From Escherichia phage vB_EcoM_phAPEC6: a stretch of DNA of 64,000 nucleotides. The stretch lies in sequence record MK817115.1; one strand, given 5' to 3'. Shown one piece after another: positions 1 to 64,000 of the stretch. Position 1 is the first letter of the stretch, and each line of letters starts with the position of its first letter. Below the pieces are notes generated by a model. It did not search any database. It saw only the letters and a list, made by a program, of their open reading frames with translations, and was not told the DNA's origin. Both the position numbers and the translations under genes were made by a program.

Positions 1-233
1 TAAATCCCATCCTCAGTTGGTTCAGGTTGGAATTGAGAAGGTGTAGTCATGAGCAAACGGTCAAATCCATTTTTAGTACTGTATCTGGTTGAATACCGTG
101 CAAACGGACCTACAGTTCGTGCAGGATCTAAGTTAGGTTCAATGTAACTAAATTTAAGTTCAAAACGATATACATACATAATTAAAATCCTCTAATTTAT
201 TAAGAGAATTATAACAAAAAAGGCTGACCGAAG

Positions 234-479
234 TCAACCTTTGTTTTGAAGTTCTTGAACTAATTGTCGTACTTCGTTAATATTTTTACACTGCTTTACA
301 GTGAAGTAATCATACTTACGACCATAGGTTCTTGGGTCATCACCTTCCATATACTGCTGCACATCAAAGATTTGTAAGTAGGGATGCTGCATAACACGAA
401 TATTATCACTTTGATAAATCAACATAATATCAATCCTTATATTTACACAAGCCACCAAAACTAGTTTCTTTAGCACCAC
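234..479 (-). CDS. hypothetical small protein (81 aa)
   Basis: ORF in track; tiled with neighbouring minus-strand genes; start may be an internal Met because 5' end overlaps the next gene. Confidence 0.45.
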   Translation of the reverse strand: MVLKKLVLVACVNIRIDIMLIYQSDNIRVMQHPYLQIFDVQQYMEGDDPRTYGRKYDYFTVKQCKNINEVRQLVQELQNKG

Positions 480-780
480 GACGCATCATAACTAATTTAG
501 CATATTGTGTGCCATTACTATCTTCATATACATCTACTTCAATAAACGCTAAGAAGTTAGGGTCTGTGTCGTTAGAAAACTCAGTGAAGCTAATGTCGCC
601 TACTGTATGCTCTTTAACAAACGTATATGATTGTCCATCAATATATACAATATCTCGATCGTCACTATCACCTTGATAGATATGTTTAATATTACCATCT
701 GTACAAACTAAACCTTCCAATGGTTCAGCATATGACAATCCACACATTAACATACATACAAAAAATAAAATAATTTTCAT
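430..780 (-). CDS. hypothetical secreted protein (116 aa)
   Basis: N-terminal signal-peptide-like hydrophobic segment MKIILFFVCMLMCGLSYA. Confidence 0.55.
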   Translation of the reverse strand: MKIILFFVCMLMCGLSYAEPLEGLVCTDGNIKHIYQGDSDDRDIVYIDGQSYTFVKEHTVGDISFTEFSNDTDPNFLAFIEVDVYEDSNGTQYAKLVMMRRGAKETSFGGLCKYKD

Positions 781-782
781 GA

Positions 783-1160
783 TTATTTTCCTCCAACGTT
801 AAGTGATTTCTTGTACTGATATTCTTTATAAGTACTATACCATATATCACCAACGTAAATCAAGTACCACGTAGCAGGATAAAGAGCCAATCCAGTACTG
901 ATGTATACGAACTTTTGGTCAAGGACATCAAATACATACAGAAGGAAAGTTACTCCCATAATGCAAGAACAAATTAACCACAAGTTATAAGCAATCGAAT
1001 CGCAAGCAAAAATAGAATCAAGCTTAGAAATTAGGACATATTTGTTTGTTAAAATGAAATGAATTACTGCAACTAAACAATATCCTGCCATAAAAATAGA
1101 AATTAAAAAAGACAGAATAATTGGAATATTCAACAACAAAAGTAAAATAGTGTTTACCAT
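783..1160 (-). CDS. hypothetical membrane protein (125 aa)
   Basis: Multiple hydrophobic helices throughout translation. Confidence 0.55.
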   Translation of the reverse strand: MVNTILLLLLNIPIILSFLISIFMAGYCLVAVIHFILTNKYVLISKLDSIFACDSIAYNLWLICSCIMGVTFLLYVFDVLDQKFVYISTGLALYPATWYLIYVGDIWYSTYKEYQYKKSLNVGGK

Positions 1161-1170
1161 TTTTTAAGTC

Positions 1171-1530
1171 CTATATTTCACAGTGTAAGTTCAATTTATC
1201 TATATCTAGGTCACGGCGTACCGATGAGTCCAAGTAAATTACTATATAGATATCACCATTACCAGTTCTTGGGTCTACAATTAATATTACGTTTGCTAAT
1301 GTACCAGAATCATCTCTATAAGTCGAGATTTTTTTATTACCGATAATACTTTCTACTTTAAAACGATAAATCACACCATCAACAACTATATTTTTACCAT
1401 TTCTAGGGTCGTTAGTCAATACATGCCACGTTCCCTTAGTACTACGACAATATGTTTCTGCTGCTGCACCATAACTAAAACATGAAAATAATGCACACAC
1501 AAGTGCTATTAATTTTATATAACTCTTCAT
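1171..1530 (-). CDS. hypothetical secreted protein (119 aa)
   Basis: Signal-peptide-like N-terminus MKSYIKLIALVCALFSCFSYGAAA. Confidence 0.55.
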   Translation of the reverse strand: MKSYIKLIALVCALFSCFSYGAAAETYCRSTKGTWHVLTNDPRNGKNIVVDGVIYRFKVESIIGNKKISTYRDDSGTLANVILIVDPRTGNGDIYIVIYLDSSVRRDLDIDKLNLHCEI

Positions 1531-1608
1531 AACAAACCTCTAACGAGAAATACTTCTGTACTATATATATGTACAGAAGTATTTAATACTATAGAGATAT
1601 TTTCACTG

Positions 1609-1935
1609 TTACATCTTATTCGTGAACTTGAATTTGATAATATCAATCCAAATTTTAACATTTCCTGCAAATAGTGCTTTGATTAGCCACATAATTGCAA
1701 CAAAGTTCTCAACTAAATCCAAAGTTTTAACTACTGCACCGAGTGGGAAGATAAAACTCAAAACCCATACAATTACTGAAACCACAACGACTGCATAGAA
1801 AATACGCACAATCGGTGAATCAAGCATAAACAACTCAGAGAACTCTTTTTTATCATTATCATCAGTAATGAAGCATTCGTAAACCAGAAGCCAAATCAGA
1901 ATTAAAGACGGAATTGAAATTAGTACTGATAGCAT
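1609..1935 (-). CDS. hypothetical membrane protein (108 aa)
   Basis: Hydrophobic helices; consensus promoter just upstream at 1982..2009. Confidence 0.55.
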   Translation of the reverse strand: MLSVLISIPSLILIWLLVYECFITDDNDKKEFSELFMLDSPIVRIFYAVVVVSVIVWVLSFIFPLGAVVKTLDLVENFVAIMWLIKALFAGNVKIWIDIIKFKFTNKM

Positions 1936-1981
1936 ATTTTTTACCTCAAGTTTAAGTGTTAAGTTTCAGACTACAGGAACC

Positions 1982-2009
1982 ATTATACAGTACTACGAAC
2001 GTTTGTCAA
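1982..2009 (-). promoter_or_regulatory. sigma70-type promoter (TTGACA, 16 nt, TATAAT)
   Basis: Reverse complement of 1982..2009 reads TTGACA aacgttcgtagtactg TATAAT; CAGTACTG in spacer. Confidence 0.6.
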
Positions 2010-2235
2010 CATTTGTTTCTTCAATAAGCATAAGATAACTTAACACGAAGAGTAATACCGAAATAATATCAATAACTGTAAAGCTCACTGGAATGATAAT
2101 AGACACCAGTACTAATGCCACGTTTAGCAAGAATACAGTAGTGAGATCTACCATCGTTCGTCTAGTGGCTAATGCCACTAGTGTAGGATAGAACATAAAC
2201 AATAGTGCAACAACAAAACTTAGTACTAGATACAT
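1993..2235 (-). CDS. hypothetical membrane protein (80 aa)
   Basis: Highly hydrophobic ORF. Confidence 0.5.
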   Translation of the reverse strand: MYLVLSFVVALLFMFYPTLVALATRRTMVDLTTVFLLNVALVLVSIIIPVSFTVIDIISVLLFVLSYLMLIEETNVDKRS

Positions 2236-2906
2236 TTCTTTTTCACCTTAATAAAATTATAACACAAAACCACATCAACATCTGGCTCATCATACAAGTA
2301 CTCAAAACGTTCTTTACTTCGTTTAGTACCGATATACTCACCATTCTTATGCCAACGCCATCCACCATCCTTTGGTTGTTCAGACTTCAGTACTGGGTGA
2401 TAGCACAGGACAATTTCTTCTGGACCTTCAATTAGGTTCTTGTACTTATTCATAATCTGTTCAAGCGTATCTGCTACACCATAAGATGGATGCATAAGAT
2501 AAGACTCAGGACGTGGACGTCCACTTGGTAGAATATCATCAGTACTATTAAAGATAGCACGGAAGTCTTCAGATGTGTATAGACTTCCATCTTCATGGAT
2601 CATTGGGTATTCATCCACGACATCGTAATCAGTGAAGTGTTCAATTGCATGTGCAGGTCGATAACCTGCAAGGATACCTGCATGTTTAGTCTGGACAATA
2701 GTCATAACAGATGTATTGTTGTTTACATTTGGAACATGAATTTCAGCCCAGAACGGATGATTTGGGTCAAAAGTTGCATTTACCAATGTACACTCACCAA
2801 TGTAATCAAACATAGTTTCCTTGAAGTTTAAAGAAACCCCACGTAATGCCCAGTCAGGTGAAGTGATGAAATTAAGATTAACTAACATAAGTATCCTCAT
2901 ATGCAT
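2226..2906 (-). CDS. hypothetical protein (226 aa)
   Basis: Long uninterrupted ORF; no motif recognised. Confidence 0.6.
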   Translation of the reverse strand: MHMRILMLVNLNFITSPDWALRGVSLNFKETMFDYIGECTLVNATFDPNHPFWAEIHVPNVNNNTSVMTIVQTKHAGILAGYRPAHAIEHFTDYDVVDEYPMIHEDGSLYTSEDFRAIFNSTDDILPSGRPRPESYLMHPSYGVADTLEQIMNKYKNLIEGPEEIVLCYHPVLKSEQPKDGGWRWHKNGEYIGTKRSKERFEYLYDEPDVDVVLCYNFIKVKKKCI

Positions 2907-2919
2907 TTTTTTGATGTGG

Positions 2920-3135
2920 TTATTGTATCAAAGATGTATCGATTTGTACAACATTTATTGTAACTATTTCGTACATATAGTCAGGTGCATTGAACTCAGC
3001 ATACCACTCAATGATCTCACAAGCAGCATCAACTTGGTTGTTCGCATTAACACGTCTTGCATAGGTACTAGACATTTTATATCTACCATTTACATACACG
3101 TTATATACACCATGACACCACCACATCTTAGTCAT
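2920..3135 (-). CDS. hypothetical small protein (71 aa)
   Basis: ORF tiled in minus-strand gene array. Confidence 0.45.
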   Translation of the reverse strand: MTKMWWCHGVYNVYVNGRYKMSSTYARRVNANNQVDAACEIIEWYAEFNAPDYMYEIVTINVVQIDTSLIQ

Positions 3136-3346
3136 TTATACTAGGCCATACTTTATATTGTAAGTTCTGGTATTGAAATTTACCAATTTCATTTTTCTTA
3201 CGGAATGATTCATCTACTTGAATTTCCGCATCGTACTGACCATCAGCCTGTACAACGTACTTAAATTCTTCTACGTGTGAAAAACGTTGACCTTCACCTT
3301 CTGGTTTATAGACTTGTACTAAACCTTCAACTAGATATAAATTCAT
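3128..3346 (-). CDS. hypothetical small protein (72 aa)
   Basis: ORF tiled in minus-strand gene array. Confidence 0.45.
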   Translation of the reverse strand: MNLYLVEGLVQVYKPEGEGQRFSHVEEFKYVVQADGQYDAEIQVDESFRKKNEIGKFQYQNLQYKVWPSIND

Positions 3347-3349
3347 TTA

Positions 3350-3571
3350 TCATTCCTCATCACTTTCAGTTAGTATAATGCTATGTACAGCTTCCACATA
3401 GCGGTGTGTTTTGGGTGTGTTATACTTTGTAATTTCATCAAACAATTTAAACAGTGCATCTACTTCACTAAGAGCACGAATGAATACATCCATCTTGGTG
3501 ACTACTCTGGAAAACCCGCGTATGTTATTAAATTCAGAGACGTGTTCATACACAACATAGTATCTATTCAT
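3350..3571 (-). CDS. hypothetical small protein (73 aa)
   Basis: ORF tiled in minus-strand gene array. Confidence 0.45.
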   Translation of the reverse strand: MNRYYVVYEHVSEFNNIRGFSRVVTKMDVFIRALSEVDALFKLFDEITKYNTPKTHRYVEAVHSIILTESDEE

Positions 3572-4086
3572 ATATTAAAAAGTTCCATGAATTCATTGAA
3601 TAAAGAAGTTCTAATGCACATAACAAATTCAAAATCAACATCGATGGTGTCAAGTAGTTTGAACAACTTTGGTACTAATGGATCATTCACCTCAAAGTTA
3701 TGAATCAAACTTTGTTGAAACACATTTTCTTCAGTACTATAATCAATAACAAAATATTCAGCAATACCAGGTGGTGTGTAAACATCATATAAAATATGGC
3801 GGTGATGATTTGTTTTAGAACTAGGGGAATATATAAGTTCTATTTCATAAGATTTATCAGCACTGCGTGCGTAACAAACAATATCAGTACTCGTTATTTC
3901 TGAACCATCACTTCTCTCTGAAAAACAAACATCAGCATAGCGTTTTCCAGAGAGATTCAAAAGGTCATGAGTTGTTTTACCATAACAGAAATCAGTTTCA
4001 ATGCGTATCACATCTTGATATTCAATTGGTCTTGTATCGCGGCGTTCACGATTAAACACTAATTTCAACAACTCATTAATATCCAT
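3568..4086 (-). CDS. EE-x-FFQ-x-S motif family paralog (172 aa)
   Basis: Contains STEENVFQQSLIHNFEV matching the family motif seen in more than 20 other ORFs. Confidence 0.65.
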   Translation of the reverse strand: MDINELLKLVFNRERRDTRPIEYQDVIRIETDFCYGKTTHDLLNLSGKRYADVCFSERSDGSEITSTDIVCYARSADKSYEIELIYSPSSKTNHHRHILYDVYTPPGIAEYFVIDYSTEENVFQQSLIHNFEVNDPLVPKLFKLLDTIDVDFEFVMCIRTSLFNEFMELFNI

Positions 4087-4343
4087 TATTTCGCCTCGAT
4101 AACCTTAAGGTTAACAAAATCACCTTTTACTTTCATGCATTTGAATTCAGTGCGAGTTTCATCCCCACTATCGCGAGGCCAATGAGTGGCAGAGTAGCAC
4201 TGGTCTGGTGTTTTATATACACCTTCACCAATAGTACGAGTGATTTCACCATTGGTGAGAACTACTGCGAGATATAAAGTAAACATGATATTCGCCTTAG
4301 AATAATTTATTAATAATAATAGCACCCAACGCAAGAACTGCAA
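4086..4343 (-). CDS. hypothetical small protein (85 aa)
   Basis: ORF; hydrophobic N-terminus. Confidence 0.45.
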   Translation of the reverse strand: MQFLRWVLLLLINYSKANIMFTLYLAVVLTNGEITRTIGEGVYKTPDQCYSATHWPRDSGDETRTEFKCMKVKGDFVNLKVIEAK

Positions 4344-4439
4344 TAATTACAGATACCCACATTACTGCATTCACTGTACCAGTAAGTTCTTTATCAAACT
4401 CCCTGCACTTCTTGCGGTAATCTTCCCACTCTTTGTTAT

Positions 4440-4655
4440 TCACACTGCCACTCCTAATAGGTCGGTAGCTTTCTTGAGTACTACGTCAATGGTTTCCAGT
4501 ACTGCACCTTTGTGTTCAATTGATACAATATTATTATAAGTATCAAGGTCCAAGTACTCCATATATTCAGTTTTGAATACACGAACATCAGTACTAGTGA
4601 TTTTAATATCACAACCTTTATCCCAAATAACCTGCATCATTTCATTGGTAGTCAT
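4440..4655 (-). CDS. hypothetical small protein (71 aa)
   Basis: ORF tiled in gene array. Confidence 0.45.
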   Translation of the reverse strand: MTTNEMMQVIWDKGCDIKITSTDVRVFKTEYMEYLDLDTYNNIVSIEHKGAVLETIDVVLKKATDLLGVAV

Positions 4656-4930
4656 TATTCAACCTTATCATAAACAAGTTTGTGTGTGCTTAATACTTTG
4701 TTGTGATGTCCAGGGCATTCATATACATACAATCGCTCCTGACGTTTTTCCCAACCACCACAGATACGACCTGATTGTGTACATATTTCATACTCGTTAA
4801 TAAAAGACTTACCTGTGAATGTACAATCCTGACGAACTAAGTCTTTTGCACTAAACCTGCCGTCATCATTACATGCTGTAAGAAACATTGTACTGCACAC
4901 AATGATTCCAGACAAGAGTTTTTTAATCAT
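4655..4930 (-). CDS. putative lipoprotein (91 aa)
   Basis: Signal peptide followed by lipobox-like LTAC (MIKKLLSGIIVCSTMFLTACNDDG). Confidence 0.55.
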   Translation of the reverse strand: MIKKLLSGIIVCSTMFLTACNDDGRFSAKDLVRQDCTFTGKSFINEYEICTQSGRICGGWEKRQERLYVYECPGHHNKVLSTHKLVYDKVE

Positions 4931-5295
4931 TTAACATCACCCCAACGGAATCCATTCATATAATTCAAATTCACCTCAACGAGTTCATTTGTTTTTGTAC
5001 ACCAAATTGATAGAGTTTTTGTAACATCACCAGGTGAACTTTCATACTTCACACAATACCCTTCAATGCGAAGAGTTTTGTTAGTCCAATGTTGCCACTC
5101 AATCCAAATTTCATTAGGATAATAAACCATATCTTCCTTGAACCTATGGTATTGATCCATCGGTAAGTGACCTTCAACTTCAATTACTTCAGCACTTCGA
5201 ACAAGTTTGTCAAGCTTGTACTTTATCTCAGCAAGATATTCTTCATCATTCAGACGAGTTAATAAATCTGCTGCACGTGTTGTATCAAGGCTCAT
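4927..5295 (-). CDS. hypothetical protein (122 aa)
   Basis: ORF with 4-nt overlap to downstream gene. Confidence 0.55.
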   Translation of the reverse strand: MSLDTTRAADLLTRLNDEEYLAEIKYKLDKLVRSAEVIEVEGHLPMDQYHRFKEDMVYYPNEIWIEWQHWTNKTLRIEGYCVKYESSPGDVTKTLSIWCTKTNELVEVNLNYMNGFRWGDVK

Positions 5296-5297
5296 TG

Positions 5298-5543
5298 TTA
5301 TTCTCCATGAATTACGGAAGTGTTGATTCGTGTTTTACCGCTAGTGTATCCAGTACTTGTATTTGCATTAGGACAGTACACAGTGTATAAAGTCGCACCA
5401 GCACCATCTTGTTGCATACGATAAATCTTACACCCTGCTTCTTTTAATTCAGCAGGTAGAACAAAATCACTTGTACGTTCTTTGGTAGAAGCATCACATG
5501 CAGTGAGTAGAAATGCGACGAGTACTGCTACAATGTATTTCAT
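5298..5543 (-). CDS. putative lipoprotein (81 aa)
   Basis: Signal peptide plus lipobox LTAC (MKYIVAVLVAFLLTACDAS). Confidence 0.55.
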   Translation of the reverse strand: MKYIVAVLVAFLLTACDASTKERTSDFVLPAELKEAGCKIYRMQQDGAGATLYTVYCPNANTSTGYTSGKTRINTSVIHGE

Positions 5544-5851
5544 TAACGAACCTCCACTTCTTGAGAAAGAGCATGAGTCAGTGCATTTGAATTCGAACCA
5601 TTCATTTCACGCTGACATACAAACATAATGGCATCTTGTACTGAACCTGCGATTTCATACTCACGACCTTCTGGATCAGTTACCAGATGTTCAACGATAC
5701 AACCACCTCTCAGTACAGAAGCACCAGTACTTACACTAATTTTGTAACCTAAGAAATCAAACTGCATACATGCGTCAGTAGGTTTCATCCAATGACCGCT
5801 GTTTTGATTCAAATCGATGATTACAAAACCTTGAGTGTTAGTTTGAAACAT
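5543..5851 (-). CDS. hypothetical protein (102 aa)
   Basis: ORF downstream of consensus promoter at 5945..5973. Confidence 0.55.
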   Translation of the reverse strand: MFQTNTQGFVIIDLNQNSGHWMKPTDACMQFDFLGYKISVSTGASVLRGGCIVEHLVTDPEGREYEIAGSVQDAIMFVCQREMNGSNSNALTHALSQEVEVR

Positions 5852-5944
5852 AGTTAATTCCTCATTTAATTTAAAAGGGCGGGAACGCAGTGACGAGTAC
5901 GATTATGCTGTCTTTCCTTTCACTGCATTCCCTTTGATATAAAC

Positions 5945-5973
5945 ATTATACTGCTATTATTCAGTACTGTCAA
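5945..5973 (-). promoter_or_regulatory. sigma70-type promoter (TTGACA, 17 nt, TATAAT)
   Basis: Reverse complement reads TTGACA gtactgaataatagcag TATAAT GTTTATATCAAA. Confidence 0.6.
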
Positions 5974-6263
5974 TCGATATAAGTACCTTTTTTAACATCA
6001 CAGACTTCTTCCATCCAATGTGGATTTTCGTTTTTATCAGTGAAGATTTGTTCTGCTTCTTCTTTTGTTTCAGCTAGGACAATACGATCCCCTTCATCCA
6101 AATCACGGATACGATACACTTTCAGTTCTTGTTTCTTCTCAAGGATATTACACAGTTCACGTGCTTTTTCTTCATCGCACTTCCCTTCATTAGCATAAAA
6201 CCAAATTGCTTTTTTAATAAGGTCACGTTCTTCTTTAGAAAAAGACATAATATTTCCTATCAT
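5970..6263 (-). CDS. hypothetical protein (97 aa)
   Basis: ORF; consensus promoter upstream at 6294..6321. Confidence 0.5.
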   Translation of the reverse strand: MIGNIMSFSKEERDLIKKAIWFYANEGKCDEEKARELCNILEKKQELKVYRIRDLDEGDRIVLAETKEEAEQIFTDKNENPHWMEEVCDVKKGTYID

Positions 6264-6293
6264 TTGTTAAAGTGGATTTCGTTTGATATAAAC

Positions 6294-6321
6294 ATTATAC
6301 AGTACTGATATCTTCTGTCAA
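6294..6321 (-). promoter_or_regulatory. sigma70-type promoter (TTGACA, 16 nt, TATAAT)
   Basis: Reverse complement reads TTGACA gaagatatcagtactg TATAAT GTTTATATCAAA; same downstream box as 5945 promoter. Confidence 0.6.
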
Positions 6322-6418
6322 GTATTAATCATCAAAAATCATCATATACCCAAAGCAAGCAACACAGATGACTAAAACTAACAATACCAACGATAGCCTC
6401 TAACATCATTTTATATCC

Positions 6419-6637
6419 TTAATCGATAATTTTATATTCACGATGACCATAGAAGCCAGCCTCAAGGATGCGATTACCATCAGCATCTTCCAAGTCCCAA
6501 CCACGGGATGTTTCGGCAATAATAGTCATGATGTGACCTCTTGGGAAAATCCCACTCAGAGTGGATACATCCTCAAGTAATTGAACTTTCTTTCCAACAT
6601 TGGAATTCGGTTTAAACATTTTATGGCCCTTATTCAT
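6419..6637 (-). CDS. hypothetical small protein (72 aa)
   Basis: ORF in track. Confidence 0.45.
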   Translation of the reverse strand: MNKGHKMFKPNSNVGKKVQLLEDVSTLSGIFPRGHIMTIIAETSRGWDLEDADGNRILEAGFYGHREYKIID

Positions 6638-6812
6638 TGATCACATCAAGTACTTTATCCAGCTTTTTACCAATGCTTTCCTTTGGTTTCTCACCATTCT
6701 GGAATACATTAGAACTGCAATACTCAGGACGCGTATTAGGAAACTTCTCGTTCATCCAGGAGTGACCGTAAACACCCAGCATGATGCCAACAATAAGAAT
6801 GATAATTTGCAT
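6630..6812 (-). CDS. hypothetical small membrane protein (60 aa)
   Basis: ORF with hydrophobic N-terminus. Confidence 0.4.
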   Translation of the reverse strand: MQIIILIVGIMLGVYGHSWMNEKFPNTRPEYCSSNVFQNGEKPKESIGKKLDKVLDVINE

Positions 6813-6827
6813 GATAATTTCCTCTGA

Positions 6828-7616
6828 TTAAATGTTAGTAGTATAGTACTTGATTTCGTGTTGAATTGCAAGTTCTATTTGTTTATTGAAAAGAATTCCA
6901 AACTCTTTGATTGATTCACAATCGAATTCAATAGAAAAAGTATACTCTGGTACACGTACATTGTCAATACCCAAATACTCTTTTATGTAAATTTTAATGA
7001 GTTCACATAGTGCAGTACTAAGACATTGAATTTCAAAATGTTTTGCACCTTTGTCAAAATACTTGAATGCATCAATATCACCTACAATAAAACTATTCTT
7101 TAATGTAGTGAATAGGTTCTCAGGAAACACGGTAATAGGTGACATTGATTTAAGAATGTATGTATCTTTGGCATTCTTAATGTACTCAATGAAGCAGTAG
7201 TTGACGTCAGGCTCGATTGAACGATCCGCGTTATGATACCAGTGTTTAAACTCACTGTATTCAGCAAACTTATGCTGGCGTAATGCGTTACAATCTTCAC
7301 ACAGTGCAGTCATGTTCTCTTTATCATTACCGCCCTGAAGACAGTCCAGTACATTATGGTCTAACGTCATGCGTACAAGGCGTTTCCCTTTAAGTACATA
7401 AGGTCTGAATTTATAACGTTCTTTAGTACTGTGCTTGTGTAAAGTGAATACTACATTTGATTCACCACAACAATCACATTTAAAGCCATCACGTGACATT
7501 ACATGAATGAGTTTGCGTGTGTTCGGTCCAAACTCAGATTTAGTAATGTTATCCACAATTTCTGATGGTTGGTAATATTTTGAATTCCGTTGAATCAGTT
7601 CATCGATAGTGCTCAT
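6828..7616 (-). CDS. HNH endonuclease (262 aa)
   Basis: HNH-type motif: CDCCG ... TLDHN ... GGNDKENMTALCEDCN (Cys pair, His, Asn, Cys pair). Confidence 0.75.
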   Translation of the reverse strand: MSTIDELIQRNSKYYQPSEIVDNITKSEFGPNTRKLIHVMSRDGFKCDCCGESNVVFTLHKHSTKERYKFRPYVLKGKRLVRMTLDHNVLDCLQGGNDKENMTALCEDCNALRQHKFAEYSEFKHWYHNADRSIEPDVNYCFIEYIKNAKDTYILKSMSPITVFPENLFTTLKNSFIVGDIDAFKYFDKGAKHFEIQCLSTALCELIKIYIKEYLGIDNVRVPEYTFSIEFDCESIKEFGILFNKQIELAIQHEIKYYTTNI

Positions 7617-7847
7617 TTACATTATTCCTTCTATGCAACAACCAAGAATTACTTTTTTAACTTCAACAACTCGTACCAAATAGAATCCATTTGAAAAGTT
7701 AAAACTATACATTTGTACTAAGGCATCTGCTTCAGATTTCGCACGGATACATGATAGATAAATTTCACGTATATCACCATCTAACGATACTTGTTTCTCT
7801 GCATCGATGACAATAGAACGAATCTCAAAACGAACACCATAACTCAT
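7617..7847 (-). CDS. hypothetical small protein (76 aa)
   Basis: ORF in track. Confidence 0.45.
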   Translation of the reverse strand: MSYGVRFEIRSIVIDAEKQVSLDGDIREIYLSCIRAKSEADALVQMYSFNFSNGFYLVRVVEVKKVILGCCIEGIM

Positions 7848-8053
7848 TGAGTTTGTCCTACAATAAGCTTTGTGTTAGTATTACTATTGTAACACCACAT
7901 TTGTTCTTTATTAACTGTAATCCAAATATCTTTGTTTACTTGTTCGTATGTACTATCACGTACTGCTATGCATTGATTCATGGAATTCATTGGGGTTATT
8001 TGTATACCGGAATTAACAGAGAAAGCGACTACTAAAAAGATTACTGAATTCAT
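7844..8053 (-). CDS. hypothetical secreted small protein (69 aa)
   Basis: Signal-peptide-like N-terminus; promoter at 8118..8146. Confidence 0.45.
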   Translation of the reverse strand: MNSVIFLVVAFSVNSGIQITPMNSMNQCIAVRDSTYEQVNKDIWITVNKEQMWCYNSNTNTKLIVGQTQ

Positions 8054-8117
8054 TGGATATTCCTTAATGGTTAATCATCCATCTCTTCGAGATGTCTGTT
8101 CGCTTCTAATACTACGT

Positions 8118-8146
8118 ATTCTACGCGAATGATTAATAACTGTCAA
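8118..8146 (-). promoter_or_regulatory. sigma70-type promoter (TTGACA, 17 nt, TAGAAT)
   Basis: Reverse complement reads TTGACA gttattaatcattcgcg TAGAAT. Confidence 0.5.
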
Positions 8147-8670
8147 GGACTTTTAATATTGACGGGATTTGAGGAAGGGATTTTTCTTCCCCCCACAAGG
8201 AGGGAAATTTGACGCTGATGGTATCAGAGCTATTGCATTGAAGATTACTCATAACGAGTGCGAAAGCGGGTCATCCTGTTTCTCTCTACTTCAGTTTCAT
8301 ATGACGGTCTACACTTTTAAACATAGTGTATCTTCATTAAGTATCTATGCAATCAAATACTTAATGTGAGTACTCAAATTTTGGACGCAACTTTCCTGTA
8401 CAAAATTCGATAACTCTCCCTTAGATAATTCGTAAGGTGTTATCCTTATATGTCTATCAAGGAACCACCAGCTATCCTAACGTGGTTCTTTATACAGCCG
8501 CATTGCCGTGAGGGGTTCAAACTATGCCCACATCTAACGGGTTTCTTTTGCTGTTCGCACTGTCGGACTGCTCAACTGCCCTCTACGTTTTCGAGTGGAT
8601 CAGGTACATGAATATCATGCCAACAGAATTGTACAAGATAATTATATCACAAACTTTTACTTCATCCCAT

Positions 8671-8695
8671 AAAAAAAGGTTGGCATAAGCCAACC
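8671..8695 (-). terminator. rho-independent terminator of sigma-factor gene
   Basis: 7-bp GC-rich hairpin ggttggc/gccaacc followed on minus strand by a run of 7 T. Confidence 0.65.
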
Positions 8696-8703
8696 CTTGT
8701 TCT

Positions 8704-9669
8704 TTAGAAATCTTCGTATTCGTACCCTTTTGCAAGTACTAACTTCTTAAGCTTTTGCATAGCTTCACTGTACTTTCGGTGTATTGATGAACGGGATTTA
8801 ACATATTTTCCATTATCATCAACAAAACCATTATCAGCAATCTCACGAAGCGTTTCAGGTTCATATTCACCTAGACCATGAACACGCTGGATAATCTCAC
8901 GTTCTTTAGTACTCAATTCGTTAGTTAGTTCATTGATAGCATAACGTAAAGGTGCACGGATACTATCAACATTGAGGTTAAAATCAGAAGCAGGTGAATG
9001 AATAATGTCACCTAATGTACCATCTGTAACACCGTCTAATGGTGCATCCAGTGAAGTGTATTCGCTTTGAAATAATAAACAATTATTAACATGCTGAATC
9101 TCAATCCCAGTACCCTCTGAGATTATTTCAGGTGTTGGGCGAACACCATGTTTACGCATATATTCCTGGCAGAATCTTTTTACTTTGATCTTATGAACAC
9201 TCATATAACGTGGGAAGTGTACCATATAGTTAGCGTCAGAACTTTCGTTATAAACTGTCATGTAAATACTAGAAGAAGCATAGGTAATGAACTTCACATT
9301 CTTATTAAGATCAAAGGTTTTTAGTGCTCTCATGAACCCCTCAACACCATATGAAATCTTATCTTCAAATGGGATATAACAAGTACATTTACTTGCTACA
9401 TCAATAATAAGTCCATAATTGTAACGAACTAACAGTTCAGTGTTTTTCTTTACATTGATACCAGCTTGAATATCACGAATTAGATCTTCATTGGAAACAT
9501 TTGGTGGTCGCTTAAGTGTAATATTATATTTGAAACTGCTTTGTACTTTACCTTCATTTTCATCTTTATCTTCAACGAAATCTAAGGCTTCTAGTGTGTT
9601 GACTTCTTCATTAGCAAAACATTCATCCAGAACTTCTTCGGCAATTGTATTTAAATCAAGCTTTTTCAC
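8704..9669 (-). CDS. sigma-70 family RNA polymerase sigma factor (321 aa)
   Basis: Region 2-like segment (LIRDIQAGINVKKNTELLVRYNYGLIIDVASK) and region 4 HTH-like C-terminus (TLREIADNGFVDDNGKYVKSRSSIHRKYSEAMQKLKK). Confidence 0.75.
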   Translation of the reverse strand: MKKLDLNTIAEEVLDECFANEEVNTLEALDFVEDKDENEGKVQSSFKYNITLKRPPNVSNEDLIRDIQAGINVKKNTELLVRYNYGLIIDVASKCTCYIPFEDKISYGVEGFMRALKTFDLNKNVKFITYASSSIYMTVYNESSDANYMVHFPRYMSVHKIKVKRFCQEYMRKHGVRPTPEIISEGTGIEIQHVNNCLLFQSEYTSLDAPLDGVTDGTLGDIIHSPASDFNLNVDSIRAPLRYAINELTNELSTKEREIIQRVHGLGEYEPETLREIADNGFVDDNGKYVKSRSSIHRKYSEAMQKLKKLVLAKGYEYEDF

Positions 9670-9690
9670 TTACATCTCCTAATGACGAAA

Positions 9691-10188
9691 TCAAAATCGA
9701 TATACATTAATATTATCATCTGTGAAGCAATCATGGTTATGCACATCCATGAAAGTACTAAACACTTTATCATATAAAGTTGTATGTTCTTCATGAATAG
9801 CAGCATCTAGCATGTATTCTCCACCACTTCCCATAAAGAAAGTGTAGTCTTCATGTAGATATTCAAGTTTTTTAATAAACTTTCCTTTAGTTAAAATCAT
9901 ATGAATAACATAATCTTTAGAAAGAAGCACACAATGGCAACTTAACTTTCTGTCAGGTATAACTGGTACTTTATTAATTAACCAATCCAGTACTTTATCA
10001 ATTTCACTTACTGACCCACTAGCACTGAATAAACGGTCATGTACATATAAAGTTTTTTGATTAACAACTCCATATTGATATTTTGGTCTTAGTGGGAAAA
10101 AACCAAATAAGTTTCGTGGTATAGTTGACGTAACTCTAGAATCGGTAATCAATAAATTTAATCGTTTATCAATATAAACAGTTGTCAT
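9691..10188 (-). CDS. HslV-like Ntn-hydrolase peptidase (proteasome beta-like), 165 aa
   Basis: N-terminal MTT (Thr nucleophile after Met removal), LYxxDxxF...G segment and GSGG motif aligned by eye to HslV. Confidence 0.6.
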   Translation of the reverse strand: MTTVYIDKRLNLLITDSRVTSTIPRNLFGFFPLRPKYQYGVVNQKTLYVHDRLFSASGSVSEIDKVLDWLINKVPVIPDRKLSCHCVLLSKDYVIHMILTKGKFIKKLEYLHEDYTFFMGSGGEYMLDAAIHEEHTTLYDKVFSTFMDVHNHDCFTDDNINVYRF

Positions 10189-10189
10189 A

Positions 10190-10609
10190 TTAAACCTTAT
10201 CTAAGAATTTATCGTATATATAAAATTCTTTATCGGTGAATACATTAATTCTAGTATCGAATCTTTGCATCGTGTTCATATACAATGAACTTTTTAAATA
10301 AAAATACAAAGCAACAAATTCTGATATATGCATATTCTTTTTATTGTTACATAAATTCTTTAGCATTTTGATGCTATCAAATTCTTCTTTATCAAATCTG
10401 TACTGGTAAAAATTGTATCTATTGGATCGGCACTCATAGATACGAAGTGCCATTATATCAATACATTCTTTAGATTTACAGTACTTATTCAATACGTCAT
10501 AATCACCCGTACATAATGCTACAAAGATTTTATGTGCAAGCGTAGCTTTGCCCTCAATCGTATAATAGCCAAAAAATTTAATGATTAAGTACTGAATGAA
10601 TGTAATCAT
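10190..10609 (-). CDS. hypothetical protein (139 aa)
   Basis: ORF in track. Confidence 0.55.
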   Translation of the reverse strand: MITFIQYLIIKFFGYYTIEGKATLAHKIFVALCTGDYDVLNKYCKSKECIDIMALRIYECRSNRYNFYQYRFDKEEFDSIKMLKNLCNNKKNMHISEFVALYFYLKSSLYMNTMQRFDTRINVFTDKEFYIYDKFLDKV

Positions 10610-10614
10610 TTGAT

Positions 10615-10875
10615 TTAGAATTTCTCCGAAATTACTAGAGTGTCATCATAATCTTCTGCAATCTCATGAAGAACTTTTAAGTTACTTTCACCAGAAACGC
10701 TTTGTACTTCGTTCAAAAGATAGTTTAGATCAACTTTAGTTACTTTTTCTGAATCAAATACACAGAAAGTCAATTCAGCGTTTGGACAGATCTTCTTCAG
10801 ATTATCAGCAACAACTTGTTTGAAGTTGAAAGATGGGGAAGCAACCAGGTTAACTGCAACGAGAATAGATTTCAT
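10615..10875 (-). CDS. hypothetical protein (86 aa)
   Basis: ORF in track. Confidence 0.5.
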   Translation of the reverse strand: MKSILVAVNLVASPSFNFKQVVADNLKKICPNAELTFCVFDSEKVTKVDLNYLLNEVQSVSGESNLKVLHEIAEDYDDTLVISEKF

Positions 10876-10949
10876 AATGTTTTCCTTTTTAGCTGATAAT
10901 TAAATTAGGAGCACATTGTACTCCATATTATTTGTTATGTAAAATACTT

Positions 10950-11201
10950 TTAGATACCAAGTGCAGTAGATAACTCTTTACGTTTGTTATATGAATCAGA
11001 TTCAATCTTACTTTTCTTGTTGAAAAGGGATTCAATATCCTTATAGATTGCTTCGATAGATTTAGTTACTACCCATTCTGATTCTTGAAGCATACCTTGG
11101 AGTCGTGCGTACTCAACTTTGATAGTACTGCGAAGTTCTTCACAAACTTCTTCATTCTTAATTAGTGCAGCACTAAGTTCTTTGACCTTATCGATGTTCA
11201 T
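10950..11201 (-). CDS. hypothetical small protein (83 aa)
   Basis: ORF in track. Confidence 0.45.
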   Translation of the reverse strand: MNIDKVKELSAALIKNEEVCEELRSTIKVEYARLQGMLQESEWVVTKSIEAIYKDIESLFNKKSKIESDSYNKRKELSTALGI

Positions 11202-11260
11202 AAGTTCCTTACTCTAATTTGTTTTTAACAAAATAATTATATATAACATACTAAATTATG

Positions 11261-11686
11261 TCAAGTATTTTTAGTACCTTCTTCTGCCATTTTTGTGATA
11301 TACCAATTAAGTACTGATTTGTGTACCATAAAAAATGTGAATGCAAATATAGCAATAGCTGCTGATGTAACACTATTAGATAATGACCCAAGTTGGATGT
11401 TAGTACCTAAAATAACAATAAATGGATACAACACAATCAATCTACTGTAAGGTTCGTCTCCAGTATCACGGAGAAATCCAAGCCTTTCATGATCAGTATC
11501 CATAGTGACAATTGGACAGAACATAAGTGCAGACATAAGAGCAATACCAATTTGTGCTACATTGGAAATTGTAAACCACAAAGGATTTAAACCATATGAA
11601 ATATTATTTTCTGTACAGTAGTAACCAAACGAATTGAATGCACAAACTAAAAATACAAAAATACAAATCTTATTATAGCCTCTCAT
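11261..11686 (-). CDS. hypothetical membrane protein (141 aa)
   Basis: Several hydrophobic helices. Confidence 0.55.
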   Translation of the reverse strand: MRGYNKICIFVFLVCAFNSFGYYCTENNISYGLNPLWFTISNVAQIGIALMSALMFCPIVTMDTDHERLGFLRDTGDEPYSRLIVLYPFIVILGTNIQLGSLSNSVTSAAIAIFAFTFFMVHKSVLNWYITKMAEEGTKNT

Positions 11687-12105
11687 TTGTTTAGCTCCGT
11701 TAATTTTCGTTTAACTTCTAGATCATGAAACTCATCGGCATATGAGTTTTGAACAGTTCTGATGTATTCCAACATAACAAACATAGTTCCACATACCCAT
11801 AGATATGTATAGTAATCAAATACAAATGCATATAACATACACGGTACTAAAATGAAAGTGTAAACAAAACTATATCGTGTAGTTCCAAATACTTTCAGAT
11901 ATAACAAACGTCGATAATCACGGGCAAATGTATTGATGCACACTGAAAATGTAATTAATGTATACCATGAAATACCCTGAATTAAACCTGAAACATTTAC
12001 AAGTTTATGTTCATCGGAAAACCCCAGTGCATTTAGCACTGGAGCCATAACCCAACCAATAATACTAATAAGAAAAAGATATTTTGCATTACTTAGTGTG
12101 AACAT
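11683..12105 (-). CDS. hypothetical membrane protein (140 aa)
   Basis: Several hydrophobic helices; 4-nt overlap with downstream gene. Confidence 0.55.
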   Translation of the reverse strand: MFTLSNAKYLFLISIIGWVMAPVLNALGFSDEHKLVNVSGLIQGISWYTLITFSVCINTFARDYRRLLYLKVFGTTRYSFVYTFILVPCMLYAFVFDYYTYLWVCGTMFVMLEYIRTVQNSYADEFHDLEVKRKLTELNK

Positions 12106-12106
12106 A

Positions 12107-12565
12107 TTACTTTAGTCCCCATGCTTTTTTGATTGCATCAACAGAGTTTTGGTCCACTACTTCCTTTTTTTCTGATGTAGTTTGAAGTTTATTAATTACA
12201 TATTCCTTTGCATCTTTTTCTATCATAAATTTACCATCAACCAACACACCAAAAACTTTAGAATTTCGGGCTGGATATGGATTAATTTCATCAAGAGTAC
12301 GGACTTTCTTATCAACTATAATGGCTTTGATGTAACCAGTTTCAAGTACTGTTGTAATCACAGTCATTTCAATTGCAACTGGTGAATCCTCCCAATATGC
12401 AATCCATTTAGTAAAGCTACGATCAGGTGAATCCTTTGTGCATTTTAATTTAATTGCACTATTAAAAATGTATTGTTTAAAATTGTCATCGACAACTTCA
12501 CTAATACTAAAATAACCTTCACGCTCTTCAACATTACGTTTGAAATTTGTAGCTAATACATCCAT
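12107..12565 (-). CDS. hypothetical protein (152 aa)
   Basis: ORF with SD-like AGGGGGA upstream and promoter at 12598..12626. Confidence 0.6.
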   Translation of the reverse strand: MDVLATNFKRNVEEREGYFSISEVVDDNFKQYIFNSAIKLKCTKDSPDRSFTKWIAYWEDSPVAIEMTVITTVLETGYIKAIIVDKKVRTLDEINPYPARNSKVFGVLVDGKFMIEKDAKEYVINKLQTTSEKKEVVDQNSVDAIKKAWGLK

Positions 12566-12597
12566 TTTCCATCCCCCTTGGGTTACTTGGTGTGTTA

Positions 12598-12626
12598 ATT
12601 ATAATACTAAGAATCTTTGTTGTCAA
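12598..12626 (-). promoter_or_regulatory. sigma70-type promoter (TTGACA, 17 nt, TATAAT)
   Basis: Reverse complement reads TTGACA acaaagattcttagtat TATAAT. Confidence 0.6.
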
Positions 12627-13083
12627 ACTTTTCCCTCAAATATTTTTCTATTAATCTAATTTGTGTTGGTGGTAAGATAAAGTAATCGTACATAGATTTA
12701 CTACCATGTATCGAACAACCTACACTAATACTATAATCATATGGATATAAGTATATTGGGTCTTGTATATCAGGTATGAAAACTATTCTTGGTATATTAC
12801 CATTTCCTATTCTTACTTGGACGTTATCATTATTATTAAGATAATTTCTTATACAGTACTCAATTATACCATTTACTTTAGAATCATAACCATAATTTTT
12901 ATATTCAGGAAAAATGAAATAGCGTTCATGGTATAGATATGAGCATAGTAACGCTGGGAAAAAATTCCAAAATCCTTCATGTTTTGCAATTGTTTGTGCA
13001 TATTTAAAATGATTAGCATTACTAAAAATATTATACAGCACAAAATACACAAATGGACTTACCAACAACACTATTGTTAACAT
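12607..13083 (-). CDS. hypothetical membrane protein (158 aa)
   Basis: N-terminal transmembrane segment. Confidence 0.55.
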   Translation of the reverse strand: MLTIVLLVSPFVYFVLYNIFSNANHFKYAQTIAKHEGFWNFFPALLCSYLYHERYFIFPEYKNYGYDSKVNGIIEYCIRNYLNNNDNVQVRIGNGNIPRIVFIPDIQDPIYLYPYDYSISVGCSIHGSKSMYDYFILPPTQIRLIEKYLREKFDNKDS

Positions 13084-13544
13084 CAGAAGCCTCTGTATTT
13101 TTCATACACTTCAACGCATTCCATGATTTTGTCATCGTCCATCATATCATAGCCTTGTAGAAATTCTTCTTTATCAACCTTCCCTGCCATCATATCTGTG
13201 TCAGAAATTCTGGAGTCATAGAAGTAATACATATCTTTATAGTACTGTTTTTTGTGCTGCTCAATCTTTACTTTAGCATATCCAGCACAAAATGAAGGAG
13301 ATTTAACAACTTCCCATTTATGCTTCTTGATGGGTTTATCATTAGCATGTTTTTCCCTGTATGTCTGACGATAACGTTCACGCATTTCAGGCATGTATTC
13401 TTCAGCAGTACGTTTAGGGGGAGTTTTACCAGTCCCAATAGTTTTAATAGTTTGACGTTGTTCTTCTGCGTGTACTGGGGAAATGAAACATGATGTACCA
13501 AACAGTACTGCTACGATAACCATAAAATTCTTAAACATAATCAA
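13083..13544 (-). CDS. hypothetical secreted protein (153 aa)
   Basis: Signal-peptide-like N-terminus ending VHAEEQ. Confidence 0.55.
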   Translation of the reverse strand: MIMFKNFMVIVAVLFGTSCFISPVHAEEQRQTIKTIGTGKTPPKRTAEEYMPEMRERYRQTYREKHANDKPIKKHKWEVVKSPSFCAGYAKVKIEQHKKQYYKDMYYFYDSRISDTDMMAGKVDKEEFLQGYDMMDDDKIMECVEVYEKYRGF

Positions 13545-13768
13545 ACCTCTTTTACAATAATATCGATTGATACTGGAATTGCAATTTCACTATTACATGA
13601 ATATACATCAGCACAGTACTCAATATCTAGTACTTTATAATATTTCTCAAAACCACAAATGGTAAGATTCAACGTTGACCCAACTGCTGGGAGTACAGGA
13701 AATGATAAGAACGCAATTTTAGAATGAAATTCTTCATTGATATCTTGATATACAGTTGCAGTAATCAC
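13541..13768 (-). CDS. hypothetical small protein (75 aa)
   Basis: ORF in track. Confidence 0.45.
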   Translation of the reverse strand: MITATVYQDINEEFHSKIAFLSFPVLPAVGSTLNLTICGFEKYYKVLDIEYCADVYSCNSEIAIPVSIDIIVKEV

Positions 13769-14349
13769 AATGGTAACTCCTGTAGTGGTTTCATAATACC
13801 GAGTACTGGGTGATTTTCAATCATTGGTCGCCCTGGTACACCAGTGAGGATAACTGGGATAGAACTAATATCTTTTACATAGTTGAATCCCTCAAACGTG
13901 AACTCTTGTTTTTTCTCATTATACAATACCCATAGTATTACGTCAGCTTTTTTCTGGATATTTTTTAACTGTCGAGTACTAACACATGGTCCAAAGTCAG
14001 TCCATGATTTATACTTGATACCTTTTACTTCAATACGAAGGTTGTTTACCTTAATATCACATTCACCGTCACGTGCTTCATTTTGGAATGCTGGATCGAT
14101 ATTAAGTTTAATACCAGTATTGTTTTCAATTTCATTAAAAAGTACTAAAGATGCGTGCTCACATACCATACCAACAAAATGACTATGTGCATGATTAAAA
14201 CCATATGGCGATTTACTGGCTGGAGCCAAAAGTTTATATCGTTCTGATTTTTCAATCGCTTTTGCCATAAAAGAATCAGCTTCATCTTTATATAACTTAA
14301 CAGTCATTTTTCCATTTTTCAGTACTAATCTATTATCAATAACATTCAT
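13765..14349 (-). CDS. hypothetical protein (194 aa)
   Basis: ORF; divergent promoter at 14377..14405. Confidence 0.6.
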   Translation of the reverse strand: MNVIDNRLVLKNGKMTVKLYKDEADSFMAKAIEKSERYKLLAPASKSPYGFNHAHSHFVGMVCEHASLVLFNEIENNTGIKLNIDPAFQNEARDGECDIKVNNLRIEVKGIKYKSWTDFGPCVSTRQLKNIQKKADVILWVLYNEKKQEFTFEGFNYVKDISSIPVILTGVPGRPMIENHPVLGIMKPLQELPL

Positions 14350-14376
14350 AAAAACACCTCATTATTCATTCACTAC

Positions 14377-14405
14377 ATGATAACACCAAATCATACACCA
14401 GTCAA
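14377..14405 (-). promoter_or_regulatory. sigma70-type promoter (TTGACT, 17 nt, TATCAT)
   Basis: Reverse complement reads TTGACT ggtgtatgatttggtgt TATCAT; divergent from plus-strand promoter. Confidence 0.5.
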
Positions 14406-14414
14406 GCTCATTTT

Positions 14415-14443
14415 TTGGATATGCATAATAAATACGTTATAAT
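14415..14443 (+). promoter_or_regulatory. sigma70-type promoter (TTGGAT, 17 nt, TATAAT) for the only plus-strand gene
   Basis: TTGGAT atgcataataaatacgt TATAAT, then GGAGGG Shine-Dalgarno and ATG at 14466. Confidence 0.55.
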
Positions 14444-14465
14444 AATTATACCAATGGAGGGATAA

Positions 14466-15620
14466 ATGTCAAGGTCAATTGCTGCGGCTGGACACTATAA
14501 GTTTGGTGAATGTGGTTATGTTGTTGATGGTGCAATCCTCAACGATGGAACTAGACTAAAAAATATTAGAATCTATCGCCAAAGAAGCCATAGATTATAT
14601 GATTTAATTGATCCAAGAACTAATATAATATATCGTAAAGTACAAATAACAACTAAAGATAATAAAGGTTATCTATTAAATTACAATAAAACTAATGACC
14701 AACTATTAAGTGAAATTAATAAAAATTGTTTCTTTGTTCGTGGATATTCTGAAGAGCCACAAGAAACTGATACTGGATTTGTATATAAATTTATGCTACA
14801 TAAAACAATTTTAGGTAGTTCACAAACCTTGTATCATATGTATACACCTGAATGTGGTATTATAGATCGTGATATAGATAATATTCTCATTTCACCAGTA
14901 TTTGTTGGTAATGACTCAATTAGTGGTAAATTATTCAACACTGGTTCAGAAATTGATACTAACGGTATGGTAATAACAATCGTATTACCAGACGGGACAG
15001 AATACTTTACTACCCAATTTGTTAATGATGCATTTACAATTCCAGTTGATGTTATCACACAATCAGGGAAAGGTACTGCTACGCTCACTTCTCCATATTA
15101 TAACACTAAAGTGGTGGAATTTGATGTTCTTGAAAGTGGTGAGGATATTGATTTTGTTACATCAGTTCTTCTATCCCAATTTGAACCTGTTTCGGAAGGT
15201 GTATTTTCTGCGGTTGTTCCATTTGATGTTCATGATCGTGGACAGTACTTAGCACTTCAAGCATACAGTGGTGACTTATATCAAGTTGGTGTAGATCTTT
15301 CTGTAGACGCAGAAGGTAATATTACTGTGTATCAAACTGATAATTTACCTGTTTCTTTGAGTATAATCGGAAAAACACTGCATACTACTCCTTTCCATAA
15401 AGAATATACTTTAAGTGAGTGGGTTCTCGGTGAAGACTCTATGTACTCTATCTCAGTTCCAGTAACTGAACATGGTAAAGCACTACCACAAGTTCAATTA
15501 TATTCTTCAGACAATCATGTAGTTCATAGTGAAATACAAGTGGATGAAGATGATAATGTAATTCTTAAAGTAGTAGAACCGCTTGACTGCTCAGTCGTAA
15601 TAGTTGGTTACAACGCATAA
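14466..15620 (+). CDS. hypothetical protein (384 aa), beta-rich, possibly structural
   Basis: Long ORF with strong SD GGAGGG, own promoter and terminator; only convincing plus-strand gene. Confidence 0.75.
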   Translation: MSRSIAAAGHYKFGECGYVVDGAILNDGTRLKNIRIYRQRSHRLYDLIDPRTNIIYRKVQITTKDNKGYLLNYNKTNDQLLSEINKNCFFVRGYSEEPQETDTGFVYKFMLHKTILGSSQTLYHMYTPECGIIDRDIDNILISPVFVGNDSISGKLFNTGSEIDTNGMVITIVLPDGTEYFTTQFVNDAFTIPVDVITQSGKGTATLTSPYYNTKVVEFDVLESGEDIDFVTSVLLSQFEPVSEGVFSAVVPFDVHDRGQYLALQAYSGDLYQVGVDLSVDAEGNITVYQTDNLPVSLSIIGKTLHTTPFHKEYTLSEWVLGEDSMYSISVPVTEHGKALPQVQLYSSDNHVVHSEIQVDEDDNVILKVVEPLDCSVVIVGYNA

Positions 15621-15621
15621 T

Positions 15622-15656
15622 AAAAAAAGCCACTACATTGTAGTGGCTTTAATTTT
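15622..15656. terminator. bidirectional rho-independent terminator
   Basis: Hairpin gccacta/tagtggc flanked by A-run upstream and T-run downstream; sits between convergent genes. Confidence 0.75.
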
Positions 15657-15662
15657 ATCTAA

Positions 15663-16475
15663 TTATTTGAAATTGTCACGTAGAACTTCTTCAAGTGTTT
15701 TATCTGGATTGCTAATGGCTACATTATAAATCAATTCTTTAAATGCAGTTAGTGCCTGCTCAGTTGCTTCTGGACCAAAGTTCTCACTAATGCTTTTAAA
15801 CATACTTTGTGCACGTTCTGATTTGATACAACTAGTTACAAACTTGTCAATTTCATTACGAAGCTGCTTAGTTGTCATGTCACCAATGAGCATCTCACTA
15901 ATTTCTTTTGGTTCATCTGCACTTGTTCGGACATTCGTAAAACCAAACACATCATCACCTGAGCCAAAGCTACGTTTTTCTTTTTTAGTTTCTTTTACTG
16001 GTTCTTCTTCAACTTCTTGTTCGTATTCTTTAGTAAAGAGATGAGATAGTACATCATCAAGATTTTTAACCATACCATCAATACGAGATTCAGCATTCTT
16101 GGATACATGTTTGAATGCTTGCTCTAGTGCTTTTTCTTGAATCTGGTCACGAACATTATTAACTACATTACGAAGTTTTTCATTACAGTTGTCTAAAATT
16201 TCTAATACTTCACCAGTTTTGATTTTTTCCAAAAGTACATCTAAATCAGATTTTACATTTTGTTTTTGACTTACTTCACCATTAAGAATTGAATTCAATT
16301 CTTTAGCACCTTCAACTGCTTCTTCATGTGTTTTAAATTCAACTGGTACATCAACACCATCCAGTACAATATTAAGCACTTTACCATCAACGTAGGCGTA
16401 GGAGTAAGATGCTTTTTTGAAAGAAATAGTTTTGAAGAAAATGTTGCTCATATTGATATACTCCTTAGTGCCCAC
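15663..16475 (-). CDS. hypothetical acidic protein (270 aa)
   Basis: Long ORF ending at bidirectional terminator. Confidence 0.65.
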   Translation of the reverse strand: MGTKEYINMSNIFFKTISFKKASYSYAYVDGKVLNIVLDGVDVPVEFKTHEEAVEGAKELNSILNGEVSQKQNVKSDLDVLLEKIKTGEVLEILDNCNEKLRNVVNNVRDQIQEKALEQAFKHVSKNAESRIDGMVKNLDDVLSHLFTKEYEQEVEEEPVKETKKEKRSFGSGDDVFGFTNVRTSADEPKEISEMLIGDMTTKQLRNEIDKFVTSCIKSERAQSMFKSISENFGPEATEQALTAFKELIYNVAISNPDKTLEEVLRDNFK

Positions 16476-16806
16476 TAGCTGGGAAGGTTTTAAACATATA
16501 GTGACATTGTACTAAATCATTGAACTTCAATCCGAAATCTTTAGTACCCATCAGTGTGTGATAAAAATAATGCGAAATTGTATTAGTTTCAGCGTCTTTA
16601 ATATAGATACCAAATTCGGTACAGCAAAACTGAACAACTTCATTATAACTTTCTAACTTGGAAATTACAAGTACTTGATCATAAGAATTTTTATCAAATC
16701 CAATGATGTACATTTCCTCTGTTTCTGGGTGTACAATCATCCCACCGCGAGAAATAATTTTCTCGAAGTTACTGCTCAAGTACTGAATTGTTGAACTTAA
16801 GTTCAT
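16465..16806 (-). CDS. hypothetical protein (113 aa)
   Basis: ORF in track. Confidence 0.55.
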   Translation of the reverse strand: MNLSSTIQYLSSNFEKIISRGGMIVHPETEEMYIIGFDKNSYDQVLVISKLESYNEVVQFCCTEFGIYIKDAETNTISHYFYHTLMGTKDFGLKFNDLVQCHYMFKTFPASGH

Positions 16807-17019
16807 TTACAACTCCTTACGTATTACTCGTCCGGTAAGATGTTCATCTGTACAGAACTTCATTATAAATGCTTTTAGATGGAAGTCTTCTAAAATTCTA
16901 TATGCTTGCGTTTTCATAACGACTTCCTTCTTCTCCACATCAACAATTATATCATGTTTCTCGTGAAGTTCCTGGATCATTTGATATGAATTCAAACTTA
17001 GTACGCTCATAACCACCAA
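16807..17019 (-). CDS. hypothetical small protein (70 aa)
   Basis: ORF; 5' end overlaps upstream ORF so true start uncertain. Confidence 0.4.
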   Translation of the reverse strand: MVVMSVLSLNSYQMIQELHEKHDIIVDVEKKEVVMKTQAYRILEDFHLKAFIMKFCTDEHLTGRVIRKEL

Positions 17020-17326
17020 TGTCCTCCATCTCCCACAAAATTTGAACTGCCACTTCTAATTCGTGGTGAATTTGAAAATAACCATTACTTGCAGTGTAGA
17101 TGTAGCCATTTTTAGTAATTGCATAACCCCACTTTTTACTTTGAGAATGCATCTCACGTTTCAACCCATAAGGGGAAGGTGGCTTCTTGACTGGTTCTGG
17201 TTCTCGGTTTTCGTTGTAAATCTCTTGTTCGATTCGCAACGCTTTATGATATGAGTATACATGAATCAGGCGACAAAGTACAATAGTAATGCAACAAATA
17301 ATTGTAAATGTGATCAAGCTCATCAA
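16952..17326 (-). CDS. hypothetical membrane-anchored protein (124 aa)
   Basis: N-terminal hydrophobic segment. Confidence 0.5.
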   Translation of the reverse strand: MMSLITFTIICCITIVLCRLIHVYSYHKALRIEQEIYNENREPEPVKKPPSPYGLKREMHSQSKKWGYAITKNGYIYTASNGYFQIHHELEVAVQILWEMEDIGGYERTKFEFISNDPGTSRET

Positions 17327-17742
17327 TTTGCCCTCTGCCTAGATACATATTCATTAATTGCATCTTCCAAATCATACCCTGACATTTTTACATTATCAAT
17401 AGAAACATGATATTTTTTCAGCACTTTTTGTCCAGCAGTGTTCTCCCATATCGACCCATCAGGTTCAATATGAACTTTATGGTTCAGGATGAAATCAAAC
17501 ATTTCTTCTTTTGATAAGTTTGCTTTACGGGTTTCAATGTGATTAGTATTAAGTAATTCACGAGTATGTTTAATTCCATATTCAGTGTGCTCACCAACAC
17601 TACGATGCAAAACTTTTAACTGCTCGGCAGCAGTTTCTTCATCATAAACATGAATAGTTTCAGTACTATATAAAATATCCTGAATATTACCAGTACTTAC
17701 TTCTGTCCAAGTGTCTTTGAAATGAATTTTGATTGTTTTCAT
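17323..17742 (-). CDS. hypothetical protein (139 aa)
   Basis: ORF in track. Confidence 0.55.
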   Translation of the reverse strand: MKTIKIHFKDTWTEVSTGNIQDILYSTETIHVYDEETAAEQLKVLHRSVGEHTEYGIKHTRELLNTNHIETRKANLSKEEMFDFILNHKVHIEPDGSIWENTAGQKVLKKYHVSIDNVKMSGYDLEDAINEYVSRQRAN

Positions 17743-17753
17743 AGAAGCTCGTA

Positions 17754-18200
17754 TTAGTTATATGCTGTGAATAGGTCAATGTTTTTATCATCTACACTGA
17801 TTAATTTGCCAGTTGAACTAACAAACACAATATTTCCACCGGGCGTTAGTTGAACACGCTGGTTAACTGAATATTGCCCATTAAGGTTGTAATCAGCCCA
17901 TTCGACTACATAACGTTGAATAACACCGTTAGTATCATAAAGATAAACGTGTGTCACGTCACGCATTTTCAAACGTTCCAACAATGTAGAGTTATCCATG
18001 AAATCAGATGGTGTATTGCTGCGTAAAGCAATACCAAACTCACCGATAACAGTACTAATTGTCAGTCCGTTTGAAAAACGGCTACAAAGAGTCTTCTCAT
18101 CAGCAATATGCATCCATAAAACATTCTTTACATCAATATCAACAAATTCACAGTTTTCAAAAACCAAACCTACTTTGGAAACTTTACCATTAAATTGCAT
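17754..18200 (-). CDS. hypothetical protein (148 aa)
   Basis: ORF in track. Confidence 0.55.
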   Translation of the reverse strand: MQFNGKVSKVGLVFENCEFVDIDVKNVLWMHIADEKTLCSRFSNGLTISTVIGEFGIALRSNTPSDFMDNSTLLERLKMRDVTHVYLYDTNGVIQRYVVEWADYNLNGQYSVNQRVQLTPGGNIVFVSSTGKLISVDDKNIDLFTAYN

Positions 18201-18645
18201 TAGTAACTCCTATTTTTTTATATTTTAAAATTAAATCACTCACGGCTTTCATTAGATTATATGGAATAGCTAACTCTTTAACAGTACTATCCATAAAATG
18301 TTCTTCTTCGGTATCATAAAATGTTGAACTATAGTGTTCACAATCATTTATACTATCATAAAAAGAAGACGTAAGTTTATCGACAATGACAGTGATTTGT
18401 TTACCAGTTTTGGTATATCCTACCTGAACGGTTAATCCAATATCATCAGCCTCTACACGAATTATAAACGAATTATTAGTATAGTTCAGCCAACAATCTT
18501 CACCAAAGTATACAACACTGTGTTTCTTCTGAAATGAAGTTGCGGTGTTAAGAACGCCAATAGCAACATCAACTGTTTTTTCATTTAAAATATTAGACAT
18601 TTGTGTTCCTGCTTCGTATGTTTCGTGAAATCTCAAAAATACCAT
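18190..18645 (-). CDS. EE-x-FFQ-x-S motif family paralog (151 aa)
   Basis: Contains TEEEHFMDSTV variant of family motif. Confidence 0.55.
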   Translation of the reverse strand: MVFLRFHETYEAGTQMSNILNEKTVDVAIGVLNTATSFQKKHSVVYFGEDCWLNYTNNSFIIRVEADDIGLTVQVGYTKTGKQITVIVDKLTSSFYDSINDCEHYSSTFYDTEEEHFMDSTVKELAIPYNLMKAVSDLILKYKKIGVTNAI

Positions 18646-19009
18646 TCAACTGTTCAACAGTTAAACCCTGTAAATCATAAACAGTTGATAGTTGAAAGAA
18701 AAGTTCTGAATCTATACTATCATGTTCAATTGGAAGATTCAAGAGGTCTTTGTTAATAAAATAATCATATGTTCGAATTGTCAAAGAATCACCAAAGATA
18801 TCAATGTAAAATTTCGGAACATTATGTAACGAAACATCTATTAATATGTTTTCAGCATATCTACAAGAAATTTTAGAATTATTTTTATAAGATTGGTATG
18901 AAAAATTATAAGGTTCATCGACCAATGTGTATGATGAGGTATCACCTTCGGAAAATATTACACCACATTCAATAAGATGTGTTAACGACTTAGGTGGAAT
19001 TTTTAACAT
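18593..19009 (-). CDS. EE-x-FFQ-x-S motif family paralog (138 aa)
   Basis: Contains DSELFFQLSTVYDLQGLT. Confidence 0.6.
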   Translation of the reverse strand: MLKIPPKSLTHLIECGVIFSEGDTSSYTLVDEPYNFSYQSYKNNSKISCRYAENILIDVSLHNVPKFYIDIFGDSLTIRTYDYFINKDLLNLPIEHDSIDSELFFQLSTVYDLQGLTVEQLNGIFEISRNIRSRNTNV

Positions 19010-19010
19010 T

Positions 19011-19439
19011 TCACTTCCTATCCTTACTCATATTACTACGGATCACCCCACTAAGAAAACATATTTTCCTTAATGTATCATAACTGATATTTGTAAGATC
19101 ATGTACAAAATTCAACTGCAAGTACATTTCTTCAGTTAATTGATTAAATGTATCATCAACACAAATGTTAGTATGTTCCGTTATATCTATTTCTATATTA
19201 TTTTCCCAAATATCAATGCTAACAGCATAGTCTGATGTATGTCTGGATTGAACTGAAATAAAAATATTATTACTGTTGTATAATGTCTCGGTGTATCCAT
19301 TCAAAAATGATCCAACGACAACATCAAAAATGCCATCTCTAATTGGATTTTTTGTTTCAAACGTATCACTACAAACTTGACGGTATACAATGTCAACATA
19401 CTTATCAATTAAAGTAAACAAATAACTCATTGCATTCAC
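19011..19439 (-). CDS. EE-x-FFQ-x-S motif family paralog (142 aa)
   Basis: Contains TEEMYLQLNFVHDLT; probable true start is the internal ATG with SD-like GGTGA. Confidence 0.6.
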   Translation of the reverse strand: MNAMSYLFTLIDKYVDIVYRQVCSDTFETKNPIRDGIFDVVVGSFLNGYTETLYNSNNIFISVQSRHTSDYAVSIDIWENNIEIDITEHTNICVDDTFNQLTEEMYLQLNFVHDLTNISYDTLRKICFLSGVIRSNMSKDRK

Positions 19440-19440
19440 C

Positions 19441-19477
19441 TATATAAGAAAAAAGGCCGATTCATCGAATCAGCCTT
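19441..19477 (-). terminator. rho-independent terminator
   Basis: 11-bp stem (one mismatch) aaggccgattc/gaatcagcctt followed on minus strand by T-run. Confidence 0.55.
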
Positions 19478-19664
19478 AAGTATAACACAGTAGAAGTTAA
19501 AAAGTCAACTTCTAAATTACAGCATCCAAGAGGAATAAAAAGATACTGTTAGAGGGTAACGAATATAATGAATTTGAGGGTAATATCATTATACGTAAAA
19601 AAGTGATAGCTTCTATACATAAGGAGGAATCAGTACTGACTAGAAGCTATCGGGTTAAACGATT

Positions 19665-19949
19665 TCAGTACTGAGTGTTTAGTTTAGGATGAGTATTTCC
19701 ATCTTCGATTTGTTTTAGAATCGAGTCACGAATTTCTACTGCCCCTTGATAACTATATTTATCTTTTGGGATCACCCATGTATATTCGCCATCAGTGGTT
19801 TTAAAATCAATACATGGATTATCCCTGTATTCAGATGCAATGATTGCAATAACATGTAATGAATTCAATGAATGATTTGTATAAGGATAATTGTTATTAT
19901 CTCTGAACGTGAATGTTTTAAGTTCATCAGGTGCAACAATGAATTCCAT
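19665..19949 (-). CDS. hypothetical protein (94 aa)
   Basis: ORF in track. Confidence 0.5.
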   Translation of the reverse strand: MEFIVAPDELKTFTFRDNNNYPYTNHSLNSLHVIAIIASEYRDNPCIDFKTTDGEYTWVIPKDKYSYQGAVEIRDSILKQIEDGNTHPKLNTQY

Positions 19950-20140
19950 TATTCATCCTCGTACTTCTTGAATGGTGGAACATCTACCTTGAAGTCTTTG
20001 CACATCTTAGTTGTACGAACTTCAGTACCGTTGTGATAATTTTTCTTAAATTCATAAGAAACATAATTACGAATACCAGGTGTATGAATAATAGCAAGAA
20101 CCAATGTACGACCAAACAAGCATAATAAATTCCAGAACAT
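19949..20140 (-). CDS. hypothetical small protein (63 aa)
   Basis: ORF in track. Confidence 0.4.
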   Translation of the reverse strand: MFWNLLCLFGRTLVLAIIHTPGIRNYVSYEFKKNYHNGTEVRTTKMCKDFKVDVPPFKKYEDE

Positions 20141-20149
20141 ATGAATCTC

Positions 20150-20515
20150 CTAATTGTGGGTTTTAACCAAACGTGAGACAGCTAGTATAGCATTAACCTC
20201 ATCCAATGTCAACCCACCAATGTCATTAATCATTGAGTACTGAAATAGTGATTCTTCAGTGTAATGGTAATCATGAGAAGCAATAAAGATTGCTGGTTTA
20301 GAGGCATCCAAAATTATCTTTGTCATTGTACTATATATATCAAATTGATATAATAGATTTTCACCTGTATATGCTACGTAGATATTATTTGAATAGGCTG
20401 GATGTACCATTGTAAAACCATCATAACATAATATTTTTATGTTCGGATCGTCAAAATTGCCTGTATAAAGGTTATTACAAACATCTTGCATTATACGTAC
20501 TATTAGACTAGTCAT
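20150..20515 (-). CDS. EE-x-FFQ-x-S motif family paralog (121 aa)
   Basis: Contains TEESLFQYSMINDIGGLT. Confidence 0.6.
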   Translation of the reverse strand: MTSLIVRIMQDVCNNLYTGNFDDPNIKILCYDGFTMVHPAYSNNIYVAYTGENLLYQFDIYSTMTKIILDASKPAIFIASHDYHYTEESLFQYSMINDIGGLTLDEVNAILAVSRLVKTHN

Positions 20516-20933
20516 TTAATGGATTTAGTACCTCTTCTGGAATCAACTTTTGAACTTTAAGTATAGCTTTAATGTCCTCAAATGTTAATCCTAATATGTC
20601 GTTAAGGAGGCAGTACTGGAAGAATTTTTCTTCAGTATCAATATCGTTAACATTCAATTCAATTGATTCATCATCATAATCATAATCTTCATTATCACAT
20701 TCATAACTTCTGAATATAACTTTTTCAAAATACACATCAAATGAATAAAAATGATTATTGAATTCATAACCAAGAAAAATATTAAAACATTTACTCAAAT
20801 CTGTGGTTTGATTCAAATCTGGATCATAGCAAAATACTCTAACTTCACCAATATCTTCTAATTGTACATCATGCAGTGACCATGCGTTGTTTTTTAATAC
20901 ATAGTTCACCATTTTAACAATGTTGTATGTCAT
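20508..20933 (-). CDS. EE-x-FFQ-x-S motif family paralog (141 aa)
   Basis: Contains TEEKFFQYCLLNDILGLT. Confidence 0.6.
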   Translation of the reverse strand: MTYNIVKMVNYVLKNNAWSLHDVQLEDIGEVRVFCYDPDLNQTTDLSKCFNIFLGYEFNNHFYSFDVYFEKVIFRSYECDNEDYDYDDESIELNVNDIDTEEKFFQYCLLNDILGLTFEDIKAILKVQKLIPEEVLNPLND

Positions 20934-20939
20934 AGTGTA

Positions 20940-21029
<90 letters not shown>

Positions 21030-21041
21030 AGAAGTAAGATA

Positions 21042-21142
<101 letters not shown>

Positions 21143-21194
21143 GCCAAGAGTCGGCATAGGTGCAGCACTACAAAGTTCTTCAAGCTGCTTGGTA

Positions 21195-21226
<32 letters not shown>

Positions 21227-21227
21227 T

Positions 21228-21284
<57 letters not shown>

Positions 21285-21286
21285 TA

Positions 21287-21414
<128 letters not shown>

Positions 21415-21433
21415 GCATACTCGAAGTACCTCT

Positions 21434-21837
<404 letters not shown>

Positions 21838-21846
21838 TAATACCCG

Positions 21847-22248
21847 CTAGTAGTTTAAGTCTGCGGCGTTGAATACACCAAGTGAAGTCTTACCACGTAG
21901 TTTAGGTGAAAGGACATACTTTGTCAATTTCTTTTTACCGTACCAGCGATTGAATTCGTCTTCAGTGACATATGGGTTCTGGAAATCGTATTCGCGTTTC
22001 TTATGCAGTTCTTTAGCACGTTCTGCAATCTTGGTTCGTTGGTCTTCTGGAATGTCGAATGTATTGTTACGTTCACACCATTCGTGCTCTAATGCACCCT
22101 GAAGAAACTGTTCGGTTTCTTTGACTAGAGTGATTTTAGTCAAGCCTTTTTCGATGTTCATATAATCATCGACGTATCCATTCCAAATAACAATCTCTGG
22201 ATTGCCGTCAATTTCTTGAAGCATTTTGATCAAGTCATTCTTTTTCAT
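21847..22248 (-). CDS. hypothetical protein (133 aa)
   Basis: ORF; N-terminus MKKNDLIKMLQ paralogous to 21619..21834. Confidence 0.55.
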   Translation of the reverse strand: MKKNDLIKMLQEIDGNPEIVIWNGYVDDYMNIEKGLTKITLVKETEQFLQGALEHEWCERNNTFDIPEDQRTKIAERAKELHKKREYDFQNPYVTEDEFNRWYGKKKLTKYVLSPKLRGKTSLGVFNAADLNY

Positions 22249-22256
22249 TTAAATTC

Positions 22257-22514
<258 letters not shown>

Positions 22515-22535
22515 TTATACCTCTCATTGTTTATG

Positions 22536-22607
<72 letters not shown>

Positions 22608-22611
22608 TAAT

Positions 22612-23219
<608 letters not shown>

Positions 23220-23270
23220 ATAAACCTCACTATACGTAACTTACACCATATACGTCTGATTGTGGAATTC

Positions 23271-23295
23271 ATTATATCAGTACTGAACTATTTAG

Positions 23296-23299
<4 letters not shown>
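23271..23299 (-). promoter_or_regulatory. sigma70-type promoter (TTGACT, 17 nt, TATAAT)
   Basis: Reverse complement reads TTGACT aaatagttcagtactga TATAAT, with TG one base upstream of the -10 hexamer (extended -10). Confidence 0.65.
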
Positions 23300-23709
<410 letters not shown>

Positions 23710-23718
23710 CTTTTTTTT

Positions 23719-23880
<162 letters not shown>

Positions 23881-23884
<4 letters not shown>

Positions 23885-24045
23885 AATCGTACCAGTAGTT
23901 CAATTAAGTACATTTCATATGCTGGATCGTTGATAAGTTTATCATACAGATGTGGCTCTGAAATGAATTCCCAATGATACTTTAGCCATCTACCGATACC
24001 CGAATATCTAAAATTAATGTCATTCATCCATTCTTCATGTGTCAT
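23881..24045 (-). CDS. MTHEEWM mini-protein family, copy 2 (54 aa)
   Basis: MTHEEWMNDINFRYSGIGRWLKYHWEF...; near-identical to copy 3; ATGA overlap with neighbours. Confidence 0.5.
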
Positions 24046-24206
24046 AATCGTACCATTATTTCAATAAAGAACCACGGATACACTTCATGATTCATAAGTT
24101 TATCGTATTCTGCTGGGTCTGATATGATTTCCCAATGATACTTTAGCCAACTACCGATACCCGAATATCTAAAATTAATGTCATTCATCCATTCTTCATG
24201 CGTCAT
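23885..24206. repeat. tandem direct duplication (two ~160-bp units, near-identical over their 3' ~85 bp)
   Basis: 23960..24045 and 24121..24206 are almost identical at DNA level (ttcccaatgatactttagcca...cattcttcatgtgtcat). Confidence 0.7.
24042..24206 (-). CDS. MTHEEWM mini-protein family, copy 3 (54 aa)
   Basis: MTHEEWMNDINFRYSGIGSWLKYHWEI...; first gene after tRNA-Arg. Confidence 0.5.
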   Translation of the reverse strand: MTHEEWMNDINFRYSGIGSWLKYHWEIISDPAEYDKLMNHEVYPWFFIEIMVRL

Positions 24207-24229
24207 GGTTTTTAACCTTTAATTAAAAT

Positions 24230-24306
24230 TGGCCGAGGTAGAGGGACTTGAACCCCCAACCTAGAGATTAGAATTCTCTTGCACTATCCAATTGTGCTAT
24301 ACCCCG
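24230..24306 (-). tRNA. tRNA-Arg (anticodon UCU)
   Basis: Cloverleaf: D-arm GCAC/GTGC, anticodon stem AGAGA/TCTCT, loop ATTCTAA, T-loop TTCAAGT, encoded CCA. Confidence 0.8.
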
Positions 24307-24310
24307 TATT

Positions 24311-24426
<116 letters not shown>

Positions 24427-24459
24427 ATGTTATGTCCCATTATATAATGAATTAATGAT

Positions 24460-24786
24460 TTATGCAAGTGCTTTAGATACACCGACACCAATAATTCCAG
24501 TGATATCGATATGGATATTGGCAAGTTGATTACTATCATATGGGTTTGTTTCTGTAATAACCAATGTTGTATCATTGACTAAAACCACAGTACCTTTTAC
24601 ACGATAACCATGTAGTAGTACTTGAACCTCATCTTCAGGTTTTAATGATTGAATAACTTCAAATAAAGTTGTTTCCATTTTTTGTATTCCTTGTTTAGTT
24701 TTGATTATTTGACTTTCTAAATGCCAGTTCGCATATAAACCAGGGTTTTCTGGTATCCAAAACATATGACCTGAAAAGATTTTCAT
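24460..24786 (-). CDS. hypothetical protein (108 aa)
   Basis: ORF in track. Confidence 0.5.
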   Translation of the reverse strand: MKIFSGHMFWIPENPGLYANWHLESQIIKTKQGIQKMETTLFEVIQSLKPEDEVQVLLHGYRVKGTVVLVNDTTLVITETNPYDSNQLANIHIDITGIIGVGVSKALA

Positions 24787-24877
24787 CTCTTAATATATCA
24801 TAATGTACCTGACGAATGCCATTCCCAAAGCAGTCATGTTCTTTATGCTGTTTGGACATCCATTCTTCGTGTGTCAT
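24695..24877 (-). CDS. MTHEEWM mini-protein family, copy 4 (60 aa)
   Basis: Track ORF 24695..24895 trimmed to the conserved MTHEEWM start. Confidence 0.5.
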   Translation of the reverse strand: MTHEEWMSKQHKEHDCFGNGIRQVHYDILRDENLFRSYVLDTRKPWFICELAFRKSNNQN

Positions 24878-24878
24878 T

Positions 24879-25214
<336 letters not shown>

Positions 25215-25219
25215 TCTTA

Positions 25220-25396
25220 CTATTTTTTATCTCTAATAGCAAGCTCGTAGATGAACCAGTGGTTGGAATCTTCGTCCAAAACCAATGATTCGAACGTTTT
25301 TTTATCGTTCAAAACATCATAATGGCCTTGGCGTATACCAAATCCAAAATGATCATGTTTATATTTTAGTGACTCTATCCATTCTTCATGTGTCAT
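25220..25396 (-). CDS. MTHEEWM mini-protein family, copy 5 (58 aa)
   Basis: Track ORF 25220..25414 trimmed to conserved MTHEEWI start. Confidence 0.5.
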   Translation of the reverse strand: MTHEEWIESLKYKHDHFGFGIRQGHYDVLNDKKTFESLVLDEDSNHWFIYELAIRDKK

Positions 25397-25474
25397 TTTA
25401 TGTATCCAGTTCAATTAAGTGTTTCATTTATTCTTCTGTAAAGAAAGCATTGCAATGGACAATGGAAAAGGTTA

Positions 25475-25654
25475 TTATATTTTTTTGTCTCTAACCGCAA
25501 GCTCATAGATGAACCAACGATTTCCATTCTCATCTAGTACATATGATTCGAACTTATATTTGTCTCGTAAAATATCGAAATGACCATCAATAAATCCATT
25601 TCCAAACTGGTCATAACGTTTTTTCATCATTGCCATCCATTCTTCATGTGTCAT
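25475..25654 (-). CDS. MTHEEWM mini-protein family, copy 6 (59 aa)
   Basis: Hand-translated: MTHEEWMAMMKKRYDQFGNGFIDGHFDILRDKYKFESYVLDENGNRWFIYELAVRDKKI. Confidence 0.5.
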   Translation of the reverse strand: MTHEEWMAMMKKRYDQFGNGFIDGHFDILRDKYKFESYVLDENGNRWFIYELAVRDKKI

Positions 25655-25836
25655 CTCTTAATATCCATAACGGCTATACTAAAATATGTACCAAAATCAT
25701 CACAATTGATAATGTTGTTATAGTACTCAATTGGGTTACGCAATGATATATACAATTCAAGCTTAAAATAGTATATATCTGCTGCATTTATATTATAGTG
25801 TAGATTAAACCACTCATCAAATGTCTTAGGCTGCAT
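25651..25836 (-). CDS. hypothetical small protein (61 aa)
   Basis: ORF in track. Confidence 0.4.
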   Translation of the reverse strand: MQPKTFDEWFNLHYNINAADIYYFKLELYISLRNPIEYYNNIINCDDFGTYFSIAVMDIKR

Positions 25837-26230
25837 TATATTTATCTTTATAAAAATCCATGATTTTAGTCAACAGTACTGCAATCGTATAATCTAAATC
25901 AGGATAAAGTAAATTGTACTGAAATTCTTCCTCAACACTATAGTTAGTGGTACAGTACTGGTAATCTTTATAACCTATTGAAAAATAATTCGGATACAAT
26001 GTACAACGAAAGCGATAAGCTTCATCTGTCATATAATCATTGTATTCAACACAGAAGTATAGTGATTTTGAATTTAATTCGATAAGCTCCACGAAACCAT
26101 CTGGTAATGAATGATTATAAATGGTATTATCATTATTAAACCATTCATAATATTTTTCTAAAAAATCACTAATAGATACATCAAGACTTTGTATAGGTGG
26201 AGTTATGATAATTTGAACTTCGTTATTCAT
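25826..26230 (-). CDS. EE-x-FFQ-x-S motif family paralog (134 aa)
   Basis: Contains SVEEEFQYNLLYPDLDYT. Confidence 0.55.
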   Translation of the reverse strand: MNNEVQIIITPPIQSLDVSISDFLEKYYEWFNNDNTIYNHSLPDGFVELIELNSKSLYFCVEYNDYMTDEAYRFRCTLYPNYFSIGYKDYQYCTTNYSVEEEFQYNLLYPDLDYTIAVLLTKIMDFYKDKYNAA

Positions 26231-26775
26231 TTTCTCCCCTTATTATATTTTACATATGGGTTATCATAAAGATCATAACTTTTCTGAGCACGTTCTTTTT
26301 TGCGTTCATACATAATTCTATCATACTCCTTCGCTTTCCCATTTGCTTCATTATACAGTTTTAAAATTAGCAAAAATGTATCAAGGTCAGGGTAGTTTGC
26401 TGGATTGATAGTACTTAACATAAATCGTTCTTCTTCAGTTCTAGCAACATCAAACTCATACTTAATAGTTTTATACCCACTCCATTTATATGTGTGTATT
26501 ACTTTGTTAGTAAGTACATTATATTCAACGAAATCAGTACTACCATCAAGTACACGAGTAATCTTAATAGATGTACCAATGACAATCTGTACAGAACTCA
26601 TTTCTGAAGTTTTAAAGTAATAAATGTTATTACGGCGAAGATTAACTTCTCGATCTCCAATGCGAACATGCTTAATAACTTCCATTAATGGTTCTGGTAC
26701 ACCACGAATTGGCATGTTAATGCTCCTTTTTAATTCTATACATTTTAACAGCACTGGTTTCCCAAAAGTCACCAT
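26227..26775 (-). CDS. EE-x-FFQ-x-S motif family paralog (182 aa)
   Basis: Contains TEEERFMLSTINPANY. Confidence 0.55.
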   Translation of the reverse strand: MVTFGKPVLLKCIELKRSINMPIRGVPEPLMEVIKHVRIGDREVNLRRNNIYYFKTSEMSSVQIVIGTSIKITRVLDGSTDFVEYNVLTNKVIHTYKWSGYKTIKYEFDVARTEEERFMLSTINPANYPDLDTFLLILKLYNEANGKAKEYDRIMYERKKERAQKSYDLYDNPYVKYNKGRK

Positions 26776-26953
26776 CTAAGTTGCTGAATTTATATATAGT
26801 TTCGAGATTTTCACCATCAAACGAAAACAACACAACATCTTCTTGTACAGTGCCGTTATGTAACATGATATCATAAACTTCATTTCTTACAAATAATTCT
26901 TTGGCCTTAGAAATATCAAAATCAATAAATTTCATATATCCTCCTATTATCAT
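26717..26953 (-). CDS. hypothetical small protein (78 aa)
   Basis: ORF; overlaps 3' neighbour so start uncertain. Confidence 0.45.
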   Translation of the reverse strand: MIIGGYMKFIDFDISKAKELFVRNEVYDIMLHNGTVQEDVVLFSFDGENLETIYKFSNLDGDFWETSAVKMYRIKKEH

Positions 26954-26983
26954 TATTTGTATTATATCAGAGTTTCATTGCAT

Positions 26984-27376
26984 CTACCAGCATGTTTTCA
27001 TAACTTCTGTGATGTGATTCATTTTATCTTTAAGTACGTAAGGGATGCAAATTTCACCTGGGCTTAACGTTGTGTTCTTTTGAAACTCATCTTCTTCGGA
27101 ATCAGCCAGGTAAAATGGGTGTGTCACAAAGGTATCATCAACTGGACGATTATGTGGTTTCATTAATGCATCATGATTGACAAAATAATAAGCATCAATA
27201 TCAGGACGGAAATACAAACAATCAACCTTAATGCACGGGTGTAACCATAAGGACAAAGAATATGTTATTTGGTTACCAATTTGTCTTGGGCCTGATGCAA
27301 TTGTATTGATGTTATTTTTATCTTGTACCATTTCATAAATGAAATCTATCATTTCGTGTAGTTCTGATTCAGTCAT
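26984..27376 (-). CDS. EE-x-FFQ-x-S motif family paralog (130 aa)
   Basis: Contains DSEEDEFQKNTTLSPGEI; SD-like AAGGAAAT upstream. Confidence 0.55.
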   Translation of the reverse strand: MTESELHEMIDFIYEMVQDKNNINTIASGPRQIGNQITYSLSLWLHPCIKVDCLYFRPDIDAYYFVNHDALMKPHNRPVDDTFVTHPFYLADSEEDEFQKNTTLSPGEICIPYVLKDKMNHITEVMKTCW

Positions 27377-27387
27377 TTTATTTCCTT

Positions 27388-27418
27388 AAAAAAATACCCA
27401 GTCAAGTACTGGGTATTT
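27388..27418 (-). terminator. rho-independent terminator
   Basis: 9-bp hairpin atacccagt/actgggtat followed on minus strand by T-run. Confidence 0.6.
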
Positions 27419-27430
27419 ACAAAGTAACGT

Positions 27431-27580
27431 TTAATCAGATTTCTTTTCGTAATCTGTAAAAACAGTCAGGATTGTTGCACATAGTGAATCAACTACTGAT
27501 GCACGTGTGTTATCAAGGTCTTTAGCTAGTGCTTGAATCTCTTGAAGTTTTACTACTAAGTCGATTTTTTGATTACTCAT
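27431..27580 (-). CDS. hypothetical mini-protein (49 aa)
   Basis: Hand-translated ORF with strong SD AGGAGAAG; ends just before terminator. Confidence 0.4.
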   Translation of the reverse strand: MSNQKIDLVVKLQEIQALAKDLDNTRASVVDSLCATILTVFTDYEKKSD

Positions 27581-27602
27581 TACTTCTCCTATTGGATGTT
27601 TT

Positions 27603-27893
27603 TTAGATATTAATTTTTATACCACTAAGGTCTAGAACTTTTTTATTAGATACTGTTTCTGATTCTAATTTAGTTTCTTTTACCTCAGTGTTAATATTTA
27701 CGTCATCTTTGAGAATATCAGGGATAATACCATGTTGAATATCATCGTACATAGAAACAACGGTTTCGGCACAAGATAACATTTCACGAACTTTGTACTG
27801 ATAACCCTGTGGTAACTCATTGATGATTTCCATAATATCTAGTAATTTAGTTTGGACATCAATAAGAATTTTTCTTGATTTTTCTGGTTCCAT
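27603..27893 (-). CDS. hypothetical protein (96 aa)
   Basis: ORF in track. Confidence 0.5.
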   Translation of the reverse strand: MEPEKSRKILIDVQTKLLDIMEIINELPQGYQYKVREMLSCAETVVSMYDDIQHGIIPDILKDDVNINTEVKETKLESETVSNKKVLDLSGIKINI

Positions 27894-28399
27894 TACTCCA
27901 ACTCCACAACATTACTTTTTTTGGATTTAATCACTGATGGTGGCTCATTAACGCTTGTTTGACCACGAAGTGATTTTTCCAACGCAATGATGCGTTTTAA
28001 AGTTTTTATTGATGGTCGCTTCTTCGTCAACTCAGCTTTTGCTTCTGAATAATATTTTCTTACATATCCATAGGCATAATATTTTGAACCAATGAAAATT
28101 TCAGCAACTACTGGATTTGAGTATTGTGTATCAATTCCATCTAGATCCGTGTCTACCGAGTAGAATGAAATATTTGTATCACATGCTGAAATTTTAGCCA
28201 CCAAAAGATTTGCATCGAACTTATCTAAAATTAGAGAAATTGTTTTTTCGGCATCAGCACTATATGGCATAGCAGACATTAAAAGTTGGAATGTCTTAAA
28301 GTACTTACTTCCACTAATCATGGTATTGAAAATCAATCCAATGGTGATTAATGCAAGTGTACCAATACACACAAACAAAAACCAATATTCAACACTCAT
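27893..28399 (-). CDS. hypothetical membrane-anchored protein (168 aa)
   Basis: N-terminal transmembrane helix. Confidence 0.55.
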   Translation of the reverse strand: MSVEYWFLFVCIGTLALITIGLIFNTMISGSKYFKTFQLLMSAMPYSADAEKTISLILDKFDANLLVAKISACDTNISFYSVDTDLDGIDTQYSNPVVAEIFIGSKYYAYGYVRKYYSEAKAELTKKRPSIKTLKRIIALEKSLRGQTSVNEPPSVIKSKKSNVVELE

Positions 28400-28464
28400 T
28401 TATAAATCCTCTTACTTTATATGATTAAAATGCCCCATCAAAAATGATGAGGCGGTAAGATAAA

Positions 28465-28674
28465 TTACTTACGATTTGCTTTACGCAGTTCAGATAGTTC
28501 TTCTTGAAGACTTTTCTTCCATGCAATCAAGTGAGCAAAACGGATTGGCCTTGCACCAGTACCGTGGAATACTGCTAGAGCTTCTTCTGCTTGATGAATC
28601 TGGAATTGAATGTAGTTCACAGTGCGGTCGAAGTCGGTGATATCTAGTACTTGTGCGTTAGTTTCTTTAGCCAT
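28465..28674 (-). CDS. hypothetical small protein (69 aa)
   Basis: ORF in track. Confidence 0.5.
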   Translation of the reverse strand: MAKETNAQVLDITDFDRTVNYIQFQIHQAEEALAVFHGTGARPIRFAHLIAWKKSLQEELSELRKANRK

Positions 28675-28789
28675 TTTAATACCCTTTTATTTCTTTTTTA
28701 TGAAAAACCCTCATCATTGAGGAATGGTTTGCATTTTAATATCTGCCGATAACAAACATTATATCACAATATCTGTTCTTGTCCAATGT

Positions 28790-29149
28790 TTAATTATTAG
28801 AAAGAACAATTTTTGAAACTGGTAAATCTGTATTATTTACACGTTCTTCATTATATCCATTCTGTACAAGAATGTCAATAACTTTAGACTTATCAATTGT
28901 AAATGATTCTAACATATCATATCGGTAATAACCAATAGTCTGACTGAACTCATATTTTCCTGGCTGTTGACGACAACACGTATTTGTTTCAGCCATAATC
29001 TTATTGATTAGGTAATATGTTTCAGTACTATCAATATTTGGAATATAGATCTTATCATCAAAATGAATTACTTCATGTTTATTCATAGAGTGATTCAATC
29101 TCCGCTTTAAGAATGGAAATGATCTCTTTCTGAAGGCCAGTAATTTCAC
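28790..29149 (-). CDS. hypothetical protein (119 aa)
   Basis: ORF; 5' end overlaps next gene so start may be internal. Confidence 0.5.
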   Translation of the reverse strand: MKLLAFRKRSFPFLKRRLNHSMNKHEVIHFDDKIYIPNIDSTETYYLINKIMAETNTCCRQQPGKYEFSQTIGYYRYDMLESFTIDKSKVIDILVQNGYNEERVNNTDLPVSKIVLSNN

Positions 29150-29348
29150 TGTTCAAAGATGATAGTCGCTTCGATAATGCCATGAATTGCTTTGCATCTT
29201 CTTTAGAACGGTCATTTCGTACTTTATCAGAACTCCAGTTAGCATATGATTGCTCATCTTTCCTGTTAAGGATATCCCAGTCTAAACGTACTAGTTTACG
29301 TTCTTTCTTCAGTTCGCTTAAGTGAGATTTCATTTCGTCTTTAGTCAT
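29079..29348 (-). CDS. hypothetical coiled-coil protein (89 aa)
   Basis: ORF in track. Confidence 0.5.
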   Translation of the reverse strand: MTKDEMKSHLSELKKERKLVRLDWDILNRKDEQSYANWSSDKVRNDRSKEDAKQFMALSKRLSSLNSEITGLQKEIISILKAEIESLYE

Positions 29349-29638
29349 TAGATTGTTCCTTTCATGAAGTCTGGAATAACGATTACGATAGGAGGATTAT
29401 ACTCTACATAACCATTTTTTGTCAATAGACTTTTAATATCTGAAATCACATTATCATGCTGTTCAATATCTTTATCACAAAAGATTTCCAATTCTTTCTG
29501 AAACGGTTTTTTAACCGAGATGTTTTGAGTCAGTGTTTGGATTCTCTGTAACATATCAATTGGATCTGGACTGAACTCATTACCAACATAAAGAGTACCA
29601 GATGCATCTTTTTCTAGCAAGACTTCTAAAATTTTCAT
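29348..29638 (-). CDS. hypothetical protein (96 aa)
   Basis: ORF in track. Confidence 0.5.
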   Translation of the reverse strand: MKILEVLLEKDASGTLYVGNEFSPDPIDMLQRIQTLTQNISVKKPFQKELEIFCDKDIEQHDNVISDIKSLLTKNGYVEYNPPIVIVIPDFMKGTI

Positions 29639-30471
29639 TTCGTATCCTTCAATTTACTAAAGTTTTCTCGTGTAAATCCAGGAACTGGAAAATATACATC
29701 ACAGTCAACATCAGGATTCATAATTACCATGTCATTACATATTATATCACGAATTTTACTGCCGTCCACGATTTTTTGCATTAAATCATTCCATTTTTTA
29801 CGAGAAATAACGAATGTACTAATTATACATAAATCATGTCCACGTTTTGAAATATATCCTAGTACTTCATTATCGTAAACAACACGTATGGTAACTTTTC
29901 CAATTGTAACCCCTCTTACTGGATTAATACTAGTATCTTCAAAAATTAGTTCTAATTTAAGTTTACCATTCGAAATAAGTGATGAAGTATATTTAGAAAC
30001 CATTTTATCAATTTCTTGAGTCAAATCATCTCTACCTAGATATTCAAATACAGAATAAGTTAATTCGTCTGCACCTAACTGTTGGATAGTTGGAAGCTGT
30101 GCAACCATATCTAAAGATACAGGTTCGATATATATTCTTTCAATATCAGAAGATTGTACAAATAGACAACCATCAGGTGTCGTATCTCTAACAATTTCGG
30201 CATAATATGTATAAAGATAAAAAACATTAGACTCGGATGAGTCAGTTTCTACCCAAATCTCAGATTGTTTCATTTCATCTTTATGAAGAATTCGTTGAGT
30301 AAATCCTATGTAAAAACCAAGATATAAATCATCATCAGTTTCAAACGGATTAAACATCAAATACGGATATTTGTCAAGGTACTCATTGAACTTACGCTGT
30401 ACATCTCTATCACAATCCATGATATACTTTCGGAATTCAGAAATGATTATTTTTTCTAATGACATAATCAA
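29635..30471 (-). CDS. hypothetical protein (278 aa)
   Basis: Long ORF; no motif recognised. Confidence 0.65.
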   Translation of the reverse strand: MIMSLEKIIISEFRKYIMDCDRDVQRKFNEYLDKYPYLMFNPFETDDDLYLGFYIGFTQRILHKDEMKQSEIWVETDSSESNVFYLYTYYAEIVRDTTPDGCLFVQSSDIERIYIEPVSLDMVAQLPTIQQLGADELTYSVFEYLGRDDLTQEIDKMVSKYTSSLISNGKLKLELIFEDTSINPVRGVTIGKVTIRVVYDNEVLGYISKRGHDLCIISTFVISRKKWNDLMQKIVDGSKIRDIICNDMVIMNPDVDCDVYFPVPGFTRENFSKLKDTK

Positions 30472-30665
30472 TCCTCAAGATGCATGTAGTACATAAACAT
30501 CGCCAACCATATAAAAAACCCGAAACAACGAAGTAAAATATCAATTGTTGGATCTGTCCCACCATTAACTTGGTAAACGATTACTGGGATTAAAGCAATA
30601 GTAATAGACACAGCACATAAGATGAATGCAACAAACACCTCAAACATAAACTTAATCGTTTCCAT
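30468..30665 (-). CDS. hypothetical small membrane protein (65 aa)
   Basis: Two hydrophobic helices. Confidence 0.5.
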   Translation of the reverse strand: METIKFMFEVFVAFILCAVSITIALIPVIVYQVNGGTDPTIDILLRCFGFFIWLAMFMYYMHLED

Positions 30666-31224
30666 TATTATCCTTCAATGTGTAGTGTAGTACATCTAAA
30701 AAGTTATACATTGATTCATTACGCACAACCTTGATTGTTAAATTACGACAACCCAACATACGTTTGAGGCGACGCTTCACCGCAGTTAAATCATGTGTAC
30801 TATTCGTATACAGACCATTAACCTGACCTGGAACAGTTGGCACATGAAGAATGTAATCATAATTCATTAGTAAGCGTTGATTATATTTCTTTAATGCTTG
30901 CTTGTATTCTGAAATATTTTCAAAGAATGTACAATAACGGTCGTAACGATTCATTTTATTCAAAATTGAAATACGAAAAGCGTTACCACTATTCCAATCA
31001 TCTTCAGTTGGGTTTGGGTTGATATGTGCCATGTTAGCTGTACTGTACCCACCACTTGTGAAAACTTCAGAATATCCATTCTCAAAAACATACAATGTTG
31101 CTTTGTGGCCTCTGAATTCTTTACGGTACTTTGACAGTACTTGGATGTGATTACGCTTGGACTTGTACATTTCGTAACCTTCATAATCTGAACTGAATTC
31201 ACAAATTTTATCAACACCAGCCAT
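30652..31224 (-). CDS. hypothetical protein (190 aa)
   Basis: ORF in track. Confidence 0.6.
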   Translation of the reverse strand: MAGVDKICEFSSDYEGYEMYKSKRNHIQVLSKYRKEFRGHKATLYVFENGYSEVFTSGGYSTANMAHINPNPTEDDWNSGNAFRISILNKMNRYDRYCTFFENISEYKQALKKYNQRLLMNYDYILHVPTVPGQVNGLYTNSTHDLTAVKRRLKRMLGCRNLTIKVVRNESMYNFLDVLHYTLKDNNGND

Positions 31225-31424
31225 TTCGTATATCCTCGTTTAATTAATATAGGAGTATTATACATACTCCATTTTCATGTGTCAAGCTTTATAATACGGA
31301 AGACTTTTTACTAAAGATTCAGACGTATTATTTTTTACCCATGTACTACCGTTGTCATTAGATACGTATCCAGTACCATTAATAAATTTACGCATAATAC
31401 CAGTAAAAATATTAGTATACACCA

Positions 31425-31622
31425 TTACTCAGTATCCTTTGGTTTAGAATGTAAACCATACTTTTCATCATAACGATCATAGGTAGTACCATTAGTACTA
31501 GCTTTGATGCTTTCAGTACGATTGATTGGTTCAATCTTAACACCACGATAACCAATCTCTTCTTTAAATTGTTCCCATGATTCACGTAAACTCATTTTAG
31601 CCCCTTTTGTTATTTCATACAC
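31425..31622 (-). CDS. hypothetical small protein (65 aa; possibly 56 aa from internal Met)
   Basis: ORF; internal Met preceded by SD-like AAAGGGG. Confidence 0.45.
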   Translation of the reverse strand: MYEITKGAKMSLRESWEQFKEEIGYRGVKIEPINRTESIKASTNGTTYDRYDEKYGLHSKPKDTE

Positions 31623-31753
31623 TCACGTAGGTCAATCTTTTCAACTGAACCACCGAGTACTAGATAGTGAAAATTAGAATCTTTGTTTGCCATATTCAAA
31701 AGATCTGCTTTCTGTTGAAGCGTAAAGCGTGAAGTACTGTTACGTACTGGCAT
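31610..31753 (-). CDS. hypothetical mini-protein (47 aa)
   Basis: Hand-translated ORF with strong SD AAGGAG. Confidence 0.35.
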   Translation of the reverse strand: MPVRNSTSRFTLQQKADLLNMANKDSNFHYLVLGGSVEKIDLRECMK

Positions 31754-31755
31754 AG

Positions 31756-32199
31756 TTACTCCTTAAAGTAGATATCACGAATTTGTTTAATCATCTCTAA
31801 CTCTTGAAGTCCTATCATACCAAAGTCTTCTTGTATTGTCAACTGCTGAAAGTACATTTCTTCTAAATTATTGTACGGAATCTCAACAAGATTCAAAGGC
31901 TCACTTTCCACACGATAAATTGTATCTTGTACATCATGCTTTTCGATATGAATACTAAATGTATCTTTTTGAATTCTAAATTTATAAAATGTTTGATTTG
32001 TTGTAAACAAACCAACTTTAGGATGGAATCCCATTTGAATACACAAACAATCTTCATCCTTATATTTCAAGTATATAGCTTTTGACGTTGCTAGTACTTT
32101 AGATTTTGGGAAATAAAAATCACCCATCAGCTTCTGACGTTTCCAGTCCTCATATACAACTGGATGCTTAACCTTCTTCAATTGGTGCAGTACTGTCAT
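31756..32199 (-). CDS. EE-x-FFQ-x-S motif family paralog (147 aa)
   Basis: Contains LEEMYFQQLTIQEDFG. Confidence 0.6.
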   Translation of the reverse strand: MTVLHQLKKVKHPVVYEDWKRQKLMGDFYFPKSKVLATSKAIYLKYKDEDCLCIQMGFHPKVGLFTTNQTFYKFRIQKDTFSIHIEKHDVQDTIYRVESEPLNLVEIPYNNLEEMYFQQLTIQEDFGMIGLQELEMIKQIRDIYFKE

Positions 32200-32579
32200 A
32201 GTTTTTTCCAGTCCAATGAATCGAAATCGATTTGTTCAGGATTATCAACAGCGACAACTCGTGCATTATGAAGAGTTTCAAAGTAGCCGTTCCACGGTGT
32301 ACGTACTGGAATTTTTTCATCTCCAATTTTTACAAAGAAAGAGAATTCACATGACATTGGATCAAACCATTCTTTATGTTTGGCTTCATCGATTATTGTC
32401 GCACGTTCGTTACTATATGCATCATCGAGTTTCTTAAAGAATACCCAATGCTCTTTCAAAGACTGTAATGCTACAACTGCCTCATCCTTTGATTCCCATT
32501 GAACATCCAATGTATTGGTAACTGAATCTTCAGTTTCAGTGTCCCCTGTAGTGTAATGTACTTCAATGCTGTATTTCAT
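32196..32579 (-). CDS. hypothetical protein (127 aa)
   Basis: ORF in track; lacks family motif. Confidence 0.55.
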   Translation of the reverse strand: MKYSIEVHYTTGDTETEDSVTNTLDVQWESKDEAVVALQSLKEHWVFFKKLDDAYSNERATIIDEAKHKEWFDPMSCEFSFFVKIGDEKIPVRTPWNGYFETLHNARVVAVDNPEQIDFDSLDWKKL

Positions 32580-33034
32580 TAATCATCGCCTTTTAATAAT
32601 TTACAAATTTCAATCATATGATAATAACATGTATTCCAAAATTGTCCATTAGTACTTCCAACATCATGCACAGTACTTTGTTGGAAAACATATTCATCGT
32701 TGAACATCATTTTAATATCATCAATGTAAAATTCTGGTTTTGAATCATTATTGTATTCAATACTCGTTTCACCATCTGGATCAAGTGAAATTGATGATAT
32801 GTCGTGAATTCCTCTCGGATTTGTTGGATAAATTCTCAACGTAAGAGGATAGAAGTCTGGATCGGTTTCATAAGTATATTCGATTATGTAATAACCATCA
32901 CCAGTAATTGATTGATATTTAAATGTAGTTTCAATTGAATTTGAGATGTTAAATCCCAGTTTCTTTATCTCATGTAGATGTGATAATATTTTATGTAAAG
33001 ATCCTAAAACATGAATCAAATTATCAATTTTCAT
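32579..33034 (-). CDS. EE-x-FFQ-x-S motif family paralog (151 aa)
   Basis: Contains NDEYVFQQSTVHDVGS. Confidence 0.6.
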   Translation of the reverse strand: MKIDNLIHVLGSLHKILSHLHEIKKLGFNISNSIETTFKYQSITGDGYYIIEYTYETDPDFYPLTLRIYPTNPRGIHDISSISLDPDGETSIEYNNDSKPEFYIDDIKMMFNDEYVFQQSTVHDVGSTNGQFWNTCYYHMIEICKLLKGDD

Positions 33035-33573
33035 TTACGATCCTTTGAAAAGTTCAGTTTAAAAGTTTTACCAAATTCCATTGTAGCTTTATCCAGATTG
33101 TTAATATTTTCTTTCAACATTTCTTGCATCTTCCTAATACTTTCAATCCAGGCTTCTTCTTCGATACGAAGAATTGGTCGCAATCGTTCCTGAATATCGT
33201 TAAAACGTGTATTGAGTTCAACCAATGATTCATATGTGAAATCTTTCATATCGATAATAGTACTTCTTTGAAAGAATTCTTCTTCAGACAAATTACTTAA
33301 AATGATTTTATCACGACCAATAGATAATGTCAATTCATCATCTTTATTTTTTTTAATTACAATACTAACAGGTGTTTTTAATGTAATGCAAATATCATGA
33401 TTATTAAATGTTTCAGTTTGGTTTGACATTCTGAATTGAAGTTTCCCAGATAAAGCATGTACTGGTGATGGTTTCTTTTTACCAGTAATAACATCTTCCC
33501 ATGAATCGAGAATATTATTAATAATTTTAACATAAGGAATTGGCATATATGCACCTATGAAAAATCCACGCAA
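33031..33573 (-). CDS. EE-x-FFQ-x-S motif family paralog with C-terminal extension (180 aa)
   Basis: Contains SEEEFFQRSTIIDMKDFT followed by about 70 further residues. Confidence 0.6.
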   Translation of the reverse strand: MRGFFIGAYMPIPYVKIINNILDSWEDVITGKKKPSPVHALSGKLQFRMSNQTETFNNHDICITLKTPVSIVIKKNKDDELTLSIGRDKIILSNLSEEEFFQRSTIIDMKDFTYESLVELNTRFNDIQERLRPILRIEEEAWIESIRKMQEMLKENINNLDKATMEFGKTFKLNFSKDRK

Positions 33574-33588
33574 TGCGTGGATTTGTAA

Positions 33589-34119
33589 TTATTCAAGTAT
33601 AGTAATTTCAATTAAACGAATTTCGATAAACTCGTTTTCAGTTTCCCATGACGTGCCAAATTTCTTTTCAAGTTCAGATTTCACATCACTTTTAAATTTT
33701 CCCATAGTATTAGGAATAATTTGTTTGGTTAATTTGTCGTAACCACAATAAAACATAGGTTTCTCCCTTCGAGATATTAGCTGAACAAAATCTTTTGGAT
33801 ATGCAGGTATGTTATGCATCACTTCATGAATACACTCAGTACTTGAATCTTGTACTTTGTACATTACATTAAGTTTACCTCTGAAATTTGCGGTCATATC
33901 AACAATAGTTCCTTTACCCGATTTAAGTAAAGTTCCATTCTTTGAATGAGAGCAATAAAATACCTCATCACCAATATTAGGATAATACAAATTAAATTCT
34001 AATTCAGATTTTACAGCCAGCCGTTTGAAACTTTCTGTACGTTTTATATAAGTTTGGTATTTGTTTATGTTCAAAAGAATATCTCTCTTAGTAAATGTGA
34101 TATAACTGGCATAGTCCAT
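33589..34119 (-). CDS. hypothetical protein (176 aa)
   Basis: ORF in track. Confidence 0.55.
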   Translation of the reverse strand: MDYASYITFTKRDILLNINKYQTYIKRTESFKRLAVKSELEFNLYYPNIGDEVFYCSHSKNGTLLKSGKGTIVDMTANFRGKLNVMYKVQDSSTECIHEVMHNIPAYPKDFVQLISRREKPMFYCGYDKLTKQIIPNTMGKFKSDVKSELEKKFGTSWETENEFIEIRLIEITILE

Positions 34120-34931
34120 CCATTCCCAAGCATTTTGTATGCTTGTGTCTTACTAGACACTTTAAAGAAATCTTCAGGAACACCCTGTAATTTACAACAT
34201 TCTACTACACTTAAGTGTCTATAGTCAATATTTCTTTTGCCATTCTCTAATAGATATTGACGACTGATCACTGGGTCACGAAACACCAATTGTCGTCTGG
34301 ATTTATTAAAGTACTGGTTACAATCACCACCTTTAAAATAGTTAGCATCTATACAGTACGAAGCGGTTCTGTCAGTGTACCAACCATCTTCAATAATATC
34401 TTGAAGTTTAGGTGCATTGGATAATGCAGGTGGTATAAAAAGCTTATCAGTACTGTACCAGTAATATCTCTGCCTGAAGTGAGGCGTATAATGCTGGGAG
34501 TTTATCAGTACTGGCGTGATTCCTAAAATACTATTAATGTATTCTTTGAAATCTTCCTTCATTTTAACATTTTCAAACAGAAATTTCAAGTTAGGATTGA
34601 GACTTTTGATATGATCAAAAATTTCAACCATTACTAAAAATAACTGCCCACGTATATCATTTAAACCACCCTGTTTACCTGCAACTGACCAGGCTTGGCA
34701 TGGGAAACCACCCATTAATAAATCTATTTTGTCCCACTCAATATCCCATTCTCTCCACTTAGTTACATCACCCAATTGGATAATATCAGGAAAGTTAGAT
34801 TGAGATTCAGCTATTGCGTACTTATCAATTTCGGATGAATAATATTTTTCAACTGGGATACCCGCATCTTGCAATGCCATATATCCCACACTCATTCCAT
34901 TAAAAAGAGAAAGTACTCGGATAGGTTTCAT
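34071..34931 (-). CDS. DNA (cytosine-5)-methyltransferase (286 aa)
   Basis: C5-MTase motifs: LFNGMSVG (motif I-like), GGFPCQAWS (catalytic PCQ), FLFENV, C-terminal GNGW. Confidence 0.75.
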   Translation of the reverse strand: MKPIRVLSLFNGMSVGYMALQDAGIPVEKYYSSEIDKYAIAESQSNFPDIIQLGDVTKWREWDIEWDKIDLLMGGFPCQAWSVAGKQGGLNDIRGQLFLVMVEIFDHIKSLNPNLKFLFENVKMKEDFKEYINSILGITPVLINSQHYTPHFRQRYYWYSTDKLFIPPALSNAPKLQDIIEDGWYTDRTASYCIDANYFKGGDCNQYFNKSRRQLVFRDPVISRQYLLENGKRNIDYRHLSVVECCKLQGVPEDFFKVSSKTQAYKMLGNGWTMPVISHLLREIFF

Positions 34932-34983
34932 ATAAAATCCTTTTTATATTGTTAAGGTACTATAATATATTATAGCATCTTAT

Positions 34984-35274
34984 TTAGAAATCTTCCAAAC
35001 TTTTTTCATCACACCATCGTGATGTACAGATGATTGCAGATGCCAGAATTGAAGCACTTGCACGTCCTCCACCGAGTAAATACTGGCTAATTACGCCAAT
35101 CATATTGAACACTTTATCATACTCGGTTAGTTGTTCAAAACCTTTCTTCCAATGCTGATATTCTTCTTCTGTGACATTAAACTCACCATCAAGTTCCTTT
35201 AAAATCTTTTTAAGCACAGCACTATGTTCACTCATCATCATCTCCATATCGTTCGTCATAAAAATCATCATCAC
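34984..35274 (-). CDS. hypothetical protein (96 aa)
   Basis: ORF in track. Confidence 0.5.
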   Translation of the reverse strand: MMMIFMTNDMEMMMSEHSAVLKKILKELDGEFNVTEEEYQHWKKGFEQLTEYDKVFNMIGVISQYLLGGGRASASILASAIICTSRWCDEKSLEDF

Positions 35275-35313
35275 GATCTAATGGTTCTTTTGGCTTTTCA
35301 GACATATATTTCC

Positions 35314-35574
35314 TCACATGGTAAAGGTATTATCACCATCCATATCTTCATCAGTTGCTTCAGCTAATGTCTTGATTGTAAGTAATCCACGCTTCACGTA
35401 CAACATGAAGACCTTTTCATAATTACCAAACATAATCTCAGGTGACATGTAATTCTCTGTTACAATGACGATTGGACGGCCCTGTGAAAGCATACGAAAC
35501 ATAGTACGATATTTGTCAAATGTGCGAAATTCATCCATGTTCATCATGTGGCGTTTACGAACTACTTTAGTCAT
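35314..35574 (-). CDS. hypothetical protein (86 aa)
   Basis: ORF in track. Confidence 0.5.
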   Translation of the reverse strand: MTKVVRKRHMMNMDEFRTFDKYRTMFRMLSQGRPIVIVTENYMSPEIMFGNYEKVFMLYVKRGLLTIKTLAEATDEDMDGDNTFTM

Positions 35575-35588
35575 CTTATTACCTTTAG

Positions 35589-36029
35589 TTAATTGAACTC
35601 TACTTCTGGATAATGATTATAGAACATCTCACGAACTGCGTCAAGATGTTCTTGAAATTGTTTTATATCTTCTAATGATGGTGCATCAATAACAGTACTA
35701 AGTTGAAACAACGATTCTTCTGTGTTATATAGTGACATATCAAATGAATTATTGTTGTCATCAGTTATGATATTATCACAAATTTCGTAAGTGTCAATAC
35801 AAACATCATCAAGTGTTGTATTATCATATACAGTGTATACGAATACAAAAATAAAAGAAGAATGTTCTTTACCATAACGCGGTGGGTCATATGTCACATA
35901 GCATTTGTGATCAAATGTATCGAGTTCCATAGACACCACCCCAGCTTCACGATATTCATTAGTTTCACTGGTAAGATCCGGTATTGATGTTATCGAAAGT
36001 AAGTGGAGAAATTTACTTGGATTTAGCAT
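35589..36029 (-). CDS. EE-x-FFQ-x-S motif family paralog (146 aa)
   Basis: Contains TEESLFQLSTVIDAPSLEDI. Confidence 0.65.
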   Translation of the reverse strand: MLNPSKFLHLLSITSIPDLTSETNEYREAGVVSMELDTFDHKCYVTYDPPRYGKEHSSFIFVFVYTVYDNTTLDDVCIDTYEICDNIITDDNNNSFDMSLYNTEESLFQLSTVIDAPSLEDIKQFQEHLDAVREMFYNHYPEVEFN

Positions 36030-36484
36030 TTCACCACCATTGGATTTTGCGACTGTATATTAAAAAGGGATAATACAAAAGTACTCAATTTTTCGAAACA
36101 ATCTACTAATACATTTAACTCATCATAACTAACACCAATTTCACGAATAAGCGATTGTTGAAAGAATCCTTCTTCGGTTAACGTTAAACTACTAACCTCA
36201 GTTATGTTATAATAACTTTGGGATGTTGTGGTTGATATTAGTTGTATTGAAATCGTATCTGATGTTGTGTTGTACAGATATAAATATTTTGTTTTTCTTT
36301 CCAATGGATCTATACATGAAAGATCGATCATGTCATAGGTTTTTCCAATAAAAATATTACAATCATCTGACAATTCACAACAAATGCGTATATGTTCTTT
36401 CGGGTCATGAACACGTTGTGTGTCAAATTCACATGACATTGCAATTTCAAAATGATTTTTTATTTCGTCAACATTCATCTGCAC
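36023..36484 (-). CDS. EE-x-FFQ-x-S motif family paralog (153 aa)
   Basis: Contains TEEGFFQQSLIREIGVS. Confidence 0.65.
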   Translation of the reverse strand: MQMNVDEIKNHFEIAMSCEFDTQRVHDPKEHIRICCELSDDCNIFIGKTYDMIDLSCIDPLERKTKYLYLYNTTSDTISIQLISTTTSQSYYNITEVSSLTLTEEGFFQQSLIREIGVSYDELNVLVDCFEKLSTFVLSLFNIQSQNPMVVKC

Positions 36485-36852
36485 CCACCATTAATTCTTA
36501 TATTTGTATAGTTTAATGCTTTTTTAATAATACCAATTTCTGTAATTCCTATTACATTTTTCTCAATCAATGACAATTGGAATAGTTCCTCTTCGGAAAT
36601 ATCAATACTGTGGATTCTTGTACAATAATCGTTGAAGTCATATACATATCGTATTGTATAGTCGTTTATAGAAACTGATACAATTGCAATCCCATCATGG
36701 ATGTAAGTTAGTTCATTTGAGTATCTATTAAAAATTAACCTATCTGGTGAACCTATTGGTAGTTGAAATGTATTTCTAGTATCTTGAACAATAACAAAAT
36801 CATCATCTATATTTCTACTCAGAACACCCAAAATATCATATATAGTAGTCAT
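36475..36852 (-). CDS. EE-x-FFQ-x-S motif family paralog (125 aa)
   Basis: Contains SEEELFQLSLIEKNVIGIT. Confidence 0.65.
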   Translation of the reverse strand: MTTIYDILGVLSRNIDDDFVIVQDTRNTFQLPIGSPDRLIFNRYSNELTYIHDGIAIVSVSINDYTIRYVYDFNDYCTRIHSIDISEEELFQLSLIEKNVIGITEIGIIKKALNYTNIRINGGCR

Positions 36853-36853
36853 G

Positions 36854-37258
36854 TTATTCTTTACCTTCAGCAGTTCTGATAATTTTCATAACTTCTCTGG
36901 ATAGTGCGTATATTTTTTTATAGTACTCAAATGTAACTGAACCAAAATCATTAATAGTACTAGCCATGAAGAACGATTCTTCTGTATATAGTTCATTTGA
37001 CAAAGCAACCAGTTCTTGGTGAAATTTTGCGTCCTTCCAATAACGAAATTCAAAAACAAATTGTCCGTCATGACCGACTCTACAACATTCAGAACGATCA
37101 CTGTCTACACAGCTAAACACAATATCCCTTTCAGAGTCGTACCAGATATTTCCAATATTTGTTTCAATAACAGCATAATCAATTTTTTTAGAATTTGGAA
37201 TTAAACCTTTTTTCACCAGCACTAAACTGGTATTATCAATATCTAGTAAACTTACCAT
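36854..37258 (-). CDS. EE-x-FFQ-x-S motif family paralog (134 aa)
   Basis: Contains TEESFFMASTINDFGSVT. Confidence 0.65.
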   Translation of the reverse strand: MVSLLDIDNTSLVLVKKGLIPNSKKIDYAVIETNIGNIWYDSERDIVFSCVDSDRSECCRVGHDGQFVFEFRYWKDAKFHQELVALSNELYTEESFFMASTINDFGSVTFEYYKKIYALSREVMKIIRTAEGKE

Positions 37259-37259
37259 A

Positions 37260-37670
37260 TCAATTCCCCATTACTAAAGTGTTTTTAATCTCCAACAATT
37301 CACTATACATATTCTTCAATTGTAATATATCTTCAAAAGTAATACCACCAAGATCATCAACTAATGAACGTTGGAATAAAGATTCACTTGTTTGTAATGT
37401 ATCTAAATCGGTGATTTTTAATAAAGAACTTGGATTAAGTGTTTCGACTAGTAGTATGTTTTTGTATGGTACATATGTGATCTTGATGTTCTTTTTATAA
37501 TTAATCTTATAAAATCGCATAATTGACGATTCATCACTTAGTTGGATAATTGGGTCGTCTTGATCATTAGACCACCATACAGTACTAGTCATATGATTGA
37601 CGTGGTGGTTCAATTCTGATATGTCCAAATCTAAAAAATATTTTAGTTCATTGTGTAAATCTAAACTCAT
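37260..37670 (-). CDS. EE-x-FFQ-x-S motif family paralog (136 aa)
   Basis: Contains TSESLFQRSLVDDLGGIT. Confidence 0.65.
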   Translation of the reverse strand: MSLDLHNELKYFLDLDISELNHHVNHMTSTVWWSNDQDDPIIQLSDESSIMRFYKINYKKNIKITYVPYKNILLVETLNPSSLLKITDLDTLQTSESLFQRSLVDDLGGITFEDILQLKNMYSELLEIKNTLVMGN

Positions 37671-37725
37671 AAATTTATCCTCAATGCAGCATCATCATGT
37701 ATTGTAGGATAAACCCACAATAATG

Positions 37726-38121
37726 TCAAGATGTGAAATAATTATACCAGTAATATAGTTCTTTTAATTCTTCAGTACTGAACAATACTTCTTCTATTGT
37801 AGATTGTTGAAAGTGATATTCATCATTTAGATACATAGAAATATTACTATATACTTTCCTATTGTATTGACATAAAAAAGAAGTTTTTTGATTAATGTAT
37901 TCAGTAAATGTTAATTTATCTAACTCAATATCGAATGATAATTTAATAATATGACTATTATCATTTACATACATTAGTTTCTTTGAAAAATGATCAATTG
38001 TAATATATTCTTTATGAGAGAACTGAAATATATTATTAAATTTATTACCATTTGTGCTTCTAAATTTTTCAAGGTAATAAGAAAGTGGTTTAATTATTGA
38101 AGTTCCAATATTGTTCTTCAT
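37726..38121 (-). CDS. EE-x-FFQ-x-S motif family paralog (131 aa)
   Basis: Contains NDEYHFQQSTIEEVLFS. Confidence 0.6.
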   Translation of the reverse strand: MKNNIGTSIIKPLSYYLEKFRSTNGNKFNNIFQFSHKEYITIDHFSKKLMYVNDNSHIIKLSFDIELDKLTFTEYINQKTSFLCQYNRKVYSNISMYLNDEYHFQQSTIEEVLFSTEELKELYYWYNYFTS

Positions 38122-38139
38122 ATATCCTCAATTTTAGAT

Positions 38140-38165
38140 AAGAAAAATGCCCCGAAGATCGGGGC
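38140..38165 (-). terminator. rho-independent terminator
   Basis: GC-rich 7-bp hairpin gccccga/tcggggc followed on minus strand by T-rich run. Confidence 0.65.
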
Positions 38166-38281
38166 AGTACTAAAATGATTTTGTACCAAAAGGGGAATAA
38201 GAACAAAATGAAAATATAATAACGCATCATTATTATGTAAGGGAGGAAAGTAACATGATATGTTAACCATTTCTGGTATAT

Positions 38282-38833
38282 TTATTTATCATTTAATTCT
38301 TTAAGTTGGGTTTGTATATCTTTAGTTATATTTCGAATTTTCTTAAAGCAATAAACACTATCGTCCAATTCGATTTTAAGTTCATGTGTAAATGCATACA
38401 GAAGTTCAGCAAATACTAAATCTTGACGCATCCAGTTTCCATCTTTATATAAAGTCATTACACAATATGGGCATTCACTATTAGAAGTTTGCTTTCCAAT
38501 AAAAACACTTTGAATTGATTCATGCTTAAAGCCAATAAAACTTTCATTTATTTTTTTAATTTCAGTACTGATATCGAATTTAGCACTGGTGTTGATTGCA
38601 AAAATTTTATTCCCACTTTCATCAGTATTGATATTGAGTTCAATATCACTACCTAGTTTACGTACTGCTAGAGTATAAAGAAGTAATTCATACATGTCGT
38701 AACTTGTTACATTACCATTTGGTGCAATTACATCAACACTAACACCGTGCATTTTTACTTCTGTATTAAATCCATCTTTATCAGAAAGAAAATCAGTGAT
38801 TTGCTTTGTAAGGATTTTAATTTGGTCTATCAT
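38282..38833 (-). CDS. hypothetical protein (183 aa)
   Basis: ORF ending at terminator 38140..38165. Confidence 0.6.
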   Translation of the reverse strand: MIDQIKILTKQITDFLSDKDGFNTEVKMHGVSVDVIAPNGNVTSYDMYELLLYTLAVRKLGSDIELNINTDESGNKIFAINTSAKFDISTEIKKINESFIGFKHESIQSVFIGKQTSNSECPYCVMTLYKDGNWMRQDLVFAELLYAFTHELKIELDDSVYCFKKIRNITKDIQTQLKELNDK

Positions 38834-38886
38834 ATTTCATTTCCTTATGTGATAAAAGCCTCCATAATGGAGGCTTTTGTATTTAC

Positions 38887-39315
38887 TTAGAGAGATTCTT
38901 CGTATTCAGCAACAATCTCAACCATTTCATTAATGAACTTGATGTGAGAATGTGTCACTGTACGGAAGTCGTAAACAAGTGACTGTTGGAAAAATACATC
39001 TTCATCAAGAGAACCATCAAAGTTCAAATCAATGTTTTCATCGTCATTGCTTGGTGCAACTTTAATATTCAGAAGATTTTCATCAACTGCAAGTTTTACA
39101 ACACAACCCAGTGCAATGGCAAGAACATATGCTGGTTTCTTAGCTTTTTCATTACGGAATGGTGCACGTAGAGCACAAAAAGTACTGCTAATCTCATCAT
39201 TTGGTTCTTTGTATTTAACATTGACCATTAGTTCTTCGATTTTGACGCTCTCAATAACACGACCAGTTTCTGGAGCGAAGAAAGAATGTTCACGGATAGT
39301 TTGTTCGATATTCAT
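38887..39315 (-). CDS. EE-x-FFQ-x-S motif family paralog (142 aa)
   Basis: Contains DEDVFFQQSLVYDFRTVT. Confidence 0.6.
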   Translation of the reverse strand: MNIEQTIREHSFFAPETGRVIESVKIEELMVNVKYKEPNDEISSTFCALRAPFRNEKAKKPAYVLAIALGCVVKLAVDENLLNIKVAPSNDDENIDLNFDGSLDEDVFFQQSLVYDFRTVTHSHIKFINEMVEIVAEYEESL

Positions 39316-39318
39316 ATA

Positions 39319-39513
39319 TTATTCCTTATTTAGATTGCTAAAAATACGAAGATTGCGGTTTGCTTTAAACTGTTTCAAATCACCAAATCTATCATCAACG
39401 ATGAAAGTTGCTGATTTCTTTGACTGACATATTGTACAAATCAACATACCTTGTATTGTATACTCAGTTGAGCAATTTGTACAGTACTTTTTTTCATAAA
39501 GTTCAGTACTCAT
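39319..39513 (-). CDS. small zinc-ribbon protein (64 aa)
   Basis: Two Cys pairs CTNCS ... CTICQ. Confidence 0.5.
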   Translation of the reverse strand: MSTELYEKKYCTNCSTEYTIQGMLICTICQSKKSATFIVDDRFGDLKQFKANRNLRIFSNLNKE

Positions 39514-39845
39514 AAAACCTTCACATCAGTACGTTTTTCTCTTTGTTCTTTTTTAACCTCATCAGTTCTAGTATCTTCTAATTGTAACACAACTTCTTTT
39601 AGAATGTCAACATCAATTGTTGCTTCTACATATTGATAGTCGTTTACACCAAAAACATACTTTACTGCAACCCATACACGGTTATACCATTTTAAAAAAG
39701 GATTTAAACGCATACTTATCAGACATTGACCAAGTTTATCATCTCCATATTCCTCTGTCAAGTCAAATTGTGCAATGTGAACGCAATGCTCCATTTTATC
39801 GCCACAAGAACAACGTAAAATATACTCTTTACTATCTTCACTCAT
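39510..39845 (-). CDS. hypothetical Cys/His-containing protein (111 aa)
   Basis: CSCGDKMEHCVH near N-terminus. Confidence 0.5.
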   Translation of the reverse strand: MSEDSKEYILRCSCGDKMEHCVHIAQFDLTEEYGDDKLGQCLISMRLNPFLKWYNRVWVAVKYVFGVNDYQYVEATIDVDILKEVVLQLEDTRTDEVKKEQREKRTDVKVL

Positions 39846-40264
39846 ACTGGATAAGCCTTTAAAAATTGTTTAAGAACTCCAAACTTAGATGAATCGTAAT
39901 CGTATTGATAGTTAAGCTCTCGCTTATCATTCATACGATACACCATATGAAAATTTGGATAACCAATTCTAACAGGTTTTTTAGGATTAGCAAGTAAAAT
40001 TGCCCATTCTTTTACAGGAAATACGTTTTCAGACAGCATTTTGATATTTGTTTCAAAATACTTCATGGCTTGCTTTCCGTGCTTGTAATCTTCTTCACTA
40101 ATCTCTTGACAATCAATTCTATGTGTTTCGGTATCTAACACCCATTGTTGATCTTCGGTATATAAATCAATTACATCATCAATAGTATAACTATCAGGTA
40201 AATCATAAAATACCCAATGAGATAAACCAGAACTTACACCAATTCGAATTTTAAAGAACTTCAT
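39842..40264 (-). CDS. hypothetical protein (140 aa)
   Basis: ORF in track. Confidence 0.55.
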   Translation of the reverse strand: MKFFKIRIGVSSGLSHWVFYDLPDSYTIDDVIDLYTEDQQWVLDTETHRIDCQEISEEDYKHGKQAMKYFETNIKMLSENVFPVKEWAILLANPKKPVRIGYPNFHMVYRMNDKRELNYQYDYDSSKFGVLKQFLKAYPV

Positions 40265-40566
40265 TCTTTATCACCTTTTACATAATTATAACACACGACA
40301 CAGTGAATTACAAGAAGAATTATTTCCACAATATTAAGAGACAATACATGACTCTGCGGTGTGAAAAGTGCCAATAACAACATTATAGCAGGTATTGTGA
40401 ATATTTTCCAAGTTTTTTTCATTTTATTCCTTTGTATATGCATATGGTAAAAATAAAACCTCTGCATTAGGAATGCATTGTGCCAATCCTTCAACAATAG
40501 ATTTGTTTTTATTACATTGCCAAACTTTAGTAATTTTATGTCTAAATACTTTTTTATCAACGACAA
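40261..40566 (-). CDS. hypothetical membrane protein (101 aa)
   Basis: Two hydrophobic helices. Confidence 0.45.
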   Translation of the reverse strand: MSLIKKYLDIKLLKFGNVIKTNLLLKDWHNAFLMQRFYFYHMHIQRNKMKKTWKIFTIPAIMLLLALFTPQSHVLSLNIVEIILLVIHCVVCYNYVKGDKE

Positions 40567-40654
40567 TCCAGTACATGTCCATTTTAACAGTACTGTTATC
40601 AGATGGTGTTAGTAAAGTATCGATGTCATATGTATCAAAGATTTTGTCGTTCAT
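40424..40654 (-). CDS. hypothetical small protein (76 aa)
   Basis: ORF overlapping 40261..40566 in another frame; only one is likely fully correct. Confidence 0.35.
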   Translation of the reverse strand: MNDKIFDTYDIDTLLTPSDNSTVKMDMYWIVVDKKVFRHKITKVWQCNKNKSIVEGLAQCIPNAEVLFLPYAYTKE

Positions 40655-40916
40655 ATAATCTCCTAATAAAATATTCTCGATTCTCTCTTATATACCCAGA
40701 TACACAGTTAGTTGTGGCTTGGTTAGTGAATGAAATCTCACTATTGGACACGCCATTTGCATCACACAAAGGACATATTCCCATGTACTTGGGGGTCGGG
40801 TAGGTGTCCAATTTGTATTTTCCATTACATACCATGTACTGCTGTGGCAATACATCTAATATTATTTCATATTCTTCATCAAACACCTTGAAGCATACCC
40901 AACATTTACCCATCAT
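40635..40916 (-). CDS. small zinc-finger protein (93 aa)
   Basis: CWVCF ... CNGKY ... CPLCDANG Cys clusters. Confidence 0.5.
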   Translation of the reverse strand: MMGKCWVCFKVFDEEYEIILDVLPQQYMVCNGKYKLDTYPTPKYMGICPLCDANGVSNSEISFTNQATTNCVSGYIRENREYFIRRLYERQNL

Positions 40917-41397
40917 AGTTTTCCTTTAACACAGTTCTTATATATTCGAATGTTTTAACAAACCAATCATGTTCGTCGGATACATCTACAACTTTACCAC
41001 CATATACATAGTAATGGTAAAAAGGCAACTTGCTTTTTCTTAATCTTTCGGCTAACTCTGGATTTTGAATTATTTTAGCACAAATAGCATCTTGAATAAT
41101 AGAAATACAATCATCCGTCATTTCAATTCGATCATGCATATATTTGTTAGCGGCTGCTTTTGCTGCTGCACCAGATACTTTTCTAAGGTCATCATGTTTT
41201 TGCCCAGTTAAAAACCAAAAGTAAAATGTTTCAACTGAAGGGAACCAACCATATGGTTCAAGTGTGAAGCTATGCGAAGAAAAGTTAGATAGATCTCTAC
41301 CTAACTTCGTTCTGGCTTTACTATAAATGTTAATATGTCGGTATCCATCATCAGTAGGGTCAATGAAGTTAAATGACTCTTCTGGGAATTCAAACAT
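40906..41397 (-). CDS. hypothetical protein (163 aa)
   Basis: ORF in track. Confidence 0.55.
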   Translation of the reverse strand: MFEFPEESFNFIDPTDDGYRHINIYSKARTKLGRDLSNFSSHSFTLEPYGWFPSVETFYFWFLTGQKHDDLRKVSGAAAKAAANKYMHDRIEMTDDCISIIQDAICAKIIQNPELAERLRKSKLPFYHYYVYGGKVVDVSDEHDWFVKTFEYIRTVLKENYDG

Positions 41398-41399
41398 AA

Positions 41400-41753
41400 T
41401 TATTCTTCTTCTCCTGAAGGTGTTCCACGTAGTTTATCAAAATCAACCCAAATACCATGCTGGTTTTTAAATCGACATTTCTCATAGTACCAACTATAGT
41501 CTGTTTCAACACCTTGTGAAATAGAACGCACACTACAATCATACATATTATATAAATGTTCCCTGACAATATATGTATTAATCAGTACAACGAATAATAC
41601 AATAATACCACAGATTTTAGGATGGTCCATAATCAAGTCAAGTACTGAACTAGTTTCAGAACTATCAATCTTACTTCTACAAATAGCAACAATTTTAAGA
41701 ACAGCGAATGATACCAGTAATGAAATTACAATAACACTTAAATAAATTAGCAT
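41400..41753 (-). CDS. hypothetical membrane protein (117 aa)
   Basis: Two N-terminal transmembrane helices. Confidence 0.55.
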   Translation of the reverse strand: MLIYLSVIVISLLVSFAVLKIVAICRSKIDSSETSSVLDLIMDHPKICGIIVLFVVLINTYIVREHLYNMYDCSVRSISQGVETDYSWYYEKCRFKNQHGIWVDFDKLRGTPSGEEE

Positions 41754-41756
41754 AAA

Positions 41757-42338
41757 TTACACTCCTACACCAAAACGTAAAATAATATTATTAACAAACA
41801 CTAAATCAAAAGGTGACTTTGGTTCAGATACTGAGTACTGAAATGATTCTGCTGCGAAATTTTCTCTATTATACCATGTTTCAGAATTTATTAGCATTTT
41901 TTTATCACCAATCGTCACTGAATGTAATGGAACATTTGAAGAAGAATTTATTGAATATGCATTAAGATTACCGTTTTCATCTAATGTGATACTAAGATAA
42001 TATTTTTTCTCAATATCAGGAATAAGTTCTTTTGTATACGAATAGATTGAATCAACCCATTCATCATGTACATTTTCTGCACCAATCAGGTGTCCGAATG
42101 ATAAATTACGTTTAACTGGCTTTGATCCTGGTCGAGTTAGAATGAATTGTTTTGTTAAGTAAAAATTATTATGTTTTACTTCAATATTAACATTTTTAAA
42201 ATTCACCACTTTATCATATACATTTCGAAAAACTGTTATATCCCAAGTACTAATTTCATCCATAATACTTATCACCAGTTCTTCTAGTTCTTGTATAAAT
42301 GGCAAATCATCTTGATGAAATCTAGTCATGGTTTTCAT
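41757..42338 (-). CDS. EE-x-FFQ-x-S motif family paralog, divergent (193 aa)
   Basis: Contains AAESFQYSVSEPKSPFDLVF resembling the family motif. Confidence 0.5.
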   Translation of the reverse strand: MKTMTRFHQDDLPFIQELEELVISIMDEISTWDITVFRNVYDKVVNFKNVNIEVKHNNFYLTKQFILTRPGSKPVKRNLSFGHLIGAENVHDEWVDSIYSYTKELIPDIEKKYYLSITLDENGNLNAYSINSSSNVPLHSVTIGDKKMLINSETWYNRENFAAESFQYSVSEPKSPFDLVFVNNIILRFGVGV

Positions 42339-42921
42339 ATACCTTTTTCAAATTCATAATTTCAAGAATGCTGTATTCTTTATCACCAATCAAATCTTCA
42401 GTGAATGCAGTGGGGTCGGCATCGCTATACAACTTACCATTGATGATAACACAACCATTACTAAGATACAATGCACTCATGATCTGTTGTCCTTCTTTCA
42501 CATTTTGTGCTAGACCTGTATTTGTTACTACAAATCCATTTGTTGCTAATGATGATGTTAGTTCTGACCATTCAACTGATATTAAGTCGCGATAGTCCTT
42601 AGATACTTTTATATTCACAATACAAGCAACTCGTTTAATAGGTGGAGTGCTAATCGTGTACATTTGTGGTTGTTGGTAATTAGAGTTGTATGTTTGTGGT
42701 GTTTTAACAGCAGTTCCTGAATTTTGAGTTGATTTGGTAATTACTGGTTCTACACTGGGGACTGTTGTTCTTAGTGATATAATACGTCCAGTTTCATCCA
42801 ATTTAAGGACTAAACGATGAGTTTCATCCTCAGAGTAATAGGGAAACAAGCCACCGGAATTCATATTTTGAAGCATTTTAATTAATTCATAAGTATTTTT
42901 TAAAAACATAGTACACCCCAT
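42322..42921 (-). CDS. hypothetical protein (199 aa)
   Basis: ORF in track. Confidence 0.55.
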   Translation of the reverse strand: MGCTMFLKNTYELIKMLQNMNSGGLFPYYSEDETHRLVLKLDETGRIISLRTTVPSVEPVITKSTQNSGTAVKTPQTYNSNYQQPQMYTISTPPIKRVACIVNIKVSKDYRDLISVEWSELTSSLATNGFVVTNTGLAQNVKEGQQIMSALYLSNGCVIINGKLYSDADPTAFTEDLIGDKEYSILEIMNLKKVYENHD

Positions 42922-42956
42922 AGAAAAGGGGAGTACAAAGTACTCCCAACATTTAA

Positions 42957-43511
42957 TTATAGTTTAATTGATTCTTGAATACCAGTATCCATTGCTTTCT
43001 TGGTACGTGTATCAGATACTACTGTACAAAGGTGTTCAATATTTTCACTTGGAAACGTATTCGAATCAAGAATTTTGGAATTCCAGAAGCCTTTGCGGAA
43101 CTTAGCATAATCAGTACACTGGTCAATTTTCATTTTCTGAAGATTGTTGAACTTTGTACGTCCTGTTTCAATTGTCACCATCAATTCCTGATAAATTTTA
43201 GGATCAAGATTTGGAACCTGTTGTTGAATCTGTGACATTACAAACTTCTGGTCAACACCTTCACGCCCTTTAAAGTATGACTCAATCGTTTCTTTCAACG
43301 CATTTTTGTACTTATCTGCTACTTGAACCTTATCTTGAATAGTAAGAGTATAATTGCTAAGTTGACTTTCAGATGCATCATAGTACTTTTTAATGTTTCC
43401 TTCAAACTCAACTGCACGATCATGTGCACCAACATACATACTAATAGAACCAAACACCATTAGTACAATAACTACCAAAATACCAATTAACGCAAGGAGT
43501 TTACCATTCAT
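42957..43511 (-). CDS. hypothetical membrane-anchored protein (184 aa)
   Basis: Single N-terminal transmembrane helix. Confidence 0.6.
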   Translation of the reverse strand: MNGKLLALIGILVVIVLMVFGSISMYVGAHDRAVEFEGNIKKYYDASESQLSNYTLTIQDKVQVADKYKNALKETIESYFKGREGVDQKFVMSQIQQQVPNLDPKIYQELMVTIETGRTKFNNLQKMKIDQCTDYAKFRKGFWNSKILDSNTFPSENIEHLCTVVSDTRTKKAMDTGIQESIKL

Positions 43512-44602
43512 AAATCGTTATCCCTCATATAAAGGCCAATGAAAATAGACAGAATCAACAAAACAATGGAAGCACCGATAAGAACATCTTTTCTAGGTTC
43601 CATTTTTACTGACAAGTACTCAAACTCTTTATTAGAGAGTCTCTCAAACTGTGTGTCAATATTATGTACTTCTTTAACTAGTAAGTCAAGAGTTAATTTT
43701 TCATTTAATGCATCAATACGCATCTTTGCATGTAACTCTTCATTCTTCATTCCTTGTGCAAATGATGTACTGTAAAATTTGACAACGTTACCATCATTGT
43801 CAATACCAAAGAACATAATAACATCATTCTTCTTACCACCACGCCACGATGCAAGGGTAGCATCAACAAAATCCACATCTTTGTAATCATAAACTAGTAC
43901 TTGGATGTTTACCTGCTTTCGTGCACCCATCGTTTTTAGCTCATTACGAAGGTATTCATCGTAACCATCAACGTTGTAATTTGTAGTGTTAATTACGTGA
44001 TGTGTTTTGTAATAATCAACTACACTTGGGTATTCTGGAATAGTACTAAGATACTTTTCATCATACATGTTGTGTAGTTCTTCAGGACTAAACAATGAGT
44101 TCTTATCAGCAAATAGATAGTTGATATATGAACTCTCTGCGGCGGCATAGTCACCAATCATAACTTGCTGCCAACGTGGTGGTGTCATTGTACCTTGACG
44201 GTTCACACGTTCAATCTCAAACTCACCTACTGTACTTTTCACATACCAATCAACTTCATATGAGTAATCAAAAACCTTATATGATTCACACTCACGATGT
44301 GATTTACCTTTACTATCATATCGCGTATGGCACTTCTCATGCCATGTATAGTGCTTACATGAACTAGATTGTGTGCAATATTCTTTGTGGCTGTATTTTG
44401 AAGTTACTTGACCATTCAGAATCTCAACATCATAAAGCTGGCTATAGTTGATTGCGTATGAAATACCAAGAACAAGAGCCGCACCAACCAGACAACAACC
44501 AATATGAATCAATAGTTCTTTAGTACTGATATGCTTATCGTACATGTATTTCATAACGAATACAACGATAAGAGCAGGTATTAACAGAATAATGAAATTC
44601 AT
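43508..44602 (-). CDS. hypothetical membrane protein with Cys/His-rich ectodomain (364 aa)
   Basis: N- and C-terminal transmembrane helices; Cys/His cluster CTQSSSCKHYTWHEKCH. Confidence 0.65.
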   Translation of the reverse strand: MNFIILLIPALIVVFVMKYMYDKHISTKELLIHIGCCLVGAALVLGISYAINYSQLYDVEILNGQVTSKYSHKEYCTQSSSCKHYTWHEKCHTRYDSKGKSHRECESYKVFDYSYEVDWYVKSTVGEFEIERVNRQGTMTPPRWQQVMIGDYAAAESSYINYLFADKNSLFSPEELHNMYDEKYLSTIPEYPSVVDYYKTHHVINTTNYNVDGYDEYLRNELKTMGARKQVNIQVLVYDYKDVDFVDATLASWRGGKKNDVIMFFGIDNDGNVVKFYSTSFAQGMKNEELHAKMRIDALNEKLTLDLLVKEVHNIDTQFERLSNKEFEYLSVKMEPRKDVLIGASIVLLILSIFIGLYMRDNDL

Positions 44603-44605
44603 GTA

Positions 44606-45295
44606 TTAATCCATTTTAAGCTTGTTTAGACAGAATGAAATCTGGATTGCTTCACGTGCTGCATCAAACAGTGGGTGATGTAACTCCAACCCATTAATCC
44701 CACACGTATTTGCATATGTGATAAATTTATCCAACTGTACCGAAACGATTTCATCCATTTCAATACGAGCTTCTTCATTCAATAAACGTTTCAATGTGCG
44801 TGCATTTTCAGGTGCATCATACTTCCACAACTCACCAGCGTTCATTAGTTTTAAATGGTTTGCTTGTAAAATACTACAATCGAAGTTACATCCGTTGCCC
44901 CAGACTGAATGAGGAACTTCTTCACCATAATCATTGTAACGTAATTCTTTCCAGAAATCAACAATACTACTGTATGCAAAAAATCGTCGTGATTGACCAT
45001 TCGGTCCATACAGTTCAGGTGCTTTGAGTTTCATAGTACTGGCAACTTCAGAATATGCATTAGGGTATTCTTTCTGACATGTATTCATCCAAAAATCCAT
45101 TGCACCTGCGTCTGATTTTAAACCAGCAGCAACTTGATCCTGGTATGGTAATTTAATATATAAGAACTGACGAATGTCATTTTCAGGTTTACTTGGAACT
45201 ACTACTGCTGCGTAATTTGGGATAATAATATCATAACCGGAAAGTTCAGGTGTTCCAAGAGCTTCAATATCAACACTAATATGACGACGTTTCAT
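44606..45295 (-). CDS. dexA: DEDDh-type 3'-5' exonuclease, DexA-like (229 aa)
   Basis: Exo I-like ISVDIEALG (D-x-E) and C-terminal HHPLFDAAREA (H-x4-D); size matches T4 DexA. Confidence 0.6.
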   Translation of the reverse strand: MKRRHISVDIEALGTPELSGYDIIIPNYAAVVVPSKPENDIRQFLYIKLPYQDQVAAGLKSDAGAMDFWMNTCQKEYPNAYSEVASTMKLKAPELYGPNGQSRRFFAYSSIVDFWKELRYNDYGEEVPHSVWGNGCNFDCSILQANHLKLMNAGELWKYDAPENARTLKRLLNEEARIEMDEIVSVQLDKFITYANTCGINGLELHHPLFDAAREAIQISFCLNKLKMD

Positions 45296-45374
45296 AAGTT
45301 AGTTCCTTATCTGTACATTAAAAAGAGTGCGTTTTCAATAAGATTATATTAAAAACGCACTCATATGTCAACTA

Positions 45375-46511
45375 TTACTTGTTAGCTTTTTCGGCAATTT
45401 CACGAAGAGTGTCTTCCAGTTCATAGGAAAGTTGTGCAATTTCCTGTTTAGCACGTTCACGTTCCAATTTACCTTTTTTCTCTTCTTCAATAACTGCTTC
45501 AATACTGTCAATCATCGTTTTATGTACATTACGCAAGGTTTTAATATCCACAATACCACGGTTGTTTGCCTTTGCTGCATCCAACATATTTGCTGCAACC
45601 ATTTTAGAGTTAGTTTCCAAAAGACGGTTTGTCTCATTATCAATTAGATTGCCTAGTTCATTATCCTTACGTTGACGCTCGGAAATCAACTGTTCAGCCA
45701 ATTGAGACTTCCATGCTGGAATAACAACGGATTTTAAATCTTCAAACTTAGAAACAGTGTTCAAGTTTACTTTTTTCATACTCATCAAGCGTGGACCACT
45801 TAGTTCGCACATCATGATAAGACGACGAATCTTATCTTCTTGTTTAGAAAGTGCTTCACAAATCATCTTTTGCTCTTGAATAGCAAAAGAGTCTACATTT
45901 TTGTCTGCTTGCATTTCTACTAATAATGCATCTTGTGTTTTAGTCACTTCTTCTAAACCAACTAATGTATCACGCAATTCAAACAAATATTCTTTGTTTT
46001 CATTATATGCTTTATCAAGCCATTCACATTCTCCGTGCTGGCGATTAATACCAGTTTGAAGAGTTTTCATAATTTCGTCAATTTGCTCTTTACTGTTTTT
46101 GTACTGATCACCTACTTTCTGTTGAGCATTAACAAAGAATTTCTTAATACGACCAACAATTGATTTATCTTCTTGAAGACTGTCAATATCAACTGCACGA
46201 GTCAACGTAAGAATTGTGGTGATTGATTTACCAAACTCGGTATTGTCATCCGTTACATTAACTTTAGACATAATTTCATCAGCCAAACGCCCAACAGCAG
46301 CACCAGCAGTTGTACCAACAGTATTGATGTTTTGAACTGTTAGAGACATAGTATTTCCCTTAACATCTTTCAGTACTGGTAGTGATTTTGTAGTTTGGTT
46401 AAAAATATCACTTGCATCAATTGTATGACCTTTAGTCGCAGTTTTAGTAGTACGTTTTGCTGATTTAGCTGCGGTGGATGCTTTTTTAGGATTGATTTCT
46501 TTCTCGGACAT
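45375..46511 (-). CDS. hypothetical coiled-coil protein with Lys-rich N-terminus (378 aa)
   Basis: Long ORF; basic N-terminal tail then heptad-like segments; no motif recognised. Confidence 0.65.
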   Translation of the reverse strand: MSEKEINPKKASTAAKSAKRTTKTATKGHTIDASDIFNQTTKSLPVLKDVKGNTMSLTVQNINTVGTTAGAAVGRLADEIMSKVNVTDDNTEFGKSITTILTLTRAVDIDSLQEDKSIVGRIKKFFVNAQQKVGDQYKNSKEQIDEIMKTLQTGINRQHGECEWLDKAYNENKEYLFELRDTLVGLEEVTKTQDALLVEMQADKNVDSFAIQEQKMICEALSKQEDKIRRLIMMCELSGPRLMSMKKVNLNTVSKFEDLKSVVIPAWKSQLAEQLISERQRKDNELGNLIDNETNRLLETNSKMVAANMLDAAKANNRGIVDIKTLRNVHKTMIDSIEAVIEEEKKGKLERERAKQEIAQLSYELEDTLREIAEKANK

Positions 46512-46559
46512 TTAGTATTCCTCGTTTAATTTAATATGATGTGCTGCTCTGTGATAAAC

Positions 46560-46588
46560 ATTATACGGACAGCACGTATGATAGTCAA
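46560..46588 (-). promoter_or_regulatory. sigma70-type promoter (TTGACT, 17 nt, TATAAT)
   Basis: Reverse complement reads TTGACT atcatacgtgctgtccg TATAAT GTTTATCAC. Confidence 0.55.
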
Positions 46589-46596
46589 GTATTTTT

Positions 46597-47724
46597 TTAC
46601 TCTTTGTTACCATATGCCAGATTACGAATAATTTCTACAGTACTCTCATCCACAGCTTTACCTGTCTGTGATTGTAAACGATTGATAATCAAAGGAATAG
46701 TAATAGTTTGAATATCTACCATACGATTCATATCAACTTGATATTGCTTACTTGTTGCAATAATGCTCGTTTCAGTCATGGAGGTGGTGATTCCCATTTT
46801 CATAATACGTTCTAATGTTAATTCATATTCAAACGCATCATCCACACAACGTAGTGCGTATTCACAACCCAACTTACCATATTCAAGTTCATTTTTGATT
46901 TCATTAACTTCGTTTCTAAGTTCTGAAAACATCGTACTAAGACCACTAAACTTATTAGTGTCATACTTAACTGCTTCATTTAGTGCTTTCATCACTTTTG
47001 GCAAATCTGATGGTTGCACTTTGATATCAGTTTTACCAAACAATTTCTGTGTAAAGGTCGGCTTCAATGGGAACAACGTCTCCAACGCAACAGTAAGGTT
47101 ATTCATAAGCATTCTAATATAATCACTATGCTGTTGTAATGCTGAGTTAAGATCCAATTGACGTTCTGAAATTTGTTGAATCTTAGTTCCAATTTCTTGT
47201 GCACAAACTGGTAAGTTTACAAACCAGTCTAGTACTTTTACTGAATTCTTTTCAATAGTACTAGGGAATTCAACCCATCTTTCAATGTCATCAATTCTGC
47301 TATCGTCTGGGTTGATAGGTTTTTTCTTAAGAACAATAGGTGCAGGTACATCTGGTGATGTTTGTACCAAGTCTAAACGTGGTTTGGCACGACCTTCTTT
47401 CCATTCACGATATTCACGCTCTAATGGCGGTACTGGCATGTTAGGATCAATTCTAATATTACTAAAATGAATTTTATCCTTCATTAAATCAAGAACTTTC
47501 AGACGTTTATTATCAAAATAGATTTCATCTAATGACAGAGTTTTTACATCAAATAACGGATTACCCAGCGAGTCATAGGTGCGACGTACAATTACATTGT
47601 AAATGTATTTTTTGTTTGATGAACGGTCATATTGTTTCAATAAAGAGTTCAGTACATAATTATAGTTAAATTCTTGAATCTCAACTTCTTTGCCATTTTC
47701 AATGAAAAAATATTTACCTTTCAT
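46597..47724 (-). CDS. hypothetical protein (375 aa)
   Basis: Long ORF; no motif recognised. Confidence 0.65.
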   Translation of the reverse strand: MKGKYFFIENGKEVEIQEFNYNYVLNSLLKQYDRSSNKKYIYNVIVRRTYDSLGNPLFDVKTLSLDEIYFDNKRLKVLDLMKDKIHFSNIRIDPNMPVPPLEREYREWKEGRAKPRLDLVQTSPDVPAPIVLKKKPINPDDSRIDDIERWVEFPSTIEKNSVKVLDWFVNLPVCAQEIGTKIQQISERQLDLNSALQQHSDYIRMLMNNLTVALETLFPLKPTFTQKLFGKTDIKVQPSDLPKVMKALNEAVKYDTNKFSGLSTMFSELRNEVNEIKNELEYGKLGCEYALRCVDDAFEYELTLERIMKMGITTSMTETSIIATSKQYQVDMNRMVDIQTITIPLIINRLQSQTGKAVDESTVEIIRNLAYGNKE

Positions 47725-47820
47725 TATAAAACCTCATAATCAATTAAAATTTACGCTATGGTGATATTGTACATACTTCGACTACACATGTCAACACCTG
47801 AAAAGAAAAAAGGACGCACC

Positions 47821-48639
47821 TTAGTGCATCCTTTTGTTACTTTTATCCTTGTACCATACAAATGTCTTGACAGGTGGATATTTTTCATTCTTTGGTGGTT
47901 CAGGCATGTCGTATACAGTTGCATTTCTAAACTTAAGAATGTATGTGTCCATTAAACGGATTATACAATAGTTTAAACATTTTTGTGCTCTTTCTTTCCA
48001 AAAATGTTTATATGGTTCTGGACAACCAAGATAATCAAGTTTATACATACTCATAGCAACTTGCATAAATCTTTGGGCCGAGAATTTTCGCTTATCAATC
48101 TTACTTGCTCTGTGTTGGTCACATGTCCAACTTGATACACCAGGCAAGTGACAAAACAAATCAAAACTAACCATACTATCAAAGTATTTGTTATGACCAT
48201 GTAACTCACCATAAAATACAGCTTCTGACACAGTATCATATAATGAGAAATTTGAATGTATATGTTCATTATCAAAAATACTTTTTAAATCTTTATAAGT
48301 TTCTGGAACAGGTGGCTCAGGTAATACTTCACCGAATACTTCAACACACCATATCTTCCATAAACCTTTTGTAAATTTATTTTCTAATTCTCTATCACTA
48401 TCAATATAAAAAGTTTTTTCATTTATGAAAACTTTTCTAGCCATGTATGCTTTAAAAATTGCATCTGGATCAATGTCTTCACGATTTACATCATCCCAGC
48501 CTTTACCAATTCTTGAAATTTCAAATCTACGCATATACATACGACATGCTAAATCTTTAGTAAGGCTGCGACGATACTTTTCATCCTGATGTAATTTGGT
48601 TGTTTCGTGAAGAGATTTAAGCATATTTAAAATTCTCAT
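47821..48639 (-). CDS. hypothetical protein (272 aa)
   Basis: Long ORF; no motif recognised. Confidence 0.65.
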   Translation of the reverse strand: MRILNMLKSLHETTKLHQDEKYRRSLTKDLACRMYMRRFEISRIGKGWDDVNREDIDPDAIFKAYMARKVFINEKTFYIDSDRELENKFTKGLWKIWCVEVFGEVLPEPPVPETYKDLKSIFDNEHIHSNFSLYDTVSEAVFYGELHGHNKYFDSMVSFDLFCHLPGVSSWTCDQHRASKIDKRKFSAQRFMQVAMSMYKLDYLGCPEPYKHFWKERAQKCLNYCIIRLMDTYILKFRNATVYDMPEPPKNEKYPPVKTFVWYKDKSNKRMH

Positions 48640-49316
48640 CGCAACACCAAATATTTCCCGTTTCTTCCAATTACATATTGATCACCACTTCGTAGTACTG
48701 TATAGCTTTCCCCTAGTATGGAACTAAGACGCGAAGTGTCTAATTGTGTATCATTCTTTAATAACTTTTTCACATATGTTTCTGAAACAAAACCGCTTCC
48801 AGTACTGTAATGTAATTTACCATATGCTGTTTTTAATGTCAACATGTTTCCTTCTTTGATTACTGAAACACCAGCATAATCAAGGAACTCACTAATTGAA
48901 CTAGGAATACCCAAATCAATTCTCTGCTGTATTTCTTCAAAATCAACATCGATTGGGTCATTAACACCATATAGTTGTATTTTCCAACCTGGGTCTGGAC
49001 AAATATTTTCAATAGTTTTAATTAAACGTAAAAGTTTTTCAGGGAATTCGGCATTTCGTTCCATTTCAACATAAACTTGATATCGACCATCTAAATTTGG
49101 TGTTTCTGCTGCTTCTGTATCAGCTACATCAATAGGTGATTTTTCAATAAAAGAAGATAAATCATATGCTGCATCAAAATTGTTAAGTACCTGAAACATA
49201 ATAACAATATTACTATCTTCAATTTTAGGAGTATATTCATCAACACTAATGATAGGATGAATCAAATCTTTGAGAACTTGCGGACGTAAGCCTTGTTCAT
49301 TTAATTTCTTTTTCAT
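48636..49316 (-). CDS. hypothetical protein (226 aa)
   Basis: ORF with 4-nt overlap; does not resemble T4 gp45 by eye. Confidence 0.6.
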   Translation of the reverse strand: MKKKLNEQGLRPQVLKDLIHPIISVDEYTPKIEDSNIVIMFQVLNNFDAAYDLSSFIEKSPIDVADTEAAETPNLDGRYQVYVEMERNAEFPEKLLRLIKTIENICPDPGWKIQLYGVNDPIDVDFEEIQQRIDLGIPSSISEFLDYAGVSVIKEGNMLTLKTAYGKLHYSTGSGFVSETYVKKLLKNDTQLDTSRLSSILGESYTVLRSGDQYVIGRNGKYLVLR

Positions 49317-49879
49317 TACATTCCACCTTCTTGTGTCTCATCCGTTACTTCTACATCTAAATCCACATCATCACCAGTTACAGGTTCTTCAATATTCTCA
49401 GGAGAATTCATTGGATTACTATTGAATTCTGCTGCCATTAGTTTATATTCATCAAAACTTTCTGGATTAATCAAGTTTCGTGGAATCTGCACTCTAACCA
49501 ATAGTACTGGGATTCTTTCATTTTTTGGTATACGTACAGAGCCAGATTGTGTCGCTACACTTTTCATGTCAGCTTGACGATTTGGTTCTTTAATAGGAGT
49601 TATTTCATAATCAGCTTTAACATATACTTTAGTTCCATGTTTCTCTAAAATAGAGAATGCGGTAGGATCGGGAAAATTTTCACGATAGTATTTAAATGTA
49701 ACAGTACACCAATACTTACTTACAATTGGCCCCTCTACCAACTCACCCTCAATAATTCCTTTATACGCATATAAATCATTATCATCGAAATATTTCTCTA
49801 CAGCAAGAAGTATATCTAACATACCACTGTTATCATACAACTGCTGAATAGCATTATCTGTATAATCTAAATCGTCCAT
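49316..49879 (-). CDS. hypothetical acidic protein (187 aa)
   Basis: ORF; same length as T4 gp62 but no similarity recognised. Confidence 0.6.
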   Translation of the reverse strand: MDDLDYTDNAIQQLYDNSGMLDILLAVEKYFDDNDLYAYKGIIEGELVEGPIVSKYWCTVTFKYYRENFPDPTAFSILEKHGTKVYVKADYEITPIKEPNRQADMKSVATQSGSVRIPKNERIPVLLVRVQIPRNLINPESFDEYKLMAAEFNSNPMNSPENIEEPVTGDDVDLDVEVTDETQEGGM

Positions 49880-49975
49880 ATTTTATATTATCCTTAAAAA
49901 CTAGCACATATAATACTATTTACTACTTTTAAAATACAACAAAAGGGGTTTGAATCAAACCCCAATTTAAAAGTT

Positions 49976-50620
49976 TTATTTGTAATATTTACCTAGTACT
50001 GAATAAATTTTCAGTCTAAGTTCTGTCCAGTTTTCGATATATTCAAAACCACTATGATTCTTATACATAGTATTATGAGAACATCCCATCATAACTGATG
50101 GAATACCAAGACCCATAGCAGTTTCAATATTATTGATATAATCATCAATCATTAGTTTTACATCATATCGTGTTTGTAAATCCTCTAATGCTTCTTTCTT
50201 TGATTCATTCATTTCTATGATAATAATCTCATCAAAGCAGTTTTCACCAAATTCACGCATTAGATTTACATTTCGTAAAACTTCACCATAGCCTTTTTTA
50301 CCACATTTTGTGAGTACTACGAATTTTTCTTTATGAAAACGATCACGTAGCTCTTGTACAATATCAACTGTATTTGGTTCGACTGGCTTTAACAACCCAA
50401 ACAAATATGATTGTTGGTTGAACTGTTCAAGAATCTTTTTAACTTCAGGTTGAGGAACACCCAACCAGTCTGATAAATCATATTCTAATGGGTATGGTGT
50501 TGATGGTGTGATATTATAAGTTTGTTTTACAAACTCAGAAAGCATACCCATATGGTCCAATAGAACTTCATCACAATCAAAAACTATACAACGTGGTTTC
50601 ATTACATGTTCCCCGAACAA
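49976..50620 (-). CDS. HAD-superfamily hydrolase, 5'(3')-deoxyribonucleotidase-like (214 aa)
   Basis: N-terminal CIVFDCDEVLLD (D-x-D HAD motif I). Confidence 0.6.
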   Translation of the reverse strand: MFGEHVMKPRCIVFDCDEVLLDHMGMLSEFVKQTYNITPSTPYPLEYDLSDWLGVPQPEVKKILEQFNQQSYLFGLLKPVEPNTVDIVQELRDRFHKEKFVVLTKCGKKGYGEVLRNVNLMREFGENCFDEIIIIEMNESKKEALEDLQTRYDVKLMIDDYINNIETAMGLGIPSVMMGCSHNTMYKNHSGFEYIENWTELRLKIYSVLGKYYK

Positions 50621-51591
50621 ATTAGGTCAATCTCACACAGTAAAGCACTAAGATTCATTTCACGGTCTGATACTGTTGCTTGCTTAACAACTGCATCACG
50701 AATTTTAACTTTAATCTTCATCAGTGTGATTTCATCAGTACTGAACATTTCAGCATTTCTGTACAAGTAAGAGAAAAATGCATCCATCTCATCATCAGGG
50801 ATATTTTGTACAATTTGTTCACGCATTTGGCGAATGTTGCCTGCCTTTAATGCTTCAACAATTGCAGTACGATACCCTGCTGAATTTTCAATACTATCTT
50901 CAAGTTTTACTAGCTTACCATCAACAACTGAACTTTGCAATACGTTTAGTGTTTTACGGAAATCAGGATAGGAAGCATTGATGTACTTTTGAACTTGTTC
51001 AACACTATCATCACTACTCAAATCAACACCTTCTGCTAGAAGAATATTATAAATTCGAGTCATGAATTGTTCCATATCATGCTTTTCGATTGTAATAACT
51101 TGAACACGAGAAATGATAGGTTTTTGAATTTTATGTGGTTCGTTACTTGTTAAAATAAAGCGAGCATTTTCATGATAGTCTTCCATTACACGTTTCAAAC
51201 TACCTTGTGCTTTGTGGTTCATCTGCTCCATTTCTTCAAGAACAAAAATACGATATCTACCAAAACATGATAGCTTTGCTGCGGCATCGATTTTGTCACG
51301 AACAGCATCAATGCCTTCATCGGACATGTTAAGCGTGGTCACATCACTTGGATCAAGGTGTCCATTTTGAACTAGTCCATTAATTAGTACTTTGATCGCA
51401 GATGTTTTACCAGTTCCTGCTGGGCCAAAAAACCCAATATGTGGAATGTCACCAGTCTTAATCCATTCTTCCATTTTCTGGCGTAGTGCATCGTTTTTTG
51501 ATACATAATCTTCCATTGATTGTGGGCGATATTTTTCAGTCCATAGTGTGGTCATTTGTATTTCCTTATGTGTACGTGTTATAGAATCCAA
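50602..51591 (-). CDS. 44: clamp-loader AAA+ ATPase, gp44-like (329 aa)
   Basis: WTEKYRP box, Walker A GPAGTGKTS, Walker B FVLEE, sensor SRVQVI; aligns by eye with T4 gp44. Confidence 0.8.
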   Translation of the reverse strand: MDSITRTHKEIQMTTLWTEKYRPQSMEDYVSKNDALRQKMEEWIKTGDIPHIGFFGPAGTGKTSAIKVLINGLVQNGHLDPSDVTTLNMSDEGIDAVRDKIDAAAKLSCFGRYRIFVLEEMEQMNHKAQGSLKRVMEDYHENARFILTSNEPHKIQKPIISRVQVITIEKHDMEQFMTRIYNILLAEGVDLSSDDSVEQVQKYINASYPDFRKTLNVLQSSVVDGKLVKLEDSIENSAGYRTAIVEALKAGNIRQMREQIVQNIPDDEMDAFFSYLYRNAEMFSTDEITLMKIKVKIRDAVVKQATVSDREMNLSALLCEIDLICSGNM

Positions 51592-51851
51592 TCGGCTGAA
51601 TTATATAATAAAGCCGTGAAAAGTTCTTCTGTCATTTCCAATTGATTTAATAAAAAATTAAAAGAATTTGCCTTATTTTTAATCCCAGTACTTTCAGCTT
51701 GGGCTGATGCAACTAATAAAACTTTAAACATATCATGTGAAACTTCATATACATATTTGGTATTTTTTCTATCTTCAAACATGAATCTTCCGTTTTTAGA
51801 TACTAATGTTACATCCTTGAAACTAAATTTTCCATCATCAGTTATCATCAA
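51579..51851 (-). CDS. hypothetical protein (90 aa)
   Basis: ORF in track. Confidence 0.5.
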   Translation of the reverse strand: MMITDDGKFSFKDVTLVSKNGRFMFEDRKNTKYVYEVSHDMFKVLLVASAQAESTGIKNKANSFNFLLNQLEMTEELFTALLYNSADWIL

Positions 51852-51904
51852 AATCTGTCCAAATAAAAAGCCCAGATATTCATCCGAGCTTTAATTATAT
51901 TTTA

Positions 51905-52231
51905 TTAACGACCAAAGGTTAGCATTTTAGTTCGTGGATCTTCATCTGAAACTAAACTAACTGCGGCTGGATAATCAACCAAGTTTAATTCAATACCATC
52001 AACTTCAATAGTTCTTGACCATCGACCATGATCAATTAAAATCCATTGACCTTCTTTAATATCAGTAATGTCTTCGCCTACAGAATAAACTTTTGCCCAG
52101 CGAGAACGAATACCTCTAATTTTACCGTCATCGTTTGTTAAAACGATACCACCTGCTGTTTTGCGTTCACCATGTTCCAGTTCAGTTACCAGTACTTTAC
52201 CTTTACATGCAGTCATTACTTTATTAGTCAT
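51905..52231 (-). CDS. GroES-like co-chaperonin (108 aa)
   Basis: GroES-like pattern: KVLV...ERKTAGGIVL...KVYSVGE...IELNLVD. Confidence 0.6.
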   Translation of the reverse strand: MTNKVMTACKGKVLVTELEHGERKTAGGIVLTNDDGKIRGIRSRWAKVYSVGEDITDIKEGQWILIDHGRWSRTIEVDGIELNLVDYPAAVSLVSDEDPRTKMLTFGR

Positions 52232-52239
52232 TTAATATA

Positions 52240-52584
52240 TTACTCCTGATCTTTGGTTCTAGCTCGACGTGGTGCTTTCTTCTCTTCAGAAACCTCAGCT
52301 TCTTGTTCTTCGGGCTTAACTTCAAAACTCTCATCATCCCATACTTCATCCGTACCATGTTCAGTACTATGAAGTTGATGTTCAGGGATATAATCAGGAA
52401 TTTGCATTTCTCGTTCTTTTTCTTGAATCAACTCTTCACGAGTTTTAATAATTGTTCCACCGGAACCGATTTTATCACCACGTGCGTTTAGATTAGCATT
52501 ACCCAATGCTACCTGATGTTGATTTTGGTACTTGAGCATATCCATGTCAATTGTTGTACCACGATAAGTTGTATGTTTAGACAT
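52240..52584 (-). CDS. hypothetical protein with acidic/basic C-terminal tail (114 aa)
   Basis: ORF in track. Confidence 0.55.
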   Translation of the reverse strand: MSKHTTYRGTTIDMDMLKYQNQHQVALGNANLNARGDKIGSGGTIIKTREELIQEKEREMQIPDYIPEHQLHSTEHGTDEVWDDESFEVKPEEQEAEVSEEKKAPRRARTKDQE

Positions 52585-52647
52585 ATCAAAATCCTTTTAT
52601 TGTATGTGTGATATAAGCCTACAATAAACATTATATCACATGTTTTT

Positions 52648-53166
52648 CTACCATTTCAAAAATTCGTTAACATCAAGTTCGTACTTCAATGAATCTACCA
52701 TATGTAGTCCAATCAAAAACAAACAGTATGATGCAACAGAGCTTCCACGTCCTAGACCCCAAAAGATCTCATTTTCTTCCATATAATCAACAAGCCATAT
52801 CATACATCTTAGTAGCTTTGTCATATTATAATATTCATATAAATCAAGTTCATACTCAACACGTTTTCGTGCTTCATCGGATGTGCATTTTTGTAAGAAA
52901 AAGTCACGCAGATTTATATTGTCGTATACTGGATCATATCGCCACAGTTCATGATTTTTATCATGCTCAATTGTATAATCCAGCATACGTTGTTCTAAGC
53001 CAAATTTTTTACAGTTATCATTGAATTTCAACCTTTCAGGTTCATCAATTTCCTGCAATTGTAAGTACTGGATATCTGCACCGCAATTGATTGCATAAAC
53101 AACTGCGTTAAGATTACATTTCACATCACCATTGGGACTTATAAATCTGTTTCCTTGTACTTTCAT
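52648..53166 (-). CDS. hypothetical protein (172 aa) with a Pol III alpha-like GRGS segment
   Basis: C-terminal GLGRGSSVASYCLFLIGL resembles the DnaE GPGRGSAAGSLVAYALGIT segment; rest unrecognised. Confidence 0.55.
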   Translation of the reverse strand: MKVQGNRFISPNGDVKCNLNAVVYAINCGADIQYLQLQEIDEPERLKFNDNCKKFGLEQRMLDYTIEHDKNHELWRYDPVYDNINLRDFFLQKCTSDEARKRVEYELDLYEYYNMTKLLRCMIWLVDYMEENEIFWGLGRGSSVASYCLFLIGLHMVDSLKYELDVNEFLKW

Positions 53167-53437
53167 TTTTCTTCTTCTGGGCCTCTTCGTTGTCAGTTAG
53201 ATATGAATCCATATCGAAGATACATGGGTCTTCTTCGTCATAAACAGTTTTTTCTTTTTGTCCTTGGCGAAGTTCTAGTTCAGCATAACATTGATTTAAG
53301 ACAGTTTGCATATTACCAATAATCATGTCACTTAGGCCAGCAGCACGAGCAGAAGTTAAACGCATAGACTGTTCATTAATTTTTAACTGTAGTTCTTTTT
53401 CCGTCATTCCAGACGGGTCAAAAAACGGATTAAACAT
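53126..53437 (-). CDS. hypothetical protein (103 aa)
   Basis: ORF in track. Confidence 0.5.
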   Translation of the reverse strand: MFNPFFDPSGMTEKELQLKINEQSMRLTSARAAGLSDMIIGNMQTVLNQCYAELELRQGQKEKTVYDEEDPCIFDMDSYLTDNEEAQKKKNESTRKQIYKSQW

Positions 53438-53438
53438 A

Positions 53439-55859
53439 TTAACCTCCTATGTTATTGTTTTGCAATGTAATCAAAAATGTATCTGAAACATAATTCACTG
53501 ATTCATGCGAAAAGTATCCGAATTCAACCGATGTGATTTCGAACTCTACACCTACCATTGTACCATGTTCATTGTTCTGAAGTAAAGTGTTGAAAAATGC
53601 TTCACCTTTCCCTGGTTGACAATATGCAACTGGAATGATAGGCATGAATTTTTTCTGTATACCATCTTCAATGTATGGGTGATTCATAAATCTTGGAACC
53701 GTATCAAGCATTTCATCACTGATACTTGGTATCGCATCAACGTATAGACCACGATTTTGTAAATCGGTTGGGTCTTTTACTAAGTTGGTTGTGTCTTCAC
53801 CAATAGCCTGAAAAATATTTTGTCGTAAACCAAATAATTCACCAAGCTGACCGTTGTCGATTTGAGTATATTGACGTGGATTTTTGGATACAGATACTAA
53901 AGATCCTTCAGGTAAAACCTCTCTATATAATAGATCATATTGTAAGTTACCTTGATTGTCAAGTGCTGATATTATTTTATAATTACCCATTACCATTTTA
54001 AATTTTCCATTTGGAATAGTAGTTCCATTTGGGTTAATTATACTATTTCTCAATACTTTCTTGATATCAGAAAGGTTAGTATATGGATACGTTTGACTTA
54101 GGAAGTTTTCTTTCAATAACATCTTCGGTATTTTCTGAAGACCATATCTATTGTCAGATTGTCGGAAAAATAGTTGATTAGTGAATGATGAAGTACTGAT
54201 ACATTTAAACCATTCTCTCTCAAATGCAACCGAAGGTAATACATGTGCACTCAAATAATTCTGTCCGAATCCTCTTACAATCTTAAGGTTAAATATTTTT
54301 CTTGCTTCACCACCTTCAGTACTAAATGCTTTAACATAAAACGATAATTTAATATCATCATTTTCACTAAAATCAATACTTTTGGCATATGCAGTTCCTA
54401 CAAGATATCCATCTGGTGTCAAATCTATCCCATACTTTCTAATGTCATCACCACCATCTAAAACATACGAAACTTGATTAGAGCTATCAGTTTCAATTTT
54501 AGGATATATACTGTCTCCAAAATATTCACCAACATGTATGGTTCCTAAATCACTATCAGTAATAAAGTTTATATTATTACCTTCTTCTGCGTTTATCAAA
54601 ACCCTGAACATTTTTTGCATACCAATGATATTATCACCAAGAGTAGAGTCATAATATCCTAAATCAATCCAATCACTACTATCATAAACGGGCTTAATTG
54701 TTCCATTATCGTATTCACCACTAATTACGTATGGATACACAACATTATCTTTTAATTGATATAAATGATTGGGTAGTGGTTTTTCTGAAATAGAATATAT
54801 AGTATCTATGTCTTCAGGACAAACCCACATTTGATATGCTTTATATCGTTGATTGATAGCAAACCTTTCACTTTCTTCGGTGTATGTACTTAATATATCA
54901 ACAATCTCAACTTTAAAATATGCATCACAAGCATCTGAGTCATATAAAAATGTTTGCAATAATTGCCCATTTGGGTTGAACACCATTCCAGTGTCAATTA
55001 AATTACCATTTCTATTTTGAATATTAACTTTTACTTCTTTGTTTATACCAGAAATAGGCCATGTTGATTGTGCTGGCTTGAATACTGCGAAATCATTCGT
55101 AATATGTTTATCTGGAACTTCAGAAATATCCATGTCAATCAAACGATATGCTGGAAAAAAGACACGAGGTGTAATATCAGTAGTCATGTCAGTACCCAAA
55201 ATGAAAGGTCGTCTTCTTCCAAATCCTTGAACGAACAATGTACTGTTGGAGCCATACTCAACATCACCAATACAATAAAGCTTTTTGTCATCACCAATCT
55301 CAACTCCAGGTGTAACCCAAACTTCTTGACTATCATATGTTATTGATGTATCAGTTAATCCTAGAACACCACTTGGTGAAATATTTCCAAAATACATAAC
55401 ATTTACTGCTTGTAAATAAAAATTTATAATTTCTGTATTATTATAGGTTCCATCATTTTTACAATGAATTTTTATAAAATAAACATCTTCACTATTAGTA
55501 CTTGCAGATAAGTTAAATTCATTTTTGCTGATTTTACACTTATGCTTACCATTTACTAATTTATTACCAGTTGTACCATCTGAAATAGGAACAAAAGTAT
55601 TTTCGTCATTACCAACATAAAAAGTATAATGTGGTTCTGGATCAAATACAGCACCTGAACTATCCAAGCATTGTATGTTAAGAATCATTTCTAAGTATTC
55701 ATCTTCATTTAATACATAGCTATCATCCGTTGTGCTTTCTTTATTGATACTCAAACGCACAAGAATGTCTTGTCCTTCTTGTATATATCGAGCATCGGCT
55801 TTTATATCCCATCGTGGGGTAAAAGTTGTCATTATAATTCTCCATAGCCAAGCTGCCAT
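53439..55859 (-). CDS. large hypothetical protein (806 aa), beta-rich
   Basis: Longest ORF in window; Asn/Gly/Thr/Tyr-rich; no catalytic motif seen. Confidence 0.8.
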   Translation of the reverse strand: MAAWLWRIIMTTFTPRWDIKADARYIQEGQDILVRLSINKESTTDDSYVLNEDEYLEMILNIQCLDSSGAVFDPEPHYTFYVGNDENTFVPISDGTTGNKLVNGKHKCKISKNEFNLSASTNSEDVYFIKIHCKNDGTYNNTEIINFYLQAVNVMYFGNISPSGVLGLTDTSITYDSQEVWVTPGVEIGDDKKLYCIGDVEYGSNSTLFVQGFGRRRPFILGTDMTTDITPRVFFPAYRLIDMDISEVPDKHITNDFAVFKPAQSTWPISGINKEVKVNIQNRNGNLIDTGMVFNPNGQLLQTFLYDSDACDAYFKVEIVDILSTYTEESERFAINQRYKAYQMWVCPEDIDTIYSISEKPLPNHLYQLKDNVVYPYVISGEYDNGTIKPVYDSSDWIDLGYYDSTLGDNIIGMQKMFRVLINAEEGNNINFITDSDLGTIHVGEYFGDSIYPKIETDSSNQVSYVLDGGDDIRKYGIDLTPDGYLVGTAYAKSIDFSENDDIKLSFYVKAFSTEGGEARKIFNLKIVRGFGQNYLSAHVLPSVAFEREWFKCISTSSFTNQLFFRQSDNRYGLQKIPKMLLKENFLSQTYPYTNLSDIKKVLRNSIINPNGTTIPNGKFKMVMGNYKIISALDNQGNLQYDLLYREVLPEGSLVSVSKNPRQYTQIDNGQLGELFGLRQNIFQAIGEDTTNLVKDPTDLQNRGLYVDAIPSISDEMLDTVPRFMNHPYIEDGIQKKFMPIIPVAYCQPGKGEAFFNTLLQNNEHGTMVGVEFEITSVEFGYFSHESVNYVSDTFLITLQNNNIGG

Positions 55860-55919
55860 TATCTATAGATTATTTATATAAAGGACAAGGAAGACCCATA
55901 AGGTCTTCCATTAAATATA

Positions 55920-57332
55920 TCAATTGTCTGATTTAGGAGTAAAGTCAATCTTTCTTAGTTCTTTTAGTTCAGATTTATAAATGTCCCAAATTAAGTCATG
56001 ATTAGATAACAGTTCATTGTACTTATCCATCAAATCAAGATTATCTTGAATATCTTGTAGTACTGATTGATAATTATCTTGCGTCCAGCGATATGAAGGG
56101 AAGTTTACAATGCTTTGAATATTCTCTTCCGTTGCTTCAATTTCGGTATTTAACGATTTAACGAATTCAACCATTTCAGCACGGTTTGCAAATCCTTTTA
56201 CCTTAGCAATCATATCATTATCGAAACATTCTTTAATTAGAATTTTATAACGAACTTCAGCAGCACAATCATCAAGTTTCTTTTCATAACGCTTGATGTA
56301 ATATTTGAAACGGAAATCAACGAAGTCTTTAATCAAATCCATCGTAGTATCGTAAACTTTCACTTTGCCATTTTCACCTAGAACAGTTAAATGTTGAGTC
56401 ATTTTTTTGTTAATGCCAAAATACTCAATAACATCCATCTCTGTCCATTTAGCTGACGTTCCACGTGGAAGTTTAATGGTAATATCAATTACATCAGTAC
56501 TATCATTGTCATAATCACGAATCTCACCATCATCACTCATTTTGATTAGTTTTTCGATGAATTTCTCAATACTGTAATTAGGTGGTAAGCCTGTTACTTT
56601 AACAGTGCTTGCATCAATAACCTCAGCTTTACCATAGAATTCATACTTATTTTCATCAAGCTTAGTCACAACATCACTTGCACCACATGAAACATAATAT
56701 GGGGTCATTTCTTTTAGTGGTTTTTTATCAATAGCACGAATGCAATTATCAATAATATCTTCAATTTTATGTGGTAGAATTGTACTCTTATAACCAACTG
56801 ACATACTATCATTACCAAACAATGATAATGGAATAATAGGCAAGAAATGAACAGGTTCATATGTTGTCCCGTCATAGTTCTCTTTCATTGGTATAATATC
56901 AGCATCACGCAAAACAAGCATCTCAGTACTCTTATTCTTTTTAACATAAGTGTAACGAGCAGATGCTGGTGTACTGTTTACTTGTGTACCAAAACCACCA
57001 CGTTTTCCAATAAGAGGATAGTTGTTAGCTACTGGAGATGCTAGATTTTGAAGTGTTCCTGATGCTGACGTGTCCCCATGAAGATAGATACCATCACTAA
57101 TCATTTTTCCAGCACATGATACTGTTTTAATTTCCCCACTAATTTTAGATAATGTGAAGATTGCTTTACGTTGTGAACTCTTTAGACCATCAATTCCAGG
57201 AATAGCACGGTCTAGTGTATACATCGAATATTCTAGTGATGTTGTATTCACATAATCAGAACTGTTATAATCTAGTAGAGTTAGTGTTTGGTTATCGATA
57301 TTATGATTTTCTGTTTTTTTACTTTTAGCCAT
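55920..57332 (-). CDS. 52: DNA topoisomerase II medium subunit, gp52-like (GyrA-like)
   Basis: YSMYTLDRAIPGIDGLKSSQRKAIF aligns with GyrA/gp52 N-terminal signature; 470 aa. Confidence 0.8.
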   Translation of the reverse strand: MAKSKKTENHNIDNQTLTLLDYNSSDYVNTTSLEYSMYTLDRAIPGIDGLKSSQRKAIFTLSKISGEIKTVSCAGKMISDGIYLHGDTSASGTLQNLASPVANNYPLIGKRGGFGTQVNSTPASARYTYVKKNKSTEMLVLRDADIIPMKENYDGTTYEPVHFLPIIPLSLFGNDSMSVGYKSTILPHKIEDIIDNCIRAIDKKPLKEMTPYYVSCGASDVVTKLDENKYEFYGKAEVIDASTVKVTGLPPNYSIEKFIEKLIKMSDDGEIRDYDNDSTDVIDITIKLPRGTSAKWTEMDVIEYFGINKKMTQHLTVLGENGKVKVYDTTMDLIKDFVDFRFKYYIKRYEKKLDDCAAEVRYKILIKECFDNDMIAKVKGFANRAEMVEFVKSLNTEIEATEENIQSIVNFPSYRWTQDNYQSVLQDIQDNLDLMDKYNELLSNHDLIWDIYKSELKELRKIDFTPKSDN

Positions 57333-57382
57333 TCCATTGTCTCTTGGTAAAAGGGGAACACCATGTTCCCCATTAGTCTATA

Positions 57383-59347
57383 TTATTCCATCCAGTTCTT
57401 ACGATCATCTGCACGTTTCTTGTTGAAAATCAAATCAAGAGTTTCTCCAAGACGTCCATCATCGGTGATCGCTACTGCAACACTATTAGTGAATGCATCA
57501 CGGAAGTTTGCTTTTTCTAAAGTTCCTAAACCTTTTGCACGCGTTGCTTTCCAGCCTTTCCAATCATCTGGGTTATATTCATGCACATTATGACCATAGT
57601 AGTATTTTGATTCTTTACCTTTCTCAAGAATGATAAATGGTGTTTTGAATACATACACAAATGGATTTTCTGGGTCTTGAAACAATTCAGGCCAGAATTT
57701 AAATAAGAAGTTACACACTAGAGCACCAATGTTCTTCCCATCTTCATCTTCATCAGCACAGATGTAAAGCTTACCATAGTTTAGTTCAGAACGTTCTGCT
57801 TTAACACCTGGAACTAAGTTGATACTAGCCATTATATCATGTAAAGCCATTGAATCCATTAATTCTTTGGTTTTCTCAGTACCACTGACGTTCATAATTT
57901 TCCCACGCAATGGTAGAATACCATGAATACTTGGTATACGAGCACTAGCCATGTTGGAAATTGCAGAGTCACCTTCTGCAATCAATAGAATACACTGTGA
58001 ACGGTCTGTTCCAGTACTATCCAATAGTTTTGCAACTTTACCTTTTAGAAGTTTCTTTGCTAGGCGACGATCTTCTTCTGCATCTTTCTTATTTGTACGG
58101 GCAGCACAACGTTCGAAGATTTCATCAACCCATTCTTTGTTCTTCTTAACTAATTCATCAAACCATTCGGTACTCATAGCTTGTTGAATTGGACGGATTA
58201 CGTTTTCATTAGTTAGTTTAGATTTAATCTGTGAGTTGAATGAAGGTGCTTTCATAGTTGTGACATTATAAATCAACAAACCTTCTTCAATATCAGAACG
58301 ATTAGGTTTCATCCTACGTTTCTTAGATTCTTTCTCTAGTGCAGTTCCTACACCGAGTGAGAAGAATTTCTTGAATGTATCAAGATGTGTACCACCATCA
58401 AATGCAGGAGCATTGTTAACCAACCCATGCATATGGAAATTCGTGTTCATGCCAGCTACTGCATTAGGAACAATATAAAAAGTACTGTTAAAATTGAATG
58501 AATCATCTTTAACATTCAACTGCATTAATTTAGATGCATTGAAGAGTGCTTTTTCAGTGTTTCCTTTAATAGCAATACGTTTCCCGTTCAGAAAGATTTT
58601 ATAAGTTGGGTTAGCTGCTGCCATTTCTTTAAGAATACTATAAAGTAATTCTGTAGGTAGTTTTCTGTTTGGAAAAACTTCTTTACTCAAAGTAAAACGA
58701 ATTGTTGTTCCAGTTTTATCGGTTTGTACCTTTCTAATAGTAGGTTCGTGTACATGAAGCTCAGGGAACATAATAGTTCCTTCCTCAAACTTCTGATTGA
58801 ACTTATAAAACCCATCATAACCATCATTACTACTTTGTGTTTTATACGGACGACCTTGGCGATGAATTTCTAACTCTGCCTTAGAACTGACAATCATTGC
58901 AACAGAACCACCTAAACCATTCTGACCAATCGTTTCATCACGTTTTGAATCGTCAAAGTTACGGCCTGTTTTTGTTTCAGTCATTACCATAGTACACAAG
59001 TTTTTCTGATACTCTGGAACATAATCAATTGGAATACCACGTCCATTGTCACTAATTTCAAATGATAGTTCTTCTTCATTGAAATCAACTTTCAAAACAG
59101 GTTCTTTGGTTCCAGCTTTTTTAAATTCATCTAAGCTGTTATCAATAATTTCACGTGTAGCAGTAAGAATTGCAGGAACCCATTCTACGTTCTTAACCTC
59201 ATAACCTGATTCGCCAAAAATCAGTACTTGACTTTCATGCACTGAACGAGAACCAAGATACATCTCGGTACGCAAACGAGCATGTTGATAATCGTTAAGT
59301 CGTTGAACATCATGTTCCTGTAGAACAGCACTTTCTTTCTTAGCCAT
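57383..59347 (-). CDS. 39: DNA topoisomerase II large subunit, gp39-like (GyrB-like ATPase plus Toprim)
   Basis: GHKL ATPase region (EISDNGRGIP, GLGGS) and Toprim (ILLIAEGDSA); 654 aa. Confidence 0.85.
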   Translation of the reverse strand: MAKKESAVLQEHDVQRLNDYQHARLRTEMYLGSRSVHESQVLIFGESGYEVKNVEWVPAILTATREIIDNSLDEFKKAGTKEPVLKVDFNEEELSFEISDNGRGIPIDYVPEYQKNLCTMVMTETKTGRNFDDSKRDETIGQNGLGGSVAMIVSSKAELEIHRQGRPYKTQSSNDGYDGFYKFNQKFEEGTIMFPELHVHEPTIRKVQTDKTGTTIRFTLSKEVFPNRKLPTELLYSILKEMAAANPTYKIFLNGKRIAIKGNTEKALFNASKLMQLNVKDDSFNFNSTFYIVPNAVAGMNTNFHMHGLVNNAPAFDGGTHLDTFKKFFSLGVGTALEKESKKRRMKPNRSDIEEGLLIYNVTTMKAPSFNSQIKSKLTNENVIRPIQQAMSTEWFDELVKKNKEWVDEIFERCAARTNKKDAEEDRRLAKKLLKGKVAKLLDSTGTDRSQCILLIAEGDSAISNMASARIPSIHGILPLRGKIMNVSGTEKTKELMDSMALHDIMASINLVPGVKAERSELNYGKLYICADEDEDGKNIGALVCNFLFKFWPELFQDPENPFVYVFKTPFIILEKGKESKYYYGHNVHEYNPDDWKGWKATRAKGLGTLEKANFRDAFTNSVAVAITDDGRLGETLDLIFNKKRADDRKNWME

Positions 59348-59408
59348 TTGATTTCCTTATCGTGTCTCTTTGTCCTAAAACATTGTATCATCAATGTCAT
59401 TTTTGTCT

Positions 59409-59440
59409 CAAAAAAAATATCGGGACATCTAGTCCCGATA
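59409..59440. terminator. bidirectional rho-independent terminator
   Basis: Perfect 8-bp hairpin atcgggac/gtcccgat flanked by A-run and T-run. Confidence 0.7.
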
Positions 59441-59442
59441 TA

Positions 59443-60233
59443 TTATTTTACTAACATAAGTTTAAGTTCAGCACTTGGACTTGATTCATCATCACTCCAG
59501 TACTTATGAACTTTATCTAAACTTGCCTTTGCAAGAACTTCACCACCACCTACTATGTAGACTTGATGTGAACCAATTAAACGGGTCCAGAATTTAATTG
59601 CATCATCGGTATGAAGACTGTCGCTCAGTACTTTTACACCATTAGCTACCATATCCATAAAAATATTATAGATGATGCCCTTAGTTCCGGTTTTAGAAGC
59701 TGTGGCAGCAATCTGAAACACATTAGGAACACCGAGGACTGCATCATTGGATAAATGTCCACTAACGATAGCAAGCTGTTTACCCGCCTTATCATAAGCA
59801 ATAAAACCTGTGCCATGCTTATTCATGTAAACATCATATTCTTTATGTTCCGCGAATTTTACCATATTTTTCTTACCAGTCATTTCAGCAGTTTTATCAA
59901 CAAACTCATCTCTGTCTTGACCTTGAAAACTATCGAAGCGTTGTGGCATTTCATCCAGCTTATCTTTTTCATCGTCACATGAATCCATTATATCACAAGT
60001 TCTGTCATCTGTATCAGCTAGTTCTGCATCTTGTACAATATCAACCAAACTACGCATACTAGATTCTTTAACTTTATCAGGGAGTTTTGATCCTTTTTTA
60101 AGATTTCCTTCCTTCTCATCAGCAGCGTTCCACTCTTTTGCTGCACTTTGTGAAATGCCCGCTTTTTTAGCAAATTCTGGATTATGAGCAGCGGCAGCGA
60201 AAAACTTCGCCTGACTTTTACTTTTACTTGGCA

Positions 60234-60234
<1 letters not shown>
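59443..60234 (-). CDS. hypothetical protein (263 aa)
   Basis: Long ORF ending at terminator. Confidence 0.65.
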
Positions 60235-62400
<2,166 letters not shown>

Positions 62401-62411
62401 AAGTCTATATT

Positions 62412-63474
<1,063 letters not shown>

Positions 63475-63543
63475 GTAATAAAAGCTCCAATATGATTTTA
63501 ATGTTTTGTTCGATAGTAATTATAGGATAGAACATTAGTTCTG

Positions 63544-63738
63544 TCAAGCACTATCATTGTGTTTTTTAATTGCTTCACAGATTGCTTGAACTTGAACAAG
63601 ATAAGTTTTTGCAAATTCTGCTTGGGTTCGCACACGTGGGTTTGGTGCGTCTTTGATCATAAGTTCTAGGTCATAAACTACCTTATCAAAAACTCCCTTG
63701 TCTTCAATAATACGATCATAAAATGTTTTGTCAGTCAT
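63544..63738 (-). CDS. hypothetical small protein (64 aa)
   Basis: ORF in track. Confidence 0.45.
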   Translation of the reverse strand: MTDKTFYDRIIEDKGVFDKVVYDLELMIKDAPNPRVRTQAEFAKTYLVQVQAICEAIKKHNDSA

Positions 63739-63761
63739 GTCAAGAACTCCATGTTATAAAA

Positions 63762-63989
63762 TTATAATTTAACGTAAGATACTACTGATGCATCAGTAAC
63801 TGAAGGAACATTAAGATACACGTTCTCATATTCAATAAAATCAACAGTACTTGTAGTAAGTGCGTTCTTGATTCTCTGAATGGTTTTTTGTACAGTTATT
63901 TCTTCATTTACGATAGCATTAGTACCGTCACCTTTCAATGAATCATTGATTAGTTTTTGAATTATTTCAGCAGCTTTTGCAGTTTTCAT
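63762..63989 (-). CDS. hypothetical small protein (75 aa)
   Basis: ORF near window edge. Confidence 0.45.
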   Translation of the reverse strand: MKTAKAAEIIQKLINDSLKGDGTNAIVNEEITVQKTIQRIKNALTTSTVDFIEYENVYLNVPSVTDASVVSYVKL

Positions 63990-64000
63990 ATCTTCAGTAG

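What the first reader, a model, noticed from the sequence alone, without database searches (positions are those of the whole stretch)
8704..9669. Full-length sigma-70 family sigma factor in a T4-like context
The 321-aa protein has recognisable region 2 and region 4 segments, unlike the minimal gp55-type late sigma of T4. It has its own terminator and sits next to the HslV-like gene. It may redirect host RNA polymerase to a phage-specific promoter class, which should be distinct from the TTGACA/TATAAT promoters catalogued here.
Basis: partly seen in the sequence, partly recalled or inferred. Interest (0 to 1): 0.5.

Follow-up and report, generated by a model that had tools for sequence, protein, structure and literature searches.

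The report
Jumbo-phage sigma-70-type transcription factor
This is a real gene of a 350-kb E. coli jumbo phage, already annotated in near-identical genomes, that encodes a complete sigma-70-type factor; it most likely steers the host RNA polymerase to the phage's middle-stage promoters, but that role has not been tested experimentally.

Summary
Window 8704..9669 (-) encodes a 321-aa sigma-70-family protein with regions 1.2, 2, 3 and 4, a Shine-Dalgarno site and GTG start, and its own terminator. It lies downstream of a proteasome/HslV-fold gene. The window is an Asteriusvirus jumbo phage (121Q/PBECO4/G17/Sharanji, about 99.5% identical), where this gene is already annotated as a sigma factor. 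Phage sigmas close to cellular RpoD are already described for such group 2 jumbo phages. The phage also encodes a separate gp55-type late sigma outside the window.

New here:
- The family lacks the sigma70 W433/W434 pair.
- It carries a conserved beta-hairpin insert inside the region 4.2 helix-turn-helix.
- The genome has three promoter classes:
  - early, TTGACA-N17-TATAAT;
  - middle, G(G/A)GACA-N16-TGnTATAAT;
  - late, TATAAATA.
- The middle-class -35 box differs between phage lineages in step with the sigma's recognition helix.

Best model: host sigma70 transcribes the sigma gene early, and the phage sigma then reads the middle promoters, including that of the gp55-like gene. This would replace T4's MotA/AsiA, which have no detectable homologues here. 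The identity is near certain; the role is inferred (about 0.55).

Seen in passing: a conserved, covarying 475-nt RNA next to the gene, and a roughly 5-fold (AGTACT) to 18-fold (CAGTACTG) excess of this palindrome.

The parts
8704..9669 (-). Coding sequence of the 321-aa sigma-70-family factor (36.8 kDa, pI 5.3), GTG start
9676..9680 (-). Shine-Dalgarno AGGAG, 6 nt before the GTG start
   Evidence: sequence
9505..9669 (-). Residues 1-55: conserved N-terminal motif MKKLxLNxIxxEVLDExF followed by an acidic linker (14 D/E against 7 K/R). Low model confidence. There is no canonical region 1.1.
9454..9504 (-). Residues 56-72: region 1.2-like helix
9220..9453 (-). Residues 73-150: region 2. F419, K426, F427, T429 and Y430 of sigma70 are kept. 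W433/W434 become S/S, Q437 becomes M, T440 becomes Y and R441 becomes N.
8992..9213 (-). Residues 153-226: region 3. Sigma70 H455 becomes Y and E458 becomes V.
8725..8949 (-). Residues 241-315: region 4
8800..8826 (-). Residues 282-290 (FVDDNGKYV): family-specific insert between the two helices of the region 4.2 helix-turn-helix. It is predicted as a beta-hairpin, with pLDDT about 87-89 in the surrounding blocks.
8770..8799 (-). Residues 291-300 (KSRSSIHRKY): region 4.2 recognition helix, equivalent to sigma70 582-591. R584 is kept, R588 becomes H and Q589 becomes R.
8675..8698 (-). Intrinsic terminator ending the sigma transcription unit
   Evidence: also annotated in phage G17
9691..10188 (-). 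Upstream gene of the same unit: 165-aa HslV/proteasome-fold protein with an N-terminal Thr. It lies directly upstream of the sigma gene in vB_Ec-M-J, RaK2 and Munch as well.
10190..10875 (-). Two further upstream genes of the unit (139 aa and 86 aa, function unknown). The 86-aa protein has a homologue at the head of the RaK2 unit.
10915..10943 (-). Sigma70-type promoter TTTACA-17-TACAAT, the nearest upstream promoter of the unit
11236..11264 (-). Consensus early promoter TTGACA-17-TATAAT, one gene further upstream
8641..8668 (-). Middle-class (class C) promoter variant GGGATG-N16-TATAAT with TGn, immediately after the sigma terminator
24411..24438 (-). Class C promoter GGGACA-N16-(TGn)TATAAT in front of the tRNA cluster; a candidate target of the sigma
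59382..59409 (-). Class C promoter GAGACA-N16-(TGn)TACAAT before a 654-aa gene; a candidate target

Best explanation
The gene encodes a phage sigma factor of the sigma-70 family that replaces host sigma70 on the E. coli core RNA polymerase.

Shown:
- It has regions 1.2, 2, 3 and 4 and a sigma-like predicted fold.
- It belongs to a distinct clade restricted to RaK2-like jumbo phages.
- It lies in the early gene array, behind sigma70-consensus promoters.
- The genome has three promoter classes.

Inferred, in order:
1. Host sigma70 holoenzyme transcribes the unit (86-aa gene, 139-aa gene, HslV-like gene, sigma gene) soon after infection.
2. The new sigma binds core polymerase and directs it to the middle class, an A-rich stretch followed by TG(G/A)GACAA-N12-TG(A/C)TATAAT. 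Its region 4.2 helix (S-R-S-S-I-H-R-K-Y), next to the beta-hairpin insert, reads the G(G/A)GACA box. Its region 2 reads TATAAT.
3. These promoters drive replication and recombination genes, the tRNA cluster, four copies of a large structured RNA, and the gp55-type late sigma gene.
4. The gp55-type sigma then reads the TATAAATA late promoters.

On this model the protein does the job that MotA and AsiA do in T4, by sigma replacement as in Bacillus phage SPO1.
For: Identity.

Distinct clade: 18 representatives (50%-identity clusters) with E from 1e-157 to 5e-29, then a gap to cellular sigmas at about 1e-20.

Early context: consensus promoters at 11264..11236 and 10943..10915 and a terminator at 8698..8675. 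In CBB the sigma gene also lies in the predicted early region (PMC5259590).

Promoter classes, counted against order-2 Markov simulations:
- TTGACA-16..18-TATAAT: 31 sites against 0.5 simulated.
- G[GA]GACA-N16-TA[TC]AAT: 17 sites, all on the coding strand, 15 intergenic, against 0.1 simulated. G at -14 in 17 of 17.
- TATAAATA: 15 sites against 55 simulated, 11 of them intergenic and lying before structural genes.

A class C site lies 85 nt upstream of the gp55-type gene. That gene hits PHROG 12791 at 2.4e-154 and PHROG 234 at 8e-18.

No MotA or AsiA homologue was found.

Covariation between the recognition helix and the -35 box:
- Asteriusvirus and Munch share R584, H588 and R589, and both use G(G/A)GAC(A/G). 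Their sigmas are only 37% identical, and Munch is closer to CBB (45%).
- RaK2 has R584, H588 and Y589, and uses TGAACA.
- CBB, BF and XbC2 have K584, S588 and R589, and use GAAAC(G/A/C).

The box-by-phage count table is nearly diagonal: 21, 10, 8+2 and 7+2 on the diagonal, 0 to 5 off it. The -10 element is the same in all, and the hosts are all Gammaproteobacteria, mostly Enterobacterales, whose sigma70 I take to be nearly identical (established knowledge, not tested here).

CBB's TGAAACG class before DNA-synthesis genes and before its gp55-like gene was reported independently (PMC5259590).
Against: - No expression, binding or transcription data were found for this protein or any relative.
- The class C -10 region, TGnTATAAT, is an ideal host sigma70 extended -10 element. 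Yet the phage sigma lacks the sigma70 residues that read it: W433/W434, Q437, T440, H455 and E458.
- The covariation rests on four lineages with three distinct states. An unidentified phage activator could covary in the same way.
- The promoter sets for BF, XbC2 and vB_Ec-M-J are single sites.
- The RaK2 gp55 gene has no obvious TGAACA box upstream.
- Pfam r2 and r4 are just below their curated cutoffs.
Confidence: 0.55

Rival explanations
1. The middle-class promoters are read by host sigma70 through their extended -10 element. An unidentified phage DNA-binding activator recognises the lineage-specific box at -35. The 321-aa sigma serves some other, smaller promoter set that was not detected here.
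For: The TGnTATAAT of class C is a perfect sigma70 element, and the phage sigma lacks sigma70's TG- and -12-reading residues. T4 middle promoters work this way, with sigma70 plus MotA/AsiA (established knowledge). The genome holds hundreds of uncharacterised small early proteins. CBB has an HTH protein gene just upstream of its sigma gene.
Against: No MotA or AsiA homologue was found. Intergenic k-mer enrichment showed no fourth conserved promoter-like motif that such a sigma could use. The box tracks the sigma recognition helix across lineages, including the Munch/Asteriusvirus agreement despite 37% identity.
Confidence: 0.25
2. The protein acts mainly as a competitor or decoy. It occupies core polymerase, or holds it in an inactive form, to shut off host and early phage transcription, without a dedicated promoter class.
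For: It is made from the early region. It has an acidic N-terminal segment of unknown role. Its DNA-reading residues differ from those of sigma70.
Against: The regions that contact DNA (2.3/2.4, 3.0 and the 4.2 helix) are well conserved within each lineage, and the A-11 pocket residues are kept. A pure decoy would not need these. The helix/box covariation would be left unexplained.
Confidence: 0.1
3. The protein works at late promoters, either with the gp55-type sigma or in its place.
For: Late promoters of the TATAAATA type have no -35 element and need only a region-2-like reader (established knowledge for T4). No gp33 or gp45 homologue was detected in CBB by its authors (PMC5259590).
Against: A well conserved gp55-type protein is present. 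It is 73-74% identical in RaK2 and CBB. The late motif matches the T4 gp55 motif. A complete region 4 with lineage-specific changes would have no role at promoters that lack a -35 element.
Confidence: 0.05

Closest known systems
RpoD-like sigma factors of group 2 jumbo phages (121Q gp167, PBECO4, G17_00146, Sharanji RpoD, RaK2 ORF244, GAP32, CBB_513)
   Same: It is the same protein or its orthologues: 99.4-99.7% identical in Asteriusvirus records, 43% in RaK2 and 35% in CBB/GAP32. All are annotated as RNA polymerase sigma factor. The class is described in PMC7824862 and PMC5259590.
   Different: Nothing differs in the gene itself. None of these has been tested experimentally in the papers found.
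Bacillus phage SPO1 gp28 (middle sigma), followed by gp33/gp34 (late)
   Same: A phage-encoded sigma-70-family protein, made early by the host holoenzyme, replaces the host sigma to switch on the next temporal class (established knowledge; also the abstract of PMC13401047).
   Different: No detectable close sequence relationship. SPO1 promoters differ from the host's at both elements. Here only the -35 box differs, and the late step uses a gp55-type sigma.
T4 MotA/AsiA sigma appropriation at middle promoters
   Same: Same place in the programme and a similar promoter layout: a sigma70-type -10 element, often with TGn, plus a phage-specific box in place of the -35 element. The middle class also drives the late-sigma gene.
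   Different: Different proteins and a different mechanism. No MotA or AsiA homologues are present. Here a whole sigma is proposed to be exchanged.
E. coli sigmaS / sigma70 (group 1-2 sigmas)
   Same: Same domain order (1.2, 2, 3, 4). These are the best profile and structure matches.
   Different: Scores lie far below every equivalog cutoff. There is no W433/W434 pair. The residues of regions 2.4, 3.0 and 4.2 are altered. Region 4.2 has a beta-hairpin insert. A conserved N-terminal motif unrelated to region 1.1 is present.
T4 gp55 late sigma
   Same: Also a phage-encoded specificity subunit for the host core polymerase.
   Different: gp55 is a minimal factor that resembles region 2 only. This phage has its own gp55-type gene elsewhere (Sharanji gp368).

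Membership tests
Sigma-70 family (Pfam Sigma70_r2/r3/r4; NCBIfam TIGR02937) | Region 2 (core binding and -10 recognition) | tested here: met
   Pfam r2 gives E 7e-5, 23.0 bits against a cutoff of 24.0, so it is marginal. Residues 74-150 align to sigma70 373-450, with D403, G408, G411, F419, K426, F427, T429 and Y430 kept. TIGR02937 passes its cutoff.
Sigma-70 family (Pfam Sigma70_r2/r3/r4; NCBIfam TIGR02937) | Region 3 | tested here: met
   Pfam r3 gives E 2e-9, 37.8 bits against a cutoff of 25.3.
Sigma-70 family (Pfam Sigma70_r2/r3/r4; NCBIfam TIGR02937) | Region 4 helix-turn-helix | tested here: met
   Pfam r4 gives E 3e-5, 23.8 bits against 24.1, over profile positions 4-28 only. The AlphaFold model shows helices 241-249, 254-264, 274-280 and 293-314 with a hairpin inserted at 282-290. 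Full-length sigma chains are the best fold matches.
Sigma-70 family (Pfam Sigma70_r2/r3/r4; NCBIfam TIGR02937) | Binds core RNA polymerase and confers promoter-specific initiation | not testable with these tools
   Needs biochemistry. The only support is indirect: conserved region 2.2 residues and promoter covariation.
Primary / RpoD-RpoS type sigma (groups 1-2) | Score above the NCBIfam equivalog cutoffs; W433/W434 pair; Q437/T440; H455/E458; R584/E585/R588/Q589 | tested here: not met
   RpoD_Cterm scores 88 bits against a cutoff of 354, and RpoS 70 against 379. W433/W434 are S/S and are absent in the whole clade. Q437 is M, T440 is Y, H455 is Y, E458 is V, E585 is S, R588 is H and Q589 is R.
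ECF (group 4) sigma | Only regions 2 and 4, no region 3 | tested here: not met
   Region 3 is present and significant.
T4 gp55-type late sigma (PHROG 234 / 12791) | Profile match to the gp55 families; about 185-280 aa; resembles region 2 only | tested here: not met
   The only PHROG hit of the 321-aa protein is 351. The gp55 families are hit by a different gene, L004:10052-10891.
Phage sigma clade of RaK2-like jumbo phages (PHROG 351 subset) | Conserved N-terminus MKKLxLNxIxxEVLDExF; KFSTYAT..Y(R/N) in region 2.4; insert G(F/Y)xDxxGK in region 4.2 | tested here: met
   Alignments A1 and A2 and the seven-phage alignment. PHROG 351 gives E 2.6e-60. The clade is separated from cellular sigmas.

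The most novel reading that the evidence does not exclude
The protein is the middle-gene specificity factor of RaK2-like jumbo phages. Its region 4, which carries a clade-specific beta-hairpin inside the helix-turn-helix, reads -35 boxes that have co-evolved with it in each phage lineage. This would be a sigma-replacement counterpart of T4's MotA/AsiA.

It would also belong to a conserved module of HslV-fold Thr-protease gene, sigma gene and a large ornate RNA gene. The RNA is itself transcribed from a middle-class promoter, so the protease or the RNA might control sigma activity or lifetime.
Probability: 0.4. Interest if true: 0.6.

Novelty: already known. Interest (0 to 1): 0.35.

Why it matters
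The gene itself is not news. It is annotated in a score of near-identical genomes, and phage-encoded sigma factors are cited as a defining feature of group 2 jumbo phages.

What would matter is the mechanism. No one appears to have tested how RaK2-like jumbo phages switch from early to middle transcription. These phages have no polymerase of their own and no MotA/AsiA.

The match between box and recognition helix across lineages gives a concrete hypothesis that can be tested by swapping parts. The system is easy to work with (E. coli host, E. coli core polymerase).

A region 4.2 with a hairpin inside its helix-turn-helix would also be a new way of reading a -35 element.

Tried and rejected
- Rfam on the whole window and on the gene-free gap found only tRNAs or chance-level matches.
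- K-mer statistics with a maximal-order Markov background were uninformative. An order-2 background was needed.
- The hugely over-represented palindrome (C)AGTACT(G) was considered as a promoter element for the new sigma and rejected. Its flanks are symmetric with no information beyond +/-1 nt. It occurs in all three codon phases, and three quarters of the CAGTACTG sites are inside genes.
- Late TATAAATA promoters were considered as the target and set aside once a gp55-type gene was found. tblastn with T4 gp55 showed no Asteriusvirus hit among the 60 of 2026 matching records listed. A weak local phmmer hit (E 0.053) plus PHROG scanning was needed.
- MotA and AsiA: the best local hits were E 0.23 and E 0.013. 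The latter belongs to an unrelated PHROG.
- The second word-indexed homologue search, run with the clade alignment, recovered only two more clade members.
- Plain blastn found no similarity between the Asteriusvirus and RaK2 gaps after the sigma gene. A profile search did.
- The RaK2 gp55 upstream region shows no clear TGAACA box.
- The four PA5oct ncRNAs (PMC7318152) could not be linked to the RNA found here.
Full report
**1. The observation**

AGGAG lies 6 nt upstream of the start (sequence). The N-terminus MKKL(D/N)L is conserved in all relatives, which confirms the start.

Profile evidence:
- Pfam Sigma70_r3 is clearly significant (E 2e-9, above the cutoff).
- Sigma70_r2 (23.0 bits against 24.0) and Sigma70_r4 (23.8 against 24.1) fall just short of their cutoffs. 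Sigma70_r4 matches only profile positions 4-28 of 50.
- The sigma-70 superfamily model TIGR02937 passes its cutoff, and RpoD_Cterm reaches E 6e-25.
- PHROG 351 'RNA polymerase sigma factor' gives E 2.6e-60.
- Solved RpoD, SigA and RpoS chains match at up to E 5e-17. Residues 74-279 align to E. coli sigma70 373-578.

An AlphaFold model built on 24 clade members has mean pLDDT 73.7. The segments for regions 1.2, 2, 3 and 4 are confident, while residues 1-50 and the 3.2 linker are disordered. Its best PDB matches are full-length sigmaS and sigmaA chains in holoenzyme complexes (E 5e-11).

The terminator at 8698..8675 is real.

**2. Where the window comes from, and what is already known**

The region is 99.0-99.6% identical to Escherichia phages slurp01, G17, Sharanji, 121Q, JP4 and others, and 98.7% to PBECO4 (genus Asteriusvirus, about 350 kb). 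The protein is 99.4-99.7% identical to genes annotated 'RNA polymerase sigma factor' in those records, including 121Q gene 167 and G17_00146.

Orthologues occur in:
- the vB_Ec-M-J group (60% identity);
- RaK2 and K64-1 (43%);
- Munch (37%);
- CBB, GAP32, BF and the Yersinia and Erwinia phages (35%);
- Xanthomonas XbC2 (31%).

Iyer et al. (PMC7824862) describe group 2 jumbo phages as lacking a polymerase of their own. They carry two kinds of sigma, a minimal one and one 'close to the cellular RpoD'. The Sharanji paper calls the gene a hallmark of the group (PMC11895373). I found no experimental work on any member.

**3. Anatomy of the protein**

An exhaustive search of 1.8 billion representatives shows a separate clade. 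Eighteen representatives (50%-identity clusters) score between E 1e-157 and 5e-29. After a gap come ordinary cellular sigmas from about 1e-20.

Against E. coli sigma70:
- The core-binding region 2.2 pattern D-x-I-Q-x-G-x-x-G-L is largely kept across the clade (Q406 is S in this phage).
- The A-11 pocket residues F419, K426, F427, T429 and Y430 are kept.
- W433/W434 are S/S, and no clade member has the tryptophan pair.
- Q437 is M, T440 is Y and R441 is N.
- The residues that read the extended -10 TG, H455 and E458, are Y and V.
- Region 4.2 has a clade-wide insert, G(F/Y)xDxxGKxxx, between the two helices of the helix-turn-helix. The model shows it as a beta-hairpin at residues 282-290.
- The recognition helix follows: KSRSSIHRKY, residues 291-300, equivalent to sigma70 582-591. 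The insert explains the half-length Pfam r4 match.
- The first 20 residues (MKKLxLNxIxxEVLDExF) are conserved and are followed by an acidic linker. This is not a canonical region 1.1.

The protein scores far below every NCBIfam equivalog cutoff. It is therefore a member of the sigma-70 family, but it is not an RpoD, RpoS, FliA or ECF orthologue.

**4. The phage also has a gp55-type sigma**

I rebuilt a pseudo-genome from Sharanji pieces plus the window. A weak local hit of T4 gp55 (E 0.053) pointed to a 279-aa gene next to the gp46/gp47 homologues. It matches PHROG 12791 'sigma factor for late transcription' at 2.4e-154, and the T4 gp55 family PHROG 234 at 8e-18. It is annotated as gp55 in RaK2 and CBB.

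The 321-aa protein is therefore an additional factor, not a substitute for the late sigma.

**5. Promoter classes**

Counts were compared with order-2 Markov simulations.

| Class | Pattern | Observed | Simulated | Location |
|---|---|---|---|---|
| Early | TTGACA-16..18-TATAAT | 31, all on the coding strand | 0.5 | Mostly in the arrays of small genes |
| Early (second family) | AAAAAGTACTTGCA-N16-GTATAAT | 20 | 1.1 | Repeated units at 16-35 kb |
| Middle (class C) | G[GA]GACA-N16-TA[TC]AAT | 17, all on the coding strand, 15 intergenic | 0.1 | See below |
| Late | TATAAATA | 15, of which 11 intergenic | 55 | Before capsid, portal, sheath and baseplate genes |

The full class C consensus is an A-rich stretch followed by TG(G/A)GACAA-N12-(g)TG(A/C)TATAAT. 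G at -14 is present in 17 of 17 sites. Class C sites precede replication and recombination genes, the tRNA cluster (window 24411..24438), four non-coding RNA genes, and the gp55-type gene, which lies 85 nt downstream of its site.

TATAAATA is avoided genome-wide, which fits a signal that is selected against outside promoters.

Intergenic k-mer enrichment gave no further conserved promoter-like motif.

The sigma gene has no class C or late promoter. It lies behind TTTACA-17-TACAAT (10943..10915) and a consensus TTGACA-17-TATAAT (11264..11236), and it ends at its own terminator.

The same three-class scheme was published for CBB and GAP32: RpoD-like early promoters, with the sigma gene in that early region; a 'divergent RpoD-like' class with -35 TGAAACG before DNA-synthesis genes and before the gp55-like gene; and ATAAATA late motifs (PMC5259590). 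The passages I read do not say which factor reads the divergent class.

**6. Which factor reads the middle class?**

No MotA or AsiA homologue is detectable.

I compared promoter samples and sigma sequences across lineages. The architecture, box-N16/17-TGnTATAAT, is the same everywhere, but the box is lineage-specific.

| Lineage | -35 box (sites found) | Recognition helix (sigma70 583-591) |
|---|---|---|
| Asteriusvirus | G(G/A)GAC(A/G), 21 | S R S S I H R K Y |
| vB_Ec-M-J | GGGACA, 1 | A R S S L H R K Y |
| Munch | G(G/A)GAC(A/G), 7, plus GGGATG, 2 | S R T S L H R C Y |
| RaK2 | TGAAC(A/G), 10 | V R G T L H Y K F |
| CBB / BF / XbC2 | GAAACN, 8, plus GGAATG, 2 (CBB sample; BF and XbC2 add one TGAAAC site each) | S K A T L S R R Y |

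Off-diagonal counts in the box-by-phage table are 0-5.

Munch's sigma is closer overall to CBB's (45%) than to the Asteriusvirus one (37%). Yet it shares both the helix residues (R584, H588, R589) and the box with Asteriusvirus.

The hosts' sigma70 proteins are, to my knowledge, nearly identical, so a lineage-specific box points to a phage-encoded reader. The sigma is the only recognisable candidate. An Arg at the position of Q589 is a reasonable reader of the extra G's at the 5' end of the box; that last step is inference.

Against this: the -10 part is an ideal sigma70 extended -10 element, and the phage sigma lacks sigma70's TG- and -12-reading residues. An unknown activator working with host sigma70 therefore remains a serious rival.

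I put the sigma-replacement model at about 0.55, the activator model at 0.25, a decoy role at 0.10 and a late role at 0.05.

**7. Surroundings**

*The upstream gene.* The 165-aa gene at 9691..10188 has no Pfam hit. It matches PHROG 1040 'HslV family' (E 1.3e-6). Its model (pLDDT 82.7) is most similar to HslV, 20S proteasome beta subunits and connectase. Met-Thr-Thr at the N-terminus and a Gly-Ser-Gly motif are invariant. Homologues lie directly upstream of the sigma gene in vB_Ec-M-J, RaK2 (E 2e-54) and Munch (E 4e-22). The pairing is therefore conserved across lineages whose sigmas are only 30-60% identical to one another.

*The downstream gap.* The 650-bp gene-free stretch at 8054..8703 holds a class C-like promoter (8641..8668). 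Behind it lies a GC-richer sequence of about 475 nt with the following properties:
- It is about 70% identical at the DNA level in CBB, GAP32, BF, Munch and XbC2, where the sigma protein is only 31-37% identical.
- It has four paralogues in this genome. The other three follow canonical class C promoters; the window copy follows the GGGATG variant.
- It matches no Rfam family.
- A seven-sequence alignment gives 80 consensus pairs, 39 of them with compensatory double changes. 95% of cells are paired, against 36-45% when the partners are slid, and none of 500 shuffles reaches the observed values.
- A profile of it finds a copy immediately after the RaK2 sigma gene (E 3.4e-30).

This is a large structured RNA of unknown function. 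It appears to be undescribed, in that it matches no Rfam family and turned up in none of the papers I searched.

**8. Verdict**

The finding is correct and ordinary at the level at which it was stated: an already annotated phage sigma-70-family gene of a known kind. Its likely role as the middle-transcription specificity factor is a reasonable hypothesis and easy to test. The by-products, namely the covarying box/helix pairs, the hairpin in region 4.2, the neighbouring RNA family and the AGTACT excess, are more interesting than the gene call itself.

Noticed in passing
window 8160..8634 (-), within the gene-free gap 8054..8703: A structured non-coding RNA of about 475 nt lies behind a class C-like promoter.
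- It is about 70% identical at the DNA level in distant jumbo phages whose sigma proteins are 31-37% identical.
- The genome holds 4 paralogues; the other three follow canonical class C promoters.
- It matches no Rfam family.
- 39 of 80 consensus pairs show compensatory changes. 95% of cells are paired, against 36-45% in slid controls.
- It lies immediately after the sigma gene in RaK2 and vB_Ec-M-J as well.
Its function is unknown.
   Followed up: partly
whole window (26 sites, e.g. 6300..6307, 22818..22825) and the whole genome: The palindrome CAGTACTG occurs 26 times in the window against 0.66 expected, and 197 times in the genome against about 11 expected. AGTACT occurs 899 times against 184 expected. 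The flanks are symmetric, and the sites fall in all codon phases and mostly inside genes. In about 16-20 early promoters it fills the spacer next to the -10 element (TTGACA-N8-CAGTACTG-TATAAT). This suggests a site for a dimeric DNA-binding protein. It also occurs next to the RaK2 capsid-gene late promoter.
   Followed up: partly
whole genome (pseudo-genome built from Sharanji pieces plus the window): Several 6-bp palindromes are completely absent: CCATGG 0 against 71 expected, CGTACG 0 against 36, AGCGCT 0 against 15, CTCGAG 0 against 9. This is a strong restriction-site avoidance pattern.
   Followed up: no
window 9691..10188 (-): A 165-aa protein with a proteasome/HslV-type Ntn-hydrolase fold and an invariant N-terminal Thr. 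It forms a conserved gene pair with the sigma gene in Asteriusvirus, RaK2 and Munch. A functional link, such as control of sigma turnover, is pure speculation.
   Followed up: partly
outside the window: Sharanji 196052..196891 (L004:10052-10891, -): A gp55-type late sigma gene next to the gp46/gp47 homologues. It is annotated only as 'hypothetical protein' in Sharanji and is preceded by a class C promoter.
   Followed up: yes
window 24411..24438 (-), upstream of the tRNAs at 24233..24400: The tRNA cluster is driven by a perfect class C promoter (GGGACA-N16-TGTGATATAAT). The tRNAs would therefore be middle-class transcripts.
   Followed up: no
window 222..239 (-); about 9-11 copies genome-wide: A repeated terminator hairpin, GGGTTGAC-TTCG-GTCAGCCC plus a T run, is followed directly by TG(C/T)TATAAT. 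The hairpin's TTGACT can thus double as the -35 element of the next promoter, making a fused terminator-promoter cassette.
   Followed up: no
outside the window: genome 16-35 kb (L002): About 18-20 near-identical promoter and leader cassettes, AAAAAGTACTTGCA-N16-GTATAATGTTTTACAT...GGGG, each placed before a small gene. These are probably very strong immediate-early units.
   Followed up: no
L014 3767..3973 (RaK2 ORF245): The annotated RaK2 ORF245 lies inside the RNA homologue found by the profile search, so it is probably not a protein-coding gene.
   Followed up: no
window 6828..7616 (-): A 262-aa HNH endonuclease gene (PHROG 35175, E 1e-187) lies about 0.5 kb downstream of the RNA gene. No interrupted host gene was seen.
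   Followed up: no

What the first reader, a model, noticed from the sequence alone, without database searches (positions are those of the whole stretch)
9691..10188. HslV-like Ntn-hydrolase peptidase encoded by the phage
The protein begins MTT (Thr nucleophile expected after Met removal), has a LYxxDxxF...G segment at the position where HslV has RLYNDKVIAGFAGG, and carries the GSGG motif near the C-terminus. A phage proteasome-like peptidase next to the sigma-factor gene suggests controlled proteolysis of host or phage proteins. Whether it is catalytically competent, and whether it needs host HslU, cannot be judged from the sequence.
Basis: partly seen in the sequence, partly recalled or inferred. 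Interest (0 to 1): 0.65.

Follow-up and report, generated by a model that had tools for sequence, protein, structure and literature searches.

The report
Compact proteasome-like peptidase of a jumbo phage
This jumbo E. coli phage gene encodes a miniature proteasome-type (N-terminal threonine) peptidase with every catalytic residue intact; it belongs to the phage-borne "PPH" branch of the proteasome family rather than being a true HslV, and nobody has yet tested what such enzymes do.

Summary
Window 9691-10188 (minus strand) is a 165-aa ORF starting MTT, with GSGG at residues 120-123, directly upstream of a sigma-factor gene. The window is a 121Q/PBECO4-type jumbo coliphage, and the gene equals 121Q gp166, "hypothetical" in nearly all records.

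It is not an HslV orthologue. Curated HslV and Pfam models reject it, and it lacks helix H2. Its closest relatives by profile comparison (E=1e-11, against 2e-5 for HslV) are 145-152-aa phage proteins that fit the "PPH" family of Fuchs et al. 2021. It differs from them by a 13-residue hairpin insertion just before the catalytic Lys.

The gene appears to be an early gene co-transcribed with the sigma factor. Linkage to the sigma gene decays in distant homologs. The phage has no HslU, but elsewhere it encodes a second HslV-family paralog, a ClpP and a ClpA-like unfoldase. Substrates are unknown. This is a divergent member of a known, uncharacterised kind, of moderate interest.

The parts
9691..10188 (-). 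Gene for the 165-aa proteasome-like (T1-type) N-terminal-threonine peptidase (121Q gp166 homolog; phrog_24804)
10183..10185 (-). Codon of Thr2, the predicted nucleophile Thr1 after removal of the initiator Met
   Evidence: M-T-T is invariant in 23/23 homologs. It aligns with Thr1 of HslV and of the PPH-like family.
10141..10143 (-). Codon of Asp16 (Asp17 equivalent); Thr20 (Thr21 equivalent) follows at 10129-10131
   Evidence: D16 and T20 are 23/23. TDSRVT aligns with HslV GDGQ(A/V)T and with PPH-like CDSRxT.
10078..10116 (-). 13-residue insertion (about residues 25-37, RNLFGFFPLRPKY) that lengthens the beta-hairpin just before the catalytic Lys; the feature that sets this family apart
   Evidence: Appears as a gap in the PPH-like and HslV profiles. 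The model has long strands 18-27 and 31-41.
10054..10056 (-). Codon of Lys45 (Lys33 equivalent)
   Evidence: K in 22/23, R in 1. It aligns with invariant K32 of the PPH-like family and with K33 of archaeal beta in global mode. It immediately precedes strand 46-49.
10015..10017 (-). Codon of Gly58 (oxyanion-hole Gly47 equivalent), at the end of strand 52-58 before the single helix 60-72
   Evidence: G in 23/23. It aligns with G45 of the PPH-like family and G47 of archaeal beta.
9823..9831 (-). Codons of Gly120-Ser121-Gly122 (Gly128-Ser129-Gly130 equivalent)
   Evidence: G 23/23; S 21/23 (plus one T and one C); G 23/23. It aligns with the GSG of HslV, archaeal beta and the PPH-like family.
9721..9732 (-). 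Codons of Asp153-x-x-Thr156 (Asp166-x-x-Ser169 equivalent)
   Evidence: D153 is 23/23 and position 156 is T or S in 23/23. It aligns with RD166SAS169GG of archaeal beta and with D128-x-x-S/T of the PPH-like family.
8704..9669 (-). Phage sigma-70-family factor gene, 21 nt downstream in the same predicted operon (GTG start preceded by AGGAG)
   Evidence: Pfam Sigma70 r2/r3/r4 and phrog_351. Junction sequence.
8675..8698 (-). Intrinsic-terminator-like hairpin (10-bp stem followed by a T run) that ends the operon after the sigma gene
   Evidence: No terminator-like site lies between the peptidase and sigma genes.
10190..10609 (-). Upstream 139-aa ORF of unknown function; its stop codon is 1 nt from the peptidase ATG (translational coupling likely)
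   Evidence: phrog_37211, unknown function.
10615..10875 (-). Upstream 86-aa ORF of unknown function in the same predicted operon
11236..11264 (-). Perfect-consensus sigma-70 promoter (TTGACA-17-TATAAT), the likely early promoter feeding the operon; a weaker 10/12 site lies at 10915-10943
   Evidence: There are 7 exact matches in the window, all on the minus strand, against 0.04 expected.

Best explanation
The gene encodes a catalytically competent N-terminal-threonine peptidase of the proteasome family. It is a divergent, jumbo-phage-specific branch of the compact phage-borne 'PPH' clade: group I, no propeptide, no helix H2.

Proposed mechanism. (1) Host RNA polymerase with sigma-70 transcribes the gene early from consensus promoters, in one operon with the phage sigma factor (inferred from sequence signals). 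(2) Host methionine aminopeptidase removes Met1 and exposes Thr2 as the new N-terminus, as happens for E. coli HslV (inferred from established knowledge; every family member starts MTT). (3) The Thr O-gamma attacks peptide bonds. Lys45 and Asp16 handle proton transfer, Gly58 forms the oxyanion hole, and Ser121, Asp153 and Thr156 hold the active site (residue equivalences shown here; chemistry inferred from the proteasome and HslV). (4) The protein probably assembles into a homo-oligomer and acts inside the infected cell on host or phage proteins not yet identified (inferred). The 13-residue hairpin insertion next to the catalytic Lys probably shapes substrate access. Canonical HslU docking is unlikely.

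For: Sequence: phrog_1040 'peptidase HslV family' is hit by 14/23 members, best 6e-14. hhalign against the PPH-like profile gives probability 97.4%, E=1e-11, full length; against HslV, E=1.9e-5.

Catalytic set conserved in 21-23 of 23 sequences down to 18% identity.

The absence of H2 and of a propeptide matches the published description of PPH (PMC8665760).

Operon signals.

Non-structural role: a separate T4-type prohead protease exists (PMC11895373; phAPEC6 gp227c), and no protein of 19.06 kDa is in the phAPEC6 virion proteome.
Against: No enzymology exists for this family or for PPH. Pfam Proteasome and the NCBIfam HslV models do not hit the protein, so homology rests on profile-profile and structural comparison. 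hhalign against HslV places Lys45 two residues away from Lys33; the Lys33 equivalence rests on the PPH-like and archaeal-beta alignments and on secondary-structure position. Oligomeric state, partners and substrates are untested. Early expression is inferred from promoter-like motifs only.
Confidence: 0.7

Rival explanations
1. It is a functional HslV: a dodecameric peptidase that recruits the host HslU unfoldase to degrade host or phage proteins in an ATP-dependent way.
Against: No hit to the NCBIfam HslV equivalogs, whose cut-offs are 137 and 158 bits. About 17 residues are missing across H1-H2, so only one short helix (60-72) remains on the face that in HslV contacts HslU (the role of the apical helices is from my own knowledge of HslUV structures). 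The protein is about a million-fold closer in hhalign E-value to PPH-like proteins than to HslV. Fuchs et al. found no AAA+ partner for these families. No HslU gene exists in the genome of a 98-99% identical phage.
Confidence: 0.07
2. It is a highly specific processing enzyme rather than a bulk protease. For example, it may cleave (or, like connectase, ligate) one defined target such as the co-transcribed sigma factor or a host transcription factor, in the way that spoIIGA sits upstream of pro-sigma-E.
Against: The linkage is lost in homologs at 24% identity or below. Munch has an annotated terminator between the two genes. These genomes are broadly collinear, so adjacency is weak evidence. 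The insertion is a beta-hairpin, not the two-helix lid, and helix H1 is present, unlike in connectase. There is no evidence that the sigma factor is processed.
Confidence: 0.12
3. It works as one subunit of a hetero-oligomer with the phage's second HslV-family paralog (197 aa, phrog_1040), and/or is fed by the phage's own ClpA-like unfoldase.
For: A 98-99% identical genome encodes a second T1-type protein (phrog_1040, E=4e-24), a ClpP (Pfam 4e-41) and a ClpA-type double-AAA+ protein with an SIGM motif. Another jumbo phage also carries two 'HslV' genes and no HslU (PMC7823757).
Against: The three genes lie 135-220 kb from the target and are not co-located with it. The ClpA-like protein has a cognate ClpP. 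The two paralogs are only remotely similar (hhalign E=0.033). No interaction data exist.
Confidence: 0.08
4. It is a catalytically dead, proteasome-fold protein with a structural or binding role, like the proteasome alpha subunits.
For: No activity has ever been shown. Curated family models do not recognise it.
Confidence: 0.04

Closest known systems
[quoted passage not shown] Members occur in Vibrio, Pseudomonas, Aeromonas, Xanthomonas OP1 and Shewanella phages and are annotated 'proteasome subunit beta', 'nucleophile aminohydrolase' or 'peptidase HslV family'.
   Same: Phage-borne, and starts MTT with no propeptide. It is compact and has one helix where HslV and beta subunits have H1+H2. It shares the motifs (T/C)DSRxT, K, G, GSG and D-x-x-(S/T). 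hhalign gives probability 97.4%, E=1e-11 over the full length.
   Different: It is 165 aa rather than about 146 aa, because of a 13-residue hairpin insertion before the catalytic Lys and a longer H3-H4 region. HMM searches with its own family profile do not retrieve PPH-like proteins at E below 1e-3. It has a separate PHROG (24804, against 1040). It is restricted to RaK2/121Q-like jumbo phages. The C-terminal motif is D-x-(Y/F)-(T/S)-D-D-N rather than D-x-x-S-G-G-K.
HslV (ClpQ), the peptidase of the bacterial HslUV protease
   Different: No H2. It fails the HslV equivalog HMMs. There is no hslU in the phage. It has a hairpin insertion. hhalign to HslV is only E=1.9e-5.
20S proteasome beta subunits (MEROPS T1A; Pfam PF00227)
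   Different: No propeptide, no H2 and no H5. It is 40-60 residues shorter, falls below the Pfam threshold, and has no alpha-type partner.
Connectase (MJ0548), a proteasome-fold protein ligase
   Different: Connectase lacks both H1 and H2 and has a two-helix lid. The phage protein keeps H1, and its insertion is a beta-hairpin.
The phage's own second HslV-family protein (197 aa, phrog_1040; outside the window) and 'HslV' genes noted in other jumbo phages (pSal-SNUABM-04 ORF1/ORF116, PMC7823757)
   Same: Phage-encoded, with MT- start and GSG motifs. No HslU partner is encoded in those phages (pSal-SNUABM-04).
   Different: Only remotely related to the target (hhalign E=0.033). It is longer and closer to HslV (E=9e-5).

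Membership tests
Proteasome-like Ntn hydrolases (T1-type fold: HslV, 20S, Anbu, BPH, connectase, PPH...) | Alpha-beta-beta-alpha Ntn sandwich with the proteasome strand order | tested here: met
Proteasome-like Ntn hydrolases (T1-type fold: HslV, 20S, Anbu, BPH, connectase, PPH...) | N-terminal Thr/Ser nucleophile plus Asp17, Lys33 and the Gly47 oxyanion hole | tested here: met
   T2 23/23, D16 23/23, K45 22/23 and G58 23/23, aligned to the equivalents in the PPH-like, HslV and archaeal beta profiles. The 3D geometry itself was not measured because no coordinates were accessible.
Proteasome-like Ntn hydrolases (T1-type fold: HslV, 20S, Anbu, BPH, connectase, PPH...) | Passes the curated Pfam PF00227 threshold | tested here: not met
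   The target has no hit. Three of 23 relatives hit below threshold, best E=1.3e-3 at 18.9 bits against a 22.4-bit cut-off. Many of the homolog families in the 2021 survey are similarly remote.
HslV (ClpQ) | Scores above the NCBIfam equivalog cut-offs (NF003964, TIGR03692) | tested here: not met
   No hit at E of 1 or below.
HslV (ClpQ) | Two apical helices H1+H2 forming the HslU-facing surface | tested here: not met
   There is a single 13-residue helix (60-72). About 17 residues are deleted relative to the HslV profile.
HslV (ClpQ) | Encoded with, or dependent on, an HslU ATPase | tested here: not met
   There is no HslU homolog in the window or in the 352-kb genome of a 98-99% identical phage. 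The best hit is a ClpA-like gene at E=3.6e-4. Dependence on host HslU is not testable here.
HslV (ClpQ) | Double hexameric ring (dodecamer) | not testable with these tools
   No multimer prediction or experiment was available.
PPH (Fuchs et al. 2021) | Lacks helix H2; has no propeptide and no C-terminal extension | tested here: met
   The H1-to-S5 stretch aligns to the PPH-like family with only a 2-residue gap. The definition is taken from PMC8665760.
PPH (Fuchs et al. 2021) | Compact subunit of about 140 residues without insertions | tested here: not met
   The protein is 165 aa and carries a 13-residue insertion before the Lys33 equivalent.
PPH (Fuchs et al. 2021) | Encoded by tailed phages (or prophage regions) of Proteobacteria | tested here: met
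   It is found only in 121Q/RaK2-type jumbo phages and phage-like contigs.
PPH (Fuchs et al. 2021) | Clusters with the PPH reference WP_042125023.1 rather than with RPC (WP_140207863) or DPH (WP_074989469.1) | not testable with these tools
   The reference sequences could not be fetched, and the accession look-up did not show them. The A3 family used as the PPH proxy matches PPH by description only. Under the paper's description RPC has a C-terminal extension, which this protein lacks. DPH remains undetermined.
Connectase | No H1/H2 pair; a two-helix lid inserted between S3 and S4 | tested here: not met
   H1 is present and the insertion is a beta-hairpin (definition).
Phage prohead (head-maturation) protease | Located in the head-morphogenesis module and/or found in proheads or virions; herpesvirus/T4 gp21-like or ClpP-like fold | tested here: not met
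   The fold is different. The gene lies in an early-type operon with the sigma factor. Relatives have a separate prohead protease. No protein of 19.06 kDa is in the phAPEC6 virion list.

The most novel reading that the evidence does not exclude
The peptidase is a dedicated early-infection regulator. In this reading it is a minimal proteasome that needs no unfoldase, and its hairpin insertion gives it specificity for one or a few targets. Candidates are the co-transcribed phage sigma factor (removal of its acidic N-terminal region of about 78 residues) or a host transcription or defence protein. Proteolysis would then time the switch from host sigma-70-driven early transcription to phage sigma-driven transcription.
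Probability: 0.1. Interest if true: 0.75.

Novelty: new member of a known kind. Interest (0 to 1): 0.4.

Why it matters
Phage-encoded proteasome homologs were recognised bioinformatically in 2021, but I found no experimental function for any of them. This gene gives a tractable E. coli-phage example with four useful properties:
- It has a complete catalytic set.
- It is predicted to be expressed early, in one operon with the phage sigma factor.
- It lacks the HslU-docking helix.
- It coexists with a second HslV-family paralog and a phage ClpA/ClpP pair.

Working out its substrates would show why phages carry miniature proteasomes (host takeover, counter-defence, or timing of gene expression). 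It would also show whether a proteasome-type ring can work without an unfoldase. On the practical side, the gene is annotated "hypothetical protein" in nearly all of about 50 phage records and could be re-annotated as a proteasome-like Ntn peptidase (PPH-related), not as HslV.

Tried and rejected
- **Sequence searches against PDB.** Single-sequence and family-profile searches found no proteasome or HslV chains. The only hits (5jqk at E=0.013, and a TCR chain) are spurious local matches.
- **First AF2 model.** The model from the shallow 16-sequence alignment was mediocre (pLDDT 82.7; Foldseek TM 0.46-0.57). I replaced it with a model from the 23-sequence alignment.
- **Canonical HslV in the phage collection.** The hits are host DNA or unverified fragments, not phage genes.
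- **Head-maturation protease.** Rejected on fold, genomic location, the existence of a separate prohead protease, and absence from the virion proteome.
- **A phage-encoded HslU partner.** None exists. Phage HslU-like genes belong mostly to 220-275-kb Erwinia/Salmonella jumbo phages, and local tblastn on a complete near-identical genome found only a ClpA-like gene.
- **Obligate linkage to the sigma factor.** Rejected, because homologs at 24% identity or below have other neighbours.
- **Assignment to the 2021 clusters by accession (PPH, RPC or DPH).** This failed because the reference sequences were not retrievable.
- **Broader profile search with the 23-sequence alignment.** It added only family members plus one twilight hit, P0080 at E=0.04. 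That hit proved to be the useful bridge to the PPH-like family.
- **hhalign of the family against the second paralog.** Not significant (E=0.033).

Full report
**What is in the sequence.** Window 9691-10188 holds a 165-aa ORF on the minus strand. It starts at the first possible start codon, ATG 10188-10186. The protein reads MTTVYIDKR..., contains L47-Y48-x-x-D51-x-x-F54...G58, and has G120-S-G-G123. The stop codon of the upstream 139-aa ORF (10190-10609) is 1 nt from this ATG. A sigma-70-family factor gene (8704-9669; Pfam Sigma70 r2/r3/r4) starts 21 nt downstream, behind an AGGAG ribosome-binding site.

**Which genome, and how widespread.** The region is 98-99.6% identical to Escherichia jumbo phages of the 121Q/PBECO4/slurp01/G17/Sharanji type (Asteriusvirus, about 350 kb). 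The gene equals 121Q gp166.
- Nearly every record calls it "hypothetical protein". Only fEgEco12 labels its 75%-identical homolog "HslV".
- Homologs occur in RaK2/K64-1 (46% identity), Hallingskeid (43%) and Munch/SE_PL (30%).
- An exhaustive HMM search of 1.84 billion representative proteins found only 17 clusters.
- A second search with a more diverse profile added very little. The family is small and phage-restricted.

**Sequence-level classification.**
- Pfam, NCBIfam and PDB-sequence searches give nothing for the protein itself.
- PHROGs places it in phrog_24804 (unknown function), with a weak hit to phrog_1040 "peptidase HslV family" (1.3e-6).
- Across 23 family members, 14 hit phrog_1040 (best 6e-14) and 3 weakly hit Pfam Proteasome (best 1.3e-3).

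- Anbu 12.0, BPH 11.6, connectase 11.4.
- Alpha subunits: about 8-10.
- Other Ntn hydrolases: 7.6 or below.

BFVD returns 18 viral proteasome-like proteins at E of 1e-3 or below. These include "Proteasome subunit beta" of Caulobacter phage CcrBL9 and proteins of the jumbo phages Noxifer, RisingSun and PhiPA3. The proteasome-type fold is not in doubt.

**Active site.** In the 23-sequence alignment (identity to the query down to 18%), the following positions are conserved:

| Residue | Conservation | Proteasome/HslV equivalent |
|---|---|---|
| M1-T2-T3 | 23/23 | Thr1 (after Met removal) |
| D16 | 23/23 | Asp17 |
| T20 | 23/23 | Thr21 |
| K45 | 22/23 | Lys33 |
| G58 | 23/23 | Gly47 |
| G120 / S121 / G122 | 23/23, 21/23, 23/23 | Gly128-Ser129-Gly130 |
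| D153 | 23/23 | Asp166 |
| Position 156 (T or S) | 23/23 | Ser169 |

Profile-profile alignments support these equivalences. One caveat: hhalign against HslV puts K45 two residues away from Lys33. The PPH-like alignment and the global archaeal-beta alignment both put K45 on the catalytic Lys. In the model, K45 immediately precedes strand 46-49, which is followed by a tight turn, strand 52-58 ending in G58, and then helix 60-72. That is the Lys33/S3/S4/Gly47/H1 arrangement of proteasome subunits.

**It is not an HslV orthologue but a PPH-type protein.** Fuchs, Alva and Lupas (2021, PMC8665760) described 22 new proteasome-homolog families. [quoted passage not shown] PPH is about 140 residues long, belongs to group I with HslV and BPH, and has no propeptide. 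PPH and RPC uniquely lack helix H2.

The phage protein has exactly one short helix where HslV and beta subunits have H1+H2. About 17 residues are missing relative to HslV.

A twilight hit of the family profile, P0080 (146 aa), belongs to a large family of 145-152-aa proteins on phage-sized contigs. Members also occur in named Vibrio, Pseudomonas, Aeromonas, Xanthomonas (OP1) and Shewanella phages. They are annotated "proteasome subunit beta", "nucleophile aminohydrolase" or "peptidase HslV family". That fits the published description of PPH.

hhalign of the two family profiles gives probability 97.4% and E=1e-11 over 138 columns, with all catalytic positions aligned and only a 2-residue gap in the H1-to-S5 stretch. 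The same profile scores E=1.9e-5 against HslV and 0.012 against archaeal beta.

The main differences from the PPH-like family are:
- a 13-residue insertion (about residues 25-37), which extends the hairpin just before the catalytic Lys;
- a longer H3-H4 segment.

Because I could not fetch the reference accessions of the 2021 paper, I cannot say whether this family was already binned there as peripheral PPH or as DPH.

**Partners.**
- The window contains no unfoldase. Among the ten larger ORFs scanned, its only AAA+ protein is the clamp loader.
- I assembled the complete 352-kb genome of a 98-99% identical phage (OR844650.1) and searched it locally. It has no HslU.
- That genome does encode three relevant proteins far from the target: a ClpA-type double-AAA+ protein with SIGM at the position of ClpA's IGL loop, a ClpP (Pfam 4e-41), and a second 197-aa HslV-family protein (phrog_1040, 4e-24).
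- HslU-like genes in phages belong mostly to the 220-275-kb Erwinia/Salmonella jumbo phages.
- Fuchs et al. likewise found no AAA+ partner for the new families.

**Expression context.** On the minus strand there are perfect-consensus sigma-70 promoters at 12626-12598 and 11264-11236, and a 10/12 match at 10943-10915. No terminator lies between the peptidase and sigma genes, and a strong terminator sits at 8698-8675, right after the sigma gene. The exact TTGACA-N17-TATAAT consensus occurs 7 times in the window, always on the minus strand, against 0.04 expected. This suggests early transcription by host RNA polymerase and co-transcription with the phage sigma factor. It is an inference from motifs only.

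The peptidase-then-sigma gene order behaves as follows in relatives:
- It is kept in RaK2 and Munch.
- In P0020 (37% identity) a 50-aa ORF lies between the two genes.
- It is looser in Hallingskeid and in P0024 (28% identity), where the sigma gene is about 2 kb away.
- It is absent in homologs at 24% identity or below.

The linkage is therefore mostly backbone collinearity.

A morphogenetic role is unlikely. Relatives have a separate T4-type prohead protease, and no protein of 19.06 kDa appears among the 62 phAPEC6 virion proteins.

**Most likely mechanism.** Host methionine aminopeptidase exposes Thr2, as in E. coli HslV (established knowledge). The free N-terminal Thr acts as nucleophile with Lys45 and Asp16, and Gly58 forms the oxyanion hole. 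Ser121, Asp153 and Thr156 stabilise the site. The enzyme probably forms a homo-oligomer and cleaves host or phage proteins early in infection. The hairpin insertion beside the active-site Lys probably modulates substrate access. The residue conservation and fold are shown here. The chemistry, assembly and substrates are inferred. Rivals are, in order of my estimate: a specific processing enzyme for the sigma factor or another single target; a hetero-complex with the paralog or the ClpA-like ATPase; a canonical HslU-dependent HslV; and an inactive structural protein.

**Novelty and interest.** Proteasome homologs in phages are known from bioinformatics, and the PHROG label "peptidase HslV family" is already used in annotation. 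This is therefore a divergent member of a known but functionally uncharacterised kind. It is worth re-annotating, and it offers a reasonable experimental entry point in an E. coli phage. It is not a categorically new system.

Noticed in passing
window 5945-5973, 11236-11264, 12598-12626, 28850-28878, 31257-31285, 45343-45371, 63519-63547 (all minus strand): Seven exact copies of the full sigma-70 consensus promoter TTGACA-N17-TATAAT, all on the minus strand, against 0.04 expected by chance. They probably mark early transcription units read by host RNA polymerase.
   Followed up: partly
outside the window: OR844650.1 (98-99% identical phage), 234177-234770, minus strand (loci L022): A second proteasome/HslV-family gene: 197 aa from MTCIIAHTNG..., phrog_1040 E=4e-24, with weak hits to the NCBIfam HslV models at 19-20 bits. 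This phage type therefore carries two distinct T1-type paralogs.
   Followed up: partly
outside the window: OR844650.1 155203-157512 (minus strand) and 238986-239681 (minus strand): The phage encodes its own ClpA-type double-AAA+ unfoldase (AAA, AAA_lid_9, AAA_2 and ClpB_D2-small domains; 'SIGM' where ClpA has its ClpP-docking IGL loop). It also encodes a ClpP homolog (Pfam CLP_protease 4e-41, 36% identical to E. coli ClpP; also matches the PHROG head-maturation protease family).
   Followed up: partly
window 8054-8703, minus strand: A stretch of about 650 nt with no convincing ORF, directly downstream of the sigma-gene terminator. It is also gene-free in the Sharanji and fEgEco12 annotations. 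It folds better than shuffled controls (z=-3.7) but matches no Rfam family. It could be a regulatory region or an ncRNA.
   Followed up: partly
window 6818-7874 (includes ORF 6828-7616, minus strand) and about 21842-22242: Two segments with no counterpart in the otherwise 98%-identical ECO103 4-12-1 genome. The first carries a 262-aa ORF with CxxC...HNH-like motifs. Its positional counterpart in fEgEco12 is annotated HNH endonuclease, although Pfam gave no hit. It is probably a mobile homing-endonuclease insertion.
   Followed up: partly
window 20950-25192, minus strand: A cluster of seven tRNA genes: Thr-TGT, Asn-GTT, Met-CAT, Ser-ACT, Arg-TCT, Ser-TGA and Gly-TCC. Three of them are unusually long at 90-92 nt. 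Rfam confirms six of the seven.
   Followed up: no
window 45375-46511, 50602-51591, 55920-57332, 57383-59347 (all minus strand): Other identifiable genes in the window: a TelA-like toxic-anion-resistance protein, a gp44-type clamp-loader AAA+ subunit, and the two subunits of a type II topoisomerase. Several large ORFs (for example 53439-55859, 806 aa) have no Pfam match.
   Followed up: no
phage collection records OR845448.1, OR851086.1, OR844988.1, OR849164.1, OR846616.1, MT835528.1 and others: Canonical bacterial hslV-hslU genes appear in records labelled as phages. These are mostly UNVERIFIED short contigs or bacterial WGS entries, so they look like host DNA contamination rather than phage-encoded HslVU.
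   Followed up: partly
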